Assembly: GCA_017308135.1 (NCBI GenBank)
Contig: JAFKFM010000014.1
Coordinates: forward strand, 65,507 to 129,506
Length of the DNA: 64,000 nucleotides
Reading direction: 5' to 3'
Source of the DNA: Alphaproteobacteria bacterium
GTDB lineage: Bacteria; Pseudomonadota; Alphaproteobacteria; CACIAM-22H2
Positions within the stretch are counted from its first letter, which is position 1, and every line of letters begins with the position of its first letter. The notes beneath the pieces are model-generated. The model made no database searches. It saw only the letters and a list, made by a program, of their open reading frames with translations, and was not told where the DNA came from. Below are positions 1 to 64,000 of the stretch, piece by piece. The position numbers and the translations under genes are program-made.

Positions 1-1049
1 GCCTGCTGACTGGCCTTTTGTACAAGGCAGAAGATCTGTTCGCAGAGGTTCCCGTCCATTGGATGTGGTGGCCAGCAATTGGCGGCCTGTTCGTCGGATT
101 GGGAGGACTGATCGAGCCAAGGGCTCTGGGTGTCGGCTATGACATCATCAGCGACCTGCTGAGCAGCCGCACCACAGCGAATGAAGTCGTTGCGATCCTG
201 ATCGTCAAATCGGCCATCTGGCTCATTGCGCTTGCGTCCGGTACCTCCGGCGGTGTGCTGGCGCCTTTGCTGATTTTCGGCGGCTGTGCGGGATGGCTCG
301 AAGGCCAGGTGCTGCCCGGAGACACCGGCGCCTGGGCATTGGTCGGCATGGCCGCAATGATGGGTGGCACGATGCGCTCGCCGCTCACCGGCATTCTGTT
401 CGCCGCGGAACTGACAGGAAACTTCTCGTTGCTCGGTCCGTTGTTGATCGCCACGGCATCTGCTTACGCCGTGACCGTTCTGCTGCTTAAACGCTCAATT
501 CTCACCGAGAAAATCGCACGCCGCGGTCAGCATGTCGTGCGTGAATACAGCATCGACCCGTTCGAATTGCTGCGTGTCTCCGAGGTCATGGTGAAAGACG
601 TCGATACGTTGCCGGCGAGTATGCGCATCGACGAGGCCATAGCCTTCTTTTCCGGTGAGGAACGGCGGCACAAGTCCTATCCGATCCTCGACAGTGATGG
701 AGGCGTTGTCGGTCTTGTCGGCAGGTCTGACGTGCTGCAGTGGCGATCCGAGCAGCCCCATGGTGAGGAAACGTTGTTCGATCGAGCCTCGGATCGGTCG
801 CTGACCATTGGTTATCCGGATGAGCCTGTCTCTCATTTGGCAGATCGCATGGTTGCGGATGAGATCGGGCGTGTGCCGGTTCTCGACCGACAAACGTCGA
901 GGCTTGTGGGTCTCGTATCGCGCAAAGACTTGTTGCGTATCCGTGCGACTGCAAAATCGGCAGAGGCTCAGCGGGTTTCTTATCTGACACGAAGGCCGGC
1001 CGATTCAAATGTTGGCTTGGTGATTCGCAATGAGGATATCAGCACTTGA
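1..1049 (+). CDS. ClC-family voltage-gated chloride channel, C-terminal part with tandem CBS domains. 5'-partial: the reading frame is open to the window edge.
   Basis: Hydrophobic transmembrane segments (GGTMRSPLTGILFAAELTGNF) are followed by two CBS-like repeats. There is no in-frame stop between position 3 and the ORF listed at 18. Confidence 0.7.
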   Translation, partial: LLTGLLYKAEDLFAEVPVHWMWWPAIGGLFVGLGGLIEPRALGVGYDIISDLLSSRTTANEVVAILIVKSAIWLIALASGTSGGVLAPLLIFGGCAGWLEGQVLPGDTGAWALVGMAAMMGGTMRSPLTGILFAAELTGNFSLLGPLLIATASAYAVTVLLLKRSILTEKIARRGQHVVREYSIDPFELLRVSEVMVKDVDTLPASMRIDEAIAFFSGEERRHKSYPILDSDGGVVGLVGRSDVLQWRSEQPHGEETLFDRASDRSLTIGYPDEPVSHLADRMVADEIGRVPVLDRQTSRLVGLVSRKDLLRIRATAKSAEAQRVSYLTRRPADSNVGLVIRNEDIST

Positions 1050-1061
1050 ACTTGAAACTCC

Positions 1062-1089
1062 GCTTGCGGGGTCTTGTATCGCCGCAAGC
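1062..1089. terminator. GC-rich hairpin (GCTTGCGG...CCGCAAGC) followed by TCTTTCGTT, lying between convergent genes. Putative bidirectional terminator.
   Basis: 8-bp inverted repeat read directly from the sequence, 13 nt after the ClC stop and 13 nt before the MarR stop. Confidence 0.35.
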
Positions 1090-1101
1090 TCTTTCGTTCA
1101 C

Positions 1102-1638
1102 TCAGCGCGGACGGAACGGTTTCAGTATTTTCATAAGGGTCGGGCCCACGGCGCCGAGCTCCGCCGTGTGAATTTTTGACAGTTTCCGCAACCGCAGTTC
1201 GCCTTCTCTCGTGAGTTTGATCAGGGCACGTCGGGCGTCAGTGTCGTCCACGACTCTGCTTAGAAGTCCAAGCTTGGTCATCCGATCCACAAGCTCGACA
1301 GCCGTGTGGTGCTTGATAAACAGCAGTTTTGCCAGTTCCCCGATCGAAACGGGAATCTTGCTGGAGAAGCCTTTGATGGTCAGAAGCGCCTGATGCTGCT
1401 GGGGAGTCAGCCCGGCCTTGGCCGCGGCGGCGTCGCTGAATGCCAAAAATTTCCGCAGCTCAAAACGGAAGCTGGCCAATGACTCGTAATCCATGGTTTC
1501 GGCCCGGGTCCTGTTGCCGGAGAGGCTCGAAGAAGTCTGGGCTTTGCGTTTCAGCTTTGGCTTTGACGGAGGCATGTATTTTCCCGAATAGCCGATAAAC
1601 AGCCGAGGAGGCCATCGCACCGGTTCTCGGCGCGACAT
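1102..1638 (-). CDS. MarR-family transcriptional regulator
   Basis: Winged-helix region LTPQQHQALLTIKGF...IGELAKLLFIKHHTAVELVDRMTKLGLLSR is typical of MarR. Confidence 0.8.
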   Translation of the reverse strand: MSRREPVRWPPRLFIGYSGKYMPPSKPKLKRKAQTSSSLSGNRTRAETMDYESLASFRFELRKFLAFSDAAAAKAGLTPQQHQALLTIKGFSSKIPVSIGELAKLLFIKHHTAVELVDRMTKLGLLSRVVDDTDARRALIKLTREGELRLRKLSKIHTAELGAVGPTLMKILKPFRPR

Positions 1639-1733
1639 GGCTCCGATATCACCGGAATCCAGAGCCCATGACGGCTAGTCACGTATGTATATCTAAATAT
1701 AAAACCTGTACGAAACGACCTGACCGACAGGGT

Positions 1734-2285
1734 TTATTCGCAGGCAGAACTGATCAAGCTCAGAAGAATGATCTGGAATGTAAGCGGAATTTTCGTGCTT
1801 CGACGGCGTATGGATCGTTCCAGTGCCTCGGTGACTTCAATTGTCGAAAGCGCTCCTGCTGCAAATTTCTGCTCGAGATCCTTCCACATGGTCGAAAGCG
1901 ATTTGCCTGCGTGCCGGATGGGCTGAATCGTCACCCCTTGGGAAGCGGCCCATTTGACGATTTCGTCCGCGGTATGAGGGCCGCAATTGCGCGCGGTGGA
2001 AAGCCGCTTCATTGTGAGATTTTCGAGCAGCGAGTTGGTGGGAATCCATTTTCCCTTGGGGGGAATCTCTCCCGTGAGCTCCGGTGCAAGCAGCTTCAGC
2101 ACATTGAGTGCGCGACTGCTCAGCGAATTCATAGGCGCGGGAGCAGAAGATGTCGTCACACCGCCAACGCTGATCAACCGGGGTTTCTTCTCAGCGGCTT
2201 TCGCAAGTGTCACAGCACCGGATGCTGTTGTCTCCGACAATGAAGCGGATTGATGCGCGGCAGCGCGTTTAAGCTTTGTGCTCAT
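1734..2285 (-). CDS. Small basic protein with an RNA polymerase alpha-subunit CTD-like helix-hairpin-helix motif. Putative DNA-binding protein, function unknown.
   Basis: SSRALNVLK...NCGPHTADEIVKWAASQG resembles the alpha-CTD pattern SxRxxNxLK...NxGxxSxxEI. The N-terminus is lysine-rich. The ORF is open up to 2339, but the likely ATG is at 2285 (MSTKLKR). Confidence 0.5.
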   Translation of the reverse strand: MSTKLKRAAAHQSASLSETTASGAVTLAKAAEKKPRLISVGGVTTSSAPAPMNSLSSRALNVLKLLAPELTGEIPPKGKWIPTNSLLENLTMKRLSTARNCGPHTADEIVKWAASQGVTIQPIRHAGKSLSTMWKDLEQKFAAGALSTIEVTEALERSIRRRSTKIPLTFQIILLSLISSACE

Positions 2286-2592
2286 ATGCGTCCCATGGCG
2301 TCTTGAGGATTCATTGCGGCGCAATATCCTTAGATACATCGTACTATGAGCGTATCGTAATGCGATAGTTCATACGACGAAAGTGACATTGACGCCTCGT
2401 TTCTCGTGAGGCGATATGGCCGCCGCATACACAAAGCTGGTTCGCGATCGGGCGGAACAGCATCACTTGAACGAATCGCAGGAGTTTACGCCGCAGAACG
2501 ATGAGTTTTTGCGATAGCGGACTTTCGTTCCGCATTTGGCGACCGACAACGTCGCACATCACACAACAAAATATCTCGGGAGGATAAACGTG

Positions 2593-3939
2593 ATGAAGAA
2601 AGATATTCAGGGTTTTGCGGTTTCGCGCCGCGCATTGTTGCAGACCGCTGCAGGATTGGCCGGTGGTGCGATCCTGCCAGCAGGAATGGTGGTTCCTGCG
2701 CTCGCCGAAGATCACCCGGCGCTTGGAACCTATCCTGCCGGATCGTCGGGATCGTCGGTTTTTGTTGGCATTTCCGTTCCACGCACCGGCACTTATGCCG
2801 CGCAGGGCGAGGATTTGATCAAAGGCTATGAGCTCGCGATCGATCATCTCAATGCTGGCCATGAGTTGATGACCAAGATTTCGCCCAACATCAAGAAGGG
2901 CGTGCTCGGCAAGCAGGTCAAGCATGGCATCGCGGACAGCGAAGCCAAGCCAAATACTGCGGTGCAAAACTTCTCCAAGTTCATCAGTCAGGACAAGGCG
3001 GTTGTGATTACCGGATCGGTATCGAGCGCCGAAGCGGTTGCGATGAACAAGACCGCGGATCGCGAGAAGGTCATCTATCTGCCCGGCATCTCGGGCTCCA
3101 ACGATACCACGGGCAAGGACTGCGTGCGCTATTCCTTCCGCGAATGCTTTTACGCGGAAACAGCTGCCCGGGCGATCGTGCCGGTGCTGATCAAGAATCT
3201 CGGCAAGAACAAGAAGGTCGCGTTCCTGACGCCGGATTACACCTATGGTCATACGGTGCGTGAATCGGTCGAAAATCACATGAAAGAGGGTGGCTGGACG
3301 ACGGTAACCAACCAGATCTCGCCGCTCGGCACGACGGACTTCTCATCCTATCTGCTGAACGTCGCCAACAGCGGCGCCGATGTCGTCGTTAATATCAATT
3401 TCGGCCGCGACGCCGTGCTGTCGACAAAGCAGGCGCAGCAATTCGGCATTCTCAGCAAGATGACACTCACCTTGCCGTACAACACACCGTTCCTTGCCAA
3501 GGAAGTCGGTGCGGAAAACATGCAGGGTGTGATTGCTGCCACCGATTACTGGTGGACGATGGAAGACAAGTATCCGCTCGCAAAACTGTTTAACGAGGCC
3601 TTCCGCGCGAAGCACAAGAGCAATCCGGAATGGGGTGCATGCTGCGGCTATCTGCAGCTTGCGATGTGGGCGGATGCGGTCGAGCGCGCCAAATCGTTCT
3701 ATCCGCCGGATGTGATCAAGGCTTACGAGGCCGGCGCGAAGGTTCAGTCGATGGTCGGCGAAGTTCAGTTCCGCGCAGCCGATCATCAGCTGATCCGGCC
3801 GGTGGTCATTACACGCGGCAAGAAGCCGGGCAGCATGAAGAATCCGGAAGATTTCTACGAAGTGCTCGACATCGTGGAAGGCGGGCCGTTGATGCAGGCA
3901 CCCGATGCTTTCGGTTGCAAGCTCGGCAGTTACACCTGA
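2593..3939 (+). CDS. ABC transporter substrate-binding protein, LivK/Leu-Ile-Val-binding family, with twin-arginine-type signal peptide
   Basis: SRRALLQTAAGLAGGAILPA signal peptide. Periplasmic binding protein type-I fold motifs. GGGAGG RBS precedes the ATG at 2593. Confidence 0.85.
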   Translation: MKKDIQGFAVSRRALLQTAAGLAGGAILPAGMVVPALAEDHPALGTYPAGSSGSSVFVGISVPRTGTYAAQGEDLIKGYELAIDHLNAGHELMTKISPNIKKGVLGKQVKHGIADSEAKPNTAVQNFSKFISQDKAVVITGSVSSAEAVAMNKTADREKVIYLPGISGSNDTTGKDCVRYSFRECFYAETAARAIVPVLIKNLGKNKKVAFLTPDYTYGHTVRESVENHMKEGGWTTVTNQISPLGTTDFSSYLLNVANSGADVVVNINFGRDAVLSTKQAQQFGILSKMTLTLPYNTPFLAKEVGAENMQGVIAATDYWWTMEDKYPLAKLFNEAFRAKHKSNPEWGACCGYLQLAMWADAVERAKSFYPPDVIKAYEAGAKVQSMVGEVQFRAADHQLIRPVVITRGKKPGSMKNPEDFYEVLDIVEGGPLMQAPDAFGCKLGSYT

Positions 3940-3979
3940 TCTCGCGTCATCATTCTGCTTTCCGTGCGCGAGGCTTCTG

Positions 3980-4855
3980 GTGGTCAACTGGGCTAATCTT
4001 GTTTCACAGATGTTCAACGGCCTGGTGCTGGGGGCGCTTCTGGCGCTCATCAGCTCCGGCCTGACCATCATTTACGGCACGCTGGGCGTGCTCAACCTCG
4101 CGCACGGAGCGATGTTCATGGTCGGCGGCTACGCCGGCTATGTCGGCTATAGCTACACCGAATCCTTCGTCGCCGCTGTGCTCTGCGGTTCGCTGTTCGT
4201 ATTGCTGGCTGGCGTCGTTATGGAGCGGGTTATCATCCGCCATTTCTACAGCCGCCCGGACGAAGACCAGATCCTGGTGACGTTCGGTCTCGGCATTTGT
4301 TTCGTGGAAATCATCCGCTTCTTCTTTGGAAGCCTGTCGCGCTCCATGCCTTCGCCGCCATGGGCGTCTGGCATCACGTCGCTTGGTTTCATGTTTTATC
4401 CGACCTATCGCCTCGCGGTGGTGGGCATCGTCGCGGTGGCGCTTCTGGCGCTGTATCTCGTTCTCTACCGCACGAGGCTTGGAATGATTGTTCGTGCGGG
4501 CATCGAAGACTCGGTCATGGTCGATTCTCTGGGCATCAATGTGTACCGGATTTTTATGATCGTCTTCGGCATCGGGGCGATGGCGGCCGGCTTTGCCGGC
4601 ATCGTAAACCTGCCTGTAGCTCCCATTACGCCGGATATTGGTGACGCCATTCTGGTGCAGACGTTTGTGGTCATCGTGATCGGTGGCGTCGGATCGTTCC
4701 CCGGTGCCGTGCTGGGAGGCCTGATCGCAGGCGAAATTCTCAGCATCACCTCGATGATCAACCCCGGCTATTCCTACGCAATGCTGTTCATCGTGATGAC
4801 GATCGTGCTGGTTGCGCGGCCGCACGGGTTACTTGGATCGCAAGGGCGGAACTGA
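3980..4855 (+). CDS. Branched-chain amino acid-type ABC transporter permease (LivH-like)
   Basis: The SQMFNGLVLG N-terminus parallels the LivH QQMFNG motif. Multiple transmembrane segments. A GTG start at 3980 is proposed; the ATG at 4010 is an alternative. Confidence 0.75.
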   Translation: MVNWANLVSQMFNGLVLGALLALISSGLTIIYGTLGVLNLAHGAMFMVGGYAGYVGYSYTESFVAAVLCGSLFVLLAGVVMERVIIRHFYSRPDEDQILVTFGLGICFVEIIRFFFGSLSRSMPSPPWASGITSLGFMFYPTYRLAVVGIVAVALLALYLVLYRTRLGMIVRAGIEDSVMVDSLGINVYRIFMIVFGIGAMAAGFAGIVNLPVAPITPDIGDAILVQTFVVIVIGGVGSFPGAVLGGLIAGEILSITSMINPGYSYAMLFIVMTIVLVARPHGLLGSQGRN

Positions 4856-6765
4856 ATGATGTCAACACCGTCCTCAAAGCCTGGTTCGTCCGGGCCATCA
4901 ATCTGGGTGCGCATGCGCTGGCTCCCCGACGTCATCACCCTGGCTGTTCTTGTCGCCGCACCATTCATTCTGCCGCGCTTCGGCTTCGTGCCGGATACCA
5001 TGAGCCGTATTCTGGTGCTCGGTCTGTTCGGTATCGGGTTCGATCTGTTGTTTGGCTACACCGGCCTGCTGTCGTTCGGACAGTCGGCGTTTTTTGGTAC
5101 GGGCGGTTTTGTCGCTGCATACTTGCTGACGCGCATGGGCTTCCCGAGCGTTGTGGCCGCTCTCGTGATCGGAATGCTGGTTGCGGCGGTCGTCGGCTAT
5201 ATTGTCGGTCTGATCGCGTTGCGCCGTACCGGAATTTACTTTGCGATGATCACGGTTGCGATCGCCGAGGTGTTCTTCTTCGTCGAGAACTCGCCGTTGG
5301 CGGCGTTCACCGGCGGTGAAAACGGCCTTCCGGGTGTGCCGGCCCCCATCTTCAATTTTGGATTTAAGAGTATCGCTATTGGCAGCGGTTGGACCATGTA
5401 TGGTTTTCTGGCCGCATGTTACCTGATTGGGATCGTCATCGCGCGGCGTATCGTGCATTCGCCCGTCGGGCACATTCTCGTGGCGATCCGCGATAATCCG
5501 CTGCGGGCCGCTGCCCTTGGTCACAACGTTCATGGCTATAAGCTGCTCGTCTTCGTGATTGCTGCGGCCTATGCGGGATTGGCCGGGGGTCTGCTCGGCG
5601 TCATGCAGGGCTATATGCCGCCGGATGCCTTCACGTTCGACACGTCCGGTCAGCTCGTGATGCAGACGGTGATCGGCGGCCTCGGCACATTGTTCGGCCC
5701 GCTGGTGGGCGCCGCGGTCTGGCTTTATCTTCGAGACTTCCTGCAGGACACGGTCGGTCTTGGCGCCTCGTGGAAATTGGCGCTCGGTGTTATTTTCGTG
5801 CTGCTCGTCTGCTTCCTGCGCCGCGGCATTATCGGCGGTCTCAAGGATCTCATCGATCTTTCTTTCGGGCGGAAGACAGTCGTCGCTGAACCGGATGAGG
5901 CCGCTTCTGGTTTGACGGCAGAGCAGGAGCAGAAGGCCGCTAAAGCGGAAGTCATTGCGGAGGCGGCCGTAGCTCCGATGCCGCCCCGGCATCGTGCACT
6001 GGATGGCTATAGCGGCCCTATTTTGCAGGCGACCGGGATTAGCAAGCGCTATGGCGGGCTGATGGCGAACAGCGATATCGATTTCACTGTTCAGCACGGG
6101 GAGTTACGTGGCGTGATCGGCCCGAACGGCGCTGGGAAGTCGACCTTCTTCAAGATGCTGACATGCGAGATTCCGCCCACATCCGGCAAGATCATCTTTG
6201 AAGGCCACGACATTACCGGCAAGAACGTCACCGATGTTTGCCAGCTCGGTCTGACCAAGAGTTATCAGGTCAACCAGCTTTTCTCCCGCCTGACTGTGCG
6301 TGAGAATGTAACGATTGCGGTGCTTGCTGAGCTACGTGGGAAATTCCGGCTGGATGTGTTGCGCAACGCCGAGACCTTTCCGGGCGTCAGCGATCAGGTG
6401 AATCACACCCTGGCGATGGTTAATCTGACGGCGCGGGCGGATGCTCTGGTTTCCTCACTGGCTTATGGCGAGAAGAGGCGGCTTGAAATCGGTCTGGCGC
6501 TGGCGAATTCGCCAAGCCTGCTGTTGCTTGATGAGCCTCTCGCAGGCATGAGTCCGCGCGAGCGGATCGAGACGGTCAAGCTTCTGAAATCCATCAGTCA
6601 GGGACGGACCATGATCATTATCGATCATGACATGGATGCACTGTTCGAACTGGCTGGCCGTATTACGGTTTTGCAGGAAGGTCGCGTGCTGGTCGAAGGC
6701 ACACCGGAGGAAATCAAGAGCAATCCCAAGGTGCAGGAAGCCTATCTCGGTGGAGTGCTCGAATC

Positions 6766-6769
<4 letters not shown>
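4856..6769 (+). CDS. Fused LivM-like permease and LivG-like ATP-binding protein (637 aa)
   Basis: The N-terminal ~330 aa form a polytopic membrane domain. A low-complexity linker (AEPDEAASGLTAEQEQKAAKAE) follows. The C-terminal part carries Walker A (GPNGAGKST), the ABC signature and Walker B. The start is coupled to the upstream stop (TGAATG). Confidence 0.8.
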
Positions 6770-7464
<695 letters not shown>

Positions 7465-7480
7465 CGGTTTTGATGGAGAG

Positions 7481-7496
7481 CAGGGAAAGATCCCTG
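7481..7496. terminator. Short hairpin CAGGGAaagaTCCCTG between convergent genes
   Basis: 6-bp inverted repeat 17 nt after the LivF-like stop. No U-tract follows. Confidence 0.25.
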
Positions 7497-7506
7497 CGGC
7501 ATCATT

Positions 7507-7932
7507 CTAGTCAGCCAGTGCCGCAATGAGCGTGGCGGCATGCTGCTCCAGCACGCCGGGATCTGCCTTCACGGTCTGGGCCGGAAGAAGCTCAATTCCT
7601 TCCTTCATCGGCATGATGTGCATGTGAAGGTGAAGGACCACCTGGCCGCTGGCCGGCTCGCTGAACTGTTGAATGATGACGCCGTCCGCGCCGAAAGCTT
7701 TCACGGCGGCAACAGCGATTTTCTTTGTGGTGCGGGCCACCTCGGTGAAATCATCGACCGAAATATCCAGAAGGCCACGAACAGGGGCTTTGGGGATCAC
7801 AAGCGTATGTCCGGGTGACCGGGGCATGATGTCCAGAAACGCGAAAGTATGGTCGTTCTCGTAAACTTTGTAGGATGGGATCTCGCCACGAAGAACCTTG
7901 GCAAAGACGTTTTGCGTATCGTAGGCGGTCAT
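7507..7932 (-). CDS. HIT (histidine triad) family hydrolase
   Basis: HxHxHxx motif (HLHMHIMP) and the HTLVIPK motif. Confidence 0.85.
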   Translation of the reverse strand: MTAYDTQNVFAKVLRGEIPSYKVYENDHTFAFLDIMPRSPGHTLVIPKAPVRGLLDISVDDFTEVARTTKKIAVAAVKAFGADGVIIQQFSEPASGQVVLHLHMHIMPMKEGIELLPAQTVKADPGVLEQHAATLIAALAD

Positions 7933-8105
7933 CGTGGTCCTATCCGTAAAGAGCGTGTCCCGCTGAAGGAGGTGGTTTCATCAATCATCACACAGAACAT
8001 CACAATTCGTCCACTCAAGTCTTTCTGTGAGCTGTGCCGTATTATGACCGATGTGTTGTTCGCTGGATGACGCAAACAACGATGAAAGATATCTGACTTA
8101 ATTGA

Positions 8106-9008
8106 TCAGAATTTGGCGGCGCGTGTTCGTTTTGGTCGCTGGCTTTCGCGGGGGCTTATGCTCTGTTGACTGGCGATGCGGTGGATGATCGTGAGAGCGT
8201 TGTCGATTACCCTGTCATCGCGATCGATCGGAAATACGACATAGGCCGGCATAAAGAATTCGGGCGCTCCCGCGACGATATGAAGTTCCTTGGCCGCGAT
8301 ATGATTTGCAACGATGCGTGCCGGGAAATAGCCGGATCCTCCGTTCTTGATGATGTGTTGCATTCCAAGCCAGCCGACATTGGCGCTCAGCGCGGAGCCG
8401 CCGAAGCTTGGGAAGCTGGCGCTGTGACGTGCATAGAATTCCGGTCCCCAGTCGACATAGACGTAGCCGGCTTGCGGTGTGGGCGGGCTGCTCGGCTCCG
8501 TTGAGACCATCACCAGGCGGTCCTCGAAGAGTTGTTGTATCTGCAGGCCCGGGCGGATTTGCGGAGTATACATTACGCCGATATCCAGCCGCCCCTCGAT
8601 CAGTCCCTGCATGATCTCAGGCTCGAGACCGCTTTCGATGCGGATGGAGATGGTGGGGTTGCTCCGGTGCATATCAGGCAGCCATCGCAGCAGGAATTCT
8701 TCCCACAGTCCGATGCGCCCGCCGATCGTGAGCGTTCCAGTGAAGCCAGCCGGCAGTCCGATGTCGTGTCGTGCGAGTTCAAGAGTGCGAACGAGAGTAG
8801 AGGCATGGCGTTGAAACTGACGTCCTGCCTGAGTCAGCATGGTGCCAGCCTTGTTGCGGACGAACAGGGTGCATCCCAGTTGCTCTTCGAGAGATTGGAT
8901 TCGAGCGCTGACCGTGGATTGGCTGACATGGAGCTGTTCTGCGGCGCTGACGAAGTTTCCGGATGCGACAACAGTCAGAAACGTGCGCGCTAGTTCGGTG
9001 TCCATCAC
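8106..9008 (-). CDS. LysR-family transcriptional regulator
   Basis: N-terminal HTH: FVSAAEQLHVSQSTVSARIQSLEEQLGCTLF. LysR substrate-binding domain follows. Confidence 0.85.
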   Translation of the reverse strand: MMDTELARTFLTVVASGNFVSAAEQLHVSQSTVSARIQSLEEQLGCTLFVRNKAGTMLTQAGRQFQRHASTLVRTLELARHDIGLPAGFTGTLTIGGRIGLWEEFLLRWLPDMHRSNPTISIRIESGLEPEIMQGLIEGRLDIGVMYTPQIRPGLQIQQLFEDRLVMVSTEPSSPPTPQAGYVYVDWGPEFYARHSASFPSFGGSALSANVGWLGMQHIIKNGGSGYFPARIVANHIAAKELHIVAGAPEFFMPAYVVFPIDRDDRVIDNALTIIHRIASQQSISPRESQRPKRTRAAKF

Positions 9009-9126
9009 GTGGCTCCAATAATATCGGATATATGAATATCAGTGCTTATACTATCGGCGTACCAAATTCATTTTGATGCATTTCGAGATAAATAAGCACG
9101 TAATATCAATATTGTAGCCGATAAAT

Positions 9127-9139
9127 TCGATATAATCGA
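9127..9139. promoter_or_regulatory. T-N11-A LysR-type box (TCGATATAATCGA) in an AT-rich 500-bp divergent intergenic region
   Basis: Dyad ATCGAT-ata-ATCGAT read from the sequence. It lies between the LysR gene (-) and the MFS gene (+). Confidence 0.3.
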
Positions 9140-9507
9140 TTTATGTCGCCAATATTTCTCGTTTGTCAAAACTATTCACCTCCCTCCATCTTTTAAATCG
9201 TTCTGATCGATATCCGGATTCTCTGAAGCGGCTTCACATGATGATGCCGCGTCGGAAGAAACGGATGCTGGTCGGTACCCAAGCAATAACGCGTGCCGCT
9301 CCATGCTTCGGGAAGCAGGCATGTAACGGGAGGGACCGCTTTGCACGCCTTTACGGACATGTCGCGTCGTGTGGCGAATGGGCTTCGGACTGAGCCATGA
9401 GCGGTCCAGCCAACAAACTGCAGTGAACTGATCGCCGGAAATAAACGTGAAGGTTACGCGGACCAACAACCGCGCAAACGGGCAATGACCCATCGGGAGG
9501 AGACATA

Positions 9508-10944
9508 ATGGCTGTGATGATGGATACCTCGGAGACCTACGCCAAGGCGTGGATTCCATTTCTCGACAGGGAAAGGACGGTTGCAAAGCCGGGCTATAGC
9601 CGCTGGATGATTCCGCCTGCGGCGCTCTGCGTGCATCTGTGCATCGGTCAGGCCTACGCGTTCAGCGTGTTCAACCTGCCCATGACCAAATTGCTTGGCA
9701 TCACTCAGTCCGCACCGGAAGACTGGAAGCTGACCGAGCTCGGATGGATATTCTCCATTGCGATGCTGTTCCTTGGAATTTCGTCCGCAGTGTTTGGGCG
9801 CTGGGTCGAAGAGGGGGGACCGCGCAAGGCGATGTTTACCGCCGCCATCTGCTGGGCGAGCGGCTTCCTGATTTCCGCACTTGGCATCAAGACCCATACG
9901 CTGTGGCTGATCTATCTCGGCTATGGGGTGATTGGCGGTTGCGCGCTCGGGATTGGTTACATCTCACCGGTATCGACACTGATGAAGTGGTTCCCCGATC
10001 GTCCCGGAATGGCGACGGGCATGGCGATCATGGGCTTCGGCGGTGGCGCACTGATCGCGTCGCCGCTGTCGGTCTGGCTGATGAGCAAATTCCAGACAGC
10101 GACGGATGTCGGCGTGTTCAACACGTTCATCGTGCTTGGCTGTGTCTATTTCTGCTTCATGATGTTCGGCGCGGCGATCGTTCGTGTTCCTGCTCCCGGC
10201 TGGAAGCCAAAGGGCTACACGCCGTCCGCAGACACCGGCAAGAAGATGGTCACGAAGAACGACGTATTCGTGTACGACGCCGTCAAGACTCCGCAGTTCT
10301 GGCTTGTCTGGACTGTTCTGTTCGTCAATACGACGGCCGGTATCGGCGTGCTAGGTCAGGCTTCCGCCATGAGCCAGGAAATGTTCCCGGGTCACATCAC
10401 CGCAATCGCTGCGGCGGGTCTCGTCGGCTTGATGAGTCTGTTCAACATGGGCGGCCGGTTCTCATGGGCCTCGCTGTCCGACTATATCGGACGCAAAAAT
10501 ACGTACTTCGTGTATATGTGCCTCGGCTTTGTGATGTACATCACGGTGCCTTACGCGGGTGGCAGCGGAAATGTCGTGCTGTTCGTGTGCTGCTTCTTGA
10601 TCATCGTCTCGATGTACGGCGGTGGCTTCTCCACCGTGCCCGCGTATCTGCGCGATCTTTTCGGCACACGTTACGTCGGCGCTATCCACGGCATCCTGCT
10701 GACAGCGTGGTCAGCGGCGGGTGTCGCCGGTCCCGTGCTGATCAATTACATCCGTGAATACAACGTGACGCACGGCGTACCGAAGGCGCAGGCCTATAAC
10801 ACCACCATGTACATCATGGCCGGTCTATTCATTGTCGGATTCATCTGCAATTTGGCGATCCGCGCAGTGGATTCGAAGTGGCACATGAAAAAGCCGGGCG
10901 AAGTCGATGCGGGTGCAGCCGATGCTGTGCCCAGCCGCGCTTGA
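9508..10944 (+). CDS. MFS transporter, oxalate/formate antiporter (OFA) family
   Basis: 12 predicted transmembrane segments. OFA-type N-terminal motif (GQAYAFSVFNLPM). Confidence 0.8.
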   Translation: MAVMMDTSETYAKAWIPFLDRERTVAKPGYSRWMIPPAALCVHLCIGQAYAFSVFNLPMTKLLGITQSAPEDWKLTELGWIFSIAMLFLGISSAVFGRWVEEGGPRKAMFTAAICWASGFLISALGIKTHTLWLIYLGYGVIGGCALGIGYISPVSTLMKWFPDRPGMATGMAIMGFGGGALIASPLSVWLMSKFQTATDVGVFNTFIVLGCVYFCFMMFGAAIVRVPAPGWKPKGYTPSADTGKKMVTKNDVFVYDAVKTPQFWLVWTVLFVNTTAGIGVLGQASAMSQEMFPGHITAIAAAGLVGLMSLFNMGGRFSWASLSDYIGRKNTYFVYMCLGFVMYITVPYAGGSGNVVLFVCCFLIIVSMYGGGFSTVPAYLRDLFGTRYVGAIHGILLTAWSAAGVAGPVLINYIREYNVTHGVPKAQAYNTTMYIMAGLFIVGFICNLAIRAVDSKWHMKKPGEVDAGAADAVPSRA

Positions 10945-11036
10945 AACGTGATGTCCATGTCGAGGCCGATTGCGTTGGGCCTCGGCATGGACCATCAATT
11001 GAAATCAAAAACTTGCTCGAGCAAGAGGAGTGATAA

Positions 11037-11159
11037 ATGGAGCATGTTGAGACCAATACGAGCACTTTGCGTCTCATTCTGGCCTGGAGCATTGCAGGCA
11101 TCCCGCTTCTCGCGGGCGTAACTCAAACGCTCATCAATGCCATGAAGCTGTTTCAATAG
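11037..11159 (+). CDS. 40-aa hydrophobic micro-protein (MEHVETNTSTLRLILAWSIAGIPLLAGVTQTLINAMKLFQ)
   Basis: AGGAG RBS 7 nt upstream of the ATG. Single predicted transmembrane helix. Absent from the ORF track (shorter than 60 aa). Lies 90 nt downstream of the MFS gene. Confidence 0.3.
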   Translation: MEHVETNTSTLRLILAWSIAGIPLLAGVTQTLINAMKLFQ

Positions 11160-11300
11160 GCCGGTTTCACGACGAAGGCTGCGCTCTGGGCCTTCCATGT
11201 CTTGGCTCGATCAAACTGGAGTTATGAGCCAGTACGATTGCATAAGGATGCCGGCCCGTGGGCCGGCATCTTGCTTTCCGATGACTTCTCAGCCGAAGGC

Positions 11301-12818
11301 TCAGCGCGCAGTCGGCATCGCGAATTCCGGACCATTCTCGGTGCTTTCCGGCCATCGCTGCATGATCGATTTCTGTCGGGTGTAGAAGCGAACGCCTTCG
11401 GTGCCATAGGCATGGGTGTCGCCGAACAGGCTGCGCTTCCATCCGCCGAACCCATGCCAGGCCATCGGCACCGGGATCGGGACGTTGATGCCGACCATTC
11501 CGACCTTAATGCGGCGCCCGAATTCGCGCGCGATATTGCCGTCGCGCGTATAGCAGGACACGCCGTTTCCGAATTCGTGATCGTTGACGAGTTGCACAGC
11601 TTCCGCGAAATCCTTGGCCCGGACGCACGACAGAACGGGGCCGAAGATTTCCTCTTTGTAGATGCGCATGTCGCGCGTGACATTGTCGAACAGTGTACCG
11701 CCGGTAAAATAGCCATTCTCATGGCCCGCGACCTTGAGGTTGCGGCCGTCGACGACCAGCGTGGCGCCTTCCTTGACGCCAAGATCGATGTAACCTTCGA
11801 CGCGTTCGAGCGCTTCGCGTGTCACGATCGGGCCCATTTCGGCATCCGGATCCATGCCATTCTTGATTCTGAGCGCCTTGGCGCGCTCTGCGAGCAAGGG
11901 CACGATCCTGTCGCCGACATCGCCGACCAGGACCGCGACGCTGATCGCCATGCAGCGTTCACCAGCCGATCCATAGCCTGCGCCGATCAGCGCATCGACA
12001 GCCTGATTGAGGTCCGCGTCCGGCATGACCACCAGATGGTTCTTGGCTCCGCCGAGCGCCTGAACGCGTTTGCCATGCGCCGAACACTGCTGATGGACAT
12101 AATGTGCGATCGGCGTCGACCCGACGAAGGAGACCGCGGCGACGTCGGGATGCTGGATCAAGGCGTCGACAACATCCCTGCCGCCCTGAACGACGTTGAA
12201 GACGCCGTCGGGCAATCCGGCCTCGCGCAACAGTTCGGCCATAAAGATTGATGGGGAGGGATCGCGCTCGCTTGGCTTCAGGATGAAGGTGTTGCCGGCC
12301 GCGATCGCGACCGGGAACATCCAGCACGGCACCATGACGGGAAAATTGAACGGGGTTATGCCGGCCACCACGCCGAGAGGCTGGCGCATGGTCCAGTTAT
12401 CGATGCCGGTGCTGACTTGGTCGGTATGATCGCCTTTCAGAAGATGCGGGATACCGCATGCGAATTCGATGATGTCGATGCCGCGCGCAACTTCGCCGCG
12501 GGCATCCGAAAAGACCTTGCCGTGTTCCGCGGTGATCATCGCAGCCAGCGTGTCGGTGTGCTCATTCATCAATTGCAGGAACTTGTTCAGCACGCGGGCG
12601 CGGCGGATCGGCGGCATGTCCGCCCATGCCGGAAATGCGCGGTTCGCGCTTTCAACGGCGGCCTGAACCTCAGCGGGAGTGGCGAGGGCGAGCTGGCGGG
12701 ACACCGCGCCGGTGGCGGGGTTGTAAATCGGCTGGCGCTTGCCGTCGGCGGTGGCAGTTCGCTTGCCGTGAATATAGTGGCCGACGTCGTCTTTCGCTGT
12801 GAACGGTGCGGTGGTCAT
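11301..12818 (-). CDS. mmsA: CoA-acylating methylmalonate-semialdehyde dehydrogenase
   Basis: ALDH superfamily with catalytic Cys (GERCMAISV). The 505-aa length and N-terminal region are typical of MmsA. Confidence 0.85.
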
Positions 12819-12925
12819 TGTCAGTCTCCCGGAAATGTTTATCGGGAGCAGGATTAAGACGCCTTCGACGGGAGAAACAGGCGCATAAGTTGGACTTACT
12901 GTTCAGAATAGTGAACAATAGACGT

Positions 12926-13873
12926 ATGAAGACTAAGAAAATCGATGGCCTCTGGTCGCACGTTCACTGGCTCGGCATCCTGGCCGAGATGGGAAGTTTT
13001 ACGGCGGCCGCAGAGCGCCTCGGGGTCAGCAAGGCCGCGGTCAGCCTGCGCATCAACGAACTGGAGCATTCGGCGGGCGTGCCGCTGGTCCGTCGAACCA
13101 CGCGAACGGTGCGGCTGACGGAAGCCGGGCAGTTTCTCGTTGACGCGACGCGGTCGTCCTTCGCGGATATCGAGCGGCATTTCTCCGAGGTGAAGGATCT
13201 CGCGGGCGAGCCCCAGGGGTTGCTACGAATCACAGCGCCGGTCGCGCTGGGGCGGCAGCGGATCGTTCCATTGATCCCGGAGTTCATTCGGCTGCACGGG
13301 AGCGTGCGTGTCGAGCTTGAACTGTCGGATCATCTGGTTTCGCTTGCGAAGGAGGGATTCGATCTCGCCATTCGCCATGTGGCCACAGTGCCGGACACGC
13401 ATGTCGCGTGGCGGTTGTGTGCGACCACATCGATGCTGGTGGCCTCACGAAGCTATCTACGGCGCCGGGGCGCTCCAGAAGCCCCCGAGGATCTCATGCG
13501 TCACGACTGCATCCATTATCTGCGTGGAAGCACGACACCGACCTGGGCATTCGAGCGCGGGAAGGGCAAGGACGGCCGAGTCAATGTCGAAATTTCCGGG
13601 CCTTTCGCGGCCAACAATAGCGAAGCGTTACGCGAGGCCGCGCTTTCCGGCCTCGGCATCGCGCTGCTTCCCGACTTCAGTGCCGCGGATGATATCGCGG
13701 CGGGACGGCTGGTTCCGGTGCTGGACGATTGGCGCCCGGTGGGTGCCTTCGGCGATCAGTTGTTTGCGATCCGGCCTTATGCATCCCATGTTCCACGCGC
13801 CGTTCGCGCATTCGTTGAATTCCTGCGCAAGAAACTGAAGACGGGATTTACCGCTGCTGCATCTGCCCGCTGA
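12926..13873 (+). CDS. LysR-family transcriptional regulator, divergent from mmsA
   Basis: HTH: SFTAAAERLGVSKAAVSLRINELEHSAGVPLV. The ATG at 12926 is chosen over the upstream ORF extension. Confidence 0.85.
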   Translation: MKTKKIDGLWSHVHWLGILAEMGSFTAAAERLGVSKAAVSLRINELEHSAGVPLVRRTTRTVRLTEAGQFLVDATRSSFADIERHFSEVKDLAGEPQGLLRITAPVALGRQRIVPLIPEFIRLHGSVRVELELSDHLVSLAKEGFDLAIRHVATVPDTHVAWRLCATTSMLVASRSYLRRRGAPEAPEDLMRHDCIHYLRGSTTPTWAFERGKGKDGRVNVEISGPFAANNSEALREAALSGLGIALLPDFSAADDIAAGRLVPVLDDWRPVGAFGDQLFAIRPYASHVPRAVRAFVEFLRKKLKTGFTAAASAR

Positions 13874-13893
13874 TAATATTAGCGATAATCATC

Positions 13894-13913
13894 CTGCCTG
13901 CATTTACAGGCAG
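13894..13913. terminator. Hairpin CTGCCTG-cattta-CAGGCAG between convergent genes
   Basis: 7-bp inverted repeat 20 nt after the LysR stop. Confidence 0.3.
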
Positions 13914-13944
13914 ACATAGCTCATCGTTTAACTGCGCTAATCCA

Positions 13945-14757
13945 TTACGCAGCTTTGCGGCCGTGGTGACTATGGAGACGCAGCGATAGCTCGCGGCGGA
14001 TGTCGTTGAAATCCGAAGCAACAACATCGCGCGGACGAGGCAGCGAAATCTCCATCTCGCTATCGATGCGGCCGGGGCCGGGCGACATGACCACGATGCG
14101 ATCCGCCAGAAAGATCGCTTCTTCGATCGAATGGGTCACGAAGAGTACCGTTAATCCTGTGCGCTGCCAGATATCGAGCAGTTCATCCTGCAGGCGGTCG
14201 CGTGTCATCGCATCCAGCGCGCCGAACGGCTCGTCCATCAGCACCACTTCGGCATCGTTCGCCAGCACGCGGGCGATCGCGACGCGCTGCTTCATGCCGC
14301 CGGAGAGCTGGTGCGGATAGGCATCGGCGAATTTTTGCAATCCCACAAGCGAAATAAACCGCTCGACTGTGTCTCGTACCTCTGCAGTGCTGCGTCCGCG
14401 CGATTTCGGTCCGAACGCAATATTCCCGCGCACTGTCAGCCATGGAAACAGGCCATAGTCCTGAAACACCATCCCTCGCTGCGGGCCGGGACCAGGAATC
14501 GGTACATCCCACATCAGCGCATCGCCTCTGGTCGGGGTCTCGAAACCGGCGACGATACGCAGCAGAGTCGATTTTCCGCAACCCGAGGCGCCGATCAAGC
14601 AAACGAACTCGCCTTTGTTGATGCGCAGATTGGCGTCACGGAGCGCGTCGATCCGCTGGCCCTGCATTTCAAACTGCTTGCTGACATTGCGAATATCAAT
14701 AATCGGGATCGGAGCTTTAGACAAAATTTGGACTCCATCGCAGAAGAGATTTACCAA
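13945..14757 (-). CDS. ABC transporter ATP-binding protein, NitT/TauT (nitrate/sulfonate/bicarbonate) family
   Basis: Walker A GASGCGKSTLL, LSGGMKQRVAIARAL signature. The exact start is uncertain because it overlaps the permease 3' end. Confidence 0.8.
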   Translation of the reverse strand: MVNLFCDGVQILSKAPIPIIDIRNVSKQFEMQGQRIDALRDANLRINKGEFVCLIGASGCGKSTLLRIVAGFETPTRGDALMWDVPIPGPGPQRGMVFQDYGLFPWLTVRGNIAFGPKSRGRSTAEVRDTVERFISLVGLQKFADAYPHQLSGGMKQRVAIARVLANDAEVVLMDEPFGALDAMTRDRLQDELLDIWQRTGLTVLFVTHSIEEAIFLADRIVVMSPGPGRIDSEMEISLPRPRDVVASDFNDIRRELSLRLHSHHGRKAA

Positions 14758-15580
14758 GCCACATCACCATGCGGTCGGACAGGAATCCGGCCACGCCGAT
14801 AATGATCATTCCGGAAATGATGATCTCGGTGCGCGACAACTGGCGGGCTTCCATGATGATCGCGCCAAGACCTGTTTGAACACCGGTCATTTCGCCGACC
14901 ACAATCACCACCCAAGCAAATCCAAGACCGAGGCGAAGGCCTGTGAAAATCGCCGGAAGACTTGCCGGCAAAACGACTCGAAAAAACTGCGCGGGTCCCT
15001 GGCAGCCGAGCATGCTCGCGGCTTCGAAAAGTCGCGGATCGACGGAGCGGACGCCGAATATCGTGTTCACCAGAATGGGATAGAACGCGCCAAGGCACAC
15101 CAGAAAGAATGCCGAGCGCGGGCCAAGCCCGAACATGATCATCGACAGCGGCAGCCATGCCGTCACCGGAACGGGCCTCATGATCTGCAAAGTTGGATCG
15201 AGCAGACTGCGGATAAGCGGAATTCGCCCGATCATCAGCCCGAGCGGCACTGCAGCAATCGCGGCGATGGCGAAGCCGCCATAGACTCGGCTGACAGATG
15301 CCAGGAGGTGAGTCATCAACGACTGGCTGTAGGCATCGTCGTTGATCCCGCCAAAGGCGAGATCGTAAAGTGACAGTGCAACGTCGGTGGGCGAAGGAAT
15401 CAGGCTGTATTTCCGACCGTAAGTCAGAAGATGCCAGATGATCAGCATTGCAATAGGGAACAGGATTGCGAGGACTAGGCCTCGCAATTTTGTCCAGATC
15501 GGCGCGATCCGTGATGGCGATCGCTCCACCTCGGTTCGCGACGGCGTAATATTGGACACGGTGTCGAGCGACGAACTCAA
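14717..15580 (-). CDS. ABC transporter permease, NitT/TauT family
   Basis: Six transmembrane segments and an EAA-like loop. ATGA coupling to the upstream substrate-binding protein gene. Confidence 0.8.
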   Translation of the reverse strand: MSSSLDTVSNITPSRTEVERSPSRIAPIWTKLRGLVLAILFPIAMLIIWHLLTYGRKYSLIPSPTDVALSLYDLAFGGINDDAYSQSLMTHLLASVSRVYGGFAIAAIAAVPLGLMIGRIPLIRSLLDPTLQIMRPVPVTAWLPLSMIMFGLGPRSAFFLVCLGAFYPILVNTIFGVRSVDPRLFEAASMLGCQGPAQFFRVVLPASLPAIFTGLRLGLGFAWVVIVVGEMTGVQTGLGAIIMEARQLSRTEIIISGMIIIGVAGFLSDRMVMWLGKSLLRWSPNFV

Positions 15581-16530
15581 GCCTGCTTCTCCATCTTCTT
15601 GACAAAGCTGGTGTCGAAGAATGTTGCGAAGTCGGGCAGTCGCTTGATCTGTTTCAGGGAAAGCATGTGTTCCGCATAGGTCTCGGACTGAGCGACTTCC
15701 TTGTCGCCGAACTTCCAGGTCAGCTCGACATTCGGGACGGATTTATCGATGGCCTCGCGCTTCTGGCCGAGCTTTGCCGTTGCCATCGCGGCCATCTCAC
15801 CCGGGTTCTTCATCGCGAACTCCGAAGCTTTACGATGGATGTCGAGAATGACGGTGGTGATCTTCGGATTGCTTGAAAGCGTATCGCGATGGGCGCCAAA
15901 CACCATATTCAGTGAGCCCATAGCCGTGCTGTAGGGATATTCGACGATTTTGCCGATCCCGCTCGCGAGGCTGACACCGGGGCCGGGTTCCGCGCCGACA
16001 TAGGCGTCGACGTCGCCGCGCGCCAGCGCGAGATGCATTTCGCTGAACGATACACGGATCGGCGTGATGTCTTTGATCGACAGGCCTTCCATCCGCAATC
16101 GTTCGAGAATGAAGACCTCTTGCGTGGAGCCGGGCCAGATCGCGACTTTCTTGCCCTTCAGGTCCTTGATTGTGTTGATGCTAGAGTCATTTGCGCCTGC
16201 GACCACCGCCATGCCGCGATTGCAGGCACTGGCGATCACCGTGATCGGCTCGCCCGCTGCCGCGCCCAGCGTCGCGGCGGCGATGCCGAACATGCCGAAA
16301 TCGACGCTCTTGGTCACAACGGCATTTTTGCCTTCAGTCGGACTCTCGAACGGGATGACGTCGACGCGATATCCGGCGGGCGTGAATTTGTCGTAGAAAT
16401 AAGGCGCGATCGAATGGATCAGCTTGAGCGCGCCCATCTTGATAACGACAGGTTCTTCAGCACGAAGAATCGAAGGGGCCGCGATGGTTGCGATACCTGC
16501 GCCAATCAGAAAATCACGACGACGAATCAT
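15577..16530 (-). CDS. ABC transporter substrate-binding protein, NitT/TauT (SsuA/TauA-like) family, with signal peptide
   Basis: MIRRRDFLIGAGIATIAAPSILRA signal peptide. Type-II periplasmic binding fold. Confidence 0.8.
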   Translation of the reverse strand: MIRRRDFLIGAGIATIAAPSILRAEEPVVIKMGALKLIHSIAPYFYDKFTPAGYRVDVIPFESPTEGKNAVVTKSVDFGMFGIAAATLGAAAGEPITVIASACNRGMAVVAGANDSSINTIKDLKGKKVAIWPGSTQEVFILERLRMEGLSIKDITPIRVSFSEMHLALARGDVDAYVGAEPGPGVSLASGIGKIVEYPYSTAMGSLNMVFGAHRDTLSSNPKITTVILDIHRKASEFAMKNPGEMAAMATAKLGQKREAIDKSVPNVELTWKFGDKEVAQSETYAEHMLSLKQIKRLPDFATFFDTSFVKKMEKQA

Positions 16531-16631
16531 GCTCGGTGCTCCTTGCTGGATAGAAATCAGTTGGTTCGCCGCTTGAGATGGCGGCAGTCAGATACTGACG
16601 AAGCAAGAGCGATGCCAAGATCATCACCGTC

Positions 16632-18428
16632 TCAAGCTCCTGCTGATGCGACATAGGGCCGCCACCCACCAAATTCGGAAATGTCGCGCGCTCCATTGAT
16701 CGCTGCGGCTTCGACGAGAAAGCCTTTTTCGATGCGTCCGTCGGCAAGGCGAACTGTTCCGATGCTCATCGGCGGCGGCACAGTGGCGACGAAGCGCCCG
16801 AATGCCTCGAAGCTCAGCGACCAGATTTCAGCTTCAATCGAGGTACCTTCGTTGTCGCTGACGCGAAGCAAACCCGGCTTGTTAACGGTGCCGGGAAGAG
16901 CAAACAGACGATAATCCGGAGAGGTGATACAACGCTCCATCAAGTTCGCGCCCAAAATGCGCAACTCGTTGTTGAGAGGCATGCCGGACATGTGCGCGCC
17001 AACGACCACAAGCGCGACTTTGTCGGGATGCGACGCGTTGAGACCAAGATTCGTGTTTGCCTGACGTTTGATCCCCAGCGCTCCGAGCGGCAAATCGGCC
17101 TGTCGATGCAACCTGTCAGCAAACCCGGCGATCGTCGCGTCTTGCCTGGCCGGCGCCAGCAGCGTCACCCCGAAAGGCGTTCCATTTGCCGCGATGCGAT
17201 TGGGTACGGCGATGGCGGCCAGATCGAGCAGATTGGCGAAGTTGGTGTAGGTGCCGAGATTGCTGTTGAGGGCGATGGGATCGGCGTCGAGCTGCGCGAC
17301 CGTGTAGACAGCCGGTACGGTCGGCACCATCAGCATGTCGATGGTCTTCAGGATGCCGATAGCCTGCGTGCGCAATTCTGCGAGCCGATAGAATGCACGG
17401 AACGTATCGACGGCAGATGGGGTCTTTCCCGCCATGATGATATTGCGGGTGATTGGATGAATATCGGGGAGATGAGCTTCAATAAAAGCGCCGACCGCCG
17501 CGTAGCGTTCGGCGATCCAAGGCCCTTCGTAGAGAAGACGCGCTGTTTCCAGAAACGGGGTGAAATCGACCTCGATCACCTCTGCATTCAACTGGGCAAG
17601 ATTTTCAATCGCAGACGAAAATGAAGCTTCGGCTTGAGCATCTCCGAAGAAATGGAGATCCTGCAGCCGCGGGACGCCAATTTTGACGTGAGGATTTGAC
17701 GGAAGCAGCTCACCCGGCGGAATGGATCGCGAGAACGGATCCGATGGATCATGAGCGGCCATGACTTGCAGTGCGGCAAAGGCATCGTCGACAGTGAGCG
17801 CGAAGACGGACACGCAATCGAGCGAGCGACAGGCCGGGACGACGCCTGTGGTCGAGAGCATCCCGCGCGATGGCTTGAGGCCAACGATATTGTTCAGTCC
17901 GGCGGGGATGCGGCCTGAACCGGCAGTATCAGTGCCGAGAGCCAGCGGCACCAGGCCTGCTGCCACGGCGACGGCGGAGCCGGAGCTTGAGCCGCCGGGC
18001 ACGAGGTCCGGATTCAGGGGATTGCGCGGAATGCCGTAAGGCGAGCGCGTACCGACGAGGCCGGTGGCGAATTGATCGAGATTTGTCTTCCCGACAATAA
18101 TCGCGCCGGCTTTGCGCAACCCTCCGACAACAGTCGCATCATGCTGCGGCATATAGGTGAAGGAAGGGCAGGCCGCCGTGGTGGGCAGACCCGCGACGTC
18201 GATATTGTCCTTGATCGCAACAGGAATGCCGTAAAGCGGATAATCCTCAGGGTTCTTCGCGCCTAGTGCCCGCGCTTCGGCAAGCAGATCCGCTTCGTCA
18301 CGCAACGATATGAAGATAGCCGCATCGCCATGCGCGCGGATACGGGTGATCGTCCGCGCGATCGTCTGCTCGGGCGTAACGGTCCGTGCACGATGCGATG
18401 CAAGGATCGAGGCGACAGTTTCGGGCAC
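16632..18428 (-). CDS. Allophanate hydrolase-like amidase (amidase-signature domain plus AtzF-type C-terminal domain)
   Basis: Amidase signature KDNIDVAGLPTTAACP...GGSSSGSAVAVA. The 598-aa length and the C-terminal ~120-aa domain are typical of allophanate hydrolases. Confidence 0.75.
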   Translation of the reverse strand: MPETVASILASHRARTVTPEQTIARTITRIRAHGDAAIFISLRDEADLLAEARALGAKNPEDYPLYGIPVAIKDNIDVAGLPTTAACPSFTYMPQHDATVVGGLRKAGAIIVGKTNLDQFATGLVGTRSPYGIPRNPLNPDLVPGGSSSGSAVAVAAGLVPLALGTDTAGSGRIPAGLNNIVGLKPSRGMLSTTGVVPACRSLDCVSVFALTVDDAFAALQVMAAHDPSDPFSRSIPPGELLPSNPHVKIGVPRLQDLHFFGDAQAEASFSSAIENLAQLNAEVIEVDFTPFLETARLLYEGPWIAERYAAVGAFIEAHLPDIHPITRNIIMAGKTPSAVDTFRAFYRLAELRTQAIGILKTIDMLMVPTVPAVYTVAQLDADPIALNSNLGTYTNFANLLDLAAIAVPNRIAANGTPFGVTLLAPARQDATIAGFADRLHRQADLPLGALGIKRQANTNLGLNASHPDKVALVVVGAHMSGMPLNNELRILGANLMERCITSPDYRLFALPGTVNKPGLLRVSDNEGTSIEAEIWSLSFEAFGRFVATVPPPMSIGTVRLADGRIEKGFLVEAAAINGARDISEFGGWRPYVASAGA

Positions 18429-18824
18429 TTGTTATTCCTGCATCGGTTGCGCGAAATGCGCGTCTCCATGCAAGGATCATGCAATGAGTGTTCCAGTTTT
18501 CCGACGTGCGGATTGTGTGAGATCTTTAAGCAATGACGAATGATGCAATCAGATAGCAGCTTAGATAAAGGCGTTGATGCCTTGCCATGATTAAGCCAGT
18601 CGCGTCGCACGTATTGACGCAAACCATCAGATCGCGGTTAAGCGTATGATTTCGCCCGCGGAACCAGCTTGGTACTGGAATTTGTTCGGTTGCACATAAC
18701 GTAAGCAGTTCAGCGCATCGGAAATGAGCATCTGCTTCAGCCCATGTCGCCTGACCAAATGGAACGGCTGAGCATGCCCCTCCGAATCGATCCGAGAAGG
18801 CGGGTGAAACGGGACAGTCGCCAC

Positions 18825-18865
18825 TTGACGCCTTCTCACTTGGCATTATAGCTTTGCATCAAAGT
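18825..18865 (+). promoter_or_regulatory. Putative sigma70-type promoter (TTGACG-16-TATAGC) with overlapping dyad GCTTTG-cat-CAAAGT, upstream of the HpaB-like gene
   Basis: Read from the sequence. About 50 nt upstream of the ATG at 18916. Confidence 0.35.
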
Positions 18866-18915
18866 TAATTGAGTGGCCGCCATGCCGGTGAGCATTGCAG
18901 GAATTGGGGAGCATC

Positions 18916-20412
18916 ATGATCAAGAACGGCGAACAGCATATTGCCAGCCTGCGTGACGGCCGCGAGGTTTACCTCGATGGTGAACTGGTCAAGGACGTTA
19001 CCACCCATCCAGCCTATCGCGGAGCAGTCGCTTCAATCGGACGTATGTTCGACTTCCAGAGCGCGCCGGAAAATCGCGATCTCATGACGTTCGAGACTGA
19101 GACCGGAACCCGCGCCAACCGGATATGGGAATTGCCGGGCAGCTACGACGCGCTGGTCAAGCGCCGTAAGGGCCTTGAGGCATGGACCGAACTTCATGCG
19201 GGATTCATGGGCCGCGCGCCGGACCATGTCGCATCCTGCATCGCGGGAATGTTCATGGGGCTCGATGTGTTCGAGGCTTATAATCCCGAACGTGCAAAGG
19301 CTCTTGCTGACTATTATCGCCATGCGCGCGACAACGATCTCTATCTGACTTACGTCATCATCAATCCGCAGGCTGACCGCTCCAAGAGTGCGGCCCAGCA
19401 GGCTGATCCGTTCCTGTCGGCGGGCGTTGTTTCGCGTGAGGCAGATGGTCTGATCATCCGCGGGGCCAAGATGCTGGCCACCGGCGGAATCATGGCCAAC
19501 GAAGTTTTCGTCACCTGCATTCAACCGCTGCAGCCCGGCGACGAGAAGTACGCGGTGTCCTTCGCCATTCCGATGAATACCAAGGGTCTGAAGATCCTGT
19601 CGCGCAAATCCTATGAAGCCGGCGCGAATTCGGTATTCGATAGCCCGCTCTCCAGCCGCTTCGACGAAAACGACGCGGTGCTCTATTTCGATGACGTGAA
19701 GGTGCCGTGGGATCGCGTGTTCATCGATCAGGACATCGCGATGTGCCAGAAGCAGTTCCATGCGACGCCGGCGCATGTATATCAGAACTATCAGGCAATG
19801 ATCCGGCTGACGGTCAAGCTGCGCTTTCTTACCGGTGTCGCGCATCGCACTGCCGAGATCAATGGCATCGTCGGCTTCCCGCAGGTTCGGGAAATGCTCG
19901 GTCAGCTTGCCGCCGAAGTCTCGATGGTGGAAGCTTTCGTGCTCGGCATGGAAGCCAAGGGCACGCAGCGCGGTCAATACTTCACGCCAGACCGGGCGCT
20001 CCTGTACGGAGCACAGGTGCTGACCCAGCAGCTCTATGCAAAGGTCATCAACACACTGCGCGAACTCGCCGGCGGCGGCATGATCATGCTGCCTTCCTCG
20101 GTGAAGGATTTCGCAAATCCCGAACTGGCGGCGTTGATCGGAAAGACTCAGCAGTCGCCGGCGGCGAATGCCGTCGACAAGGTGAAGTTCTACAAGCTTG
20201 CCTGGGATGCGGTGGGGTCCGAGTTTGCATCGCGGCATTCGCAATACGAAATGTTCTTTGCCGGCGCGACCTTCGTCACCAAGGGCCATGCGTTCCGCAC
20301 CTTCGATTGGGCGCAGTCGACTGCATTGCTCGACAAGATGCTGTCCAGCTACGATCTGGCGGATGAACTCACAACCGGTGGAAAATCTCCGGCGTCCCGC
20401 GCGGTCGCTTGA
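18916..20412 (+). CDS. 4-hydroxyphenylacetate 3-monooxygenase (HpaB) family flavin-dependent monooxygenase, oxygenase component
   Basis: N-terminal LRDGREVYLDGELVKDVTTHPAYRGAVASIGRMFDF matches the HpaB family. 499 aa. GGGGAG RBS. Confidence 0.85.
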   Translation: MIKNGEQHIASLRDGREVYLDGELVKDVTTHPAYRGAVASIGRMFDFQSAPENRDLMTFETETGTRANRIWELPGSYDALVKRRKGLEAWTELHAGFMGRAPDHVASCIAGMFMGLDVFEAYNPERAKALADYYRHARDNDLYLTYVIINPQADRSKSAAQQADPFLSAGVVSREADGLIIRGAKMLATGGIMANEVFVTCIQPLQPGDEKYAVSFAIPMNTKGLKILSRKSYEAGANSVFDSPLSSRFDENDAVLYFDDVKVPWDRVFIDQDIAMCQKQFHATPAHVYQNYQAMIRLTVKLRFLTGVAHRTAEINGIVGFPQVREMLGQLAAEVSMVEAFVLGMEAKGTQRGQYFTPDRALLYGAQVLTQQLYAKVINTLRELAGGGMIMLPSSVKDFANPELAALIGKTQQSPAANAVDKVKFYKLAWDAVGSEFASRHSQYEMFFAGATFVTKGHAFRTFDWAQSTALLDKMLSSYDLADELTTGGKSPASRAVA

Positions 20413-20816
20413 TCGGATAGACCGAAGGTCGGCCATTATCGCCGACACCCTTCACGATGGATTGCGCGCTGTCGATCCGTCGTGATGTTGCGTGCTGAGG
20501 CTATATTTCTCGGCGTTCGGTAAGCGGAGCTTAGCCAAGATATCGAGCAGCCAGATGGTGCGGCGGATGATGATCCGCTGCGGCAGACGTTTACACAGCC
20601 GAACCATTCGTCCATGAATATAAAGGTGCATCTGTTCACCGCCGATGTCGTCATCGCCGGTTCAGATGCGGGGAGGGGTCGGCTGACCGAATGCCTACGA
20701 AGCTACTTGCCATGCGGCAAATGCGGCCCATGGGGCCTGCACGGGAAGCCATGTGTTGACGGAGGCGCGCCATTTCGATCCAAGCTGAAACCGAGCCGCG
20801 GCGACTGATCGTCGGC

Positions 20817-21380
20817 ATGACCGGAGCGTCCGGTGCCATCTATGGCGTCCGGCTTCTTCAGCTATTGCAGCAGACTGACGTGGAAACACATCTTGTGCTG
20901 AGCAAGTCGGCCAAGATCACCTTGGCGCAGGAACTGGATATCAAGGTTTCCGATGTCCTCGCGCTCGCCGATGTCGTCCATCAGGCGGAGAATATCGGAG
21001 CCACGATTTCCAGCGGATCGTTCGCCACCATGGGCATGATAATCGCGCCGTGCTCCATGCGCAGTATGGCGGAGATATCGTCTGGCGCAACATCTTCACT
21101 GGTGACGCGCGCCGCCGACGTCGTGTTGAAGGAGCGCCGTCGTCTGGTTTTGATGGTCCGCGAAACACCGCTGCATCTCGGTCATCTCAGATCGATGGTT
21201 GCGGTGACTGAAATGGGCGGGATCGTCTATCCGCCGGTTCCGGCCTTCTATGCCAAGCCGTCAAGCATCGATCAGATGGTCGATCAGACGTTGGGGCGCG
21301 TGCTGGATCTTTTCGCGATCAAGACGGATGTCGTCCGTCGCTGGGAAGGGCTTACTCCGAGTAAAAGTCGAGATCAGTGA
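20817..21380 (+). CDS. UbiX/PAD1-family flavin prenyltransferase (prFMN synthase). The true start is probably upstream (ATT at 20772).
   Basis: GMTGASGAIYGVRLLQ...CSMRSMAEISSG. The conserved RRLIVG strand is encoded in frame immediately upstream of the first ATG. Confidence 0.8.
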   Translation: MTGASGAIYGVRLLQLLQQTDVETHLVLSKSAKITLAQELDIKVSDVLALADVVHQAENIGATISSGSFATMGMIIAPCSMRSMAEISSGATSSLVTRAADVVLKERRRLVLMVRETPLHLGHLRSMVAVTEMGGIVYPPVPAFYAKPSSIDQMVDQTLGRVLDLFAIKTDVVRRWEGLTPSKSRDQ

Positions 21381-21418
21381 CGGGTTAATTTGCAACGGGT
21401 CTTTGGGGGAGGGCGCGA

Positions 21419-21949
21419 ATGGCAAAGGAAGGCGAGAATTTCTCGAACGAAAGCTGGTCTTTCGCGTTGCGTCTCTATGCGGAGTCCGGCGTGGCCGAAG
21501 CGTGCCTTCGTTTGCAATCTATTGCGGGCGTCGATGTGATGATGCTTCTTGCTGTCTTATTCGCTGCGTCGCAAAAGAATATCTCATTGTCCTTTGAAGA
21601 TGTGAAAGCACTGGACGGTGTTTGCCGTCCATGGCGCGAGCAGGTCGTTCATCCTCTGCGTGCGCTGCGAACCGCTTTGAAGTCTGGACCGGCGCCCGCT
21701 CCAACATCTGAAACCGACCAGCTGCGTTCGCGCATCAAGGCCGATGAGCTTCAGGCTGAGCAGATCGAGAACGATCTGCTCGGCAACTGGCTGCAGCATA
21801 AAACACGGGCACCGGCCGCACTCTCGCGACATCAGGTCCGCGGCATTCTGGCAGACGTTGTGCGGTGCTTTGGTGCCGATTCCTCAACGATCGAAGTCTC
21901 TGCTGAGGTCGATGTCATTCTCGGCGCGACCGCCAGGCTCTCTGCATAG
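21419..21949 (+). CDS. Conserved hypothetical protein, DUF2390/TIGR02444-like (recognised from memory only)
   Basis: N-terminal SWSFALRLYAESGVAEACLRLQSIAGVDVMMLLAVLFAA pattern. Lies between the UbiX-like and UbiD-like genes. Confidence 0.55.
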   Translation: MAKEGENFSNESWSFALRLYAESGVAEACLRLQSIAGVDVMMLLAVLFAASQKNISLSFEDVKALDGVCRPWREQVVHPLRALRTALKSGPAPAPTSETDQLRSRIKADELQAEQIENDLLGNWLQHKTRAPAALSRHQVRGILADVVRCFGADSSTIEVSAEVDVILGATARLSA

Positions 21950-21996
21950 TGCGGTGCACGCTGTTAATTTAATCAGCGAATGCTTGTTTCGTGTTC

Positions 21997-22024
21997 TTGA
22001 CTAGCTTTGTAATTTAACTATCGT
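21997..22024 (+). promoter_or_regulatory. Putative promoter/operator TTGACTAGCTTTGTAATTTAACTATCGT (-35 TTGACT, 16-nt spacer, -10 TATCGT) upstream of the UbiD-like gene
   Basis: A near-identical 24-nt motif recurs at 29115-29142. Confidence 0.45.
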
Positions 22025-22057
22025 CCAATGCAATTTCTTGTGGGGACAGGACCTGAT

Positions 22058-23482
22058 ATGGCGCAGCCGCAAATTCTCGATACTCGTTTTCGTTCGGCGC
22101 TGGCGCGTCTTGCCAAGAAAGATCGCATCCTGACGTTTGAAAAGACGGCGGACCCCCATCTTGAAATCGCAGCGGTCTTGAAGAAGCACGATGGCCGCCA
22201 AACGATGCTGTTTCCCGCAGTCAAGGGATACGATGTTCCGCTGGTCGGTAATCTTCTCAGCTCGAAGGAGAATTGCGAGGCTGCGTTTGATCTCGATTTT
22301 CGTGGCATCCGCGGATTGGTTCAGCGCGCGCTCGGCGGACCATTGCCGCCGGAACTCGTCACGAATGCGCCTTCGCAGGAGGTTGTTCTTAAAACCGGAT
22401 TCGATGTCACCAAGCTGCTGCCTGCGCTTTTCCACGCGCCGGGTGATGCAGGGCGCTACGTCACCGCGGGGATCGTGATCGTCAAAGATCCTGAGACGGG
22501 TATCTACAACGCATCCTATCATCGCTTGCAGTTGCTGGGGCCGGATCGCTTCGCAATCAAGCTCGACTTCGGCCGGCATCTTCGTCTGGCATTCGAACGC
22601 GCCAAAGCGCGCGGCAAGTCGCTGCCGGTCGCCGTCTGTATCGGTACGGATCTTGCGCTGCATTTTACCGCCGCCACGATGGGCTCGCAGATGCCTGAGA
22701 CGGCTGACGAGCTTGCAGTTGCCGGTGGCCTTGCGGGGCGGCCGTTGACGGTTGCGAAGGCCGTGTCGCAAGACATGATCGTTCCGGCCGAATGCGAGTT
22801 CGTGCTCGAAGGCGAAATCTCGATTGACGAGGTTGCTCCGGAAGGACCGTTCGGCGAGTTCGTCGGGTTCGCCGCTCCCGCGGCCGATGCCCCCATTCTG
22901 AAGGTCACGGCGGTGACCCACCGCATGCGGCCGATCTATCACGTCATCAACGGCTTCGGCCGCGAGACGATTATCCTGCGCAAATACGTGTTGGAAGCGA
23001 GCCTTCTCAAGGTATTGCAGGCTGCAATCCCGATCGTGACGGATGTTGAGATGACGTCGGGCGGTTTGCACCGTTTTCATGCAATCATTCAGGTCGAGAA
23101 GCGGAGCCGTCAGCACAATGGATTGCAGCGCAACGCCATTCTCGCGGCGTTCGGCGCGCTGAAGGATTTGGATCTGATCACTGTGGTCGATCACGATATC
23201 GATATTCGCGACCCGATCGATGTCGAGTACGCGATCGCAACACGCATGGAAGCGTCGAGCGATCTATTCCTCATTCCCGGCGCGCGTGGGCACGAATATG
23301 TTCGTGTCAGCAAGGATGGTATCCGCACCAAACTCGGTATCGACGCAACGGTGCCTTTTGAGGATCAGGACAAGTTCCGGCGTGTTGAATTTGCCAAAAC
23401 CGATATCGAGCTTGGCGATTTTACACCGGGTGCCAATACGGCGATCCAGTCGCTCGGGATCGACGGATCGAACATCGCATAA
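22058..23482 (+). CDS. UbiD-family prFMN-dependent (de)carboxylase
   Basis: The N-terminal region and the APEGPFGEFVGF motif match UbiD-family decarboxylases. 474 aa. Confidence 0.85.
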   Translation: MAQPQILDTRFRSALARLAKKDRILTFEKTADPHLEIAAVLKKHDGRQTMLFPAVKGYDVPLVGNLLSSKENCEAAFDLDFRGIRGLVQRALGGPLPPELVTNAPSQEVVLKTGFDVTKLLPALFHAPGDAGRYVTAGIVIVKDPETGIYNASYHRLQLLGPDRFAIKLDFGRHLRLAFERAKARGKSLPVAVCIGTDLALHFTAATMGSQMPETADELAVAGGLAGRPLTVAKAVSQDMIVPAECEFVLEGEISIDEVAPEGPFGEFVGFAAPAADAPILKVTAVTHRMRPIYHVINGFGRETIILRKYVLEASLLKVLQAAIPIVTDVEMTSGGLHRFHAIIQVEKRSRQHNGLQRNAILAAFGALKDLDLITVVDHDIDIRDPIDVEYAIATRMEASSDLFLIPGARGHEYVRVSKDGIRTKLGIDATVPFEDQDKFRRVEFAKTDIELGDFTPGANTAIQSLGIDGSNIA

Positions 23483-23535
23483 ATTCACGTTGCATAAGGC
23501 CGTCTCACTAAACCTCTCAACGATCGGAAACTCCA

Positions 23536-24504
23536 ATGAAGCGACTTCTTATAGCAGCCTTGCTTGTGGGCACCGGACTAAGCGTTTCTACTGCTTCCGC
23601 GCAGGAATGGCCGAGCAAGTCGGCGATCAAGCTCGTCGTGCCTTATGCTCCCGGAGGATATACCGACTCCGTCGGTCGTATTACTGCGCGTTTTCTTGAA
23701 AAAGAACTCGGGCAGACGGTGATCGTCGACAACCGTCCGGGTGGAGGCGGCATCGTCGGTTCTGATCTGGTGTCGAAGTCCCCCGGCGACGGCTATACGC
23801 TTTGCATCTGCAGCGTGGGCGCAATCTCGATTGCTCCGGTGGCGCAGACCACGTCCTACGATCCGGTTAAAAGCTTCAAGCCGATCAGCATCGTCAGCAC
23901 CATCCCGCAGATGGTAATCGTCAATCCGTCGCTGCCGATCAACTCGATGGACGATCTGGTTAAGTATGCCAAGGCCAATCCCGGAAAGCTCACCTTCGGC
24001 TCGAGCGGCGCCGGTGGCCTGATGTATTACTCGGTCGCGCTGTTCGATAGCCGCGTCGGTACAAAAATGACTCATGTGCCGTTCAAGGGCGGAGCGCCGG
24101 CAACTGCCGCCGTGGTCGCGGGCGAGGTGAACCTGTCTTTCACCAACATGACGGATGCCCTGCCGCAGCTCGAGGCGAAAACCGTTCGTGCTCTCGCAGT
24201 GACGTCGGCAGGCCGTAGCGAGTTCGCCCCGAAGGTTCCGACTGTCGCCGAGACTGTCCTGCCTGGATATGCGGTTGAGTCTTGGAACGGCGTCATGGCA
24301 CCGGCCTCGACGCCCGATGCGATTGTCACAAAGGTTTCCGATGCCCTCAAGAAGATGGCAGCCGATCCCGAGGTGAAGAAGCAGATGTCGGTCGCAGGCG
24401 CGTCGACCGTGTTCACGACGCCAGCCGAATATAGCGCGCAGATCGCCAAGGAAGTCGATCAGTGGCGGGCGCTGCTCAAGGAAATCTCGGAAAAGAAGAC
24501 CTGA
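23536..24504 (+). CDS. tctC: Tripartite tricarboxylate transporter substrate-binding protein (TctC/Bug family)
   Basis: Signal peptide. VVPYAPGGYTDSVGRI...DNRPGGGG motifs typical of Bug/TctC. Confidence 0.85.
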   Translation: MKRLLIAALLVGTGLSVSTASAQEWPSKSAIKLVVPYAPGGYTDSVGRITARFLEKELGQTVIVDNRPGGGGIVGSDLVSKSPGDGYTLCICSVGAISIAPVAQTTSYDPVKSFKPISIVSTIPQMVIVNPSLPINSMDDLVKYAKANPGKLTFGSSGAGGLMYYSVALFDSRVGTKMTHVPFKGGAPATAAVVAGEVNLSFTNMTDALPQLEAKTVRALAVTSAGRSEFAPKVPTVAETVLPGYAVESWNGVMAPASTPDAIVTKVSDALKKMAADPEVKKQMSVAGASTVFTTPAEYSAQIAKEVDQWRALLKEISEKKT

Positions 24505-24579
24505 GCTTCAGCGATCGGCGGGCGGTGAGCTAGGTCTCACCGCTCGCCTTCTGTCTTCCGGCGGCATGGGAGCTTGCCA

Positions 24580-25029
24580 ATGAAATCTATCGCTCGGCGT
24601 GGAAATACCGACGTCTATTCGGGATTTCTTCTCGTTGCCATCTCGACTGTGGCGCTGCTGTACATCCGCACTCTGACGATCGGTACCGTGCTCGACATGG
24701 GGCCGGGCTATTTTCCTCTCGGTCTTGCCTTGATTTTGCTGGGCATGGGACTTGTCCTTGTGGTCAAGGGCCTTGCCGCGACGGGCTCGCCGGTCGGCAC
24801 CATTCATCTCCGCCCGCTCTTCTTTATCCTGCTGTCCTTCGCGGTGTTCGGCCTGCTGATCGAACGTGCTGGCCTCGTGATTGCGGTTCTGATGCAGGTC
24901 GCCATCGCGCATTTCGCCTCGCGTGAAAGCACCTGGCTTGCGAGCGTCATTACGGGCATTGCACTGGCGGTCGCGTCTTCCGTCGTCTTTGTCTGGCTTC
25001 TCAAGATTCCGGTGAACGTGCTGCCATGA
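24580..25029 (+). CDS. tctB: Tripartite tricarboxylate transporter small permease (TctB family)
   Basis: About 150 aa, four hydrophobic segments. Located between the tctC and tctA genes. Confidence 0.7.
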   Translation: MKSIARRGNTDVYSGFLLVAISTVALLYIRTLTIGTVLDMGPGYFPLGLALILLGMGLVLVVKGLAATGSPVGTIHLRPLFFILLSFAVFGLLIERAGLVIAVLMQVAIAHFASRESTWLASVITGIALAVASSVVFVWLLKIPVNVLP

Positions 25030-26528
25030 CGGATATCTTCGCTGCTCTCGGCCACGGTTTCTCTGTCGCGGCCACGCCTCTCAACCTGTTGTTCTGTTTG
25101 ATCGGCGCCATTTGCGGCACGCTGATCGGCGTGTTGCCGGGACTCGGACCGGTGGCAACGATTTCTTTGCTTCTGCCGGCGACCTATGCACTCGATCCGG
25201 TGAGTGCGATCATCATGCTCGCGGGCATTTATTACGGTGCGCAGTATGGCGGTTCGACCACGGCGATCCTTGTCAACATTCCGGGCGAGTCCACGTCGGT
25301 GGTGACGGCTATCGATGGTTACAAGATGGCGCAGCAGGGGCGGGCGGGCGAGGCGCTTGCCATCGCCGCCATCGGCTCTTTCATCGCGGGCTGTTTTGGA
25401 ACCGTGATTATTGCGCTGCTCGGACCGCCGTTGGCCGTGATGACACAGAAATTTGCGTCGCCTGATTATTTTTCGCTGATGGTGCTGGGTCTCGTCTCCG
25501 CCGTTGTGCTCGCCAACGGATCGGCTTTTCATGCGATCGCGATGATCTTCCTCGGCCTGCTGCTTGGCATGGTCGGCATGGACCTCAATACCGGCGAAGC
25601 GCGCATGACGTTCGGTCTGATCGAATTGTCGGATGGCATCAACTTCGTTGCACTGGTGATGGGTCTGTTCGGTGTTGCCGAGGTCATTGCCAATCTGGAA
25701 GGCGTTTCAACGCGGATTGTCAATCACTCCAAGATCAACAGCATCTGGCCGTCGTTCAAGGTACTGCGTGGCGCCTGGGGCGCAGTCACGCGCGGGACCC
25801 TGTTGGGGACGTTATTCGGCATTCTGCCGGGTGGCGGCGCAACCATTGCATCTTTTTCCTCCTATGCGCTCGAGAAGCGCGTTTCGAAGACGCCGGAGCG
25901 CTTCGGCAATGGAGCTATTGAGGGCGTCGCGGGGCCGGAGTCGGCCAACAATGCGGCAGCACAGACGTCCTTCGTTCCGCTCCTGACCATGGGCATTCCG
26001 ACCAGCGCAACCATGGCGCTTCTGGTCGGTGCGCTGACCTTGCACGGCATTGCTCCGGGGCCGACCATCATTTCGCGCCAGCCGGATCTGTTCTGGGGGC
26101 TGATCGCAAGCATGTTCATCGGCAATGCGATGCTGGTGATCATCAACCTGCCGATGATTGGAATCTGGGTCCGTCTGCTCAACGTGCCTTACCGGATCCT
26201 TTATCTTGTCATCGTCGTGATTTGCGCGATTGGCGTTTTCTCGGTCAACAACTCGAGTTTCGACATTTACATGACGGTCGGGTTCACGGCGCTCGGCTAC
26301 ATCCTGCGCAAGCTGAATGCCGAACCGGCGCCATTGCTGATGGGATTTGTCCTCGGTCCGATGCTGGAGGAGAATTTCCGCCGCAGCCTGATCACGGCGC
26401 ATGGGGATCCGACCGTGTTTCTGCAGAGGCCGATTAGCCTCGTTCTGCTGCTGTTGTCACTGGGATTGCTGATTTCGATCCTGATGCCTTCCATCAGCAA
26501 GCGCCGCCAGGAAGTCTTTCAGGAGTGA
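25026..26528 (+). CDS. tctA: Tripartite tricarboxylate transporter large permease (TctA family)
   Basis: 500-aa polytopic membrane protein. ATGA overlap with the tctB gene. Confidence 0.85.
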   Translation: MTDIFAALGHGFSVAATPLNLLFCLIGAICGTLIGVLPGLGPVATISLLLPATYALDPVSAIIMLAGIYYGAQYGGSTTAILVNIPGESTSVVTAIDGYKMAQQGRAGEALAIAAIGSFIAGCFGTVIIALLGPPLAVMTQKFASPDYFSLMVLGLVSAVVLANGSAFHAIAMIFLGLLLGMVGMDLNTGEARMTFGLIELSDGINFVALVMGLFGVAEVIANLEGVSTRIVNHSKINSIWPSFKVLRGAWGAVTRGTLLGTLFGILPGGGATIASFSSYALEKRVSKTPERFGNGAIEGVAGPESANNAAAQTSFVPLLTMGIPTSATMALLVGALTLHGIAPGPTIISRQPDLFWGLIASMFIGNAMLVIINLPMIGIWVRLLNVPYRILYLVIVVICAIGVFSVNNSSFDIYMTVGFTALGYILRKLNAEPAPLLMGFVLGPMLEENFRRSLITAHGDPTVFLQRPISLVLLLLSLGLLISILMPSISKRRQEVFQE

Positions 26529-26573
26529 CGACGGCTCGTTGTCGCGCCTCCAATTGAGATCGGGACTAACAAC

Positions 26574-28250
26574 ATGAACAAGCATCAATCGGCGCAGGCC
26601 GTGACCGGAGAAGCCGGCTTGCGCAATGGCGGGCAAATTCTGGTGTCTGCGTTGCGGCGCAATGGAGCCGATCGCATGTTCGGCGTGCCTGGTGAAAGCG
26701 CACTGCCGATTTTCGACGCTGTTTATGAGCCTGATGCTGGTGTCCGGTTCATTATGTGCCGGCACGAGGCGACGGCGTCCCACATGGCGGAGGCTGACGG
26801 TAAGCTCTCCAAGCGGCCCGGTATTTGCGTGGTAAGCCGTGGCCCAGGCGCGATGCAGGCGGCGATAGGTTTACATACGGCATGGCAGGATTCCACGCCG
26901 ATGATCTTGATTGTCGGCCAGGTGCCGCGCAGCCATCGCGGCCGCGAAGCCTTTCAGGAAATGGATTATAGCCGGACGTTCGATGATATGACGAAGTGGG
27001 CGGTGGAGATCGACTCCGTCGATCGCATTCCCGAGATTGTCAGCCGTGCTTTCCATGTCGCGATGCAGGGGCGCCCGGGACCAGTGGTCTTGTCGATACC
27101 CGAAGACGTGCTGAGCGCGACAAGCAGTGTCGCCGATGCTGCGCCGGCGACGACCATTGATGCCGCGCCGTCGGCCCAACAGATGGCCGATGTACGTCGG
27201 CTTCTGCAGCAGGCGCAGCGTCCATTGGTTATTGTTGGGAATCTCGGTTGGAATGTAGAGGCGGCTTCCAGGTTCCGCACCTTCGTGGAGCAAAACAATC
27301 TGCCGGTTGTCGCGGGATTCCGGTCGCAGGACGTGCTCGACAATCGCTCCGAACAATATATCGGCGACATCAGCCTCGGTTGCAGCCGGCCGCTGATGGC
27401 GCGGGTAAAGACGGCGGACCTGCTTCTTGTGATCGGTGATCGTCTCGGCGACGTCACCACCAATCATTATTCGCTGTTCGATGTGCCGACGCCGAAGCAG
27501 GCACTGATTCATGTTTTCCCCGGGCCGGAAGAACTCGGGCGAGTCTATGTGCCGACACTCGGCATTCCTGCCAATTCCTCTCGCTTTGCCGAAGCTCTCG
27601 CGCAGCTCGATCCTCTCGATCATTCGTCCTGGGATGCGTGGCGGGCGGAATCGCGTCTGGCCTATGTCGAGTATCAGGCGCCGCGACCGGATTTTCCGCC
27701 TTTCGATCTTGCGAAGGTGATTGATCACCTCAACACCGCATTACCTGACGATGCGATCGTAACAAACGGAGCCGGCAATTACACGGTCTGGCTGCACCGT
27801 TATTATCGCTATCGCGGCCTTGGCACCCAGATCGCTCCGAAGTCCGGCACCATGGGGTATGGACTGCCCGCCGCGGTCGCCGCGCAACTGCGCCATCCCG
27901 AACGCCGGGTTGTCTGTCTCGCCGGGGATGGCTGTTTCATGATGGCCTCGCAGGAATTCGCAACCGTCGTTCAGCAGAAGCTCCCGGTCGTCATCATCAT
28001 CGTCAACAACACGATGTACGGCTCGATCCGCATGCATCAGGAATTGAGCTTTCCGAACCGCCCCAGCGGGACGGATCTGCTGAATCCGGATTTTGCAGCG
28101 CTGGCGAAATCCTATGGTGCGTATGGCGAAGCCATCGACGCACATGACGATTTCCCGGCGGCCTTTTCGCGTGCGGTTAACGCGGGTGGCCCCGCGATCA
28201 TCGAACTTCGCGTCAACCGCAAGCAACTGACTCCGGATCGCTCGCTCTGA
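26574..28250 (+). CDS. Thiamine pyrophosphate-dependent enzyme, acetolactate synthase/benzoylformate decarboxylase superfamily
   Basis: N-terminal TPP pyrimidine-binding domain. C-terminal GDGCFMM...NN TPP-binding motif. 558 aa. Confidence 0.8.
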   Translation: MNKHQSAQAVTGEAGLRNGGQILVSALRRNGADRMFGVPGESALPIFDAVYEPDAGVRFIMCRHEATASHMAEADGKLSKRPGICVVSRGPGAMQAAIGLHTAWQDSTPMILIVGQVPRSHRGREAFQEMDYSRTFDDMTKWAVEIDSVDRIPEIVSRAFHVAMQGRPGPVVLSIPEDVLSATSSVADAAPATTIDAAPSAQQMADVRRLLQQAQRPLVIVGNLGWNVEAASRFRTFVEQNNLPVVAGFRSQDVLDNRSEQYIGDISLGCSRPLMARVKTADLLLVIGDRLGDVTTNHYSLFDVPTPKQALIHVFPGPEELGRVYVPTLGIPANSSRFAEALAQLDPLDHSSWDAWRAESRLAYVEYQAPRPDFPPFDLAKVIDHLNTALPDDAIVTNGAGNYTVWLHRYYRYRGLGTQIAPKSGTMGYGLPAAVAAQLRHPERRVVCLAGDGCFMMASQEFATVVQQKLPVVIIIVNNTMYGSIRMHQELSFPNRPSGTDLLNPDFAALAKSYGAYGEAIDAHDDFPAAFSRAVNAGGPAIIELRVNRKQLTPDRSL

Positions 28251-28346
28251 GGAGGTCATAAGCAGGCCGGGAACACGGATCAGCAGGTATGACGCAGCCA
28301 AGGGAGCGCGAATATTGCGTTGTCCCTCGTTGAATTAATACCTACA

Positions 28347-28383
28347 GTTAGCCAGTAAGCTGAATTGATTCCAGTCGAACTAT
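28347..28383 (+). promoter_or_regulatory. Half-sites related to the island operator (AGTTAGCCAGTAAGCT and AACTATC) immediately upstream of the MarR gene RBS
   Basis: Matches to AGTTAGCTAGTA (29131-29142) and AACTATC (22016-22022). Confidence 0.3.
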
Positions 28384-28398
28384 CAGGAGTTGCCCCGC

Positions 28399-28977
28399 GT
28401 GCCGGGATCGACGGTGACAAAACCAGAACTGATGCCCGGAGGGGATGATGCGGTTTTTCGCACCTTCATTCACGACTTTCTGGCATTTAGCGCGCGTGTC
28501 GACCAATGCCGGGTTGGATTCGGCGAGCGTCTCGGAATTTCAGGCATCGCATATACGACCCTGATATCGATCGCCTACCTGCAGGGTGAGAAGGGAGTCG
28601 GCGTAAGCCGCGTTGCCGAGCACCTTCATCTGTCGGGCGCATTTGTCACCATTGAAGTGTCGAAGCTGGTCGAAGCCGATCTCGTGAAGAAGCGGGTCAA
28701 CGAAAGCGACCGCCGTCGCGTCTTGCTGACGGTGACGCCCAAAGCGAAGCGGCTGCTCGATGAGCTTGCCAGCATTCAGGCTCCCGTCAACGACGCTCTT
28801 TTCGGCTGTCTCAGCGCCGCCGAGTTTGCGCTGTTGTCATCGATGCTGGCGCGCCTCGTCCCTTGCGGCGACAAGGCGGTTTCGATGCTCGCTTTCACGT
28901 CGAAGTGGTCGAAGGCGCCAGCTGTGAAGTCTGCGAATTCCATAGAGAAGCGCAAAAGCAAAAGGCGTGCAGCCTGA
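28399..28977 (+). CDS. MarR-family transcriptional regulator
   Basis: Winged helix: LISIAYLQGEKGVGVSRVAEHLHLSGAFVTIEVSKLVEADLVKKR. AGGAG RBS. GTG start proposed; the ORF is open from 28390. Confidence 0.7.
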   Translation: MPGSTVTKPELMPGGDDAVFRTFIHDFLAFSARVDQCRVGFGERLGISGIAYTTLISIAYLQGEKGVGVSRVAEHLHLSGAFVTIEVSKLVEADLVKKRVNESDRRRVLLTVTPKAKRLLDELASIQAPVNDALFGCLSAAEFALLSSMLARLVPCGDKAVSMLAFTSKWSKAPAVKSANSIEKRKSKRRAA

Positions 28978-29114
28978 TCGGCTGCAAGACGTCCTTCCTC
29001 CAATCCAATTGTTGACCGACCAGCGGTTGATCGCGTTTGCACGCTGCAGAGTGGCTGATGTTCGCTGTGCTGCAGCACCGAAATTTTTCCTCGCGGGGAC
29101 GAGTTGCGTGCTGC

Positions 29115-29142
29115 TTGACTAGCTTTGTAAGTTAGCTAGTAT
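29115..29142 (+). promoter_or_regulatory. Putative promoter/operator TTGACTAGCTTTGTAAGTTAGCTAGTAT with a perfect 7-9-7 inverted repeat (ACTAGCT...AGCTAGT) between -35 and -10
   Basis: Read from the sequence. Lies upstream of the aldehyde dehydrogenase gene with a ~165-nt leader. Confidence 0.5.
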
Positions 29143-29306
29143 TTTTTGATATTTCGACGGTCGGAGAAACGGCGCGCGGCGTCGGCATTCCGGTGTGCTT
29201 TTGCAAGCCGTTGAGGTGGCTAAGTCCAAAACTTCTGGCGCGAATTTTCGTCGCGCTGTTTCCCTGACGAATCGTAAACGTCCTTTGCTGCTGGACCCGT
29301 GGGTGA

Positions 29307-30776
29307 ATGATGCAAAACTTCGACGTGATTTCGTGTTTCATCGGCGGCAAGAGCGAGCAGGGCGGCAACTATTTCGAGAAGCGCTATCCGGCGACCGGAG
29401 AGGTCATTGCGAAGGTGGTCGAGTCGGACCAGGCGCAGGTTGATCGTGCTGTCGATGCTGCGCGCAAAGCGCTGTCAGGTCCCTGGAAGAACACCACCAT
29501 GCTCGAGCGTGCTGCGTTCCTGGAACGCCTTGCAAACAAGCTCGATGAGCACATCGATGAACTCGTCGCCGAAGAAATCAAGGATACCGGGAAGCCCATA
29601 ACCGCGACCCGTAATGTCGAAATTCCGCGCGCTATCGCGAATTTCCGGGCGTTCGCGGCGATTGCCCGCGAAGATCATCTCAAGCCATTTCAGACGAATA
29701 TGCTCGCGGGAGGCGTCGCGGACAACATGGTGCTGCGACAGCCAATCGGAGTCATCGGGATTGTCGCGCCGTGGAATCTCCCGCTGCTGCTTCTGACCTG
29801 GAAGGTTGCGCCAGCGCTTGTCTGCGGCAACACCATTGTCGTGAAGCCTTCGGAGCATTCACCGCGCACCGCTGTTCTGCTGGCTAAAATCGCGCATGCG
29901 GTCGGGCTGCCTGATGGCGTGCTCAACGTCGTGCACGGTCACGGCGCGGATGCGGCCGGAAGTTTCCTCGTGTCGCATTCCGATGTCGGTGCGATCACGT
30001 TCACGGGCGAAACACGAACGGGCGAGGTAATCATGAAGGCTGCGGCCATGGGTCCGCGCCCGGTTTCGCTTGAACTTGGTGGAAAGAACGCCGCGGTCAT
30101 TTTCGATGATGCTGACTTCGATGCCGCAGCTGCGGGTACGGTCCGCTCCATGTTCGACAATTGCGGGCAGGTGTGTCTGACGACCGAGCGCATCTTTGTG
30201 CATCGCAAGATATTTGCGCCGTTTGTCGAGCGTCTTGCGGATCTCACGAAGAAGCTTCAGCCGGGCGACCCGCACCTTGCGGTGACGACCTTGGGGCCGG
30301 CGATCAGTGATATTCAACGCGACAAGGTTCTGGGCTTTTACCGCCGGGCCGAGCAGGAAGGCGCCCAGGTCGTCACCGGCGGAGGCGCGTTGCAGATGCC
30401 TGCGTCTTTCGCGGATGGCTATTGGGTCGCGCCGACGATCTGGACCGGCCTGCCTGACGATGCGGAAGTCTGTCAAAGAGAGGTGTTCGGCCCCTGCGGA
30501 CATATTTCGGTTTTCGATGATGACGACGAAGTCGTGAAGCGGGTCAACAATTCGAGTTACGGTCTCGCATCGACGGTGTGGACGAAAAACATGGAGCGGG
30601 CACGCAAGGTCGCCACGGAAATCGAAACCGGGACGGTATGGGTGAACTGCTGGCGGGTGCGCGATGAGCGGGCGGCTTTCGGCGGCTTCAAGCGTTCAGG
30701 CATCGGCCGGGAAGGCGGGACGTGGTCGCTCGATTTCTACTCCGAATTGAAGACGGTTTGCGCTTATACGTCGTGA
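29307..30776 (+). CDS. NAD(P)-dependent aldehyde dehydrogenase, hydroxymuconic-semialdehyde dehydrogenase-like
   Basis: ALDH motifs ELGGKNAAVIF and catalytic Cys in FDNCGQVC. 489 aa. Confidence 0.85.
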   Translation: MMQNFDVISCFIGGKSEQGGNYFEKRYPATGEVIAKVVESDQAQVDRAVDAARKALSGPWKNTTMLERAAFLERLANKLDEHIDELVAEEIKDTGKPITATRNVEIPRAIANFRAFAAIAREDHLKPFQTNMLAGGVADNMVLRQPIGVIGIVAPWNLPLLLLTWKVAPALVCGNTIVVKPSEHSPRTAVLLAKIAHAVGLPDGVLNVVHGHGADAAGSFLVSHSDVGAITFTGETRTGEVIMKAAAMGPRPVSLELGGKNAAVIFDDADFDAAAAGTVRSMFDNCGQVCLTTERIFVHRKIFAPFVERLADLTKKLQPGDPHLAVTTLGPAISDIQRDKVLGFYRRAEQEGAQVVTGGGALQMPASFADGYWVAPTIWTGLPDDAEVCQREVFGPCGHISVFDDDDEVVKRVNNSSYGLASTVWTKNMERARKVATEIETGTVWVNCWRVRDERAAFGGFKRSGIGREGGTWSLDFYSELKTVCAYTS

Positions 30777-30895
30777 GTCCGCATGTCCGGCTGAGGCGCA
30801 TTGCGTTTGCCGCTGCCCACAACAACAGCAGCGTCTGCCCTATATTTGGTGCAGAAAGGCGGCGGGAGTGGCTTGCTAGGCAGAGGCAAAACGTG

Positions 30896-30928
30896 TTGAC
30901 TGCCGTCATATTGGCTTTATATTAAAGC
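30896..30928 (+). promoter_or_regulatory. Putative promoter TTGACT-17-TATATT with perfect dyad GCTTTA-tat-TAAAGC overlapping the -10
   Basis: Read from the sequence. About 50 nt upstream of the flavin reductase GTG start. Confidence 0.45.
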
Positions 30929-30977
30929 TAATATTGCAAATGAACATGGGGCTGGTTTCGTCAATGAGGTTGCGTCC

Positions 30978-31496
30978 GTGCAGGATCGTGCTTTCAGGCG
31001 TACGTTAGGGGAATTTGCGACCGGCGTTGCCGTGGTGACGGCGCGCGGCAGGGGCGATGATCTGGTCGGAATGACGATGAGTTCGTTCAATTCCGTTTCC
31101 GTCGATCCTCCGCTTGTCCTCTTTAGCGTCGATCGAAAGGCTCTCAGCCTGCCGGCGATGCAGGAAGCCAAAGGCTTCGCAATCAACGTGCTGGCGCGCG
31201 AGCAGGAAAACGTTTCCAATCAATTCGCGCGGGCTCTCTCCAACAAATGGGATCAGGTGAAGACGAGCGTCGGTCATGCCGAAGCTCCGCTGATTTCCGG
31301 CGCGCTAGCTCATTTTGAGTGCGAACCCTATGCGACTTACGATGGCGGCGACCACGTTATTTTCGTGGTGCGCGTCGTTCGCTATTCATCGCATCCGTCC
31401 TCGCCCGCGCCGCTGGTTTTCTTCCGTGGCCGCTATCGCGATTTGGTTGATGAAGCCGAGCGGACACCCGAGTGGCCACTCCCCATTCATTACTGA
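30978..31496 (+). CDS. NAD(P)H-flavin reductase (HpaC/flavin reductase-like domain)
   Basis: FRRTLGEFATGVAVVTA...GMTMSSFNSVSVDPPLVLFSV matches flavin reductase domains. Confidence 0.8.
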   Translation: MQDRAFRRTLGEFATGVAVVTARGRGDDLVGMTMSSFNSVSVDPPLVLFSVDRKALSLPAMQEAKGFAINVLAREQENVSNQFARALSNKWDQVKTSVGHAEAPLISGALAHFECEPYATYDGGDHVIFVVRVVRYSSHPSSPAPLVFFRGRYRDLVDEAERTPEWPLPIHY

Positions 31497-31708
31497 CATG
31501 CCGGCAGTGGAGATTCCTGTTTTGATCGGAAAGACCCGACCATCGCCAAGGCTGCTTCGATCGCGCAGACGTTCTGCTCGCTCGGCCGGGGCGCGGTTCG
31601 TTCCGAATTCGGTTCGCGTTACCGGCCGACGCTTGATTTCTATGGCCCGAGCGGCATTGTTGCCGCGCAGGGCAGGACCGCCTGATTTATTCTTCAAGGA
31701 GAACGACA

Positions 31709-32089
31709 ATGCCAGTGAACAAGAAGCATGACGAATTCCACACGATTGACCTGAAGAGCGGTTGGGAAACCCCGGCAGGCTATCCGGCAGGCATCCAGCA
31801 AAAGATTCTGTCCGGTTCTCTTGATGAGACAAACAACCGCGGCACACGGACGCGGCTGCTTCGCTTTGAACCGGGCGTCTACACAACTGCGCCGTTCTCC
31901 CACGACTATTGGGAAGAAGTGTATCTCATCTCCGGCGATCTGATTGTTGGCAATGATGCGAACGGCGAAGGTGGCGAGAGCTTTCAGCCGAACACCTACG
32001 CCTGCCGCCCGCCGCATGCGAAGCATGGACCGTTCAAGTCCATCAATGGCTGCATGCTCGTTGAAATCCATTATTTCGATCCGGTCTGA
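31709..32089 (+). CDS. Cupin-domain protein
   Basis: 126 aa. The two-His cupin motif region YWEEVYLISGDL...HAKHGP. Confidence 0.65.
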   Translation: MPVNKKHDEFHTIDLKSGWETPAGYPAGIQQKILSGSLDETNNRGTRTRLLRFEPGVYTTAPFSHDYWEEVYLISGDLIVGNDANGEGGESFQPNTYACRPPHAKHGPFKSINGCMLVEIHYFDPV

Positions 32090-32097
32090 GGACAGGG

Positions 32098-32124
32098 CGG
32101 CCTTCACTTGTTCGCGAAGGCCGC
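32098..32124 (+). terminator. 9-bp GC-rich hairpin (GCGGCCTTC...GAAGGCCGC) followed by TTTCACTTT. Terminator or attenuator between the cupin gene and the transporter operon.
   Basis: Inverted repeat read from the sequence. Confidence 0.4.
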
Positions 32125-32145
32125 TTTCACTTTAAGGAGACAATC

Positions 32146-33441
32146 ATGAAGTTGAGGACGGCACTTTCCGCACTTGCGCTCGTCGGTAGCCTGGGAGCGA
32201 CCATGCCTGCGGTCGCTCAGACCAAGCCGGATTCGCTGGGGCTGGGTATTTTCACGTTTACGTCCGGACCGGCCGCTGCTTACGGGATGCCCGGCAAGAA
32301 CGCTGCGGACCTGATGATCGAGCAGATCAACGCAGCCGGCGGCATCGGCGGCGTGAAGATCGTGCCGACCTATGTCGATGAAGCCCAAGGCGCCCAAGGC
32401 GTCATCGCGGAGTATCGCCGCCTGTCTGGCGAGGCGAGCAATCAGGTGATGATTGCCGCGTTGTCGAGTGCGAACTGTCTCGCGCTGGCGCCTCTCGCCG
32501 AGCAGCTTCAGGTGCCGACGGTGGGCTGGAATTGCGATACGCATCATCTTCTGCTGGATGGCAAGAGCAAGTATGTGTTCCGTCCGAACGGCAACACCGT
32601 TCCCGAATTCGTCGCCTATGCGGTTTACCTTCTGGCCCGTAAGCCGGATGTAAAGACGGTTGCGATCATCAATCCGGACTATGCGTTCGGACATGATGCG
32701 GCGACGATCTTCAAGGCCGCGCTGAAAGCCCTGCGCCCGGATATCCAGGTGGTGGCCGAACTCTTCCCGAAGATGGGCTCGCCGAACTACCAGACCGAAA
32801 TTTCGCGCCTGACCACGGCGCGGCCAGATGTCGTGTTCTCCAACCTTTGGGGTGCGGATCTCGAAAACTTCGTGCGGCAAGCGCAGCCGCGCGGTCTTTT
32901 CAGCTCCAGCCAAGTTGTCCTTGCGCTCGGCGAAACTGTGCTGCAGCGCGTGCCGCTGCCGGAGGGTGTGATCGTCGGCGTGCTCGGCGATGGCTGGTGG
33001 ATGTCGCCAGACGCTGCGGCGAACGCGCAGACAAAGAAGTTTGTCGACGCGTATAAGGCTAAGTATGGCGAGTATCCGGTGTTCCCGTCGATCAAGATGG
33101 CGAATACGCTGCTCTACGTGAAGGCAGCCTATGAAGCCGCGATGAAGAAGAACGGTGGTAAGTGGCCGAGCCGCGCCGAACTCGTCGATGCGATGCGCGG
33201 AAGCAAGGTGCCGACGCTCACCGGCACCACTGTGACGCGTGCGGACAATGATGGCATGGTCGATCAGATCGTCGGCGTGACGGTGAAGTCGCCTAACCAG
33301 AGCTTCCCGGTGATCGGCGAGATGGTGCGTTACAAAGGCGATGCGCTGATGCCGAAGGAAGGACAGGATCCGATCGGCTGGATCTCGACCTTGACGCCGG
33401 CTTTTGCTGCTTCGCTTCCGAAGCCCGGTAGCTACAAGTAA
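32146..33441 (+). CDS. ABC transporter substrate-binding protein, LivK-like family, with signal peptide
   Basis: Signal peptide ALALVGSLGATMPAVA. Type-I periplasmic binding fold. Confidence 0.85.
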   Translation: MKLRTALSALALVGSLGATMPAVAQTKPDSLGLGIFTFTSGPAAAYGMPGKNAADLMIEQINAAGGIGGVKIVPTYVDEAQGAQGVIAEYRRLSGEASNQVMIAALSSANCLALAPLAEQLQVPTVGWNCDTHHLLLDGKSKYVFRPNGNTVPEFVAYAVYLLARKPDVKTVAIINPDYAFGHDAATIFKAALKALRPDIQVVAELFPKMGSPNYQTEISRLTTARPDVVFSNLWGADLENFVRQAQPRGLFSSSQVVLALGETVLQRVPLPEGVIVGVLGDGWWMSPDAAANAQTKKFVDAYKAKYGEYPVFPSIKMANTLLYVKAAYEAAMKKNGGKWPSRAELVDAMRGSKVPTLTGTTVTRADNDGMVDQIVGVTVKSPNQSFPVIGEMVRYKGDALMPKEGQDPIGWISTLTPAFAASLPKPGSYK

Positions 33442-33494
33442 TCCGTGACAGCTGGCCTCCCGCGACATATCCGCGGGAGGCCGTGCCGGAAAGC

Positions 33495-34403
33495 ATGGAA
33501 CCGACGATGAATGCAATCATCCCGCTCGCGCTGGATACGCTCTCCAGTGCTGCCCTGATCTTCTTTGCGGCAGTGGGACTCACACTCGTTTTCAACGTGC
33601 TGCGCGTCCTCAATGTCGCTCATGGCAGCTTCTATTCGATCGGCGCTTATGTCGCGGCATCGCTCTGCCTCTTTATCGTTAGCCGGCAGCTCAATCCCTA
33701 TCTCTCGTTTGTTGTGTTGCTGTTCAGCGCCGTTCTCGTCGCCGTGATCCTCGGGCCGCTGATCGAAAGCACCTTGATCCGCTGGACTTACGGAAAGTCC
33801 GAGGCCGTTCAGATCCTTATCACCTTCGGCCTGTTTCTCATTCTCGAAGATGTGCAGCGTATCGTGTTCGGCGTTCAGTCTCTCTACGAGGATGCGCCCA
33901 TGCGGTTGATGGGCTCGACGGCCATCGGCGGCATTGTCTATCTCAACTATCAGATTGCCCTGATCGCGATGGCGGTCCTCGTCGTTATCGGTCTGCGCCT
34001 CCTCATCAAGCATACGCGATATGGCCGCCTGATTACCGCCGTGGTGTTCGATCGGGAGATGGCTCAATCGATCGGCATCGACACCAACAGGATTTTCATT
34101 CTTGCCTTTTCGCTCGGCGTTTTCTTGGCTGCCCTCGGCGGCGCGCTGGCGGTGCCGACCTCGGGGGTTGCCCCCGGATTGGGCGCAGACACGATGGTGC
34201 TGGCATTCGCTGTCGCGGCCATCGGTGGGCTTGGCCAGATCGAGGGGGCCGCGCTCGCTGCGCTGATCGTTGCGCTGGCGCGGGTACTTGCGATCTATTT
34301 TGCGCCCTCGCTGGATGCGGTTGCACCCTATGCCGCGATGCTGATCGTCCTGCTGGTTCGCCCCTATGGTCTATTTGGTTCGGTCACTGCGAGGCGGATA
34401 TGA
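33495..34403 (+). CDS. ABC transporter permease (LivH-like)
   Basis: LNVAHGSFYSIGAYV motif. Start uncertain (33483, 33495 or 33504). Confidence 0.8.
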   Translation: MEPTMNAIIPLALDTLSSAALIFFAAVGLTLVFNVLRVLNVAHGSFYSIGAYVAASLCLFIVSRQLNPYLSFVVLLFSAVLVAVILGPLIESTLIRWTYGKSEAVQILITFGLFLILEDVQRIVFGVQSLYEDAPMRLMGSTAIGGIVYLNYQIALIAMAVLVVIGLRLLIKHTRYGRLITAVVFDREMAQSIGIDTNRIFILAFSLGVFLAALGGALAVPTSGVAPGLGADTMVLAFAVAAIGGLGQIEGAALAALIVALARVLAIYFAPSLDAVAPYAAMLIVLLVRPYGLFGSVTARRI

Positions 34404-35326
34404 TACGCACCCTTGTCTTTGTCCTCGCGGTTCTTGCGCTTGTCATTGCGCCCACGGTCGCGCCCTGGCTCGAATTCGTGCTCACGATCGCCATCGCCAA
34501 GGGCTTCGCTGCGCTCGGTGTCGCCATCCTGTTGCGCGCCGGCCTAATCTCCATCGGTCATGCCATGTTCTTTGCCATCAGCGCCTATGGCGTGGCTTTC
34601 TTCGCGGGGAGCGGCATATCGGATTTTGGCATCCTGCTGGTGTTGTCGGTGGTTGTTGCGGGGATGGCGGGAGCGGTGGTCGGCGCTTTTCTTGTCCGTT
34701 ATCGCGCCATCTTTTTCGCGATGCTCAACCTTGCGGTCTCCATGGTGTTCTATGCGCTGTTCGCCAAGCTTTACGGCATCACTGGCGGCACCGACGGCAT
34801 GCCGGTTCCCGTGCCGCATGTGTTCGGCCTTGCACTCAGCGAGCCTGCCTTCAAGAACGTGTTGTTCTACGGCAGCGTGGCGTTAATGGTGCTGGTAGGG
34901 TTTCTGGTTCATCGTTATCTCGATAGCCCGCTCGGTCATGCCCTGTCGGCGGTTCACACCAATGAGGTGCGCCTCGAATATCTTGGCGTTCCTGTCTGGG
35001 CTGTTCTGCTGGTTGCTTATGTTCTGTCGGCGATGCTCGCGGGTATTGGCGGCGCGATCTCCGCTTTCGCTATCGGCCGCGTGGTTCCGGATTTCGCATT
35101 CTGGACGGCATCGGGCCATCTCGTTCTGGTCGCGGTGTTCGGCGGAATCGGCGGCGTGCCCGGTGCCTTTATCGGGGCGCTGTTTCTTGAACTCTTGCAC
35201 ACCAAGGCCGCGGCTTACACCGATGCCTGGAATCTGATCGTGGGGGCGACGCTGATCGCCGTCATCATGTTCCTGCCGAAAGGGCTTTACGGTCTTTTCT
35301 CCCGTAGCGAGGTTTCGGCCCAATGA
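34400..35326 (+). CDS. ABC transporter permease (LivM-like)
   Basis: Polytopic membrane protein. ATGA overlap with the upstream gene. Confidence 0.8.
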   Translation: MIRTLVFVLAVLALVIAPTVAPWLEFVLTIAIAKGFAALGVAILLRAGLISIGHAMFFAISAYGVAFFAGSGISDFGILLVLSVVVAGMAGAVVGAFLVRYRAIFFAMLNLAVSMVFYALFAKLYGITGGTDGMPVPVPHVFGLALSEPAFKNVLFYGSVALMVLVGFLVHRYLDSPLGHALSAVHTNEVRLEYLGVPVWAVLLVAYVLSAMLAGIGGAISAFAIGRVVPDFAFWTASGHLVLVAVFGGIGGVPGAFIGALFLELLHTKAAAYTDAWNLIVGATLIAVIMFLPKGLYGLFSRSEVSAQ

Positions 35327-36069
35327 GCGCTCCGATTCTGCAGGCGAGAAATCTGCACGTTGAATTCAGCGGTGTGAAGGCGGCCGACGGCGTCAGCCTC
35401 GACATCAATGAGGGTGAATTTCTCGCGGTGATCGGGCCGAACGGCTCCGGAAAGACAACGCTGCTCAATCTCTGCACCGGGTACGTCCGGCCGAGGTCAG
35501 GCAGTGTTCTTCTCGACGGCCATGCGATTACCGGGCTGACGCCGCGCGCCATCACGCGTCGTGGCGTCGCGCGGGCCTTCCAGATCCCGCAACTGTTCTC
35601 TGACCAGACCGTGCTCGACAACATGATGCTGGCGCTTGCGGCGAAGGACGGTCTGTGGACCATGGTGCGCCCGCTCGGATCGCGAGCCCGGCGCGACGAG
35701 GCGATAGCGCTGCTGGACCTGATCGGATTGCGGGATGATCGCAATCGCGTCAGCCGTACCTTGCCAGAAGGTCACCGCAAACTGCTCGATATCGCGGTGG
35801 CGCTGGCGCTGAAGCCGCGCCTGCTGCTGCTCGATGAGCCGACCAGCGGCGTCAGCACGCTCGAACGGTTTTCGCTGATGGAATCGCTGATGAGCGCGCT
35901 TCGTCAGCGCAGCATCACCGCGCTGTTCGTGGAGCACGATATGGATGTGGTGGCGCGTTATGCCAATCGTGTTCTGGTCTGGAACGCCGGCACCATCATG
36001 GCCCAGGGGCATCCCGACGAAATCTTCAAGGATGAGCGCGTCCTGAAAAATGTCATAGGTGTCGCATGA
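35323..36069 (+). CDS. ABC transporter ATP-binding protein (LivG-like)
   Basis: GPNGSGKTTLL Walker A. Confidence 0.85.
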   Translation: MSAPILQARNLHVEFSGVKAADGVSLDINEGEFLAVIGPNGSGKTTLLNLCTGYVRPRSGSVLLDGHAITGLTPRAITRRGVARAFQIPQLFSDQTVLDNMMLALAAKDGLWTMVRPLGSRARRDEAIALLDLIGLRDDRNRVSRTLPEGHRKLLDIAVALALKPRLLLLDEPTSGVSTLERFSLMESLMSALRQRSITALFVEHDMDVVARYANRVLVWNAGTIMAQGHPDEIFKDERVLKNVIGVA

Positions 36070-36764
36070 CATTGGCGCTCGACAAGGTCGCGGTCTCGAT
36101 CGAAGGCGTTCCGGTCCTGCGCGGCGTCTGCTGCGAGATTCTTGAACGCAAGACGACGATTCTGATCGGACGCAATGGCGCGGGAAAGACCACCACGCTG
36201 CGCGCGATCATGGGGCTTCTGCCGCTCGACGGCGGCGACATCCGCCTCGATGGCGAGGATTTGCGCAAGCAGCCGGCGCATTATCGCGCGCGTGCCGGAA
36301 TTGGCTACGCGCCCGAAGACCGTCGTCTGGTGCCGGAAATGAGCGTCGAGGAAAACATCCGTCTTCCGGGGCTTGCGCTTGATCTCGACAAGGCCGAGAT
36401 CAAGCTACGGCTCGAAGAGATCTATACATTTCTTCCGCAGTTGCATGTGATGCGGTTGCGGCCGGGCGGCGGGGTGTCCGGCGGTCAGGGCAAGATGGTG
36501 GCGCTGGGCCGCGCGCTGATGGTCGCACGCAAGGTGCTGCTGTTGGACGAACCGTTTCAGGGGCTTGCTCCGGCGCTCGCGCTGGACTATGCGCGGACGC
36601 TGGGCGAACTGCGCAAGCACCGCCCGGATCTGGCGCTGTTCATCACCGAATCCACGCCCGCGCTACTCAATGCGATCGCCGATCGCACCTTGCGGATCGA
36701 GCGCGGCGAAATTTCCGAACAATCCACGCATCTAGCGGAGAACGAGAATGCTTCTGCAGTTTGA
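36066..36764 (+). CDS. ABC transporter ATP-binding protein (LivF-like)
   Basis: GRNGAGKTTTL Walker A. Confidence 0.85.
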   Translation: MTLALDKVAVSIEGVPVLRGVCCEILERKTTILIGRNGAGKTTTLRAIMGLLPLDGGDIRLDGEDLRKQPAHYRARAGIGYAPEDRRLVPEMSVEENIRLPGLALDLDKAEIKLRLEEIYTFLPQLHVMRLRPGGGVSGGQGKMVALGRALMVARKVLLLDEPFQGLAPALALDYARTLGELRKHRPDLALFITESTPALLNAIADRTLRIERGEISEQSTHLAENENASAV

Positions 36765-37431
36765 TCGCATCGCCAAGGACCGAACGGACCGGATTGGTAT
36801 CAACATCGAGACTCTGGTGATCGCCGGCTGGGCGGGGCGTGACGTGGCCGCGATCGAGCATCATATTGAGGAATTGGCGGCGATCGGCGTGCCGCGCCCT
36901 TCGACCACGCCGCTCTATTACCGGGTGGCGGCGCAGACGCTGACTCAGGCCGACCAGCTTACCGTTCTCGGCCCGGACAGTTCCGGCGAGATCGAGCCGG
37001 TCGTGGTCGCCATGGCTGATGGTCTGTGGATTGGCATCGGCTCCGACCACACCGACCGCAAGGCGGAAGCCGCTGGTATTGCGCTGTCAAAACAGCTTTG
37101 CGGCAAGCCGGTGGGGCGGCAGCTCTGGTCCTACGCGGATGTCGAAGGACACTGGGACGAACTCACCCTGCGTTCGTGGGCTGTCATCGATGGCGCGCGC
37201 GTCCTATATCAGGAGAGCAAGGTCGCGAGCCTGCGGACGCCGCGCGACCTTATCCGCAAGTATGCCGATGCCGAAACATTGCAGCCCGGCACGCTGATGT
37301 TCTGCGGCACGCCTGGCGCGATTGGTGGTATCCGTCCGGCGTCGCGCTTTGAGATGGAACTGCACGATCCGGTGCTGAAGCGTTCACTGAACTATGCTTA
37401 TGATATCAAGGTGCTTCCGGTCGTATCCTGA
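36748..37431 (+). CDS. Conserved hypothetical protein, DUF2848-like with a possible FAH-like C-terminal motif (GTPGAIGG)
   Basis: 227 aa. GGAG RBS. The start overlaps the LivF-like 3' end by 17 nt. Family assignment is from memory and uncertain. Confidence 0.5.
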   Translation: MLLQFDRIAKDRTDRIGINIETLVIAGWAGRDVAAIEHHIEELAAIGVPRPSTTPLYYRVAAQTLTQADQLTVLGPDSSGEIEPVVVAMADGLWIGIGSDHTDRKAEAAGIALSKQLCGKPVGRQLWSYADVEGHWDELTLRSWAVIDGARVLYQESKVASLRTPRDLIRKYADAETLQPGTLMFCGTPGAIGGIRPASRFEMELHDPVLKRSLNYAYDIKVLPVVS

Positions 37432-37481
37432 GCGCTGGCCGGATACATCTTCCTCACCAACTCCCGCATGAGACCTTGCCG

Positions 37482-38771
37482 ATGTCTGCTGTTCAACGTC
37501 TGGAAGCCGCGCTTGCGCGCATTGCCTCGCCCGATCTGGAAGGGAAGAAGGCTTTCACCGCTGTCTTTACGGAGAGCGCCCGGCGTGAGGCCGAGGCAGC
37601 CGATCGGCGTGAGACGTCAGGGCAGTCGCTCGGGCCTCTGGACGGTCGCATCGTCTCGGTGAAGGCGCTGTACGACGTGGCGGGCACGGTGACTACGGCG
37701 GGCTCGGCGGTTCTGCGCGGCCTGCCGCCTGCCGCGAAGGATGCTGCCGTCGTACAGCGCTTGCGTGCGGCAGGAGCGGTCATCATCGGCAAGACTCAGA
37801 TGACGGAATATGCGTTCTCGGCACTCGGCACCAATCCGCATGACGGCACGCCGGGCAATCCGCGCGATCGTCAGTGGGTGCCGGGCGGTTCGTCGTCAGG
37901 CGCGGTGGTCTCGGTGGTGGATGGTATGGCCGAGATCGCCATCGGCAGCGATACCGGTGGCTCGATCCGCATTCCGGCGGCATTGTCCGGCGCTGTCGGC
38001 TTCAAGCCGACGCGTGGCCGCGTACCGCTGGACGGTTCATTCTCGCTGTCCTCGAGCCTCGATACTCTTGGTCCCATTGCATCGAGCGTGCGTGACTGCG
38101 CGCTCACCGATCAGGTGTTGTCGGAAGAAGGCAGCGGTGCGCTGAGTGCAGCGCCTGCAGAGTCCTTTAAGTTGACAGTGGCGCACGGACGGTTGTTCGA
38201 TCGCTGCGAGCCGGAAATCCTGGCCGCATTCGAAGATGCCTTGGCGCGGCTGCGCAAGGCGGGCCTCCGGATCGCGGACGGTTCGATGGACAAGGCGCTC
38301 GATGACGTTGCCGCCATCGACAAGATCGGGACTTTTCCTTCGATCGAACTGGGCGCGACTCTCGTCGGCCTCGGCGTCACCAGCCTCGATGGCATCGATC
38401 CCAAGACGCGCGTGCGCATCGAGGCAGGTGCCAATATCAAGGCGGTCGATTACGTTCGCATGGTTCGGCTTCGCGATGCGGCGGTTCGTGCTTTTGAAGC
38501 GTCGTTCGAATCTGACGAAGCCTTCATCGTGCCGACCACGCCCATCCGTGCGCCGCTCTTGTCGGCGGTCGAAAGCGATGCAGGATTCCATGAGGCCAAC
38601 GGACTGGTGCTGCGCAATCCGCGCGTTGCCAATATGCTCGACTGCCCGTCGGTATCGTTGCCTTTGCCCATCAACGGGCTTCCCGCTGGACTCATGCTGA
38701 TCGGCCGCAGGAACGCGGACCGCAAGCTGCTTGAGATAGCTGCTGCCATCGAGGCTATCCTGCAGCGTTGA
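37482..38771 (+). CDS. Amidase (amidase-signature family)
   Basis: GGSSSGAVVSVVDGMAEIAIGSDTGGSIRIPAA signature. Catalytic Lys context SVKALYDV. Confidence 0.8.
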   Translation: MSAVQRLEAALARIASPDLEGKKAFTAVFTESARREAEAADRRETSGQSLGPLDGRIVSVKALYDVAGTVTTAGSAVLRGLPPAAKDAAVVQRLRAAGAVIIGKTQMTEYAFSALGTNPHDGTPGNPRDRQWVPGGSSSGAVVSVVDGMAEIAIGSDTGGSIRIPAALSGAVGFKPTRGRVPLDGSFSLSSSLDTLGPIASSVRDCALTDQVLSEEGSGALSAAPAESFKLTVAHGRLFDRCEPEILAAFEDALARLRKAGLRIADGSMDKALDDVAAIDKIGTFPSIELGATLVGLGVTSLDGIDPKTRVRIEAGANIKAVDYVRMVRLRDAAVRAFEASFESDEAFIVPTTPIRAPLLSAVESDAGFHEANGLVLRNPRVANMLDCPSVSLPLPINGLPAGLMLIGRRNADRKLLEIAAAIEAILQR

Positions 38772-38803
38772 GAATCCGGCGCCTGACGGCACGACAGCAC
38801 CCC

Positions 38804-40549
38804 TCAGTGGATTTCGGGTTCCGGCGTCGCGGCGCCCGCCTGCAGGAAATCAAGATCGCAGCCGATATCGGCTTGCCCGATATGCTGTGAAAACATCGCG
38901 CCATATCCGCGTGTGAAACGCGGCGGAGGTGCGATCCATGTGGCCCTGCGTATTTCTATCTCCGCATCATCGATATCCAGATGGATGCGCCTTTCCGGAA
39001 CATCGAGCTCGATCATGTCGCCGGTCCTGACGAGCGCCAGCGGGCCGCCCACGTAGCTTTCAGGCGCGACATGGAGCACGCACGCGCCATAGCTCGTGCC
39101 GCTCATTCGCGCATCCGAAATTCGAACCATGTCCCGCACGCCCTGTTTGACCAGCTTGGTCGGAATCGGCAGCATGCCCCATTCTGGCATGCCCGGGCCG
39201 CCCTTTGGTCCTGAATTGCGCAAGACCAGAACGTGATCGGGCGTCACGTCGAGATCGTCGCGATTAATTTGCGATGCCATATGGTTGTAATCGTTAAAAA
39301 CGAGAGCAGGCCCGCGATGCTTGAGAAGCCGCGCTTCCGCGGCTGAAGGTTTCATTACGCAGCCTCCCGCCGCGAGATTGCCGCGCAGAACCGCGAGACC
39401 GTTGGCAGAGGATATAGGCTGATCGACCGTGCGAATGACGTCGTCATTCCAGACATTGGCTTCGTCCAGCACCTCCGCGAGGGTGTGGCCGAGCACGTTC
39501 TTCTGTGACAGGTCGAGATGGTTTGAAATTCTCTTCATCAGGCCCGGTAACCCGCCCGCGTAATAAAAATCCTCCATCAGGTATTTTCCGGACGGGCGGA
39601 TATTAGCGATAACGGGGACGCGCGCCGACAGTTCGTCAAAACGTTCGAGCGCGAGGTTGATGCCGGCGCGTCGGGCGATTGCGATCAGATGAATGATGGC
39701 GTTGGTCGATCCTGCGATCGCGGCGCTGGTGATGATCGCATTGTCGAATGAGCCCGCGGTCAGGATGTCGGCTGGTTGCAAATCTTCCCAAACCATCTCG
39801 ACGATCCGTCGTCCGCAAGCTGCTGCCATGCGGGGATGACTGGCGTCGGGTGCGGGAATTGAGGACGAGCCCGGAAGGGCCAGACCCAGAACTTCCGCCA
39901 TTGCTGTCATAGTGGCGGCTGTTCCCATTGTCATGCAGACGCCGTTGGAGCGATTGATGCCGCTTTCCATTTCGTTCCACTGAGCGTCGCTGACGTTTCC
40001 GGCGCGCCGTTCGTCCCAGTACTTCCACAGATCGCTTCCCGAACCGAGGACCTGTCCATGCCAGTTACCCCGCAGCATGGGGCCGGCGGGCATATAGATC
40101 GCAGGCAGTCCGGCGCTGATGGCTCCCATCAGCAGCGCTGGCGTTGTCTTATCGCAACCGCCCATCAGAACCGCGCCATCGACCGGCTGCGCATGGAGAT
40201 TTTCTTCCACTTCCATCGCGAGCAGGTTGCGATACAGCATAGTCGATGGCTTCACGAAATTCTCCGGCAGAGCCATCACCGGGATTTCGATCGGAAATCC
40301 TCCGGCCTGCAGCACGCCGCGTTTCACGTCCTCCACGCGATCCGGAAAATGTGCATGGCAGTGTGCAAATCCGCTCCACGTGTTGACGATCGCGATAATC
40401 GGCTTTCCCTCGAAGTCCTCTTGCGCGTAGCCCATCTGCTTCATGCGCGAACGATGGCCGAACGAGCGCATGTCATCCGGACCGAACCATCGGTGGCTCC
40501 GTAAATCCTGTGCTGTTTCAGGGCGCCGACGCTTCAAATCATTCGACAT
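38804..40549 (-). CDS. IlvD/EDD-family dehydratase (dihydroxy-acid or sugar-acid dehydratase)
   Basis: CDKTTPALLMGA motif. 581 aa. Confidence 0.85.
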   Translation of the reverse strand: MSNDLKRRRPETAQDLRSHRWFGPDDMRSFGHRSRMKQMGYAQEDFEGKPIIAIVNTWSGFAHCHAHFPDRVEDVKRGVLQAGGFPIEIPVMALPENFVKPSTMLYRNLLAMEVEENLHAQPVDGAVLMGGCDKTTPALLMGAISAGLPAIYMPAGPMLRGNWHGQVLGSGSDLWKYWDERRAGNVSDAQWNEMESGINRSNGVCMTMGTAATMTAMAEVLGLALPGSSSIPAPDASHPRMAAACGRRIVEMVWEDLQPADILTAGSFDNAIITSAAIAGSTNAIIHLIAIARRAGINLALERFDELSARVPVIANIRPSGKYLMEDFYYAGGLPGLMKRISNHLDLSQKNVLGHTLAEVLDEANVWNDDVIRTVDQPISSANGLAVLRGNLAAGGCVMKPSAAEARLLKHRGPALVFNDYNHMASQINRDDLDVTPDHVLVLRNSGPKGGPGMPEWGMLPIPTKLVKQGVRDMVRISDARMSGTSYGACVLHVAPESYVGGPLALVRTGDMIELDVPERRIHLDIDDAEIEIRRATWIAPPPRFTRGYGAMFSQHIGQADIGCDLDFLQAGAATPEPEIH

Positions 40550-40657
40550 AGCAACCTCAACAAGGAGTGGCAGTCAGCCTCAAAAGGACATCGTTACTTC
40601 AGCCGGTCACGTGCTTCCGGCGTGTTCATATTGTCAGGGGATTCTCGTTAGCAGAAG

Positions 40658-43600
40658 CTACCGATGATGTCGCGTTGACAGAGAACGCCAGGCGGTTCGT
40701 AACCACCTTCGCCAGCCGCCCGTTTTCCAGATATCGCTCGCGAGTGCAGCAAGACTATCCTCGACCGCAACGGAAATGTGGAAAGGAAACATATGCTTTT
40801 CGCTGAACCAGCGGACCCCTTCCTCCACCAGATCAAGCTCCAGGAGATACTCGCCGGGTTTATGAGGTGCGATGGTGTCGATCAACATTCGGCTGCGTGC
40901 ACCGGCTTTGATCGTTTGCGTCAGGGGTGTTCTTCCATCGGACCAGATGATCACTTCACCATTGCGCGACAGCCAATGGTTGCCGAGCGCGATGCCGCTT
41001 TCATCAAAAGGCTTCCAGTCCAGCGGGCTGCGGTTCTGTATCGCAACGTCGATTCGAAGCTGCTGACCGGGTCGTAAAGTCAATTTGGAATAGGGGCCCG
41101 TTATCGTGCCTGCGTAGATCGACTCAGGATAGCTGCCGGCCGTCTTGTGGCCGGTATCGCAAGGCAGTTGTTGCGCAGACCACGCAATGGCTTCTTCCAG
41201 ACTCTCCGCCAATCGCTCGGATGCCTTACCGCGCATGATGGACGCGTAGCCGGCGGATATGACAGAGGTTTTATGGCCAGCGGGAAAAAGCTTCTTCAGG
41301 CCGGCATTTGGAAATCTGAACCTTCTGTATGGATTGAACTTGCTTCCATTGGGAAGAAAGAGCGCAACAGGTTCTTCAAAGGGACGATCTGCGAATAAGT
41401 CGACGATGGGCGTATCTGCAATTGCAAGGAGTTGCACTTTGCGCCCCTCCGCCAGAAGTGCGCGTGCCACTTCGAGCGCAATCATGGCGCCCTGGCAATT
41501 GCCTCCGATCACATAAGGCCCTTTCGGGTGAACCTTCTTGATCTCGTCGACATAGCGAGTGACGAATGCCTTCGCTGCCGGTGCATTGTAGTCGAGAAAT
41601 AAATATCCAGACCTCATCATATAGGCCGGTCGGCGCGAACCGACGATCCGGCCGAACTGCAAGGCCTCCTCTTTGGTTTGCAAACACCAGAAGAGGGGAA
41701 TTCCGGCTTGTGCCGTTCCCACGCGACGCAGGAAGCCTCCCTCCGAAGCGGGCCGCCCCGGCCATTGGGCCAGAAACTCGCTCATTCTCTCGCCGACCCA
41801 TTCCGGAAGGGACGGTGCATTTTCCGGTGAGAGCTTGTTGTCCTGATATCCCGGAGATTCTTTTGTCCGGGCGGAAACGAGGTTTACGAAGTCCGATAGT
41901 CTGGAATGTTCAGAAAAATCTTCCGGGGAAAGATAGAGGCCGAAACGCTCCTCAATCGCGAAACACATCTGAAGCGCGAGCACGGAGTCTCCACCCAGCG
42001 CGAAGAAGTCGGCGTGTGAATCACTGAGCGGACCGCACTTCAAAAGCCTGGACCAGATCTCGGCGACAATCTGTTCGATACCGATCAATTTCGTATCCGG
42101 CACCTCGTTGTTAGATGGTCCAGCGAGAACGTGAAGTTGTTCGCTGAAGCGTGGATCGCCAACCATCGCAGCAAGCGAAAAGCGCTGTACCTTTCCAAGG
42201 GGTGTTCGTGGCACGTCCTCGCTTCTGATCAATCCGACGACTGCAGGAACAAAATGATAGGCCGAGGTCACGATGGAGCGAATCTCGGCGGCTGCATCTG
42301 CCAGTTCGTAAGCTTCGTCGTTTTCGGCCACAGCGAAGATGGCTACCGGTTTCCCTGAGGCCGGGCTGCGCCGGATCAGACTTTCCCGAAACGGCGCGAC
42401 ATAAACCTGGCGAAATCGGCTTTCGGAGGCGATAGTTTTCTCGATCTCCAGACATGAGAATTTCTTGGCATTGATGACGATCTGATCCTTCTCGCGGCCG
42501 ACAACTGTGAGAAGACCATTGCGGAGGAAGCCTAGATCGCCGGTCCGCAGCCAGTCATCGTCCGTCAGCAGGTCGGCGGTGCCTTCTTCGTCTCCCAGAT
42601 AGCCGCACGTCATGGTCGGACCCTGCACCTCGACAAGGCCGATGGCTTCTTCCGCCAAGATGGTCCCATTGTCGTCGACGATCCGTACGGCATGACCTGC
42701 GGTCGGTCGATCAAGGACGACCGGTCCTTCCTCCGTTAGATCTGGCGAAAAGACGGCGCCGCCTCCGGCCACGGGGCCACATTCCGTGAGGCCGTAACCG
42801 AGAATGATCGAGTCGGCAGGCAGGCCGAATGGTGTCAGGAGGTTAAGAAAGCTGCGGCACAGGGGCCGGGAAATTTGCTCCGCACCGATGCCGATTTTCC
42901 GGACGCGACTAATATCCCATTTCCGTCCCGGTTGGCTCTTGAGAGCATCGATGATCAGTGACATGCCGAAATTCGTCATGGTCGCGTGCGTGGTGCCCGT
43001 CTGTTCGACAACATCGAGCCAAGAGAGCGGATTTGCCGCGAACCATTCAGCATCGAGATGGATCTTGCGCGCGGTGTTGGGCGCTGCAAGGCCAAGGCCC
43101 ATGATATGGTCGAAGGGTGACCACGACAGGAAGGTTACCGCGTCCCGCGCGTCAGGCACCTTCGCCCACCAGCGTGCCAGGACGGCATCTGCGGTCAACC
43201 CCACGAGCTTTGGCTGTGCTGTCGTTCCGGACGTCAGCACCGCAAGCTGCGCACCGCCTTGATTTTCAGAGATCATAGCGATCTCGGCAGGCTGCCTTTC
43301 GTTGTTTAATTCGTCGAATTGGAGAATCTTCAATCCCGATGCGGCCGCATCCGGTGTGTCCGTCAGGTCTGGATCATCGGTGAGGATATATCCATCGCTT
43401 AGGACCGAGTTCAAAAAGGAGAATATCTCTCTGCGTCGTGTTGCTCCGAACTGCTTGCTTGCGTTTTGGACGAGAGGCACAGCCAAGAGATTGGAGAGAA
43501 GCGCAGCCCAAAGCGCGGGAATGAAATTTTCGCTGTTCCGAAGATTGATGACGAGGTCGTCGCCTGCCTTCAGGCCGCGTCGCTGAAGGGCGAGGGCGAG

Positions 43601-43774
43601 CCGCTTCGCGTTTTGCAGCGTGTCCCGATAGGATATGGTCGAGAGAGTGCCATGTCTTATTGCGTGGACGAACTGGCCTTCGGGAAATCGATCGACCGCG
43701 TCGAGGAGGGCGTGAGTCAGTGTGGAATAGGGGACTCGGTTTGCAGGCTCGCCGCGAGAAATGGCGGGTGTCAT
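40658..43774 (-). CDS. NRPS-like single-module protein: adenylation (acyl/aminoacyl-AMP ligase) domain, phosphopantetheine carrier, thioesterase-like alpha/beta-hydrolase domain with G-x-C-x-G elbow, and an uncharacterised C-terminal ~180-aa domain
   Basis: Adenylation motifs LTSGTTAQPK, GYGLTECG, RTGDLGF, GREKDQIVINAKKFSCLEIE, PLGKVQR. Carrier motif FFALGGDSVLAL. GGNCQGAMIALEVA elbow. ATG at 43774 overlaps the upstream stop (ATGA). The ORF is open to 43915. Confidence 0.8.
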   Translation of the reverse strand: MTPAISRGEPANRVPYSTLTHALLDAVDRFPEGQFVHAIRHGTLSTISYRDTLQNAKRLALALQRRGLKAGDDLVINLRNSENFIPALWAALLSNLLAVPLVQNASKQFGATRRREIFSFLNSVLSDGYILTDDPDLTDTPDAAASGLKILQFDELNNERQPAEIAMISENQGGAQLAVLTSGTTAQPKLVGLTADAVLARWWAKVPDARDAVTFLSWSPFDHIMGLGLAAPNTARKIHLDAEWFAANPLSWLDVVEQTGTTHATMTNFGMSLIIDALKSQPGRKWDISRVRKIGIGAEQISRPLCRSFLNLLTPFGLPADSIILGYGLTECGPVAGGGAVFSPDLTEEGPVVLDRPTAGHAVRIVDDNGTILAEEAIGLVEVQGPTMTCGYLGDEEGTADLLTDDDWLRTGDLGFLRNGLLTVVGREKDQIVINAKKFSCLEIEKTIASESRFRQVYVAPFRESLIRRSPASGKPVAIFAVAENDEAYELADAAAEIRSIVTSAYHFVPAVVGLIRSEDVPRTPLGKVQRFSLAAMVGDPRFSEQLHVLAGPSNNEVPDTKLIGIEQIVAEIWSRLLKCGPLSDSHADFFALGGDSVLALQMCFAIEERFGLYLSPEDFSEHSRLSDFVNLVSARTKESPGYQDNKLSPENAPSLPEWVGERMSEFLAQWPGRPASEGGFLRRVGTAQAGIPLFWCLQTKEEALQFGRIVGSRRPAYMMRSGYLFLDYNAPAAKAFVTRYVDEIKKVHPKGPYVIGGNCQGAMIALEVARALLAEGRKVQLLAIADTPIVDLFADRPFEEPVALFLPNGSKFNPYRRFRFPNAGLKKLFPAGHKTSVISAGYASIMRGKASERLAESLEEAIAWSAQQLPCDTGHKTAGSYPESIYAGTITGPYSKLTLRPGQQLRIDVAIQNRSPLDWKPFDESGIALGNHWLSRNGEVIIWSDGRTPLTQTIKAGARSRMLIDTIAPHKPGEYLLELDLVEEGVRWFSEKHMFPFHISVAVEDSLAALASDIWKTGGWRRWLRTAWRSLSTRHHR

Positions 43775-44355
43775 GGCCGCTGACCAGCCAGATCGGTCAA
43801 TGAGACGGCGTAGTATCTGCCGATTTTTGCGATCTCCGATGTGGCATTCGATCTTCCGCGGGCTGACTTGTGCCAGTCCGACGCCGAATAATATTGGCTG
43901 GGGTAAGTCGTCCATCCAAGCTCAATTGACGCAGGCAGATGTCGCCTTGCCGCCAGGATCGCCCTGCGCAGATGATAATGGATGGTCACAAGAATAGCGG
44001 ATCTGAGATCGCGGAACTCCGGATGCGTCTCCAGGATTTCCTTGGAGAAGAGCATGTTCTCTTCCGTGTGAGCGGCCCGAGATTCCACGAGAACCGCCCG
44101 ATCCGGCAGACCCGCCTTCCGTGCGAAGTCGGACATGGCAACCGCCTCGCATTCTCCCAAGTTGCTATTGAAACCGCCGGTGAAAAGAAGAAATCTGGCT
44201 TTGCCGGACCGGTATAGCTCAATCGCACGCTCTGCCGGGCGCTGCCAGTCATTCATGCCGAAGACAATCGCGACTTCCGCCTCGATCAGATTGTCTTCGA
44301 GAAACAAGCAGCTTCCGATCAGATCGGTATCCATCGGCACGTTCGGAATGCCCAT
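43771..44355 (-). CDS. DUF218 (YdcF/ElyC/SanA-like) domain protein
   Basis: AIVFGMNDW...ARFLLFTGG...GECEAVAMSDFARKAGLPDRAVLVESRAAHTEEN pattern typical of DUF218. Start ATG lies 1 nt after the upstream stop. Confidence 0.6.
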   Translation of the reverse strand: MGIPNVPMDTDLIGSCLFLEDNLIEAEVAIVFGMNDWQRPAERAIELYRSGKARFLLFTGGFNSNLGECEAVAMSDFARKAGLPDRAVLVESRAAHTEENMLFSKEILETHPEFRDLRSAILVTIHYHLRRAILAARRHLPASIELGWTTYPSQYYSASDWHKSARGRSNATSEIAKIGRYYAVSLTDLAGQRP

Positions 44356-44356
44356 T

Positions 44357-45451
44357 TCAGATCGAGATCGTCTTGCGAAGGTTGCGCACGCGCGCAACGG
44401 ATGCTTTCAGATCGTCCATTGTGATGTCTCCGTCTGCCAAACTCTCGGCGATCCATGCAGCGAAAGATGCAGGCAGATCCTGATCGTAGTTCCTACGATT
44501 TCTGATGATGAAAAGGTCATTGCCTGCTTTCAATGCCTTGCGAGCGATGCTGGGGCGCTCAAAGCCGTAACCGGCAAGCCCCATGTCGAGATCGTCGGTT
44601 AGTGCCACGCCTTCAAAACCGAGCGTACCTCGCAGTATATCCGTCACGACGGTGCGGGAGAGAACGGCAGGCTGACCCTCATAGATCAAATGTCCGCTCA
44701 TCACCATCACAGCGCTCCTATCGCGAATGAGTTCCCTGAACGGCGAGAGATCTCGATCAGATCGCGATGATGAAACGTCGTCCCGAAGCGCCAGATGGGG
44801 GTCGTACCTGGCGCCTCCCTGTCCGGGAAAATGCTTGAGGGAACATAATATTCCAGCCGCGGCAAAGCCTGCCATGAGCGTTCTTGCATAGGTGGTCACA
44901 ATTTGGGGATCGGTGCTGAAGGCTCTTCCAAAATGACCAACCGCCGGGTTTTGCGGATCATCCAGGTCGACAACCGGCGCCAAATTCAAGTTGAAGCCAA
45001 GTCGCGCCAGGGCATGACCGGCCTCTTCGTAGAGGTTTCGCGCCTGGTCGATGGAGTAGTCCTGAGCCATGGTCTTGGCGGACGGCAAGGGGGTGCAGCC
45101 ATGCGCCGCGACCAGCCTTTGTACGGCTCCGCCCTCATGATCGATCGCCAGGATCGGCTTCTGCGGGGCATTGTCGGAAAAAAGCGCCGTCAGACCAAGT
45201 ACGTCACTTTTGCTGCCGATGTTGTCTTTGACAAAGATGACCCCTCCAGCGCGGCCGTCGCGTATCTGCCTCGCGAGCAGTTGGGCCGATCTGGAGCTGG
45301 CGTCGCGGCCGTCAAACCCGCAGATCAAAATCTGACCCGTGCTGTTCTGCACGTCGGAGTTGGCAGATATCGAAGGACGGCGAAATGCCCCGGTCGCGCC
45401 GATCACAGCGGCAGCTCCGGCCATGCCCGTTAGAAATAAACGGCGGCGCAT
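44357..45451 (-). CDS. Glycoside hydrolase family 3 N-terminal domain protein (NagZ-like beta-hexosaminidase) with twin-arginine signal peptide
   Basis: MRRRLFLTGMAGAAAVIGATGAF signal. KHFPGQGG motif. AAGGAA RBS. Confidence 0.75.
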   Translation of the reverse strand: MRRRLFLTGMAGAAAVIGATGAFRRPSISANSDVQNSTGQILICGFDGRDASSRSAQLLARQIRDGRAGGVIFVKDNIGSKSDVLGLTALFSDNAPQKPILAIDHEGGAVQRLVAAHGCTPLPSAKTMAQDYSIDQARNLYEEAGHALARLGFNLNLAPVVDLDDPQNPAVGHFGRAFSTDPQIVTTYARTLMAGFAAAGILCSLKHFPGQGGARYDPHLALRDDVSSSRSDRDLSPFRELIRDRSAVMVMSGHLIYEGQPAVLSRTVVTDILRGTLGFEGVALTDDLDMGLAGYGFERPSIARKALKAGNDLFIIRNRRNYDQDLPASFAAWIAESLADGDITMDDLKASVARVRNLRKTISI

Positions 45452-45753
45452 TGTCGTTCCTTTGGGCAGCCGACTGGCAAACGGATGCCTTTCAGCCCGC
45501 TTGGCCGGAGAGGCACGCGTGACCCTACGTGCACCATGCACCTATTAAGCCAGCCCCGATAAGCTGCACTTTTTTCAGAAAAAAGGGGGTTAGTCACCAT
45601 CATGTGGGACGAAGAGAACAACTAAATCAATAGAACTCCGGGCAAGTGCAGGCCCGGGCCTTATTTCTGAATGGCGTCCGACTGCCTGTGCAGAACATAA
45701 GTGGACTTGGGTCGCCCCGGCATTTGCCGGGCCCTGGTCTGCAAAAGCTCCGA

Positions 45754-46656
45754 CTAGTTCTTTCTCTCCTTCATTCGTTCGATGAGAAGCTTTGCGACAC
45801 GAAGGCTCGAAGGCGTCGTATTTCGCGTCGCCAGTTGCACGAGAGTGATTTGCGTTGCCTCCAGGCGCTTGTCGCGGAGGGGAATCGCGATCAATGAACC
45901 CGCAATCAGTTCGGGCATTGCGGAGTCGCGGGGCAGGAAAGTCCCTATGCCGGTTTTCATGGCGATCGTGCGCAAGAATGCGATGGAATTCGTCTCGCTA
46001 TAGAGATCGAGTTGAATGTTGGCCTTGGCACAAGCACGATCGATTTCCTGACGGATGCCGAAGGAAGGGTCCGGCAGGATCACACGCAGGCCTGCCAGAT
46101 CTTTCACGGTGCAGAATTCTCGTGTCGCCATCGGGTGATGCGGCGCGACCATCAGACACAAGGATTGGCGCATGCGCGCCAGTTCGATCAGATCCCGACG
46201 AGGCGCGCGGCCGAATACAAGTCCGAGGTCAACCTCGTGCTGTCCGACCATTTCCGCGACCCGATTGGTGCCGGCGGTTGTGACGGTGATCGATATGCCG
46301 GGATAGTCCCTGGAAAGATCGACAACGAAGTCTGAGACGAAGCTTGCGAGAAGACCTTCGACAGTTGCGATCCTGACGTGGCCACGCTGCAGCGTATCGA
46401 ACTCCTCGACCTGCGCACGAATCCGGTCGAGCTTGTCTTCGCTCTCGACTGCATAACGATAGAGCAACTGCCCCGCGCCAGTCAGCGTCATGCCGCGTGA
46501 TCCGCGCTCGAACAGCTTGGTCGAGAGTTCGTCTTCAAGTCCTTGCATTTGCCGGCTGATGGCGCTGGGCGCGATATTGAGCGATTCCGCAGCGCGCTTG
46601 ATCGATCCCCGCAGAGTGACCTCGCGAAAATAACGCAATGCAGTTGATTCAATCAT
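45754..46656 (-). CDS. LysR-family transcriptional regulator
   Basis: HTH: SIKRAAESLNIAPSAISRQMQGLEDELSTKLF. Confidence 0.85.
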   Translation of the reverse strand: MIESTALRYFREVTLRGSIKRAAESLNIAPSAISRQMQGLEDELSTKLFERGSRGMTLTGAGQLLYRYAVESEDKLDRIRAQVEEFDTLQRGHVRIATVEGLLASFVSDFVVDLSRDYPGISITVTTAGTNRVAEMVGQHEVDLGLVFGRAPRRDLIELARMRQSLCLMVAPHHPMATREFCTVKDLAGLRVILPDPSFGIRQEIDRACAKANIQLDLYSETNSIAFLRTIAMKTGIGTFLPRDSAMPELIAGSLIAIPLRDKRLEATQITLVQLATRNTTPSSLRVAKLLIERMKERKN

Positions 46657-46687
46657 GCTTTCAGCCCTTGAGGCAGCTTGCTCGCAA

Positions 46688-46706
46688 ATGCAGCATGTCT
46701 GCACAT
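46688..46706. promoter_or_regulatory. Dyad ATGCAG-catgt-CTGCAcAT in the LysR / binding-protein divergent region. Possible LysR box.
   Basis: Inverted repeat read from the sequence. Confidence 0.25.
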
Positions 46707-46814
46707 GGGTCTAATTTTTAGAATTCTGACTTCGAATTTCAATGCTTTTATTCGATCTCCTAATTTGTCATGCTTCGCGGCAAGTCACGCTTTTGTTCTC
46801 GATGGAGAAACCAG

Positions 46815-48026
46815 ATGACTCGCTTCCGGCTTATGTTGCCTCGCCTGAGTTCACTTCTTCTCGTATCCAGCGTCGGACTATTCGCGCCTGCGGCGATGGC
46901 GCAGGACGTCATCAAGTTTGGCGCGCCCCTTCCTCTGACGGGGCCGCTCGCGCCGGAGGCGGTGAAGCAGCAGCAGGGATATGACCTGTGGGCCGAACAG
47001 GCGAACAAGGCAGGCGGCATTTCCGTCGGCGGCAAGAAGTACAAGGTCGAGATCGTCTACGCGGACTATCAGTCGAACACGCCGCGCGCGGTGCAAACCA
47101 GCGAGCAGATGATCACGCAGAACAACGTCAATTTCCTGTTCGGCGCGTTCGGGTCCGGCGCAGCCAAGGCGGCCAGCAGCGTGTCCGAGAAATACAAGGT
47201 GCCGACCATCGCAGCGACCGCTTCGTCGGCGCAGGTCTACGATCAGGGTTACAAATATCTGTTCGGCACCTTCACGCCTAACGATACGCTGACCACGCCG
47301 TTGACGCAGATCGTCAAGGCCAAGGCTCCGGATGTGAAGAAGGTCGCCATTCTGGCGCGCAACGATCTCTTCCCGCTGGCGATTGCTCAGGAAATGGAGA
47401 AATCGGCAAAGGCGAACGGGTTCGAGGTAGTTTATTTCGAAAAATACGCCATCAATACCCTCGATCATTCGGCCACGCTGTCGCAGATCAAGTCCCTTGC
47501 GCCGCAGTGGATCTTCGTGACCGGCTACATCAACGACCTGTTGCTGGTTCGCAAGCAGATGACGGATCAGCAAATCAAGGCCAGCGTCGTGTCCATGATC
47601 GCCGGGCCTGCCTATCAGGAATTCATCGACGCGGCGGGTGCGAGCGGCGACAACATCACCAGCGCAGCCTGGTGGCATCCGGCGGCGCAATATTCGGGCA
47701 AGGACATTTTCGGCACGACCGCGAACTATGTCAAACTTTTCAAGGAGAAGTACAAGTCCGAGCCTGACTATGCGCAGGCTTCCGCATCCGTGTCCGGTGC
47801 TTTGTTCCAGATGGCCATCGAGCGTGCGGGTACGCTGGATCGTGACAAGGTACGTGACGAACTCGCCAAGATGGACGTGATGACCTTCTGGGGACCGGTG
47901 AAGTTTGGTTCCAACGGTCAGATCAACTCGCTCGAGCCGCCGGTCTTTCAGTTGCAGGGTGGCAAACCCGTCGTCCTCTCACCGGCGATCATCAAGCAGG
48001 GTGACTTCAAGCTGGGCGTGAACTGA
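46815..48026 (+). CDS. ABC transporter substrate-binding protein (LivK-like) with signal peptide
   Basis: MTRFRLMLPRLSSLLLVSSVGLFAPAAMA signal peptide. Confidence 0.85.
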   Translation: MTRFRLMLPRLSSLLLVSSVGLFAPAAMAQDVIKFGAPLPLTGPLAPEAVKQQQGYDLWAEQANKAGGISVGGKKYKVEIVYADYQSNTPRAVQTSEQMITQNNVNFLFGAFGSGAAKAASSVSEKYKVPTIAATASSAQVYDQGYKYLFGTFTPNDTLTTPLTQIVKAKAPDVKKVAILARNDLFPLAIAQEMEKSAKANGFEVVYFEKYAINTLDHSATLSQIKSLAPQWIFVTGYINDLLLVRKQMTDQQIKASVVSMIAGPAYQEFIDAAGASGDNITSAAWWHPAAQYSGKDIFGTTANYVKLFKEKYKSEPDYAQASASVSGALFQMAIERAGTLDRDKVRDELAKMDVMTFWGPVKFGSNGQINSLEPPVFQLQGGKPVVLSPAIIKQGDFKLGVN

Positions 48027-48059
48027 CCGCAATAGCCTCAAGGAAAGCGGAAGTCCGAC

Positions 48060-48926
48060 ATGCTGGCGGCCCAGGTTCTGATCAATGCTCTGGTTCTGGG
48101 CTGCCTTTACGCCTGTATCGCGATCGGCTTCTCGCTGGTCTGGGGCGTATTGAACGTTATCAATCTGATCCACGGCTCATTCATCGTGCTGGGCGCCTAC
48201 CTTGCATGGTGGCTCTATAACCTGCTGCATATTTCCCCGTGGTATGCGCTTTTCATCGCTGCGCCCGCGTTTTTCGCTCTCGGTTATGTCCTGCAGCGTT
48301 TAATCCTCAATCGTGTGATCACTGCGCCTGTTCTTGTCACGCTGACTCTTACGTTCGGTCTCGACCTGATCCTCAACAACGCGATGATCTACTACTTCAA
48401 GGCCGACTATCGGAAATTGATCCTGACGCCTCCGATGGGATCGGTTTCCATCTTCGGGGTTGTCGTGCCGGTCGATCGTCTGGTTGCCACTGTCGCGGCG
48501 CTGGCATTGACGGGTGTGCTGTATTTGATCCTGCGACGATCGCGGGTAGGGCGTGCCATCGTTGCTGTCCGACTCGATCGCGACGCGGCCAAGCTGATGG
48601 GCGTCGATGTCAATTCGATCTATGCGTTCGCATTCGGTCTCGGCGCAGCACTGGCTGGCTGCGCCGGTGTTTTGATGGCGCTGATCTTCCCTATCTCTCC
48701 GCTCACCTCGACGGCCTATCTCGGAAAGGCCTTCGTGGTTTGTGTCCTCGGTGGCCTGGGCAGTGTGTCCGGCGCGTTGGCAGGGGGGATATTCCTGGCG
48801 CTGATCGAAGGTATCGGTTCGACGCTGATCGGGCCCGCGCATGCCACGACTCTTTCATTCGCGATCCTGATCGTGTTCCTGATCGTGCGCCCTCAAGGCT
48901 TGCTTGGTCGGAAGGGCTTTGAATGA
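48060..48926 (+). CDS. ABC transporter permease (LivH-like)
   Basis: NLIHGSFIVLGAY motif. Confidence 0.8.
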   Translation: MLAAQVLINALVLGCLYACIAIGFSLVWGVLNVINLIHGSFIVLGAYLAWWLYNLLHISPWYALFIAAPAFFALGYVLQRLILNRVITAPVLVTLTLTFGLDLILNNAMIYYFKADYRKLILTPPMGSVSIFGVVVPVDRLVATVAALALTGVLYLILRRSRVGRAIVAVRLDRDAAKLMGVDVNSIYAFAFGLGAALAGCAGVLMALIFPISPLTSTAYLGKAFVVCVLGGLGSVSGALAGGIFLALIEGIGSTLIGPAHATTLSFAILIVFLIVRPQGLLGRKGFE

Positions 48927-49858
48927 CACGCTCAAACCTCCTTCTGCTGGCACTGATACTTTGCATCGCCTTGCTGCCGCTCTTCGGCGGCTCCTATGCG
49001 CTACGGCTGGGCACCATCGCCTGCATGTACGGCATCCTGGCGCTGTCGTGGAACGTTGTCGGCGGTTTCGCGGGATATCCCTCATTTGCAACGGCAGCAT
49101 TCTTCGGATTTGGCGCTTACAGCGCAGGCGTGCTGATGGGGAAGGGAGCCGCGCTGTCGGTGTCCGTCGTGGTTGCGGGCGTCATGTCCTTTGCGGTGGC
49201 AGCCCTTCTCGGCGCCGCGCTCCTTCGCCTGCGCGGACATTATTTCGCAATCGCCAGCCTGTCGTTGATTGAGGTGTTTCGGGAATTGGTGAACAACGCC
49301 ACCGATCTGACGGGCGGTGGAATGGGATTGAACATTCCTGTGACGTCGTCCGCCGGCATCATGGCGGACGCGATGCTGTTTTTCTACGTGATGTGGGCGC
49401 TGCTGCTCGGCACAGCCATCATGGTTGTGATCGTAGCGGGATCGAAGCTCGGATTCGGTCTCGCCGCCATTCGCCAGAATGAGACCGCAGCCAATATGAT
49501 CGGGCTCAACGCCACTCTCTACAAAAGCATCGCGTTCGGACTATCCGCATGTTTCGTTGGGGCCGCCGGCGGCGTCTATGCGGCATGGGTTCACTATATC
49601 GATCCGTCCGACGTGTTCGACATTCTCTACTCGGTGAAACCGATCGTCATGGCTCTGATCGGAGGGCTCGGGGCGCCGCTCGGCGTCATGATCGGCGCCT
49701 TTGTCTACCTCGGCCTCGAGGAAGTGGTCTGGCGCAATTACATCCAGATCCACAGTGGAGTGCTGGGAGTTCTCATCGTCATCCTGCTCCTGTTCTTCCC
49801 GCATGGATTGATGTCGATCCGCGACCGTCTCCTGTCGTGGAGGCCGAAGCGTGTCTGA
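48923..49858 (+). CDS. ABC transporter permease (LivM-like)
   Basis: ATGA overlap. Polytopic membrane protein. Confidence 0.8.
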   Translation: MTRSNLLLLALILCIALLPLFGGSYALRLGTIACMYGILALSWNVVGGFAGYPSFATAAFFGFGAYSAGVLMGKGAALSVSVVVAGVMSFAVAALLGAALLRLRGHYFAIASLSLIEVFRELVNNATDLTGGGMGLNIPVTSSAGIMADAMLFFYVMWALLLGTAIMVVIVAGSKLGFGLAAIRQNETAANMIGLNATLYKSIAFGLSACFVGAAGGVYAAWVHYIDPSDVFDILYSVKPIVMALIGGLGAPLGVMIGAFVYLGLEEVVWRNYIQIHSGVLGVLIVILLLFFPHGLMSIRDRLLSWRPKRV

Positions 49859-50597
49859 AATTCTCCAGCTTCAGTCGGTTTCCCGGAACTTCTCCGGCCT
49901 GAAGGCCCTGCGGGACGTGTCGCTGCGCGTCAGCAAGGGCGAAGTTCTGGGTCTGATCGGGCCTAACGGCGCGGGAAAAACGACATTGGTGAACACCGTG
50001 ACCGGCGTCACGCCAGCGAGTTCCGGCAAGGTCTTGTTCATGGGACAGGACATCACACGGGTCAAAACCTATCAATCGGCTCGGCTCGGTCTCGCTCGCA
50101 CTTTTCAGATCGTGCAGCCGTTTGCGGAATTCAGTGCGCTGGACAACGTTGCCGCGGCAGCGCTGTTTTCGCAGCCCGGCGAGAATATCAGATCGGCCCG
50201 TGAGGAAGCGCGAGCCCATCTGGCATTTGTCGGTCTGGATGCGCAGGCCGATCAACCTGCTGCGACTTTGACGCTGGCGATGCGCAAGCGGCTCGAACTT
50301 GCCAAGGCTCTAGCCATGAAGCCGAAGCTGCTGTTCCTTGACGAGGTCAATGCGGGGCTCAACAGCGCCGAAGTCGAACGCGCAGCAAAGCTGATTCACC
50401 AGCTTTCCGAGAGCGGCATCACCATCGTGATGATCGAGCATCTGATGAAGGTGGTGCTGAACGTCTGTACGCGTATCGTCGTGCTGCACAATGGCCAGTT
50501 GATCGCCGATGGCGCACCACGGGACGTGATCAAGGATTCCGCGGTCGTCGAAGCCTATCTCGGTCAGCAATATGCACAGAGGGCGGGTCATGGCTGA
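49851..50597 (+). CDS. ABC transporter ATP-binding protein (LivG-like)
   Basis: GPNGAGKTTLV Walker A. Confidence 0.85.
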   Translation: MSEILQLQSVSRNFSGLKALRDVSLRVSKGEVLGLIGPNGAGKTTLVNTVTGVTPASSGKVLFMGQDITRVKTYQSARLGLARTFQIVQPFAEFSALDNVAAAALFSQPGENIRSAREEARAHLAFVGLDAQADQPAATLTLAMRKRLELAKALAMKPKLLFLDEVNAGLNSAEVERAAKLIHQLSESGITIVMIEHLMKVVLNVCTRIVVLHNGQLIADGAPRDVIKDSAVVEAYLGQQYAQRAGHG

Positions 50598-51330
50598 CGA
50601 TCTCGCCAAGCCGATGCTTGAGCTGCAGGAACTGCGCGCTGGTTACGGCGAGGTGCAGGTGCTGTGGGGCATCGATCTCGCGGTCCGCGAGGGGCAGATC
50701 ACCGCCCTGATAGGCTCGAACGGAGCAGGCAAGACGACGTTGATGCGCGCGCTGTCCGGGCTGATTCCGGTTCAATCCGGTCATTATCGTTTTGACGGTA
50801 AAAATCTGGTTGGCGCCAGCGCCGCGGAGATTCTTGCGCATGGCATTGTGCACGTTCCCGAAGGGCGGCGGCTGTTCGGTGCGATGAGTGTCGAAGACAA
50901 TCTGTTGATGGGCGCTTATGCGCGCAACGTCTCTCGCGCCGAGATCGGCCGCGATATGAGCCGCGTTTACACGACATTCCCGAAGCTGTTCGAGCGTCGC
51001 AATCAGGCGGCGGCCACGCTTTCCGGCGGCGAGCAGCAGATGTGCGCCATCGGACGTGGTCTGATGAGTGCGCCGAAGCTTCTGATGATCGATGAATTGT
51101 CGCTTGGTCTGTCTCCGCTGCTGGTCGAGCAGCTTGTGGCGGCGCTTCGTGCACTCAATGCGGAAGGCATGTCGATTCTCCTGGTGGAGCAGGACGTGAC
51201 GACGGCGCTCGATCTGTGTGATGCGGCGTTCGTCATGGACATGGGCAGGATCGTTCGCGCTGGGACCGGTGCGGAGCTTCTTGCTGATCCGATCATTCGT
51301 GATGCCTATCTCGGCGTCCTCGAAGAATAG
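50590..51330 (+). CDS. ABC transporter ATP-binding protein (LivF-like)
   Basis: GSNGAGKTTLM Walker A. The ATG at 50590 overlaps the upstream stop. Confidence 0.85.
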   Translation: MADDLAKPMLELQELRAGYGEVQVLWGIDLAVREGQITALIGSNGAGKTTLMRALSGLIPVQSGHYRFDGKNLVGASAAEILAHGIVHVPEGRRLFGAMSVEDNLLMGAYARNVSRAEIGRDMSRVYTTFPKLFERRNQAAATLSGGEQQMCAIGRGLMSAPKLLMIDELSLGLSPLLVEQLVAALRALNAEGMSILLVEQDVTTALDLCDAAFVMDMGRIVRAGTGAELLADPIIRDAYLGVLEE

Positions 51331-51377
51331 CTCACAGCGCATCCCGAACAGGACGTCGCTCAACAAGAAGAGGTCAT

Positions 51378-52136
51378 ATGATTCAGACTGTCGAAGCAGC
51401 CAACGGCGGATATAGGTTTATGCCCGGTGTCAGTCAGTATTCTGCCGGCGTCGCGGCATTACCGGGATTCACTTTAGAGAGGGTTCGGTTCACGAAGCCT
51501 GTCCCGTTGCGTCAAGGTTTTGAGCGCATTGCGGAGACCCTGAAGAACGCGGGTCGCCCACTGACCGCGTTCGCGGCTTGCGAATTGCGGTCGCCCGCGC
51601 CGTTCACCGAGAGCGGATTCGTCAAGTTCAATGAAGTTTACACCGGAACCCTGAAGGAATGGGGATTGATGCCTGACGGCGTCAACCCCGTTGCGCGCAG
51701 CAATGTGTGTCCCAAAATCGATCCGCCTTCCGAGCCGGGTTTCTACGCGTTCTCCTACACAGTGCCTGCGCCGACGAATTCTCCGGCTTCATTCGTGATC
51801 GCGGGGAGCGGCGAAGCGCCGGAGGGAAAAACGAACTACCGCGACCATGCCGTTCGTCTGGGCGATATATCTCCCGCTGCGATGCTGGAGAAGGCGCGGT
51901 GGGTTCTTGGCGAGATGGAGCGCCGCATGAGCGCGTTTGGCGGCGATTGGAGCCAGGTGACCGGCACGCAGCTTTATACCGTGCATGATATCTATCCGTT
52001 CATCGAAAGCGAACTCGGCAAGCGCGGCATTTTCAGGCAAGGGCTGACGTGGCACCTCAACCGTCCGCCTGTGCAGGATCTGGAATACGAGATGGATTGC
52101 CGCCGGGTCTATACCGAGCGCGTCCTCGAGGCGTAG
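51378..52136 (+). CDS. Hypothetical protein (252 aa), co-oriented with the Liv-like operon. Possible weak RidA/YjgF-like segment.
   Basis: ORF lies 48 nt after the LivF-like stop. No confidently recognised family. Confidence 0.45.
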   Translation: MIQTVEAANGGYRFMPGVSQYSAGVAALPGFTLERVRFTKPVPLRQGFERIAETLKNAGRPLTAFAACELRSPAPFTESGFVKFNEVYTGTLKEWGLMPDGVNPVARSNVCPKIDPPSEPGFYAFSYTVPAPTNSPASFVIAGSGEAPEGKTNYRDHAVRLGDISPAAMLEKARWVLGEMERRMSAFGGDWSQVTGTQLYTVHDIYPFIESELGKRGIFRQGLTWHLNRPPVQDLEYEMDCRRVYTERVLEA

Positions 52137-52157
52137 GTCCGTTACTTCTGACGATTG

Positions 52158-52183
52158 CCGGTTCTGACAGCTTTCAGGACCGG
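52158..52183 (+). terminator. 10-bp imperfect hairpin (CCGGTTCTGA...TCAGGACCGG) 22 nt after the stop of the hypothetical gene
   Basis: Inverted repeat read from the sequence. No U-tract. Confidence 0.3.
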
Positions 52184-52381
52184 CAACTCTCATTCGAAGC
52201 TTTCACAACATTCGAGGCAAATCGCCAAAGTTCATCCGGTAACGGGTCGAAAGCCAACAGGCAACGCCTTGCTGGCATCGAGATCCATCGCGATAGCGGC
52301 CCAGTCATACGCAAGCAGGCGCGGCGCGATTCCGCTTCCTCCGTCCGCGCCGGTGACGACTATCGCCGCTCCGGCGTCCGA

Positions 52382-53458
52382 CTACGCATTGTCGCCTTCC
52401 AGCGCCGCAATCACGGCATCCGTAACCTTCCGCGTTGTCGCATGGCCGCCGAGATCCGGCGTGTGAAAATCGGGATTGCCGGTTACCCTTTCGATCGCAC
52501 GCATCAAGCGAGTGGCTGCGGCCTTTTCCCCTAGATGTTCAAGCATCATGGTCGCGGACCAGAACGTGCCGATCGGATTTGCGATGCCTTTGCCGGTGAT
52601 GTCGAACGCGGAGCCGTGGATAGGCTCGAACATCGACGGGAATTTGCGTTCGGGATTGAGGTTCGCGGTCGGCGCAATGCCGATCGAGCCAGCCAGCGCG
52701 GCGGCGAGGTCGGACAATACGTCTGCATGAAGATTGGTCGCGACAATCGTATCCAGCGTCTCGGGCTTCAGCGTCATGCGAATTGTCATCGCATCGACGA
52801 GCATTTTATCCCATTTTACGTCGGGAAATTCCTTCGAAACCTCCGTCGCGAGCTCGTCCCACATCACCATGGCATGGCGCTGGGCATTGGACTTCGTCAC
52901 GACAGTCAGCAGCTTGCGGGGGCGGCTCTGCGCCAGCGCGAATGCAAACCGCATGACCCGCACCACGCCCGCGCGCGTCATGATCGAAACATCGGTGGCG
53001 ACCTCTTCGGGCAATCCCATGTGCACGCGCCCGCCGACGCCCGCGTATTCGCCTTCCGAATTTTCGCGCACGATGATCCAGTCGAGCTGTTTGTCCGTCA
53101 CGGCGCGCAGCGGACTTGTGATGCCCGGCAGGATTCGAGTCGGCCTGACATTTGCGTACTGATCGAATGGCTGACAGATCGCGAGGCGAAGTCCCCATAG
53201 CGTAATGTGATCGGGAATGTCCGGATGTCCGGCCGAGCCGAACAGGATCGCGTCATGGGCCTTGATCTGATCGCGGCCGTTCTCCGGCATCATGCGTCCA
53301 TGCTTCTTGTAATACTCTCCGCCCCAATCGAAGTTGTCGACCTGGAATGAGATATGTCCCTCGCGCTTGGCCAACGCGTGAAGCACCTCGACACCGGCCG
53401 TAATGACTTCAGTGCCGATGCCGTCGCCGGGAATTGCCGCGATCCGATACGTTTTCAT
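52382..53458 (-). CDS. Tartrate dehydrogenase/decarboxylase / D-malate dehydrogenase (decarboxylating), isocitrate/isopropylmalate dehydrogenase family
   Basis: MKTYRIAAIPGDGIGTEV...FDWGGEYYKKHGRMMP closely matches TtuC/DmlA-type enzymes. Confidence 0.85.
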   Translation of the reverse strand: MKTYRIAAIPGDGIGTEVITAGVEVLHALAKREGHISFQVDNFDWGGEYYKKHGRMMPENGRDQIKAHDAILFGSAGHPDIPDHITLWGLRLAICQPFDQYANVRPTRILPGITSPLRAVTDKQLDWIIVRENSEGEYAGVGGRVHMGLPEEVATDVSIMTRAGVVRVMRFAFALAQSRPRKLLTVVTKSNAQRHAMVMWDELATEVSKEFPDVKWDKMLVDAMTIRMTLKPETLDTIVATNLHADVLSDLAAALAGSIGIAPTANLNPERKFPSMFEPIHGSAFDITGKGIANPIGTFWSATMMLEHLGEKAAATRLMRAIERVTGNPDFHTPDLGGHATTRKVTDAVIAALEGDNA

Positions 53459-53515
53459 GTTCTGGTTAACCGATGGAAGAGTGGATATTGTGAACGGATC
53501 CGACTGTGCTTGTGC

Positions 53516-54481
53516 TCAGTCGGCGAATTGCCCCGCGGCCTTGATGATTGGCGCCCAGCGATCGACCTCGCTGTCCAGCAAAGTTTTCAGGGCTTTCGGC
53601 GTGGCTTCTTCCGAACTGACCGGATCGGTGTTGATGTCGTTAAACCGCTTCACCAGATCCGGGTCCTTGAGTGCCGCCTGAAGTGTGACTGAAAGTTTTT
53701 GAACGATGGCGTCCGGCGTGCCTTTGGGAGCGTAGATGCCATGCCACGCGCTGACTTCAAAGCCCTTCAAGCCTGCTTCATCGGCCGTCGGCAAATCCGG
53801 CAGCGACGCCAAGCGATTCTTGGTGGTGATGGCATAGCTCTTGACGAGCTTTCCGAGGATCGGTTGCGTGGTATTCGTGGTCTGGTCGCAGGTGAGATCG
53901 ATCTGCTTGGCGATAAGATCGTTCATCACCGGAGCATTTCCCTTATATGGGATTGCCTGAATCTGTTTGTCGACGGCGGTCATGAAGAGCATGCCGCAAA
54001 GGTGGGAGGCCGCGCCGAGACCCGCGTTGCCGAAGGTCATCTTGTCGCCGTTCGCCTTGATGTATGTGATTAACTCCCGAAGGTTGTTGGCCGGGAGATC
54101 AGGGCGCGCAATGATCGTCATGGGCGCGTAAGTCACGATTCCGATCGGCGAGAAGGCGGTCTTGGTGTCATATGGCAGTTTGCGATAGAGCGTGGCTGCC
54201 GTTGAAATTCCGATGTGATGAATGAGCAGCGTGTAGCCGTCGGGCTCGGCGCGTGATGCGCGGGTTGCCGCGATCGTGCCGCCAGCGCCAAGTGCATTCT
54301 CGATGACAATGGTCTGTCCCAGGATCTTGGACATTGATTGCGCGGTCACGCGTGCAACGGTGTCGGTTGCGCCGCCCGCGGCGAAGGGGACTAGAAGCGT
54401 GATAGGCCGCGACGGATAGTCTTGCGCCAGCGAAGGCGTCAGGCACAGAAGATATGCGGCAATTGCAAAGACTGCTCTCAT
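53516..54481 (-). CDS. Bug/TctC-family periplasmic solute-binding protein (orphan: no adjacent TctA/B genes)
   Basis: Signal peptide. LLVPFAAGGATDTVARV...ENALGAGG motifs. Confidence 0.8.
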   Translation of the reverse strand: MRAVFAIAAYLLCLTPSLAQDYPSRPITLLVPFAAGGATDTVARVTAQSMSKILGQTIVIENALGAGGTIAATRASRAEPDGYTLLIHHIGISTAATLYRKLPYDTKTAFSPIGIVTYAPMTIIARPDLPANNLRELITYIKANGDKMTFGNAGLGAASHLCGMLFMTAVDKQIQAIPYKGNAPVMNDLIAKQIDLTCDQTTNTTQPILGKLVKSYAITTKNRLASLPDLPTADEAGLKGFEVSAWHGIYAPKGTPDAIVQKLSVTLQAALKDPDLVKRFNDINTDPVSSEEATPKALKTLLDSEVDRWAPIIKAAGQFAD

Positions 54482-54603
54482 CGGATCGCTCTCCCGTTTA
54501 ATTGGTTCATTGATTGCGATGATTTTGAAGGCGTCTTTGCCAGCGTTCAATACGACTTTGTTTATACAAAAAAGTCATATAATCTCCTTCCTTGGAGATT
54601 TTG

Positions 54604-55518
54604 ATGGATTTGCACCAGCTTCGTTGTTTCGTCACTGCCGCAGAGGAGCTTCATTTCGGGCGAGCGGCTCAACGGCTGGATATGCTGCCGTCCGCGCTGG
54701 GGCGCTATATCGACTTGCTTGAAAAGAAACTCGGCGCCCGGCTGCTGGCGCGCACGACGAGAAGTGTGGCCCTTACGGAAGATGGAATTTTCCTGCTCGA
54801 AAGGGCCCGTCCGCTTCTGGAGGCGGCTGAAGATATTGAGTCAGGCTTCCGAAAGCGCGTCAGAGAGCGTGCGATCTCTCTGCGCGTTGGAACGATTGAC
54901 AGTGCGGCTGCCGGTCTTTTGCCGAGAATCCTGCATGATTTTCGTATGCGTCGCCCCGATGTTACGGTGCAATTGATCGAGGGTAAAACGTTTAACTTGA
55001 TACCTCAGCTTTTGGCGGGACGACTCGATCTGGCGTTTGTAAGGCCCCCGGCGACAAAAAATAAGAAACTCGCATTTCAGTTTCTGCTGCATGAAACGGC
55101 CGTTGTAGCCGTGCCGGCAAAACACCCGCTTTCCTCACGCAGGAAGATTTCTATTGCGGAGCTAGCGGATCAACCGTTGATCGTTCCGGAGCGAAGATCG
55201 CGGCCGCACAGCCACGATCTCACCATGAAGCTGTTTGCGGACGCTGGAATTCGGGCGCGCGTTGTTCAGGTCGCCGAAGAGAAGCAGACCATCGTCAATC
55301 TGGTGTCCGCCAAGATCGGCATGGCGATCGTGCCGCGATGGACATCGCGCATGGCAACGAAAGGTGTGAAATTCGTCGCCATCAAGCAGGCGGGCGATGA
55401 GCCGCTCAAGACGTTGCCGCTGGCTGCGGCATGGATCGACGGTGCCAACGATCCTGTCCGCGATGACATGATCGATATGCTGCGGCGGCGTTTGAAGGCT
55501 TACGCGGAAGGAGCCTGA
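54604..55518 (+). CDS. LysR-family transcriptional regulator, divergent from the dehydrogenase operon (DmlR-like arrangement)
   Basis: HTH: EELHFGRAAQRLDMLPSALGRYIDLLEKKLGARLL. Confidence 0.85.
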   Translation: MDLHQLRCFVTAAEELHFGRAAQRLDMLPSALGRYIDLLEKKLGARLLARTTRSVALTEDGIFLLERARPLLEAAEDIESGFRKRVRERAISLRVGTIDSAAAGLLPRILHDFRMRRPDVTVQLIEGKTFNLIPQLLAGRLDLAFVRPPATKNKKLAFQFLLHETAVVAVPAKHPLSSRRKISIAELADQPLIVPERRSRPHSHDLTMKLFADAGIRARVVQVAEEKQTIVNLVSAKIGMAIVPRWTSRMATKGVKFVAIKQAGDEPLKTLPLAAAWIDGANDPVRDDMIDMLRRRLKAYAEGA

Positions 55519-55690
55519 TGACGCGGGAGAATTGCTGTTTCTCTGTTGGTTGTGAGAGGCACCACATATGGATGTTCGCTATCCCGTGATGCGTAGGCAA
55601 TCATTCGCACGAAAAGCAAAAACCGTTTTCAAATTGAAGGGTCTCCGCATATAACCGTTCAGACAAGAACTTAAGAAAACAAAGCAGGGG

Positions 55691-56929
55691 ATGACGAACA
55701 TGGCAGGTTTATTGCGCCGCGATATGCTGGGTCTCGCGTTGACGGTTGCAGCCGCAGCGCTTCCGTTTGGCGGAGCGCAGGCCGCCGATCCGATCAAGAT
55801 CGGTGTGACCATCACGCAATCGCCTCCGGGTTCGGTCGTGCAGGGTACCCAAGTGAAGGATGGTCTCGAGGTCGCTGCCAAGATCCTCAACGACGCCGGT
55901 GGTGTGGATGGCCGGAAGATCGAACTCGTCATTGAAGACACGCAGGGATTGCCTGAGAAGGCCCGTGCCGCGGTCGAGAAGCTCGTGACCCGGGATAAGG
56001 TCGTCGCGATTACCGGCGATCACCAGAGTTCGTCGGTGCTGGCCGGTATGGAAGTCGCGCACCGTTATAAGATTCCCTACGTCAACACCAACGGCTGGTC
56101 CGACGCGATCCGCGAGAAGGGGTATCCGGAGGTCTTCAACCCGGGCAACTATAACAGCCGTGTCGGTGCCGCTGCCGCCGCGACGATGAAGGACCTCGGC
56201 GTCAAGCGCGTTCTGTCGTTCGCAGAGAATACCGACTACGGCATCGGTCTTGCGAAAGCGATCGGTGAAGCATTGAAGAAAGCTGCGCCGGAGATCGAAT
56301 ACAAATACGAAACGCTGGATCGTGCGTCGAAGGACTTCCTGCCGGCGATCCTGCCGCTTCGTGCCAATCCGCCGGATGTGATCATCAACGTGATGCTGCC
56401 GCCCGCGGCCTACATCATGATGAACCAGGTCTATGAGCAGGGTGTCGCGCCGTCGGCCAAGACCTGGCTCTATGACGGCTCCGGCCTCGCGGACTATCCC
56501 GACTTCTGGCAGAACGTGAAGGAAGCGGGGAAGGGGATGCTGGTGTTCGGCTTGTATCATCCGAAGATGGCCCAGCCGTCGCTCGGCAAGCAGGTCGGCG
56601 ATGCCTACACCGCGAAGACCAAGAACGCACCCAACCGTCTGCTCTTCCAGGCGGCCGACTCGCTGTTCCTGATCGCGGATGCGGCCAAGCGCGCCAAGTC
56701 CACCGAGTCCGAGGCTCTGATCAAGGCGCTTGGCGAAACCAAGTACACCGGCACGCGCGGCGAGATTACCTTCGCCAAGGACAAGGGCTACGCGTTCAAC
56801 CAGTGGCTCGACGTGCCTTACGTCACGTTCCAGATGACCGAGGTCAACCAGAAGGTCGAGGATTCGGTGCTGGTGTCGCAGCCGGGCCAATCGCTCGACA
56901 AGTCCAAGCTGTGGAAGCCCGCGAAGTGA
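55691..56929 (+). CDS. ABC transporter substrate-binding protein (LivK-like) with signal peptide
   Basis: Signal peptide LALTVAAAALPFGGAQA. Confidence 0.85.
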   Translation: MTNMAGLLRRDMLGLALTVAAAALPFGGAQAADPIKIGVTITQSPPGSVVQGTQVKDGLEVAAKILNDAGGVDGRKIELVIEDTQGLPEKARAAVEKLVTRDKVVAITGDHQSSSVLAGMEVAHRYKIPYVNTNGWSDAIREKGYPEVFNPGNYNSRVGAAAAATMKDLGVKRVLSFAENTDYGIGLAKAIGEALKKAAPEIEYKYETLDRASKDFLPAILPLRANPPDVIINVMLPPAAYIMMNQVYEQGVAPSAKTWLYDGSGLADYPDFWQNVKEAGKGMLVFGLYHPKMAQPSLGKQVGDAYTAKTKNAPNRLLFQAADSLFLIADAAKRAKSTESEALIKALGETKYTGTRGEITFAKDKGYAFNQWLDVPYVTFQMTEVNQKVEDSVLVSQPGQSLDKSKLWKPAK

Positions 56930-56958
56930 CGCGGGCTGCGCTGACGCACTGATCCATC

Positions 56959-57855
56959 ATGAGCGGTATCGATGTTGATCTTGCGGTGAATGGCCTCATC
57001 ACGGGGCTGTTCTACGCGCTCATGGCCGTCGGCCTGTCGCTGATTTTCGGCATTCTGAAGATCGTGAACTTCGCCCATGGCGAGTTCTACATGGTCGGCG
57101 CCTATGCCTACACGTTGATCGCGCTTGCGCTCGGCGTGCCGGCATGGATCGCGCTACCGCTAGCCTTCGTCGTCGGTGCGGCACTGGGCTGGCTCACGGA
57201 GCGGACGCTGATGCGTCCGCTCTATGCCGGCTATACGTCATGGGGCCTGATGCGTGATGAGTATGCGGTGATCGTCACCTTCGGCCTGTCGCTGTTCCTC
57301 ATCAATCTGGTCGACAAGGTGGTTGGCCCCTATGCTTTTCGTGGCCCGCCGCTGGTGGAAACCAGCCGCGTGGTGCTTGGCCCGGTGCTGATCAGCGGTC
57401 ATCGTCTGCTCGCTGCCGGTATCGCCATCGCCGTGATCGCCATCACTGCGGCGTTGATCAAGTGGTCGTTCTGGGGTCAACAAATTCGTGCGGTGTCGCA
57501 GAACCGTCTCGGCGCATCGCTGGCCGGTATCGATACGGCGAAAGCCAGCGTCATCGTTTTCATGTTGTCGGGCGGCCTTGCGGCTTTCGCGGGCGCGCTG
57601 CTGTCCCCGGTGATCAATGCCTCGCCCGACGTCGGCGTCTTCCCGGCGATCAAGTCCTACATCATTGTCGTGCTCGGCGGCATGGGCTCGGTGCCGGGTG
57701 CGATCGTCGCCAGCCTGTTGCTGGGCGTTATCGAAAGTTTTGGAGCCGTATATCTGTCGTATCAGTACCGCGATGCATTCGGTCTCATTCTGCTGATGCT
57801 GTTTCTGCTTTTCCGTCCGCAGGGTCTGTTCGGTGAAAAAGGGCGGGAAGTGTGA
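56959..57855 (+). CDS. ABC transporter permease (LivH-like)
   Basis: KIVNFAHGEFYMVGAYA motif. Confidence 0.8.
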   Translation: MSGIDVDLAVNGLITGLFYALMAVGLSLIFGILKIVNFAHGEFYMVGAYAYTLIALALGVPAWIALPLAFVVGAALGWLTERTLMRPLYAGYTSWGLMRDEYAVIVTFGLSLFLINLVDKVVGPYAFRGPPLVETSRVVLGPVLISGHRLLAAGIAIAVIAITAALIKWSFWGQQIRAVSQNRLGASLAGIDTAKASVIVFMLSGGLAAFAGALLSPVINASPDVGVFPAIKSYIIVVLGGMGSVPGAIVASLLLGVIESFGAVYLSYQYRDAFGLILLMLFLLFRPQGLFGEKGREV

Positions 57856-58838
57856 TGGCGCGATCGTCTTCAAGCTCGCCCGCCGCCCAGCAATCCGGCG
57901 CGCAACTTACCACCACCAAAACCACGGTCGAGTTTCGGGCCGCGCTGATCGCGATGGCCGTGATCGCGCTGATCCCGCTCGGCGTGAGCAACCCGTACTG
58001 GCTCGGCGTGCTGATCGTGTCGATGTATTTCGCGATCCTCGCGGGAAGCTGGAATCTGCTTGCAGGATATACCGGGCAATTTTCGCTCGCGCCCGCGACC
58101 TTCGCGATGATCGGGGCCTATACGACCGCCTTGCTGAATCATTACTTCGGCACACCACCGCTGCTCGGCATCCTTGCTGCCATCGTCGTTGCGGGATTGG
58201 TCGGACTGTTGCTGGGCCGCGCGGTGATGCGGCTGGTCGGGCCGTATCTCGCCCTCACGACCCTGAGCTTCGCCGAGATCATGCGTTTGGTGATCGCCAA
58301 CTCGATCGACATCACGCGCGGTGACCTCGGGCTCAGCGTTCCGGCGTTGCTGGATAGTCGTGTCGGCTGGTATTACCTGTTCCTCGGTGCCTTGGTCGTG
58401 CTGCTGGTCCTTTTCTACATGCTGCTGCGATCCAAGGCAGGCCTGTTCTTGCAGGCGATCCGCGACGACGAAGTCGCGGCACGCCGTGCCGGTGTCAATG
58501 TCGTGTTCTGGAAGACCGCCGCATTCGCCATCTCGGCAGCGGCATCCGGCTTTGCCGGAGCGCTCTATGCCCACTTCGCCGAACTGGTGACGCCCGAACT
58601 CGGCCTGATCGGCCAAACCGGTCTGATCGTCAGCATGACGGTGATCGGCGGCATTGGGACGCTGGCGGGGCCTCTGGTCGCGGCGTTTCTTGTCTACGTG
58701 ACCTCGGAGTGGCTGCGCGATGTCGGCGGCTATCAGCTTGTGGTGTTCGCCGCGCTCGTCATCATCTTCGCGCGATTCTTCCGCGAAGGCCTCTGGGGCT
58801 TGGCCAAAGCGGCCGTGCAGCGCGGGAGGCGGGCATGA
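57855..58838 (+). CDS. ABC transporter permease (LivM-like)
   Basis: The ATG overlaps the upstream TGA by 1 nt. Polytopic membrane protein. Confidence 0.8.
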   Translation: MARSSSSSPAAQQSGAQLTTTKTTVEFRAALIAMAVIALIPLGVSNPYWLGVLIVSMYFAILAGSWNLLAGYTGQFSLAPATFAMIGAYTTALLNHYFGTPPLLGILAAIVVAGLVGLLLGRAVMRLVGPYLALTTLSFAEIMRLVIANSIDITRGDLGLSVPALLDSRVGWYYLFLGALVVLLVLFYMLLRSKAGLFLQAIRDDEVAARRAGVNVVFWKTAAFAISAAASGFAGALYAHFAELVTPELGLIGQTGLIVSMTVIGGIGTLAGPLVAAFLVYVTSEWLRDVGGYQLVVFAALVIIFARFFREGLWGLAKAAVQRGRRA

Positions 58839-59554
58839 CGCTGTTATCGGTTCGCAGCGTCAGCAAGCGCTTCGGCGGTCTGACCGCCGTCGATAATGTT
58901 TCGTTCAACGTCGAAGCCGGCGAGCTGGTCGGACTGATCGGTCCCAATGGATCAGGCAAGACCACGTTGCTGAACATTCTCAGCGGCCTTGGAACTCCCG
59001 ATAGCGGGGAAATCCTGCTGGATGATACACCCTGTCAGGGGCTCACGCCGGAGCGTCTCGCGCAGCGCGGCGTGATGCGAATGTTCCAGCTAACTCGCGT
59101 ATTCCGCCGCATGAACGTCATCGATAATCTGCTGGTGGCGGGGCGGGCGCTCGGCCTCGGTGCGGACGAGGCGCTGTCGCGCGCCAACGCGCTGATCTCG
59201 GAACTGCGGCTCGATGTGATCCGCCATCTTGATGCGGGGCAACTCTCGGGCGGTCAGATGAAGCTGCTCGAATTCGGCGTGTGCTTCATGGTGCCGCCGC
59301 GGATCGCGCTGCTCGACGAACCGTTTGCGGCGGTGCATCCCACCATGAAGGAGATCATGGGCGATTTCATTCGGTCTCGTCACGAAAAGGGTCAGACCTT
59401 CATACTCGTCAGTCACGATATGCCGGTGGTGGTCGAACTGTGCCCGCGCTCGATCTGCATGAATGCGGGTGGGGTCATTATTGATGCGACCACGCGCGAG
59501 GTACTCAATGATCCGCGCGTCATCGAGGCCTATCTTGGAGGGCATGCGGCATGA
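58835..59554 (+). CDS. ABC transporter ATP-binding protein (LivG-like)
   Basis: GGGAGG RBS. GPNGSGKTTLL Walker A. Confidence 0.85.
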   Translation: MTLLSVRSVSKRFGGLTAVDNVSFNVEAGELVGLIGPNGSGKTTLLNILSGLGTPDSGEILLDDTPCQGLTPERLAQRGVMRMFQLTRVFRRMNVIDNLLVAGRALGLGADEALSRANALISELRLDVIRHLDAGQLSGGQMKLLEFGVCFMVPPRIALLDEPFAAVHPTMKEIMGDFIRSRHEKGQTFILVSHDMPVVVELCPRSICMNAGGVIIDATTREVLNDPRVIEAYLGGHAA

Positions 59555-60294
59555 GCGCGGTGCTGACGCTCGATCACGTCACGGCAGGCTACAGCGTGGA
59601 TATCGATGTGCTGCGCGATCTCAGCCTCACGGTGGAGGCGGGCCGTATCACCGGCCTGATCGGTCTCAACGGCGCAGGCAAATCCACGGTGATGAAGTCG
59701 ATCTGTGGCTTCCTCAAGCCGAAGGCTGGACAGATCGTTTATGAGGGCGAGGATATCACCGGCCTCGAGCCGCACCGCCTGAGCGCGCGTGGTATCTGGT
59801 ACATTCCGCAGGAATCCAGCCTGTTTCCGTTCATGACGGTGACGGAAAATTTGCGGATTCCGCTGGAGAACCTGTCGCGGACGACCGGCACGCCGCCGCG
59901 CGACGAGGTCGAGCGGCGGTTCGAGGCGATGCTGGAGAAATTCCCGGCGCTAAGGGCCAAGCTGCGTGCGCAGGCGGGTGATCTGTCCGGCGGCCAGCAG
60001 AAGATGGTGGAATTCGCCAAGGCCTGGCTGATGCGGCCGCGACTCTGCCTGATCGATGAGCCGTCGATCGGTCTGTCGCCGAAGATCGTGGAAGAAGTGT
60101 TCCAGTGGATTCACCTGTTCGCCGTGGAAGACATGGCGATCCTGCTGGTCGATCATAACGTGCGGCGGGTGATCGCGATGTCGCATCGGATCTACGTACT
60201 GAGCCTTGGCGAGATCACTGCGTCCGGTGAGCCTGCCGACTTCGCAGGCGATCTGCACGAACAGGTCAAGCAATGGCTTGGCATCAACTTCTGA
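59551..60294 (+). CDS. ABC transporter ATP-binding protein (LivF-like)
   Basis: GLNGAGKSTVM Walker A. Confidence 0.85.
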   Translation: MSAVLTLDHVTAGYSVDIDVLRDLSLTVEAGRITGLIGLNGAGKSTVMKSICGFLKPKAGQIVYEGEDITGLEPHRLSARGIWYIPQESSLFPFMTVTENLRIPLENLSRTTGTPPRDEVERRFEAMLEKFPALRAKLRAQAGDLSGGQQKMVEFAKAWLMRPRLCLIDEPSIGLSPKIVEEVFQWIHLFAVEDMAILLVDHNVRRVIAMSHRIYVLSLGEITASGEPADFAGDLHEQVKQWLGINF

Positions 60295-60295
60295 C

Positions 60296-60811
60296 ATGAC
60301 AGCCGCGACAGCACCGCGCCGCCTGCAAATGCAGGCACTGACGGCGGAGGCTTTTGCTCCGTTTGGTTCGATCGCGGCCCTTGATGCTGCGGGCGGCCGT
60401 GCGGTCAATCAGAACCGGGCGCGCCGCATTCTGGGGATTGGTGATCTGGCGCACGAGGCCGTGGCCAAGCGTCCGGTGCTTGATACTTATCAGATCGCGC
60501 CATCATCATTGCCGTTCAGGGTGGTTTGCTTCGAGCGGCATTGCCTGACATCGCAAGTTTTTATTCCGGTTCGCTGTGCACGACTTCTGATCATCGTTGC
60601 TCCCGACGACGCCAGCGGCCAGCCCGACATCGAACGCGCGATTGCCTTCGTGGGCGATCATCGCTCGGTGATTCATTATCGTGCTGGCGTCTGGCACTCG
60701 CCGCTGGTGGCGATGGACGATGCAGCCGTTCTGACGATGCTGATGTGGGAAGCGGGCGATACGCGCGACTGTCAGGAGACGTCTTCTTTCGATCCTCTGG
60801 AAGTCGTTTAA
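60296..60811 (+). CDS. Ureidoglycolate lyase (AllA)-like cupin protein
   Basis: EAFAPFG, RHCLTSQVFIPV and HYRAGVWHSPLVA parallel conserved AllA segments. ATG lies 2 nt after the upstream stop. Confidence 0.6.
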   Translation: MTAATAPRRLQMQALTAEAFAPFGSIAALDAAGGRAVNQNRARRILGIGDLAHEAVAKRPVLDTYQIAPSSLPFRVVCFERHCLTSQVFIPVRCARLLIIVAPDDASGQPDIERAIAFVGDHRSVIHYRAGVWHSPLVAMDDAAVLTMLMWEAGDTRDCQETSSFDPLEVV

Positions 60812-61042
60812 CAACCTGTCCGGATTCGGGCGGGGAGAAGCCCGCAGTCGACAGCATTGACGGGCCGCCCTACGGCGCCATCTGGGAGAGACGTTCATTC
60901 GGTAATCGCAATGCCAGCCATTCGGATTTTCAGGCCAGTCAGACTGGATTGTGATCGAAGTTTCGGTTTAAGACGATAGGGTTCGGCCGGTATTATGCCG
61001 GCTGTTTGCTCACCGACGCCGTGACCGTGCGAGAGGCTGGCG

Positions 61043-61744
61043 ATGCCCCTTATCTATCCACGCGAAAGCAATGCTGCGCATGCGCCGCGGCTGTCACCGG
61101 ATTACAAGAGCACGGTGAAGCGTTCGCCGATCAAGCCGCTCATCATCATGCCGCATACGCTGTCCGAACTGACGGGACCGGTTTACGGTCACGAAACCGT
61201 GCGTGAGAACGACCACGATCTCACGGCGCAGCATCAGGGCGAACCGCTTGGCGAGCGGATCATCGTTCATGGACATGTCCGAGACGAGGACGGCAGGGGC
61301 GTGCCCAATTCTCTGGTGGAGGTCTGGCAGGCCAACGCCTGCGGACGCTACGTCCACGTGGTCGACCAGCATCCGGCACCGCTTGATCCCAATTTTACCG
61401 GGGCGGGGCGCGCCAAGACCGATGCCAACGGCTATTACAGGTTCATCACCATCAAGCCGGGCGCATATCCGTGGGGCAATCATCCGAACGCCTGGCGGCC
61501 GGCGCACATCCATTTCTCGCTGTTCGGCCATTCGTTCATCTCGCGCATCGTCACGCAGATGTATTTCCCGGGCGACCCGCTGTTTGCCTACGACCCGATC
61601 TTCAATTCGGTCACCGACGAAAAGGCGCGAATGCGCATGGTTTCGAGTTTCGATCTCGAAAATACGAAGCCCGACTGGGCTCTCTGCTATCGCTTCGACA
61701 TCGTCCTGCGCGGACGCAACGCCACACCTTTGGATAACGACTGA
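61043..61744 (+). CDS. pcaH: Protocatechuate 3,4-dioxygenase beta subunit
   Basis: Intradiol dioxygenase beta-chain motifs (PAHIHFSLFG, YRF..IKPGAYPW). Confidence 0.85.
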   Translation: MPLIYPRESNAAHAPRLSPDYKSTVKRSPIKPLIIMPHTLSELTGPVYGHETVRENDHDLTAQHQGEPLGERIIVHGHVRDEDGRGVPNSLVEVWQANACGRYVHVVDQHPAPLDPNFTGAGRAKTDANGYYRFITIKPGAYPWGNHPNAWRPAHIHFSLFGHSFISRIVTQMYFPGDPLFAYDPIFNSVTDEKARMRMVSSFDLENTKPDWALCYRFDIVLRGRNATPLDND

Positions 61745-62328
61745 TGAGCGGCATCACTCCATCACAGACTGTCGGCCCTTACTTCAAGTACGGATTGACG
61801 CCGGGCAGCGACTATCAGTGGAACGACGCTTTCGGCAACGATCTGGTGACGCCTGAGGTCTCCGGTGAGCGTATCCGCATCGTTGGCCGCATTTTCGACG
61901 GCGACGGCAAGGAAGTCCCCGACTCGATGCTGGAAATCTGGCAAGCGGATTCCCGGGGCCGTTTCGCCGATCCGCAGGATGCGCGTTCGATCCCGAATGC
62001 CGCGTTCAGGGGGTTCGGCCGTTGCGGAACCGATAACAACGGTGTCTATTCATTTCACACGATCAAGCCGGGACCGGTTGCGGGACCGCATGAGCTGCAG
62101 GCGCCGCATATCCTGCTTGCGGTCTTTGCGCGGGGCATGACCCAACAGGCGCAGACCCGGATCTATTTCGAGCACGAGCCTGCGAATGCCACAGATCCCA
62201 TTCTTGCGCTGGTTCCCGAGGAGCGCCGCGCGACATTAATCGCGATCCGGGAGCCGGGAGACGTTGCGACCTATCGCTTCGATGTTCATCTGCAAGGCGA
62301 TCTGGAGACGGTGTTCTTCGATCTGTAA
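61744..62328 (+). CDS. pcaG: Protocatechuate 3,4-dioxygenase alpha subunit
   Basis: MSGITPSQTVGPYF N-terminus. ATGA overlap with the pcaH gene. Confidence 0.85.
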   Translation: MSGITPSQTVGPYFKYGLTPGSDYQWNDAFGNDLVTPEVSGERIRIVGRIFDGDGKEVPDSMLEIWQADSRGRFADPQDARSIPNAAFRGFGRCGTDNNGVYSFHTIKPGPVAGPHELQAPHILLAVFARGMTQQAQTRIYFEHEPANATDPILALVPEERRATLIAIREPGDVATYRFDVHLQGDLETVFFDL

Positions 62329-62345
62329 TAGTTAGCTACACATAT
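62326..62345 (+). promoter_or_regulatory. AGTTAGCTA motif upstream of the CHMI-like gene, shared with the operator at 29131-29139
   Basis: 9-mer match read from the sequence, 17 nt before the ATG at 62359. Confidence 0.25.
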
Positions 62346-62358
62346 CCGGTCGTTCCGA

Positions 62359-62697
62359 ATGCCTCATATCGTCTGCCATTATTCAGCGGGTCAGGAAATG
62401 CCGCCGCTCAGCGAAGTGATGATGAAGATTCATCACGCGGCCGCGTCCACGGGTGTCGTGAAGGCGGAGGATCTCAAGATTCGTGCTCAGGCCTTCGATG
62501 ATTATCTTGTCGCCGGGAAGGCTCAATCATTTTTCCATGTGTCGTTTTATCTGCTCGCGGGGCGAACGCTGCAGCAGAAGGAAATGCTGAGTATCGAACT
62601 AAGAAGTGTTTTGTCGAAACTATTGGAAAACACCTACAGCATCAGCATCGACATTCGCGATATGGATCCTGAGGCCTATAAAAAGCGGCTGAAATAG
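62359..62697 (+). CDS. 5-carboxymethyl-2-hydroxymuconate isomerase (CHMI/HpaF-like)
   Basis: The MPHIVCHYSAG N-terminus parallels the CHMI MPHxIxEYS start. 112 aa. GC content is lower than the neighbouring genes. Confidence 0.65.
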   Translation: MPHIVCHYSAGQEMPPLSEVMMKIHHAAASTGVVKAEDLKIRAQAFDDYLVAGKAQSFFHVSFYLLAGRTLQQKEMLSIELRSVLSKLLENTYSISIDIRDMDPEAYKKRLK

Positions 62698-62939
62698 GCG
62701 GTTTCCAGAAGTCCTGCCAGCGCCATGACAGGTCGATATCGCGGCAATTTTAGCATCTGAAATAACCTTGCGAGGGATTGGAATTAGAGGCAGTCTAAAG
62801 CGTCGACCGTCGCAGCTTTCCCATCAGTGTTGTTTGAAATGCAAGGACATTGGCTGCGTTGGACAAGCGCGCAGGTTGTATTTTCAGCGGTAATCCCTGG
62901 CTAGGTCCAACCGTTCCAGACTCGAAGGAATTTCTCACC

Positions 62940-64000
62940 ATGATGAGCCAGCAGCAAAACGATCTGATCACGCGGGTCGGCCCGAAGGACCCTGCCGGGA
63001 AATTGATGCGGATGTACTGGCAGCCCGCTGCGCTCGTGGATGAGCTCGAAGGCGATCGGCCGATCCGGGCCGTGAAATTGCTCGGCGAAAACTTTGTGCT
63101 CTTTCGTGACGAGCAGGGCCGCTACGGTCTCATGGATCGCGATTGCCCGCACCGCGGCGCGGACCTGGCGTTTGGCCGGCTGGAGAATGGCGGCCTGCGT
63201 TGCGCATTCCACGGCTGGCTGTTCGACGTCGAGGGCCAGTGCCTCGAGACGCCGGCTGAGCCTGTCGGCTCGGTGCTGTGCAAGAATATCAAGCAGCGTG
63301 CCTATCCGGTGGTGGAGAAGGGGGGCATTCTCTGGGCCTATCTCGGCGAGGGTGAACCGCCGGCATTTCCGGAGATCGATTGTTTCACCGCGCCCGAGAC
63401 CTATACGTTCGCCTTCAAGGGGCTGATCAATTGCAACTGGCTGCAGGCGCTCGAGGTTGGCATCGATCCGGCGCACGCCTCTTTCCTGCATCGTTTCTTT
63501 GAAGACGAGGATACCTCGACCGCTTACGGCAAGCAGTTCCGCGGTGCGTCCGCAGACAGTGAAATGCCGATGACGAAAATCCTGCGTGAATATGATCGCC
63601 CGATCATCAACGTGGAACAGACCGAATATGGCCTGCGTTTGATTGCGCTGCGGACGATCGACGATGAGCGCACACATGTCCGCGTGACCAATCAACTGTT
63701 TCCGCATGCGTTTGTCATTCCGATGAGCACGGAGATGACGATCACCCAGTGGCACGTGCCGGTGGATGACGAGAATTGCTACTGGTACGCGATCTTCACC
63801 AGCTTCACCAATCCGGTCGACAAAAAGAAGATGCGCGAGCAGCGGCTCGAACTCTATGAGCTGCCCGACTATGTGTCGCGCAAGAACAAATCGAACGATT
63901 ACGGCTTCGATCCGCACGAGCAGGCGACATCGACCTATACCGGCATGGGCGTCGACATCAACGTGCATGACCAGTGGGCGGTTGAATCCATGGGCGCAAT
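62940..64000 (+). CDS. Rieske non-heme iron oxygenase alpha subunit, phthalate-family type, 3'-partial
   Basis: Rieske motif CPHRGADLAFGRLENGGLRCAFHGW. Mononuclear-iron region NCNWLQALEVGIDPAHASFLH. AAGGAA RBS. The frame is open to the window end, so it does not appear in the ORF track. Confidence 0.8.
   Translation, partial: MMSQQQNDLITRVGPKDPAGKLMRMYWQPAALVDELEGDRPIRAVKLLGENFVLFRDEQGRYGLMDRDCPHRGADLAFGRLENGGLRCAFHGWLFDVEGQCLETPAEPVGSVLCKNIKQRAYPVVEKGGILWAYLGEGEPPAFPEIDCFTAPETYTFAFKGLINCNWLQALEVGIDPAHASFLHRFFEDEDTSTAYGKQFRGASADSEMPMTKILREYDRPIINVEQTEYGLRLIALRTIDDERTHVRVTNQLFPHAFVIPMSTEMTITQWHVPVDDENCYWYAIFTSFTNPVDKKKMREQRLELYELPDYVSRKNKSNDYGFDPHEQATSTYTGMGVDINVHDQWAVESMGA

Follow-up and report, generated by a model that had tools for sequence, protein, structure and literature searches.

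Several described systems resemble parts of the locus analysed here. The hmfFGH'H and hmfABCDE genes for HMF and FDCA degradation form the system of Cupriavidus basilensis HMF14 and are also found in C. necator pENH92 (L086); the active-site residue His296/297 of HmfF is said to set furan specificity (PMC7976604). LpdD and VdcD are accessory proteins of UbiD enzymes with a prFMNH2 chaperone role, LpdD resembling the Pba3/4 chaperone (PMC10865409), and PhdC is a prFMN maturase from the HpaC-like flavin reductase family (PMC13040415). A two-component pyrrole-2-carboxylate monooxygenase of Rhodococcus has been described biochemically (Becker et al. 1997, cited in PMC6165268).

Our locus (18849-38771), from a soil/lake relative of Bradyrhizobium, has about an even chance of being a single MarR-type regulon of ~20 kb for the degradation of a (hetero)aromatic carboxylic acid that contains nitrogen, together with a more carboxylated precursor. 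The proposal is built on the gene identities, the conserved linkage, a shared operator and the distinctness of the proteins from characterised families. Pfam and NCBIfam profile searches recovered all twelve genes named in the original prediction where it had placed them, all on the + strand, as are all features below unless indicated. While these gene identities stood, the end of the unit at 32124 did not: in the window (the whole 64-kb stretch of DNA that was analysed), the co-directional unit runs to 38771, ~6.6 kb further, and takes in a five-gene ABC importer, a DUF2848 protein and an amidase. The whole conserved set is about 21 genes. The claim that this composition is unlike the described vdc/bsd/aroY or hpa operons held, and it fits no described hmf operon either; no protein of the cluster reached an NCBIfam equivalog cutoff for a characterised enzyme. 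An ORF on the − strand (18526-18846) is probably not a gene, because it has no family match and overlaps an operator region.

Two modules make up this mosaic cluster. Module B consists of UbiX-DUF2390-UbiD-TctCBA-TPP enzyme, with or without aldehyde dehydrogenase (ALDH), and module A of a MarR regulator, flavin reductase-HpaB-cupin, DUF2848, amidase and the ABC importer. The flavin monooxygenase set had been grouped with UbiD; it is present, but HpaB, reductase and cupin belong with DUF2848, amidase and ABC importer. Module A is widespread also without UbiD, and module B occurs without HpaB at loci such as L010 and L048. The gene grouping is far beyond chance. At least 13 Tardiphaga/Bradyrhizobium loci have the order FlavRed-HpaB-Cupin-UbiX-DUF2390-UbiD-TctCBA-TPP; Xanthobacteraceae, Afipia and Propylenella have that gene set plus ALDH, amidase and DUF2848; and in Herminiimonas and Lacisediminimonas, UbiD, TctC, HpaB, reductase, TPP enzyme and cupin are found together. 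Around UbiD orthologues the set recurs, in varying order, in all of the alphaproteobacterial groups just named and partly in Betaproteobacteria. Roughly half of the UbiD orthologues lack a neighbouring HpaB or cupin (within 10 kb), a point against the single-pathway proposal. Minimal clusters (Camelimonas, L093) have four enzymes only beside the hydroxylase, which suggests a small ring that lies few steps from central metabolism.

In module B, the UbiX flavin prenyltransferase (20817..21380; NF004685, 263 bits against a cutoff of 188) is predicted to make prFMNH2. The next gene encodes a DUF2390/TIGR02444 protein (21419..21949; TIGR02444, 95 bits against 48; PF09523, 96 bits against 25). The earlier label 'DUF2390-like' correctly noted its presence but was too weak, since the protein belongs to the family proper and has UbiX as its genomic partner. 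It is all-alpha, with seven helices, and no solved relative was detected. UbiX/UbiD genes lay near DUF2390 in 11 of 11 unrelated plasmid contexts examined, which makes it a candidate new prFMN accessory protein, putatively serving the UbiX/UbiD system. This association is of the same kind as that of LpdD/VdcD and PhdC, small proteins encoded beside UbiX/UbiD in catabolic clusters, but LpdD (Pba3/4-like) and PhdC (HpaC-like) are unlike the all-alpha DUF2390 protein. A literature search found no paper that names DUF2390, TIGR02444 or DUF2848.

The UbiD-family prFMN-dependent decarboxylase (22058..23482) has three UbiD domains (TIGR00148, 305 against a cutoff of 245). It represents a separate clade of the HmfF/AnInD/AroY group and falls into the heteroaromatic HmfF/AnInD branch, outside the VdcC branch. 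Among its solved relatives HmfF (317 bits) comes closest, followed by indole-3-carboxylate decarboxylase (206 bits). All homologues of at least 55% identity that cover the stretch in question carry the clade motifs GRET..LRKYVLEA and GGLHRFHA without variation, and every match to plasmid-borne proteins is below 60% identity. At one locus (L036), an orthologous UbiD gene is inserted between glnA and ntrBC, in line with a nitrogen-containing substrate. Identity as a VdcBCD/BsdBCD hydroxyarylic acid decarboxylase is contradicted by the VdcC equivalog score (240 bits against an NCBIfam cutoff of 650) and by the absence from the cluster of the small subunit VdcD, DUF2390 occupying the slot between UbiX and UbiD.

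The TctC-family periplasmic solute receptor (23536..24504), the small membrane subunit TctB (24574..25029) and the large membrane subunit TctA (25026..26528), all profile matches, are encoded together, as in a tripartite tricarboxylate transporter (TTT), and TctC is closest to glutamate/terephthalate/adipate-type receptors. A 13-pair GC-rich hairpin directly 3' of tctC (24517..24548) is possibly an intra-operon attenuator or stabiliser. The thiamine-diphosphate (TPP) enzyme (26574..28250) has an acetolactate-synthase-like fold and falls into the uncharacterised PRK08199 subfamily (781 against 539). The ALDH (29307..30776, profile match) most resembles the 2-hydroxy/2-aminomuconic semialdehyde dehydrogenases (671 bits; cutoff 693). 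It is missing from most orthologous clusters, which weakens the 'downstream semialdehyde oxidation' of the original prediction.

In module A, the HpaB-family flavin-dependent oxygenase component (18916..20412, 498 aa; alternative TTG start at 18895) matches Pfam HpaB_N and HpaB but lies below both NCBIfam HpaB equivalog cutoffs (HpaB-1, 350 bits against 480), and it scores about 280 bits against every solved HpaB. The triad R100/Y104/H142 of TtHpaB is R100/H104/Y146 in this protein. Its predicted partner is the HpaC-type NAD(P)H:flavin reductase (30978..31496), whose gene lies directly 5' of the HpaB gene in relatives; here the two genes are 10 kb apart on a single strand, with module B in between. 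The 126-aa monocupin (31709..32089; Cupin_7/DUF4437-like profile match) is very highly conserved, with H65, E69, E70, H106 and H121 invariant, and has generic structural neighbours only (TM about 0.64). A stretch of ~64 bp (20753..20816), homologous to the UbiX upstream region of a Tardiphaga locus (L003), is likely to contain the 3' end of a cupin gene, which occupies that spot in relatives, and would thus be a trace of rearrangement. The ABC importer (32146..36764, Peripla_BP_6 type) comprises a binding protein (32146-33441), two permeases (33483-34403, 34400-35326) and two ATPases (35323-36069, 36066-36764). The structures closest to the binding protein are 3i45 and 4ey3, which we take to be aromatic-acid (benzoate-derivative) binders, and the importer is predicted to be of the aromatic-acid type.

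The DUF2848 protein (36748..37431, profile match) has a distant fumarylacetoacetate-hydrolase (FAH) fold and is the invariant partner of the cupin. Relatives of this protein and of the amidase-signature enzyme (37476..38771; ATG at 37494 likewise possible) are found inside the corresponding cluster in other genomes, and several related loci show linkage of the amidase gene with those for cupin and DUF2848. The Ralstonia and Vibrio clusters have a PLP aminotransferase instead of the amidase. The amidase and this replacement point to a nitrogen-bearing substrate, which the original prediction did not consider, and the pairing of the cupin with the aminotransferase hints that the cupin could be an isomerase instead of a dioxygenase.

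The MarR-like winged-helix regulator (28390..28977; weak MarR_2 match, 26.1 bits, just below the Pfam cutoff of 27) presumably binds an operator shared by both modules, the palindrome TAGCTTT-N5-AAAGCTA. It occurs as TAGCTTTGCATCAAAGTTA at 18849..18867, 49 bp upstream of the HpaB ATG; at 22002..22020, 38 bp upstream of UbiD, within the 17-mer CTTGACTAGCTTTGTAA, which there overlaps a -35-like TTGACT; at 29120..29138, 169 bp upstream of ALDH, within the same 17-mer; and as TGGCTTTATATTAAAGCTA at 30912..30930, 48 bp upstream of the flavin reductase. These four are its only occurrences in the window, against 0.66 expected, a statistic that is partly circular because the palindrome was first spotted in the same window. 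Among 97 related loci, 52 of 54 matches lay just upstream of cluster genes, a check that is independent of the window, although many of those loci are closely interrelated. In these 1.72 Mb, 48 of the 54 preceded a reductase, UbiD, TctC or MarR start by less than 400 bp, and a further 4 were upstream of DUF2848. The placement holds in genomes with module A only (Camelimonas, Roseateles) and at loci with module B only (L010, L016, L048). A MarR-family regulator and a recurring pseudo-palindromic putative operator at promoters, as in a MarR regulon, are both found here. Because of this common operator the cluster genes look co-regulated, and we read the two modules as one putative regulon.

Uptake, prFMN decarboxylation and two-component hydroxylation, as originally predicted, is still the most economical reading of the gene set, which most likely serves to degrade a nitrogen-containing (hetero)aromatic polycarboxylate by way of the monoacid. 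Which step follows which, that the substrate contains nitrogen, and each individual reaction are deduced from family membership and linkage. TctCBA would bring in an aromatic di- or tricarboxylate, and UbiD, with prFMN from the cluster's UbiX and assistance from DUF2390, would remove a ring carboxyl. The monoacid, which may also enter via the ABC importer, would be hydroxylated by the HpaB-like oxygenase and its flavin reductase; cupin, FAH-like DUF2848 and amidase would then open and process the ring, yielding ammonia and central 2-oxo or dicarboxylic acids. The TPP enzyme and ALDH may form a side module (2-oxoacid to aldehyde to acid) that either feeds a side-chain-bearing precursor to the UbiD step or finishes a 2-oxoacid product. 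The proposal leaves the TPP enzyme's place in the pathway unexplained, which counts against it. The most specific version, in which pyrrole-2,5-di- or polycarboxylate is converted to pyrrole-2-carboxylate, hydroxylated and, by lactam opening, turned into 2-oxoglutarate and NH3, is tentative and rather unlikely; routes via a hydroxypyridine-carboxylate or an aminohydroxybenzoate are roughly as good a fit.

In a variant furan pathway, UbiD and UbiX would be the FDCA decarboxylase HmfF/HmfG and HpaB would hydroxylate 2-furoate with O2, without the CoA/molybdenum route; the resulting 5-hydroxy-2-furoate would chemically open to 2-oxoglutarate. HmfF is the best solved relative of the cluster UbiD, the HmfF/HmfG hallmark of a UbiD-family protein with a UbiX gene nearby is seen in the cluster, IMG calls many of the orthologues '2,5-furandicarboxylate decarboxylase 1' (IMG/KEGG auto-annotation equates UbiD/UbiX with HmfF/HmfG), and canonical hmfFGH'H likewise comes with a TctC receptor and an ALDH close by. 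The UbiD, however, is only 35-39% identical to HmfF of P. thermopropionicum and G. kaustophilus and to the hmfF loci of Cupriavidus/Paraburkholderia; the furan-specifying His is Thr304 in it and its homologues of at least 55% identity (one has Ser), and R304 of PtHmfF is Leu312 throughout the clade. Low identity, the Thr and the lack of hmfABCDE among the scanned ORFs led us to reject the cluster UbiD as an FDCA decarboxylase. Since, in addition, ALDH and TctC are 33% and 38% identical to their hmf counterparts, neither hmfH nor hmfABCDE was among the scanned ORFs of the window, and the conserved amidase or aminotransferase would be left unaccounted for, we regard the furan pathway as quite improbable.

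A nitrogen-free phenolic pathway, in which a hydroxy- (or amino-) iso-/terephthalate-type acid loses a carboxyl group to give a hydroxybenzoate, hydroxylation then yields a gentisate-like diol, the cupin cleaves the ring as a dioxygenase and FAH-like DUF2848 releases pyruvate and a C4 diacid, is unlikely. It agrees with the preference of HpaB enzymes for phenols, with cupins and FAH-fold hydrolases as the two core enzymes of gentisate-type pathways, with the similarities of ALDH to hydroxymuconic semialdehyde dehydrogenase, of TctC to terephthalate receptors and of the ABC binding protein to 3i45 and 4ey3 (presumed benzoate-derivative binders), and with a pcaH gene nearby; the amidase would merely admit amide analogues, and its target could be an exocyclic amide on a phenolic acid that is not heterocyclic. 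But at about 350 aa, gentisate dioxygenases are bicupins, not 126-aa monocupins, the phenol-binding triad of HpaB is changed, the UbiD is outside the VdcC branch, and the amidase is linked as tightly as the cupin, with the aminotransferase substituting elsewhere. There is also a slim chance that no common pathway exists and that two or three catabolic modules with no relation to each other are mere neighbours in a catabolic island rich in transporters. Each module is found without the other's UbiD or HpaB, gene order is shuffled from genome to genome, and other aromatic-type ABC systems, besides pcaH, are abundant in the window; yet the modules are preceded by the same operator in many genomes, stay together across families while interleaved in differing orders, and here HpaB and its reductase flank module B on one strand.

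The proposed pathway for a nitrogen-containing acid shares with the hmf system a UbiD of the same broad branch, an adjoining UbiX, a TctC-family receptor, a nearby ALDH and the logic of decarboxylating a heteroaromatic dicarboxylate to a monoacid. Canonical hmfFGH'H, however, is only 36% identical to its cluster counterpart, and its GMC oxidase, molybdenum furoyl-CoA dehydrogenase and CoA ligase are absent from the cluster, where the monoacid is instead proposed to go to an O2-dependent two-component monooxygenase and to cupin, DUF2848 and amidase; a full TctCBA, the TPP enzyme and DUF2390 are extra. With the HpaBC 4-hydroxyphenylacetate 3-monooxygenase the cluster has in common an HpaB_N/HpaB oxygenase and a small Flavin_Reduct partner, and it differs in the sub-equivalog score and in the R/H/Y instead of R/Y/H substrate triad; hpaDEFGHI meta-cleavage genes are absent at the cluster, whose sole ALDH has a sub-threshold HpaE score (467 against 638). 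N-heterocycle degradation (nic, pic and nicotine clusters) uses maleamate- or 2-oxoglutaramate-type lower pathways, and the amidase family includes aminomuconate deaminases such as CnbZ. Cupin and DUF2848 stand in place of NicX, NicD, NicF, NicE and omega-amidase, none of which is in the cluster, but the proposed scheme is alike in its hydroxylase, ring opening and amide or enamine hydrolysis with release of NH3, and in arriving at central metabolism after about four steps. The Rhodococcus pyrrole-2-carboxylate enzyme reportedly has subunits of ~54 kDa and ~19 kDa, which match the 498 aa and 172 aa of the cluster's oxygenase and reductase in size.

ORF listing and profile searches recovered the gene list of the original prediction, with every gene on the + strand where it had been placed: an HpaB-family oxygenase (18916-20412), UbiX (20817-21380), a genuine member of the DUF2390/TIGR02444 family (21419-21949), a UbiD-family decarboxylase (22058-23482), and the uptake proteins TctC, TctB, and TctA (23536-26528). 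Profile searches assigned the genes that follow to a thiamine-diphosphate (TPP) enzyme of the uncharacterised PRK08199 subfamily (26574-28250), a MarR-like regulator with a weak match (28390-28977), an aldehyde dehydrogenase (ALDH) nearest to hydroxy/aminomuconic semialdehyde dehydrogenases (29307-30776), an HpaC-type flavin reductase (30978-31496), and a cupin of 126 aa (31709-32089). The unit had been predicted to end there, which proved too short. After the cupin gene comes a five-gene Peripla_BP_6 ABC importer (32146-36764), followed directly by genes for a DUF2848 protein (36748-37431) and an amidase (37476-38771), all on the same strand. When the ORFs of 26 UbiD-orthologue loci were clustered into families, DUF2848 and the amidase formed two further recurrent families, to which the window proteins are 46% and 43% identical, respectively. 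Past 38771 the strand switches, to L-arabinonate dehydratase-like and NRPS-like genes, and thus the co-directional block spans approximately 18.85-38.77 kb. Identical gene calls for the same contig were found in several metagenome assemblies, and Tardiphaga and Bradyrhizobium were the closest named relatives.

Comparison of gene order indicated that the cluster is a mosaic of modules. In Tardiphaga and Bradyrhizobium, a MarR gene on the opposite strand is followed by genes for reductase, HpaB, cupin, UbiX, DUF2390, UbiD, TctCBA, and TPP enzyme. In Xanthobacteraceae and Afipia, the order is MarR-DUF2848, amidase on the opposite strand, and then reductase-HpaB-cupin-UbiD-TctCBA-(ALDH)-TPP enzyme-UbiX-DUF2390. 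Propylenella retains UbiD, TctCBA, the TPP enzyme, HpaB, reductase, cupin, and amidase, with UbiX and DUF2390 absent from the sequence stretch examined; Methylocella retains UbiD, TctC, HpaB, and reductase, and two betaproteobacteria retain these four together with the TPP enzyme and cupin. Some Bradyrhizobium-type genomes (L010, L048) carry UbiD-TctCBA-TPP enzyme without HpaB or cupin. Carriers in culture include Tardiphaga sp. 768_D3_N2_1 and P9-11, Bradyrhizobium elkanii WSM2783, Afipia sp. Root123D2, and, with the HpaB-cupin part alone, Camelimonas lactis. The window version is rearranged, with HpaB apart from its reductase and cupin. Approximately 64 bp before its ubiX are homologous to the region that immediately precedes ubiX in the relatives, where the cupin gene ends; a cupin pseudogene in the gap 20412-20817 was rejected, as the homology spans only these ~64 bp. 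In Tardiphaga sp. 866_E4_N2_1 (L084:14503-16173), the TPP-enzyme gene of the orthologous cluster appears as two separate calls of 220 aa and 231 aa, and DUF2390 as a shortened call of 93 aa; pseudogenes or assembly errors are possible.

The modules share a putative operator. A 17-mer, CTTGACTAGCTTTGTAA, occurs in identical copies ahead of UbiD and ALDH, overlapping -35-like TTGACT boxes. Promoter alignment yielded the palindrome TAGCTTT-N5-AAAGCTA, which is also present upstream of HpaB and the reductase. With up to three mismatches allowed, the window contains four matches against 0.66 expected, all of them in the HpaB, UbiD, ALDH, and reductase promoters. In an independent test on 97 related loci (1.72 Mb, two mismatches allowed), 48 of 54 matches fell in the 400 bp ahead of the start of a reductase, UbiD, TctC, or MarR gene, and another four lay just upstream of DUF2848. 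The operator is perfect ahead of reductase-HpaB in most genomes and takes a consistent variant form (…TTAGCTA) ahead of UbiD. It was found both in loci holding only the UbiD-TctCBA part and in genomes holding only the HpaB-cupin part (Camelimonas, Roseateles). This distribution in the window and the 97 loci makes a strong in-silico case that a single regulator of the MarR type would control both modules, and it speaks, at the level of sequence, to the co-induction of the genes that the original prediction had set as a check. The predicted operator could serve directly in a search for the inducer. A promoter and terminator scan of the window was, overall, not above shuffled expectation. A strong GC-rich hairpin of 13 pairs (24517-24548) lies between tctC, immediately 5' of it, and tctB, and could raise receptor mRNA relative to that of the membrane subunits. 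In a Lacisediminimonas MAG (L036:8213-15024), a UbiD orthologue (61% identical) has glnA on one side and ntrB-ntrC on the other, a hint that nitrogen may regulate its expression.

Besides the operator, which is testable, the interest of the cluster lies mainly in the link between DUF2390, its least expected member, and UbiX and in the unstudied cupin/DUF2848 pair. All 11 of the unrelated plasmid contexts inspected (Dinoroseobacter, Bosea, two Pseudohalocynthiibacter plasmids, Paracoccus, Brucella anthropi, Sinorhizobium, Agrobacterium vitis, Novosphingobium pNL1, Sphingobium, and Phyllobacterium) had a UbiX and/or UbiD-type gene, or VdcCD, within ~7 kb of DUF2390/TIGR02444. DUF2390 adjoins VdcCD in Novosphingobium pNL1 and Sphingobium, and an unannotated UbiD-like stretch in Phyllobacterium. 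In loci around UbiD homologues, it occurred only where UbiX was present and always beside it, tracking UbiX rather than UbiD. The AlphaFold model (pLDDT 90) is all-alpha with seven helices, and no meaningful solved relative was found for it. A profile search collected ~4,700 clusters at 50% identity, with W13, Y20, L32, Q33, D39, L44, P79, R81, R84, K88, K107, E110, and E114 invariant. In the literature searched, DUF2390 had only irrelevant mentions and TIGR02444 none. Judging from gene context, a role in the supply, transfer, or maturation of prFMN, the cofactor made by UbiX for UbiD, is a reasonable hypothesis. The known UbiD helpers LpdD/VdcD (PMC10865409) and PhdC (PMC13040415) are described as members of families structurally other than DUF2390. 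If DUF2390 helps in prFMN delivery or maturation, inactive UbiDs could be made active with it, as was achieved with LpdD and PhdC.

A second conserved UbiD cluster was seen on P. denitrificans plasmid 1, S. meliloti pSymA, and B. anthropi pOANT03. It encodes a HutC/UTRA regulator, UbiD, UbiX, an Asp/Glu-racemase-family protein, a three-subunit FAD/2Fe-2S oxidoreductase resembling D-hydroxyproline/opine dehydrogenases, and TIGR02444. It may represent a further prFMN pathway, likewise uncharacterised, with a conceivable connection to pyrrole-2-carboxylate derived from hydroxyproline.

The cupin family exceeds 5,000 sequences, and its members are 76-96% identical over 126 aa, even between Alpha- and Betaproteobacteria. 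Its pairing with DUF2848 was invariant across the cupin contexts examined. The pair usually comes with an amidase and a BP6-type ABC importer, but the oxygenase differs: Camelimonas, Roseateles, and a soil contig have reductase plus HpaB, Pusillimonas has a single-component FAD monooxygenase, and one further genome has a luciferase-like monooxygenase. UbiD was absent from all of these contexts. On a Ralstonia solanacearum megaplasmid and a Vibrio maritimus plasmid, the order is transporter, PLP aminotransferase, DUF2848, and cupin, with neither oxygenase nor amidase. This aminotransferase context suggests that the substrate of the pair is a 2-oxo acid and not an aromatic ring. No mention of DUF2848 was found in the literature searched. 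The pair is widespread and extremely conserved without an assigned function; solving it would annotate a common catabolic trait of soil and freshwater, which probably serves to recycle aromatic debris that contains nitrogen.

The window as a whole is a catabolic island rich in transporters. Directly upstream of the cluster and divergent from it (13945-18428, - strand) are genes for an NMT1/SsuA-type ABC importer and for an allophanate hydrolase, which at 853 bits exceeds its cutoff; binding proteins of the NMT1 type adjoin cupin/amidase genes in three other loci as well (L084, L096, and L097). Three more BP6-type ABC systems (2536-7464, 46770-51330, and 55691-58838) are present, as are a second TctC receptor gene (53516-54550, - strand) adjoining a gene of the isocitrate/isopropylmalate-dehydrogenase family and a pcaH-like gene for a protocatechuate 3,4-dioxygenase beta subunit (61043-61744). 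Just downstream of the cluster, a single-module NRPS-like protein of 1085 aa has AMP-binding, carrier, and thioesterase domains (40658-43915, - strand).

The cluster probably handles a nitrogen-containing aromatic acid, although we infer all reaction assignments of the pathway. It encodes two importers, a tripartite tricarboxylate system whose receptor resembles glutamate/terephthalate/adipate-type binders and an ABC system whose binding protein is nearest to 3i45 and 4ey3, which we take to be aromatic-acid binders. Two importers would fit a precursor/product pair, in which UbiD would trim a polycarboxylate to a monoacid that is itself a substrate of the HpaB-cupin module. The tight linkage of an amidase, and elsewhere an aminotransferase, to cupin/DUF2848, the insertion of a UbiD orthologue between glnA and ntrBC in one genome, and the need for only four enzymes once the substrate has been taken up in minimal clusters suggest a small ring that contains nitrogen. 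HpaB-type chemistry requires an electron-rich ring; candidates are pyrrole-2-carboxylate, hydroxypyridine carboxylates, and aminohydroxybenzoates. A two-component pyrrole-2-carboxylate monooxygenase has reportedly been purified from Rhodococcus (Becker et al. 1997, cited in PMC6165268). The TPP enzyme and ALDH resemble a pair in which a 2-oxoacid decarboxylase works with an aldehyde dehydrogenase. Sequence searches against solved structures gave no specific functional relative for the amidase, DUF2848, TctC, or the TPP enzyme. A rather unlikely reading is that the cluster encodes an undescribed O2-dependent route for N-heteroaromatic polycarboxylates via pyrrole-2-carboxylate, with pyrrole-2,5-dicarboxylate or pyrrole di-/tricarboxylates set free from melanin, Maillard, or humic material as candidate starting compounds. 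Its three unstudied components would be a UbiD clade of new substrate specificity, the cupin/DUF2848 pair as a new lower pathway, and DUF2390, which would join UbiX, LpdD/VdcD, and PhdC as the fourth type of protein required for prFMN supply or maturation.

There is demand for UbiD enzymes as reversible (de)carboxylases in the production of bio-based aromatic acids; only a few of their specificities have been established, and many members of the family are difficult to activate. The present UbiD clade is large, with 1,602 proteins of the candidate set examined reaching E<=1e-30, and is accompanied by a UbiX of its own and an unstudied partner protein. Orthologues carry the IMG label '2,5-furandicarboxylate decarboxylase 1', and HmfF, the decarboxylase of the hmf system, is the best solved relative (317 bits, ahead of indole-3-carboxylate decarboxylase with 206 bits). 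However, HmfF is only ~36% identical to the window UbiD, and 36-39% was obtained for canonical hmfFGH'H loci from replicons of Cupriavidus and Paraburkholderia. The histidine reported to set furan specificity in HmfF (PMC7976604) aligns with Thr304, and PtHmfF R304 with Leu312, whereas PtHmfF R331 is conserved as R339. The motifs holding these three residues are invariant in all homologues of at least 55% identity covering the stretch, with Ser replacing Thr304 in one. The window ALDH and TctC were rejected as orthologues of their hmf-cluster counterparts (33% and 38% identity), and hmfABCDE were absent among the window ORFs scanned. NCBIfam assigns the protein only to a generic UbiD subfamily, far below the cutoffs of the VdcC, UbiD, MqnL-type, phenylphosphate carboxylase, and BagN models. 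From these comparisons, the furandicarboxylate label is probably an over-annotation, and the enzyme does not correspond to a known decarboxylase.

The HpaB-like protein scored ~280 bits against every solved HpaB and fell below both NCBIfam HpaB equivalog cutoffs; the phenol-binding triad R100/Y104/H142 of Thermus HpaB reads R100/H104/Y146 in the window protein. PhdC is a member of the same broad flavin reductase family as the window reductase (PMC13040415), and a PhdC-like prFMN maturase was considered for the latter. It was rejected as the main role, and the reductase was kept as the oxygenase partner, because its match to HpaC-type models is strong and its gene directly precedes that of HpaB in relatives. 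The dip cluster for dipicolinate, with GntR regulation, a GTATAC operator, and no UbiD (PMC11472048), was likewise dropped as a match. No description of this gene combination was found in the literature searched. The interpretation first proposed is partly supported: it stands in its separation from described pathways and changes in that the unit is modular, longer, and probably directed at a nitrogen-containing aromatic acid. We conclude that the window encodes a conserved and uncharacterised catabolic cluster, probably under joint control, which differs from the vdc, bsd, aroY, hmf, and hpa systems.

Follow-up and report, generated by a model that had tools for sequence, protein, structure and literature searches.

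Four 19-bp operator-like sites, each overlapping a predicted -35/-10 pair, mark an approximately 20-kb gene cluster in the window, the stretch of 64,000 nucleotides analyzed here (Table 1). These sites occur far beyond chance expectation and co-occur with a subfamily of MarR regulators; across many genomes, both their sequence and their overlap with promoters are conserved. Judging by this conservation, the two dyads that precede hpaB and fre, the genes for the two halves of a two-component oxygenase, are genuine, evolutionarily conserved operator sites. Our main reading, to which we assign a probability of about 0.7, is that a single MarR repressor would occlude four promoters of the cluster and would be released by a pathway metabolite.

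Table 1 Operators, promoters, and genes of the cluster (positions in the window).
Feature	Coordinates	Strand	Remarks
Operator S1, TAGCTTTGCATCAAAGTTA	18849..18867	.	Type A; overlaps proposed hpaB -10 and likely transcription start
Operator S2, TGGCTTTATATTAAAGCTA	30912..30930	.	Type A; fre -10 in dyad center
Operator E1, TAGCTTTGTAATTTAACTA	22002..22020	.	Type B, asymmetric; the first 24-nt element
Operator E2, TAGCTTTGTAAGTTAGCTA	29120..29138	.	Type B; the second 24-nt element
hpaB promoter, proposed	18825..18852	+	TTGACG-16-TATAGC; placed by comparison with orthologous promoters
ubiD promoter, predicted	21997..22024	+	TTGACT-16-TATCGT; consensus scan
aldh promoter, predicted	29115..29142	+	TTGACT-16-TAGTAT; consensus scan
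fre promoter, predicted	30896..30923	+	TTGACT-16-TATATT, 10/12 consensus matches; consensus scan
HpaB-like oxygenase component, two-component flavin monooxygenase (hpaB)	18916..20412	+	ATG at 18916, preceded by GGGGAG
UbiX-family flavin prenyltransferase, HmfG-like	20817..21380	+
DUF2390/TIGR02444 protein	21419..21949	+	Between ubiX and ubiD in relatives too
UbiD-family decarboxylase	22058..23482	+	Nearest solved structure HmfF (6h6v), then AnInD
TctC, TctB, TctA tripartite carboxylate transporter	23536..26528	+
Thiamine-diphosphate (TPP) enzyme	26574..28250	+	Acetolactate-synthase-like, PRK08199 subfamily
MarR-family regulator, 192 aa	28399..28977	+	GTG start; proposed reader of all four operators
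Aldehyde dehydrogenase (aldh)	29307..30776	+	Slightly under 2-hydroxymuconic semialdehyde dehydrogenase cutoff
Flavin reductase component (fre)	30978..31496	+
Small cupin (Cupin_7)	31709..32089	+	Homologue is DUF4437 in a RefSeq plasmid; follows hpaB in relatives
LivK-type ABC transporter, five genes	32146..36764	+	Tightly packed behind the cupin gene
DUF2848 protein	36748-37431	+	Probable distal gene of the S2 transcription unit
Amidase	37476-38771	+	Probable distal gene of the S2 transcription unit

Operator sites at predicted promoters of the cluster

An earlier note on this DNA described dyads of the form GCTTTR-N3-YAAAGY upstream of hpaB and fre. Direct inspection of the sequence confirmed both locations, GCTTTGCATCAAAGT at 18851-18865 (S1) and GCTTTATATTAAAGC at 30914-30928 (S2), but the conserved element is longer than noted, each dyad being the inner core of a 19-bp palindrome, TAGCTTTR-N3-YAAAGCTA (minimally, TAGCTTT-N5-AAAGCTA). 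The shorter pattern occurs twice in the 64 kb, at S1 and S2 only, against a shuffle expectation of 0.12, and none of 100 shuffles matched this count. Given that this pattern was defined post hoc, a stronger test is provided by an independent 21-nt weight matrix, for which only sites upstream of fre in other genomes were used. The scan of the window with this matrix yielded four sites, all in promoter-like positions within the cluster, with S2 (26.1 bits, at 30911) and S1 (23.5 bits, at 18848) scoring best and second best, followed by E1 (19.0 bits, at 22001) and E2 (17.9 bits, at 29119); the fifth-ranked match scored 6.6 bits, and the highest score in 50 shuffles was 15.5 bits. E1 and E2 fall within the two 24-nt elements at 21996-22020 and 29114-29138, both of which contain the GCTTTG core, as had been pointed out. 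Counting against the operator reading, all four window sites deviate once each from otherwise conserved positions; in S1, the mismatch is in the right half, at an otherwise near-invariant C, and in S2, it is in the left half, at an otherwise invariant A.

The usual MarR operator is a 17–19 bp palindrome overlapping a promoter; here, all four sites are 19-bp palindromes or the asymmetric variant and overlap a predicted -35/-10 pair. A consensus scan recognizes three of these promoters. The fourth, TTGACG-16-TATAGC upstream of hpaB, is present as noted earlier, but its weak -10 lacks the terminal T, ends in C, and fails the scan; the last four nucleotides of this -10 (TAGC, 18849-18852) lie inside S1. 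At fre, the TTGACT and TATATT hexamers were correctly recognized, but their spacer is 16 nt rather than 17. E1 and E2 each extend from the last base of the -35, through the 16-nt spacer, to two nucleotides inside the -10, of ubiD and aldh, respectively. The suggestion that the dyads overlap core promoter elements and would place the genes for oxygenase and reductase under common control is supported by the conservation at orthologous promoters.

Conservation in relatives

In relatives from several alphaproteobacterial lineages and in Burkholderia, a single operon holds fre and hpaB side by side, with the perfect palindrome at its promoter. Loss of the dyads in orthologous regions had been named as a refuting outcome, but the dyad is kept at this promoter in every relative with the cluster. 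When 15 orthologous fre promoters are compared, the information content is 1.69 bits per column in the dyad core and 0.20–0.26 in the flanks. Among the 13 distinct sites, operator positions 2–8 (TAGCTTT) are invariant, and so are five of positions 14–20 (AAAGCTA), the other two being conserved in 12 of the 13. The asymmetric variant upstream of ubiD, CTTGAC-TAGCTTTG-N3-CTTAGCTAT, is likewise conserved in relatives. Altogether, 1.35 Mb of fetched loci contain 42 matches of at least 16 bits, with 1 in the shuffle.

These patterns bear on an alternative in which the dyads would work at the RNA level, as 5'-leader hairpins with an effect on stability or attenuation, and not as binding sites on DNA. 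S1 and S2 can indeed fold (-5.3 kcal/mol, z -2.6, and -8.6 kcal/mol, z -3.5, respectively), but so would any palindrome, and E1 yields no fold at all (0 kcal/mol). Furthermore, the dyad arms are invariant across genomes, with no compensatory changes, and it is the center that varies; the -10 abuts the dyad in most relatives, which would place the transcription start inside it; and no Rfam family matches. We regard the hairpin explanation as highly improbable and retain that of DNA operators.

The cluster is rearranged in this window relative to the relatives, and at each of the four putative transcription-unit starts with a predicted promoter, a site was kept or gained. The rearranged cluster thus would have kept the oxygenase and the reductase co-regulated, with each new transcription unit carrying its own copy of the site.

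A probable single operator family with two variants

The dyads had been presented as a second operator class, distinct from the 24-nt elements. What stands of this claim is that the difference between the symmetric (type A) and asymmetric (type B) sites is conserved across genera; what does not is the separateness of the classes, given a framework common to both, the existence of hybrids, and a single syntenic regulator gene. The two types differ mainly at positions 14-15 (AA in type A and TT in type B, with right halves AAAGCTA and TTAGCTA, respectively) and by a C at position 13 in type B; the left-hand TAGCTTT and the right-hand AGCTA are invariant and common to both. The type A matrix recovers both 24-nt elements in the window and nothing else beyond S1 and S2, and it recovers the type B sites in nearly all relatives as well. 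In addition, a RefSeq plasmid has, ahead of fre, a hybrid site whose right half is of type B, and Burkholderia cenocepacia has a reversed type B site upstream of fre, so that the two variants are linked.

Two factors, or a second oligomeric form of one, could be envisaged, one reading the symmetric dyads at hpaB and fre and the other the asymmetric elements at ubiD and aldh. The conserved difference in the right half-site makes a second reader conceivable, and the conserved placement differs too, type A being located at or after the -10 and type B filling the spacer, fused to the -35. This arrangement appears unlikely, however, in view of the cross-recovery by the type A-only matrix, the shared invariant halves, and the plasmid and Burkholderia sites. 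Moreover, synteny with both site types is seen for only one regulator family, loci with a single MarR gene (among them L002-L006, L009, L018, and L019) carry both, and the recognition helix of the second MarR in the window (1102-1638) is unrelated. Most likely, the dyads and the 24-nt elements belong to one operator family and, because the variant difference is conserved across genera, two variants, or two affinity tiers, of a single operator are a fair reading.

The MarR regulator

A MarR homologue, whose recognition helix is nearly invariant, is the sole regulator to accompany the cluster; its gene is next to or within it in Tardiphaga, Bradyrhizobium, Afipia, Xanthobacteraceae, Propylenella, Methylocella, and Burkholderia. 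The helix SGAF(V/I)TIE(V/I)xKL and the DRRRV wing are retained although the overall identity of the MarR proteins drops to 38–50%. The family signature is recognizable: the single sequence hits Pfam MarR_2 with E = 9.5e-6 (26.1 bits, slightly short of the gathering score, 27) and also matches MarR structures, and a profile of 14 cluster-linked homologues matched 58 PDB sequences, all identified by their depositors as members of the MarR family or as known regulators of MarR type (best E = 6.1e-14, to an unnamed MarR; PcaV, 4fht, is among the matches with E = 1.4e-7). Besides being linked to its putative targets, the regulator co-occurs with the sites, which are present in 19 of the 24 long loci with a MarR homologue and in 1 of the 27 without (Fisher p = 2.6e-8, a value inflated by shared ancestry). 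Two observations weigh against this link. In one lineage with a 75–83% identical MarR, the nearest 1.5 kb around the gene contain no site. The matrix scan also found no site directly upstream of marR in the window, so that autoregulation would need read-through from the ubiD promoter.

The local MarR probably is the protein that binds the sites. Other regulators are candidates as well: LysR genes are located at 8106-9008 and 12806-13873 in the window, and one related plasmid cluster includes a GntR gene along with a separate palindrome. Nevertheless, the MarR subfamily is conserved beside the cluster in relatives, and no LysR or GntR candidate is; the window lacks the GntR-type palindrome; and the palindrome format fits what is generally known of the MarR family. 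That the dyads serve another regulator, be it a LysR protein of the window or one encoded elsewhere, therefore seems improbable, and we favor the MarR protein.

Affinities of the pathway

A substrate resembling 4-hydroxyphenylacetate, which the earlier note suggested testing, finds no support. The oxygenase was rejected as an HpaB equivalog (350 bits with a cutoff of 480.2 for HpaB-1, and 305.9 with 885.2 for HpaB-2), as was the MarR protein as HpaR (TIGR02337; 22.8 bits with a cutoff of 121.2); the aldehyde dehydrogenase scores 467.2 with a cutoff of 638.35 for HpaE. No homologues of hpaD, G, H, or I are found among the annotated genes of the cluster, and UbiD and UbiX are encoded in place of the hpa meta-cleavage enzymes. 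HpaR is the MarR-family repressor of 4-hydroxyphenylacetate catabolism (hpa operon) in Escherichia coli W. From general knowledge of that system, the present one resembles it in linking a MarR-type regulator to an HpaB-type oxygenase and flavin reductase cluster, with palindromic operators at catabolic promoters and induction by an aromatic acid to be expected; unlike hpa, this cluster encompasses UbiD/UbiX, TctCBA, the TPP enzyme, DUF2390, the cupin, DUF2848, and the amidase.

Several MarR repressors control aromatic-acid catabolism, for example, PcaV, CouR/HcaR/FerR, BadR, and IacR. The features generally known for repressors of this type, that is, a homodimeric winged helix, a regulator gene beside its targets, a 16–20 bp pseudo-palindrome over the -35/-10, and release by the cognate aromatic ligand, are predicted here as well, but four operators in two conserved variants across a 20-kb cluster set this system apart. 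The cluster MarR has no close sequence relationship to any characterized MarR repressor, and no match for the operator sequence was found in the literature searched.

Among solved structures, the nearest to the UbiD-family enzyme is HmfF (6h6v, E = 1.7e-93), followed by AnInD (7p9q, E = 5.6e-60). HmfF and HmfG are 2,5-furandicarboxylate decarboxylase and its prenyltransferase, and AnInD is an indole-3-carboxylate decarboxylase, with a different substrate. The enzyme may belong to the HmfF branch, and a UbiX partner is encoded as well; ubiX is two genes upstream of ubiD, with the DUF2390 gene between them. Unlike HmfF/HmfG, the module is coupled to the HpaB/Fre monooxygenase, cupin, amidase, and TPP enzyme, and there are no furoyl-CoA pathway genes (hmfABCDE) among the annotated genes at 18-46704 and 50530-51366 of the window. 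Most likely, this is an uncharacterized aromatic-acid degradation cluster of about 20 kb; no description of such a pathway was found in the literature searched.

Discussion

In the scheme that we infer, which covers the binder, the repression, the extent of the transcription units, and the kind of inducer, a dimer of the cluster MarR would read the 19-bp palindrome, with the 24-nt elements as its asymmetric variant, TAGCTTTG-N3-NTTAGCTA. Each of four putative transcription units would be controlled by one site: hpaB-ubiX-DUF2390 by a site over the -10 and the transcription start, ubiD-tctCBA-TPP enzyme-marR and aldh by sites filling the -35/-10 spacer, and fre-cupin-ABC-DUF2848-amidase by a dyad with the -10 inside. 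MarR on the operator would exclude RNA polymerase, occlusion of the promoter being the textbook mechanism of MarR repressors. MarR would be bound and released by a substrate or intermediate of the pathway, probably a (hetero)aromatic carboxylate or the phenol derived from it, resulting in co-induction of the oxygenase, the reductase, and the rest of the cluster.

More tentatively, and with the odds against so broad a reading, the operator and the MarR subfamily might be the hallmarks of a catabolic regulon, as yet undescribed and widespread among Alpha- and Betaproteobacteria. At its core would be Fre, HpaB, the DUF4437-type cupin, DUF2848, and the amidase; the alphaproteobacterial relatives with the full cluster would add an extension with HmfF-like UbiD/UbiX, DUF2390, TctCBA, and the TPP enzyme; and the substrate and inducer are possibly an N- or O-heteroaromatic carboxylate. 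If this is the case, the two operator variants would amount to a two-tier response, in which one repressor releases the uptake and decarboxylation module and the core oxygenase module at different inducer levels.

One 19-bp motif and one MarR subfamily would thus connect about 20 genes into a testable regulon, among them those for three domains of unknown function (DUF2390, DUF2848, and the DUF4437-type cupin) and an HmfF-like prFMN decarboxylase. The operator may provide a handle for finding the inducer and, thereby, the substrate of the pathway.

Two dyads and a repeated element in the window

The earlier note described two GCTTTR-N3-YAAAGY dyads as a "second operator class" overlapping the -10 elements of the promoters of the HpaB-like oxygenase (hpaB) and flavin reductase (fre) genes. 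Both dyads lie where it placed them, GCTTTGCATCAAAGT before hpaB (site S1) and GCTTTATATTAAAGC before fre (site S2), and are the only occurrences of this pattern in the 64 kb (0.12 expected); with two mismatches allowed, additional matches are at the chance level. Both promoters are present as well, but the fre spacer is 16 nt rather than 17 (TTGACT-16-TATATT, 10/12 in the promoter scan), and the -10 of hpaB, TATAGC, has no T at its end, so that the scan does not call it. A 24-nt element, CTTGACTAGCTTTGTAAnTTAnCTA, is repeated before the UbiD-family decarboxylase gene (ubiD; site E1) and the aldehyde dehydrogenase gene (aldh; site E2).

The ORF abutting S1 was treated as non-coding because it has no Pfam match and fails the GC3 filter (a codon-position G+C criterion for gene candidates), and because the region around it, 18400-18906, shows no nucleotide similarity to either of two related loci. 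Divergent from hpaB, across a 487-nt intergenic region, are genes for an allophanate hydrolase and an NMT1-type ABC transporter; these genes are not orthologs of the amidase gene of relatives, which diverges from fre there (30% identity).

Sites, cluster genes and neighboring features in the window
Feature	Position	Strand	Matrix match	Score (bits)
S1, dyad before hpaB	18851-18865		18848	23.5
E1, element before ubiD	21996-22020		22001	19.0
E2, element before aldh	29114-29138		29119	17.9
S2, dyad before fre	30914-30928		30911	26.1
HpaB-like oxygenase	18916-20412	+
UbiX	20817-21380	+
DUF2390	21419-21949	+
UbiD-family decarboxylase	22058-23482	+
TctCBA transporter	23536-26528	+
ALS-like TPP enzyme (tpp)	26574-28250	+
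MarR	28399-28977	+
Aldehyde dehydrogenase	29307-30776	+
Flavin reductase	30978-31496	+
Small cupin	31709-32089	+
LivK-type ABC transporter	32146-36764	+
DUF2848	36748-37431	+
Amidase	37476-38771	+
Second MarR	1102-1638	-
AT-rich stretch upstream of second MarR	1689-1709			6.6
LivK-type ABC transporter, adjoining second MarR	2536-7464
Allophanate hydrolase and NMT1-type transporter block	13945-18428	-
Allophanate hydrolase	16632-18428	-
ORF abutting S1	18526-18846	-
Gap between hpaB and ubiX	20413-20752
Stretch upstream of marR	28330-28375
aldh promoter	29113-29163

Conservation of the palindrome at fre promoters

A UbiD protein scan with one genome per species yielded 79 loci, the nearest from Tardiphaga and Bradyrhizobium (~90% amino acid identity), followed by Afipia and Xanthobacteraceae (73-75%). 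The gene order is marR(-) / fre hpaB cupin ubiX DUF2390 ubiD tctCBA tpp in the former and marR, DUF2848, amidase(-) / fre hpaB cupin ubiD tctCBA aldh tpp ubiX DUF2390 in the latter, so that fre and hpaB normally are neighbors in one operon, the window carrying a rearranged version. In every such relative, the order upstream of fre is CTTGACAG, a ~17-nt spacer, TAATAT and AGCTTTGTTATAAAGCTA; the last of these, directly after the -10, is a perfect palindrome of 19 bp, TAGCTTT-N5-AAAGCTA. The dyads of the window are confirmed as strongly conserved: in a dyad-anchored alignment of 15 orthologous promoters, the core contains 1.69 bits per column, compared to 0.20 and 0.26 in the upstream and downstream flanks, respectively. 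Scanning metagenomes with the MarR protein yielded further examples, including marR-fre tandems with the site in the short intergenic gap. The only match of the cluster to plasmids in megablast was 216 bp long, in Cupriavidus, and the exact look-up of the MarR protein led to a near-same strain (99.7-100% identical DNA) that is uninformative on conservation.

The possibility that the dyads act as RNA hairpins is unlikely, given that E1 does not fold, the dyad arms never covary (it is the center that varies), the transcription start of most relatives is expected inside the dyad, and an Rfam search over 18000-39000 matched nothing.

Xanthobacteraceae/Afipia-type clusters contain a third conserved site, ATAGCTTTCTATCAAAGCAGT (positions 5057-5077 of the Xanthobacteraceae-type locus L018, and also in L019, L021, L086 and L087), right behind the stop codon of marR and ahead of a DUF2848 gene. 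In the window, by contrast, the DUF2848 gene is distal in the putative fre operon.

Two variants, probably of one operator framework

A 21-nt weight matrix built from foreign fre-upstream sites only, none from the window, has exactly four matches in the window, namely, S1, S2, E1 and E2; the fifth-best match scores only 6.6, and 50 shuffles reached at most 15.5. Across 1.35 Mb of fetched loci, there were 42 matches of at least 16 bits, compared to 1 after shuffling. Each of the window sites deviates at one position that is otherwise conserved.

The symmetric form (type A; consensus of 13 distinct fre-upstream sites, aTAGCTTTGTwaYAAAGCTAw) and the asymmetric form of the 24-nt element (type B; 13 distinct ubiD-upstream sites, CTAGCTTTGtnrCTTAGCTAT) share the left TAGCTTT and the right AGCTA, and differ at positions 14-15, AA versus TT, and at position 13, which is C in type B. 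Type A sites are located at the -10 or just after it, and in S2 and several genomes, the -35 is only 11-13 nt upstream, with the -10 inside the AT-rich center of the dyad. Type B sites without exception join directly onto CTTGAC and have a TAnnnT hexamer downstream; before ubiD, the site therefore fills the spacer, 16 nt long, of an internal promoter. Intermediate forms exist: the fre-upstream site of plasmid NZ_CP084753.1, TAGCTTTATAACTTAGCTA, joins a type A left half to a type B right half, with the -35 located 11 nt upstream, and the corresponding site of Burkholderia cenocepacia is a reversed type B. From these comparisons, we conclude that types A and B most likely are two conserved variants within one operator framework rather than two unrelated classes. 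The "second operator class" therefore stands as a distinct conserved variant, but not as a separate class, given the shared core and the intermediate forms. A separate reader for type B is disfavored by the same shared core and hybrid sites, and by the single syntenic regulator.

MarR as the candidate reader

One regulator alone accompanies the cluster, a MarR homolog. The site is present in 19 of the 24 long loci with the MarR gene versus 1 of the 27 without it (Fisher p = 2.6e-8, with loci counted irrespective of shared ancestry). Compared to the protein of the window, the homologs are 86-38% identical overall. Their helix-turn-helix and wing segment is far better preserved (96-48%) than the rest toward the C terminus (73-24%), with the recognition helix SGAF(V/I)TIE(V/I)xKL and the wing DRRRV near-invariant. 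A profile from 14 cluster-linked MarRs matches MarR-family structures only.

Reading of the dyads by a non-MarR protein lacks synteny support. On NZ_CP084753.1, a GntR-type palindrome, CAGTGAAATATCACTG / CAGTGATATTTCACTG, adjoins a GntR gene and is present both before fre and between DUF2848 and the ABC genes (L105 ~4030-4060, L106 ~12330-12350), but it is missing in the window; in the plasmid's organism, the cluster probably is under an additional, second regulator.

Directly before the window marR, the matrix scan found no site. The stretch upstream of this gene includes short blocks, AATACCnACAGTTAGCC and AATTGATTCC, in common with Xanthobacteraceae-type loci (L019/L087) and no MarR-operator match, and may be marR's own promoter. 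Metagenome contigs of one lineage encode MarRs 74-83% identical to that of the window (L091-L096) or 63% identical (L102); these contigs lack the cluster genes and have no matrix match of at least 7 bits within 1.5 kb of marR. The MarRs of this lineage may have their targets elsewhere.

The other MarR encoded in the window differs in its recognition helix, IKHHTAVELVDRM, which is unrelated; its gene adjoins a LivK-type ABC transporter, and an AT-rich stretch just upstream of the gene has a weak matrix score. A Bradyrhizobium-type paralogous MarR (41-45% identical; helix SGAFVTTVTNKL) adjoins a second hpaB (56-57%) in L012, L015, L020 and L022 (~1900-2400) and in L014 and L029 (~16230-16340), and the palindrome of this pair, ATAGCTTCGGATATTAGCTAT or ATAGCTTCGTATAGTAGCTAT, is related to but distinct from the cluster site. 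Conceivably, conserved residues recognize the outer TAGCT and variable ones the inner bases, a picture that the paralog, with another helix and a distinct, related site, fits.

A rearranged, mosaic cluster

In the window, fre is 10.5 kb away from hpaB and has its own dyad, and aldh has its own type B promoter, 85% identical over 52 nt to the ubiD promoter of the Xanthobacteraceae-type L018; E1 resembles the Tardiphaga-type ubiD promoter. The retention of a site at the head of every new unit speaks for a functional role. Comparison of 18400-39000 with L018 and the Tardiphaga-type L002 shows a mosaic: the part from ubiD to tpp resembles Tardiphaga-type loci (~79% DNA identity), and marR and aldh match the Xanthobacteraceae/Afipia type (79%), the MarR adjacent to the cluster in Tardiphaga being only ~48% identical to the window protein.

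The ~340 nt between hpaB and ubiX contain no called gene and show no homology to relatives; this is the exact place of the cupin gene in relatives, which in the window instead follows fre. The gap is probably a rearrangement scar.

Gene content and predicted regulation

Alpha- and Betaproteobacteria share a recurrent core, fre-hpaB-cupin-DUF2848, to which an amidase and a LivK-type ABC transporter are added in the window and on NZ_CP084753.1; full-cluster alphaproteobacterial relatives also carry HmfF-like UbiD/UbiX, DUF2390, TctCBA and the TPP enzyme, with or without the aldehyde dehydrogenase. Among solved structures, HmfF is the nearest to the UbiD enzyme (E = 1.7e-93), and AnInD, an indole-3-carboxylate decarboxylase, is next. 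The content of core and extensions suggests a pathway in which a (hetero)aromatic carboxylate would be taken up and decarboxylated, with hydroxylation, opening of the ring and hydrolysis of an amide as the later steps. The earlier suggestion of 4-hydroxyphenylacetate-like substrates found no support, and HpaB and MarR both score far under the HpaB and HpaR equivalog cutoffs. Routes from indole-3-carboxylate via isatin to anthranilate, or through hydroxypyridine-carboxylate, come from enzyme logic alone, and we neither favor nor claim either. The Cupriavidus UbiD cluster for lumazine / xanthine-8-carboxylate was rejected as a match, its decarboxylase not being HmfF-like; the text of that paper includes no MarR, flavin reductase or thiamine enzyme. 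Genomic context is absent from the AnInD paper, and our literature search retrieved no description of the operator string, the gene combination, DUF2848, DUF4437 or a GraR-type operator.

The proposed co-repression of the oxygenase and reductase genes is supported. In the predicted mechanism, each of the four sites would be occupied by a MarR dimer, which would keep RNA polymerase out until released by a pathway metabolite. Judging by gene spacing, the absence of further sites and orthologous arrangements, the likely transcription units are hpaB-ubiX-DUF2390 (S1), ubiD-tctCBA-tpp-marR (E1), aldh (E2) and fre-cupin-ABC-DUF2848-amidase (S2). A MarR repressor and operator of this kind are well known; the value of the finding is the handle that it provides on an uncharacterized regulon.

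Follow-up and report, generated by a model that had tools for sequence, protein, structure and literature searches.

The window analysed here, a stretch of 64,000 nt of alphaproteobacterial DNA, carries a gene for a UbiX-family flavin prenyltransferase which, judged from the combined sequence comparisons, is probably translated from an AUU codon at position 20772, placed by a GGAGG motif 6 nt upstream (estimated probability about 0.8). The product would be a UbiX protein of 202 residues, in which a short disordered tail (M-SIQAETEP) precedes the RRLIVG strand. In the light of related loci, the ATT is a legacy of a gene overlap with a cupin gene, and the whole start arrangement is derived from this overlap. 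Bacterial genes initiated at AUU are an already known kind, and database annotation already uses ATT at this locus; what is added here is the overlap origin of the ATT and the identification of the seemingly empty upstream DNA as a dead cupin gene. The features concerned are listed in Table 1.

Table 1. Features of the window that bear on the ubiX start (positions within the window)
Feature	Position	Strand	Basis and remarks
hpaB-like oxygenase component, gene upstream of ubiX	18916..20412	+	85.6% identity to the B. elkanii orthologue
Remains of a decayed Cupin_7-like gene (126 aa when intact)	20435..20788	+	Alignment with intact cupins; its last 17 nt are shared with the start of ubiX
Mini-ORF (ATG-TGT-TGA), in frame with ubiX	20751..20759	+	Sequence reading; ends 12 nt before the ATT
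In-frame TGA closing the ubiX frame upstream	20757..20759	+	Sequence reading; kept in 11/11 loci
Putative Shine-Dalgarno sequence GGAGG, 6 nt 5' of the ATT	20761..20765	+	GGAG core invariant in 11/11 loci
ATT, proposed initiation codon	20772..20774	+	First near-cognate codon past the in-frame stop; unchanged in all 11 distinct loci
CDS of the ubiX-family flavin prenyltransferase from the ATT onward, 202 codons plus TGA stop	20772..21380	+	Translation, profiles, GenBank match
First ATG, internal Met16 (G-M-TGASG), probably not a start	20817..20819	+	Equivalent codon in relatives is Ile
TIGR02444/DUF2390 protein	21419..21949	+	Always next after ubiX in the gene tables of the clade
UbiD-family decarboxylase, presumed UbiX client	22028..23482	+	TIGR00148 305 bits (cut-off 245)
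Second, intact copy of the cupin (126 aa), ending ...CMLVEIHYFDPV*	31709..32089	+	77% amino acid identity

A preliminary description of this region had placed an in-frame TGA at 20757, GGAGG at 20761-20765, an ATT at 20772 and the first ATG at 20817, without any ATG, GTG or TTG between the stop and that ATG; reading of the sequence confirmed every one of these coordinates as well as the absence of a canonical start from this part of the ubiX frame. Translated from the upstream stop, the frame reads *RRRAISIQAETEPRRLIVGMTGASG, and the segment ...EPRRLIVG-M-TGASG is encoded in one frame with the TGA, the ATT and the ATG. Other near-cognate codons in the same frame are ATC 20778, CTG 20805 and ATC 20808. 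The bare combination of Shine-Dalgarno motif and ATT is no commoner than chance predicts: the window contains two instances of GGAGG-N6-ATT, with 1.8 expected from shuffles, which is no enrichment, and a run of 19 codons lacking a canonical start has a chance of about 0.4. The observation is considered real because of homology, as the first UbiX strand is encoded 5' of the ATG and the order of stop, Shine-Dalgarno motif and ATT recurs in other genera. The gene that follows uses GGAGG-N6-ATG (21408-21421) and thus has the same 6-nt spacing. The mini-ORF just upstream is restricted to the lineage of the window, with ATG TGT TGA in one sister sequence (L002), ATG AGT TGA in the other (L001) and no counterpart in the cupin-bearing relatives.

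The identity of the encoded protein was derived from whole-protein profile scores, which place it in the UbiX family (NCBIfam NF004685 with 274.8 bits at a cut-off of 188, matching from residue 10; TIGR00421 with 238.8 bits at a cut-off of 108.9). The GenBank entry MBN9499815.1 (P0001), from a metagenome-assembled genome (MAG) of an Alphaproteobacteria bacterium, is 100% identical over 202 aa and consists of M plus SIQAETEPRRLIVG..., which is exactly the ATT-initiated product; PF02441 is precomputed for this identical protein. In overall alignments, the solved UbiX/Pad1 chains 1sbz, 4zaf and 6qlg match from the RLIVG strand to the end (E 2e-54 to 6e-60), and the first residue of such chains lies one or two positions before the LIVG strand. 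The E. coli chain 1sbz begins MKLIVGMTGATGA and its residue 2 pairs with residue 11 of the query, while RRLIVGMTGASG aligns with 1sbz residues 2-13 and with the profile from positions 1-2 onward. The earlier assertion that ...RRLIVG, located 5' of the first ATG, is the conserved first strand of UbiX is therefore borne out by both the 1sbz alignment and NF004685.

A start at ATG 20817 would give a protein of 187 aa, as reported by Prodigal-type callers (P0002), and this codon is indeed the first canonical start and the choice of the gene caller for L001. Such a product would lack the strand corresponding to 1sbz residues 1-6, which the family profiles include and every solved UbiX/Pad1 chain possesses; the strand and the phosphate-binding loop (xLIVGxTGASG) are complete only with a start 5' of 20817. 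In addition, the codons upstream of this ATG are conserved as protein, and in Tardiphaga, Bradyrhizobium and Pseudorhodoplanes an Ile codon (ATC or ATT) stands in its place. Orthologues starting at this position without the RLIVG strand, which would have spoken against the first description, were not found, and the strand is conserved in these genera. Initiation at ATG 20817 is accordingly regarded as extremely unlikely, and the AUU at 20772 is retained as the probable start.

Database records for the orthologues are split over three different non-canonical starts. The ATT is annotated as start in MBN9499815.1, SNS46560.1/WP_089262995.1, SHH56828.1 and the protein of a Pseudorhodoplanes MAG. 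RefSeq records begin either at an ATC two codons further downstream (WP_371423611.1, WP_063623347.1 and WP_130579750.1) or at an ATT or ATC six codons downstream (WP_441245025.1 and WP_154072502.1). Prodigal-type calls clip close relatives of the protein, namely P0002, which starts from MTGASG, and P0003, which starts from MIVGMTGASG. The truncated MTGASG start of P0068 was discarded as a gene-caller choice, a GTG start being present there. Literature searches found nothing on start codons of UbiX.

The arrangement TGA-N-GGAG-N7-ATT is kept in 11 of 11 distinct loci, which comprise three from the lineage of the window, three from Tardiphaga, one from Pseudorhodoplanes, three from Bradyrhizobium and one metagenomic locus, and span at least four genera or lineages. 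Throughout, the ATT is conserved together with a GGAG 7 nt before it, within the range of 5-9 nt for a Shine-Dalgarno motif; in 8 of these loci the same bases encode a cupin C-terminus. Nine of the 11 have no ATG, GTG or TTG 5' of the RLIVG strand; in the remaining two, the ATT is directly followed by a GTG or TTG. Counted by individual loci, a canonical start before the conserved N-terminus is absent from the window and from nine others (two near-identical). L001 and L002, with 98% and 95% amino acid identity to the window, stem from other sequencing runs, and both have retained the ATT as well as the in-frame TGA. The series TGA TGG AGA TxC AxT ATT TCG, again with no canonical start before RLIVG, is present in Tardiphaga (L003, L163 and L164, from sp. 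768_D3_N2_1, sp. OK246 and another Tardiphaga assembly), in a Pseudorhodoplanes MAG (L175) and in Bradyrhizobium sp. Leo170 (L004), B. elkanii (L169/L170) and B. erythrophlei (L171). Comparison with the orthologues had been expected to reveal an ATG at the equivalent position in relatives; this expectation failed, as ATT is found there too.

The wider surveys delimit this conservation. A scan of genomes with 80 loci found the canonical start missing only in the two closest, L003 and L004, and among the matches listed in a scan of metagenome proteins, with identities of at most 71%, a canonical start 5' of the strand was found in all 74 assessable ones. In a neighbour-joining tree, the clade of 15 members and the lineage of the window within it are each supported at 100%, and a group uniting Tardiphaga/Pseudorhodoplanes, the lineage of the window and the L165 group at 80%; for the ATG-starting L005-L007 the support is 41% against a nested position, which fixes neither where they belong nor which start was ancestral for the whole clade.

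Initiation at another near-cognate codon 3' of the ATT, that is ATC 20778, CTG 20805 or ATC 20808, has some points in its favour. The RefSeq records mentioned above use the codons at +2 and +6, most loci keep the CTG for the Leu of RRLIVG (ATG in L002, TTG in the L165 group), and CUG was about equal to AUU in initiation in E. coli reporters (bioRxiv 10.1101/063800). Against this stands that the codons at +2 and +6 vary among relatives, with ACC at +2 in three of them and ACC, ACA, GGC or GTC at +6 in other loci, so that neither can be a shared start. CTG 20805 and ATC 20808 have no Shine-Dalgarno sequence at a useful distance, and a start there would lose the PRR residues. The Arg codons of this motif vary synonymously (CGG/CGA/AGG and CGA/CGC/CGT), and because of this they are taken to be translated from a start located 5' of them. 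The ATT with its upstream GGAG, 7 nt before it in all loci, is the only start-like element that the 11 loci have in common. A start at another near-cognate codon is thus unlikely, and from the alignment of the loci the ATT at codon 0, 7 nt after GGAG, is the only candidate that fits every one of them. In the relatives, the Tyr-Phe codons of the cupin also hold this ATT in place, and the fact that these loci keep it does not independently prove a start function.

The alternatives given in the preliminary description, a rare ATT (or CTG or ATC) start or a lesion, can now be weighed. The ATT is supported, being shared by 11 loci, and a lesion or error is rejected on account of the same ATT in three independent assemblies and of strong purifying selection on the gene. 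A sequencing or assembly error that changed ATG to ATT might be suspected because the source appears to be a MAG. The probability of such an error is practically negligible, as the same ATT is found in two other assemblies from different runs and in isolate genomes, finished or draft, of three genera.

The origin of the ATT becomes apparent from the gene order of the relatives, which is MarR (divergent), flavin reductase, hpaB, a Cupin_7-like ORF of 126 aa, ubiX, DUF2390, ubiD and tctC. The cupin ORF ends ...C-L-L-M-E-I-H-Y-F-D-P-A*, with CTG ATG GAG ATC CAC TAT TTC GAT CCG GCC TGA as its last codons, and in the ubiX frame this 3' end reads TGA TGG AGA TCC ACT ATT TCG ATC. The two genes overlap by 17 nt in Tardiphaga, Bradyrhizobium and Pseudorhodoplanes, and the TGA in the ubiX frame is formed from the cupin codons CTG-ATG. 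Since the two frames share the same bases, the stop, the GGAG and the ATT of ubiX are all built from cupin codons in these relatives. An intact cupin ORF ending near the ubiX start was found in L003, L004, L164, L169, L171, L172 and L175, whereas the cupin of the Tardiphaga locus L163 has a premature TAG. A search for the cupin family gave 5,702 matches; among the 126-aa members of the top 120, the C-terminal motif E-x-H-Y-[F/Y]-D-P has invariant E, Y, D and P and a His in 111 of 112. Because a Tyr followed by Phe or Tyr is required there by the cupin, the ubiX start codon can only be A[T/C]T, and ATG, GTG and TTG are excluded. A synonymous change of the cupin codon TTC to TTT turns the next ubiX codon into TTG, as seen in L172-L174. 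The geometry of the relatives, with the Shine-Dalgarno sequence inside the overlap and the start 14-17 nt before the cupin stop, is compatible with termination-reinitiation and hence with a putative coupling of the two genes.

The same neighbourhood invites an explanation by recoding from an upstream ATG, either by read-through of UGA 20757 from ATG 20751 or, in the relatives, by a +1 frameshift producing a cupin-UbiX fusion. The ATG-TGT-TGA of the window lies in frame directly upstream and its stop is followed by C; UGA-C is a leaky stop context in E. coli. Moreover, ubiX is read in the +1 frame with respect to the cupin. Nevertheless, recoding is highly improbable. The mini-ORF has no good Shine-Dalgarno sequence and is absent from all cupin-bearing relatives, and the stop context is UGA-U in L002 and in the relatives. 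The overlap has no conserved slippery or +1 site; the codons that precede the cupin stop differ between loci (CCA GCC, CCG GCC, CCC GCC, CCA GTC), and the stop itself is TAA in L172. Furthermore, in loci with a truncated (L163), decayed (window) or missing (L165 group) cupin, UbiX is encoded on its own.

In the window itself there is no intact ORF upstream with which ubiX could form a coupled pair, as the cupin has decayed. The remnant is colinear with the intact Tardiphaga and Bradyrhizobium genes, its former ATG being now ATT (20435-37) and its former stop being the TGA at 20786-88, and it is identical to the Tardiphaga cupin gene at 168 of 319 aligned nt. Searches with tblastn recovered fragments only, in two frames. 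The stretch of about 400 bp between hpaB and ubiX had been described as containing no convincing ORF; this is correct, and the decayed cupin copy located there explains it. Several frame-breaking indels are common to the window, L001 and L002, and since they are shared, the copy died before these three diverged. The intact second copy adjoins a flavin reductase gene (30978-31496) and has a MarR-like gene about 3 kb upstream; this copy may have made the first one dispensable. In the relatives the locus is bordered by flavin reductase and MarR genes, neither of which adjoins it in the window.

With the cupin frame dead, cupin coding does not explain why TGA, GGAG and ATT are retained in the window. 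Compared with each cupin-bearing relative, these elements are identical at 10 of 10 bases, in contrast to 1-2 of 8 flanking and spacer bases (Fisher p = 0.0003-0.0015 in a post-hoc test). Retention after the death of the cupin points to selection on the Shine-Dalgarno sequence and the start themselves, as read from the three closely related sequences of this one lineage, in which the cupin constraint is lifted.

The gene as a whole also bears the signs of use. Among the window, L001 and L002, dN/dS is 0.07-0.13 with dS up to 0.28, and a neutral model is rejected by a deficit of non-synonymous changes (p = 1.6e-5 to 6.7e-14). In comparisons with the other genera, dN/dS amounts to 0.11-0.15 at a dS of 0.9-1.5. 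The cupin indels are common to all three members of the lineage, and the purifying selection therefore post-dates the loss of the overlap. Neither relaxed selection nor disruption of the frame, as expected of a pseudogene, was found, and the frame of 202 codons is uninterrupted. From these substitution patterns, ubiX is taken to be an intact and working gene under strong purifying selection. It could still be imagined that ubiX has recently become a pseudogene or survives as a relic with hardly any expression, its start never having been restored after overlap and coupling were lost. The upstream cupin copy is decayed, the flanking flavin reductase and MarR genes of the relatives are not next to it, and the sister L002 acquired canonical starts, as if ATT were insufficient. 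Such a relic is very improbable in view of the intact frame and the constraint persisting after cupin decay (neutrality p <= 1.6e-5), of the intact DUF2390 and ubiD genes downstream and of a Shine-Dalgarno sequence and ATT kept while the spacer diverged, and translation from the AUU at 20772 remains the preferred reading.

Lineages that lack the overlap show different start regions. The Shine-Dalgarno sequence is GGAGG in the window and L002 and GGAGA in the relatives and L001. L002 gained a GTG directly after the ATT as well as an ATG at the Leu of RRLIVG, which suggests that ATT alone may be marginal. In the L165 group, ubiX lies behind an ABC permease gene, no cupin is present, and an extra codon gives GGAGG-TAA ATT TCC GTG. 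L005-L007 have neither hpaB nor cupin upstream and start with ATG. Canonical starts thus appear where the overlap is gone, which fits compensation, as far as such a pattern among loci can indicate it, and does not prove it. Start-codon compensation of this kind is discussed by Belinky et al. (PMC5622118). A more far-reaching reading is that AUU is a selected setting and not a tolerated defect: the N-terminus of ubiX would have been overprinted on the near-invariant HY[F/Y]DP C-terminus of the cupin, which fixed the start as ATT and linked the synthesis of UbiX to translation of the cupin, and loss of the overlap would then have been compensated by the stronger Shine-Dalgarno sequence in the window, the new GTG or ATG in L002 and the new GTG in the L165 group. 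This is put forward tentatively, as the balance of probability lies against it.

Translation of ubiX could proceed as follows. The GGAGG would position the 30S subunit at the AUU, where the fMet initiator tRNA would pair with a third-base mismatch that is disfavoured by IF3. Initiation at AUU would be much weaker than at AUG, and the output presumably a small fraction. This low output may be adequate for an enzyme that only has to supply prFMN to the UbiD decarboxylase encoded two genes downstream. In the relatives, ribosomes that end the cupin ORF 14-17 nt downstream might reinitiate at the AUU and so offset the weak codon. After decay of the cupin, ubiX in the lineage of the window would rely on de novo initiation at the Shine-Dalgarno sequence and AUU. 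For infC and pcnB, initiation at AUU is confirmed, and in E. coli reporters the near-cognate codons reached 1-2% of AUG (bioRxiv 10.1101/063800). In other E. coli reporters, AUU was 6-8-fold below AUG and reinitiation supplied about half of the translation of the second cistron (PMC3592434). Reinitiation can also use start codons located upstream of the stop (PMC10666635).

Signals of other kinds were sought around the start. An Rfam scan of positions 20000-22200 at a permissive threshold gave a chance-level match to PtaRNA1 (E 0.98) outside the region as its sole result, and a scan for promoters and terminators around the ubiX start gave no signal above shuffles. Folding of RNA in 100-nt windows at the start of six loci resulted in Z values between -0.44 and +0.67, with no structure sequestering the Shine-Dalgarno sequence or the ATT.

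Among the neighbouring genes, the hpaB-like gene matched TIGR02309 with E 2.6e-104, a score that falls short of the equivalog cut-off. The closest solved chain of the UbiD protein is 6h6v_A (E 1.9e-93), and its true start may be ATG 22058, as in the call for L001 (474 aa). The genomic association of ubiX and ubiD is present in the window and also in the relatives. Literature searches found nothing on the function of DUF2390.

To our knowledge, well-supported AUU starts in bacteria are few. The probable ATT start described here is conserved over several genera of Nitrobacteraceae-like alphaproteobacteria and is traceable to dual coding with an overlapping gene. For annotation, this means that callers limited to canonical starts clip UbiX and drop its first strand, and a single rule, ATT 7 nt after GGAG, fits all loci. 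Lineages that lost the overlap differ in outcome and offer a testable system for weak starts and the compensation of coupling, with no new category of mechanism involved. Should AUU prove to be a selected setting, the clade would be a natural series for measuring the share of coupling in non-canonical initiation.

Compared with the solved UbiX/Pad1 proteins (1sbz, 4zaf, 6qlg), the protein of the window is alike in its full-length match from the RLIVG strand and in having a UbiD partner gene nearby. It differs in a predicted nine-residue N-terminal tail before the strand, in the non-canonical start and, as judged from its context, in belonging to a cluster of the aromatic-acid catabolic type (hpaB, tctCBA) and not to ubiquinone synthesis. 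With infC (IF3) and pcnB of E. coli it shares the lack of a canonical start, an AUU that is preceded by a Shine-Dalgarno sequence and conserved in relatives, and a low expected efficiency of initiation. In contrast to these genes, whose AUU starts are confirmed, that of ubiX is deduced from sequence; it has no evident autoregulatory logic, UbiX not being a translation factor, and its AUU is traceable to the coding constraint of an overlapping gene. The case of ebpA in Enterococcus faecalis (PMC4447247) is similar in that the annotated downstream ATG was wrong and the conserved N-terminus led to the in silico prediction of an ATT further upstream. The rare ATT is reported to attenuate expression of ebpA and to limit its output, to which the situation of ubiX may be likened; the ATT of ebpA was tested experimentally, and its abstract states no overlap origin for it. 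Finally, the relatives' ubiX resembles coupled overlapping pairs such as trpB-trpA and the coat-lysis genes of phage fr with their 34-nt overlap (PMC10666635, PMC12548453, PMC3592434), as its start lies inside the 3' end of the upstream ORF with the Shine-Dalgarno sequence in the overlap, which fits reinitiation by back-scanning. It is distinguished from them by an overlap of 17 nt instead of the usual 4 or 1, by AUU as its probable start and, in the window, by an upstream ORF that is gone.

The hpaB-ubiX locus of the window has been rearranged or partly duplicated. Genes for a cupin, a flavin reductase and a MarR protein flank hpaB-ubiX in relatives and are found about 10 kb downstream in the window (see table), separated from the ubiX locus by tctCBA, a TPP enzyme gene and an aldehyde dehydrogenase gene. 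Within hpaB itself, the longest open reading frame begins at TTG 18895 and encodes 505 aa versus 498-499 aa in the orthologues; translation probably begins at ATG 18916 (MIKNGEQH...), where the alignment with these opens.

Features of the window around and downstream of the ubiX start
Feature	Position	Strand	Remarks
Mini-ORF ATG-TGT-TGA	20751-20759		in the ubiX frame; ends 12 nt upstream of the ATT
TIGR02444/DUF2390 gene	21419-21949		3' of ubiX
UbiD-family decarboxylase gene	22028-23482		
MarR-like gene	28390-28977	+	about 3 kb upstream of the intact cupin copy
Flavin reductase gene	30978-31496	+	adjoins the intact cupin copy
Cupin_7-like gene, intact second copy	31709-32089	+	126 aa; 77% identical to the B. 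elkanii protein

Because the overlapping cupin gene of Tardiphaga sp. OK246 (L163:2637-2915) carries a premature TAG (TTC TAG CCG; the relatives read TTC AAG or CAG at this point) and is reduced to 92 aa versus 126, this strain appears to represent a second lineage losing the cupin, and its ubiX retains ATT-TCG. The same UbiX clade occurs in different surroundings in metagenome loci from JGI (L165-L168, L176-L178), with the gene order UbiD, NMT1-type binding protein, ABC ATPase, permease, ubiX and DUF2390. The sequence immediately upstream of ubiX in these loci, ATGATGGAG[G/A]TAAATTTCCGTGATCCGG, has kept a likeness to the 3' end of the cupin gene (ATGGAG...ATTTC..GATCCGG). When ubiX moved, it apparently took a remnant of the overlap with it.

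The mini-ORF preceding the ATT could provide a termination-reinitiation route to the ubiX start. It is also present in the two other loci of this lineage, L002 and L001 (in the latter as ATG-AGT-TGA), and is missing from the cupin-bearing relatives; alternatively, it could be a chance occurrence among three closely related sequences.

On the other side of ubiX, the DUF2390 gene follows at every locus of the clade (the window, L163-L178 and the relatives with an ATG-starting ubiX, L005-L007), with an overlap of 4 nt in L165-L170 and L176-L178. This pairing is kept even where ubiD is located elsewhere or on the opposite strand (L007, L165). A literature search on the function of TIGR02444/DUF2390 found nothing; the protein may be a dedicated partner of UbiX.

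The nearest solved chain to the UbiD-family decarboxylase is 6h6v_A (E 1.9e-93), the furandicarboxylate decarboxylase HmfF, followed by the indole-3-carboxylate decarboxylase AnInD (7p9q). Together with hpaB and tctCBA, these relatives suggest that some (hetero)aromatic acid is taken up, decarboxylated and hydroxylated.
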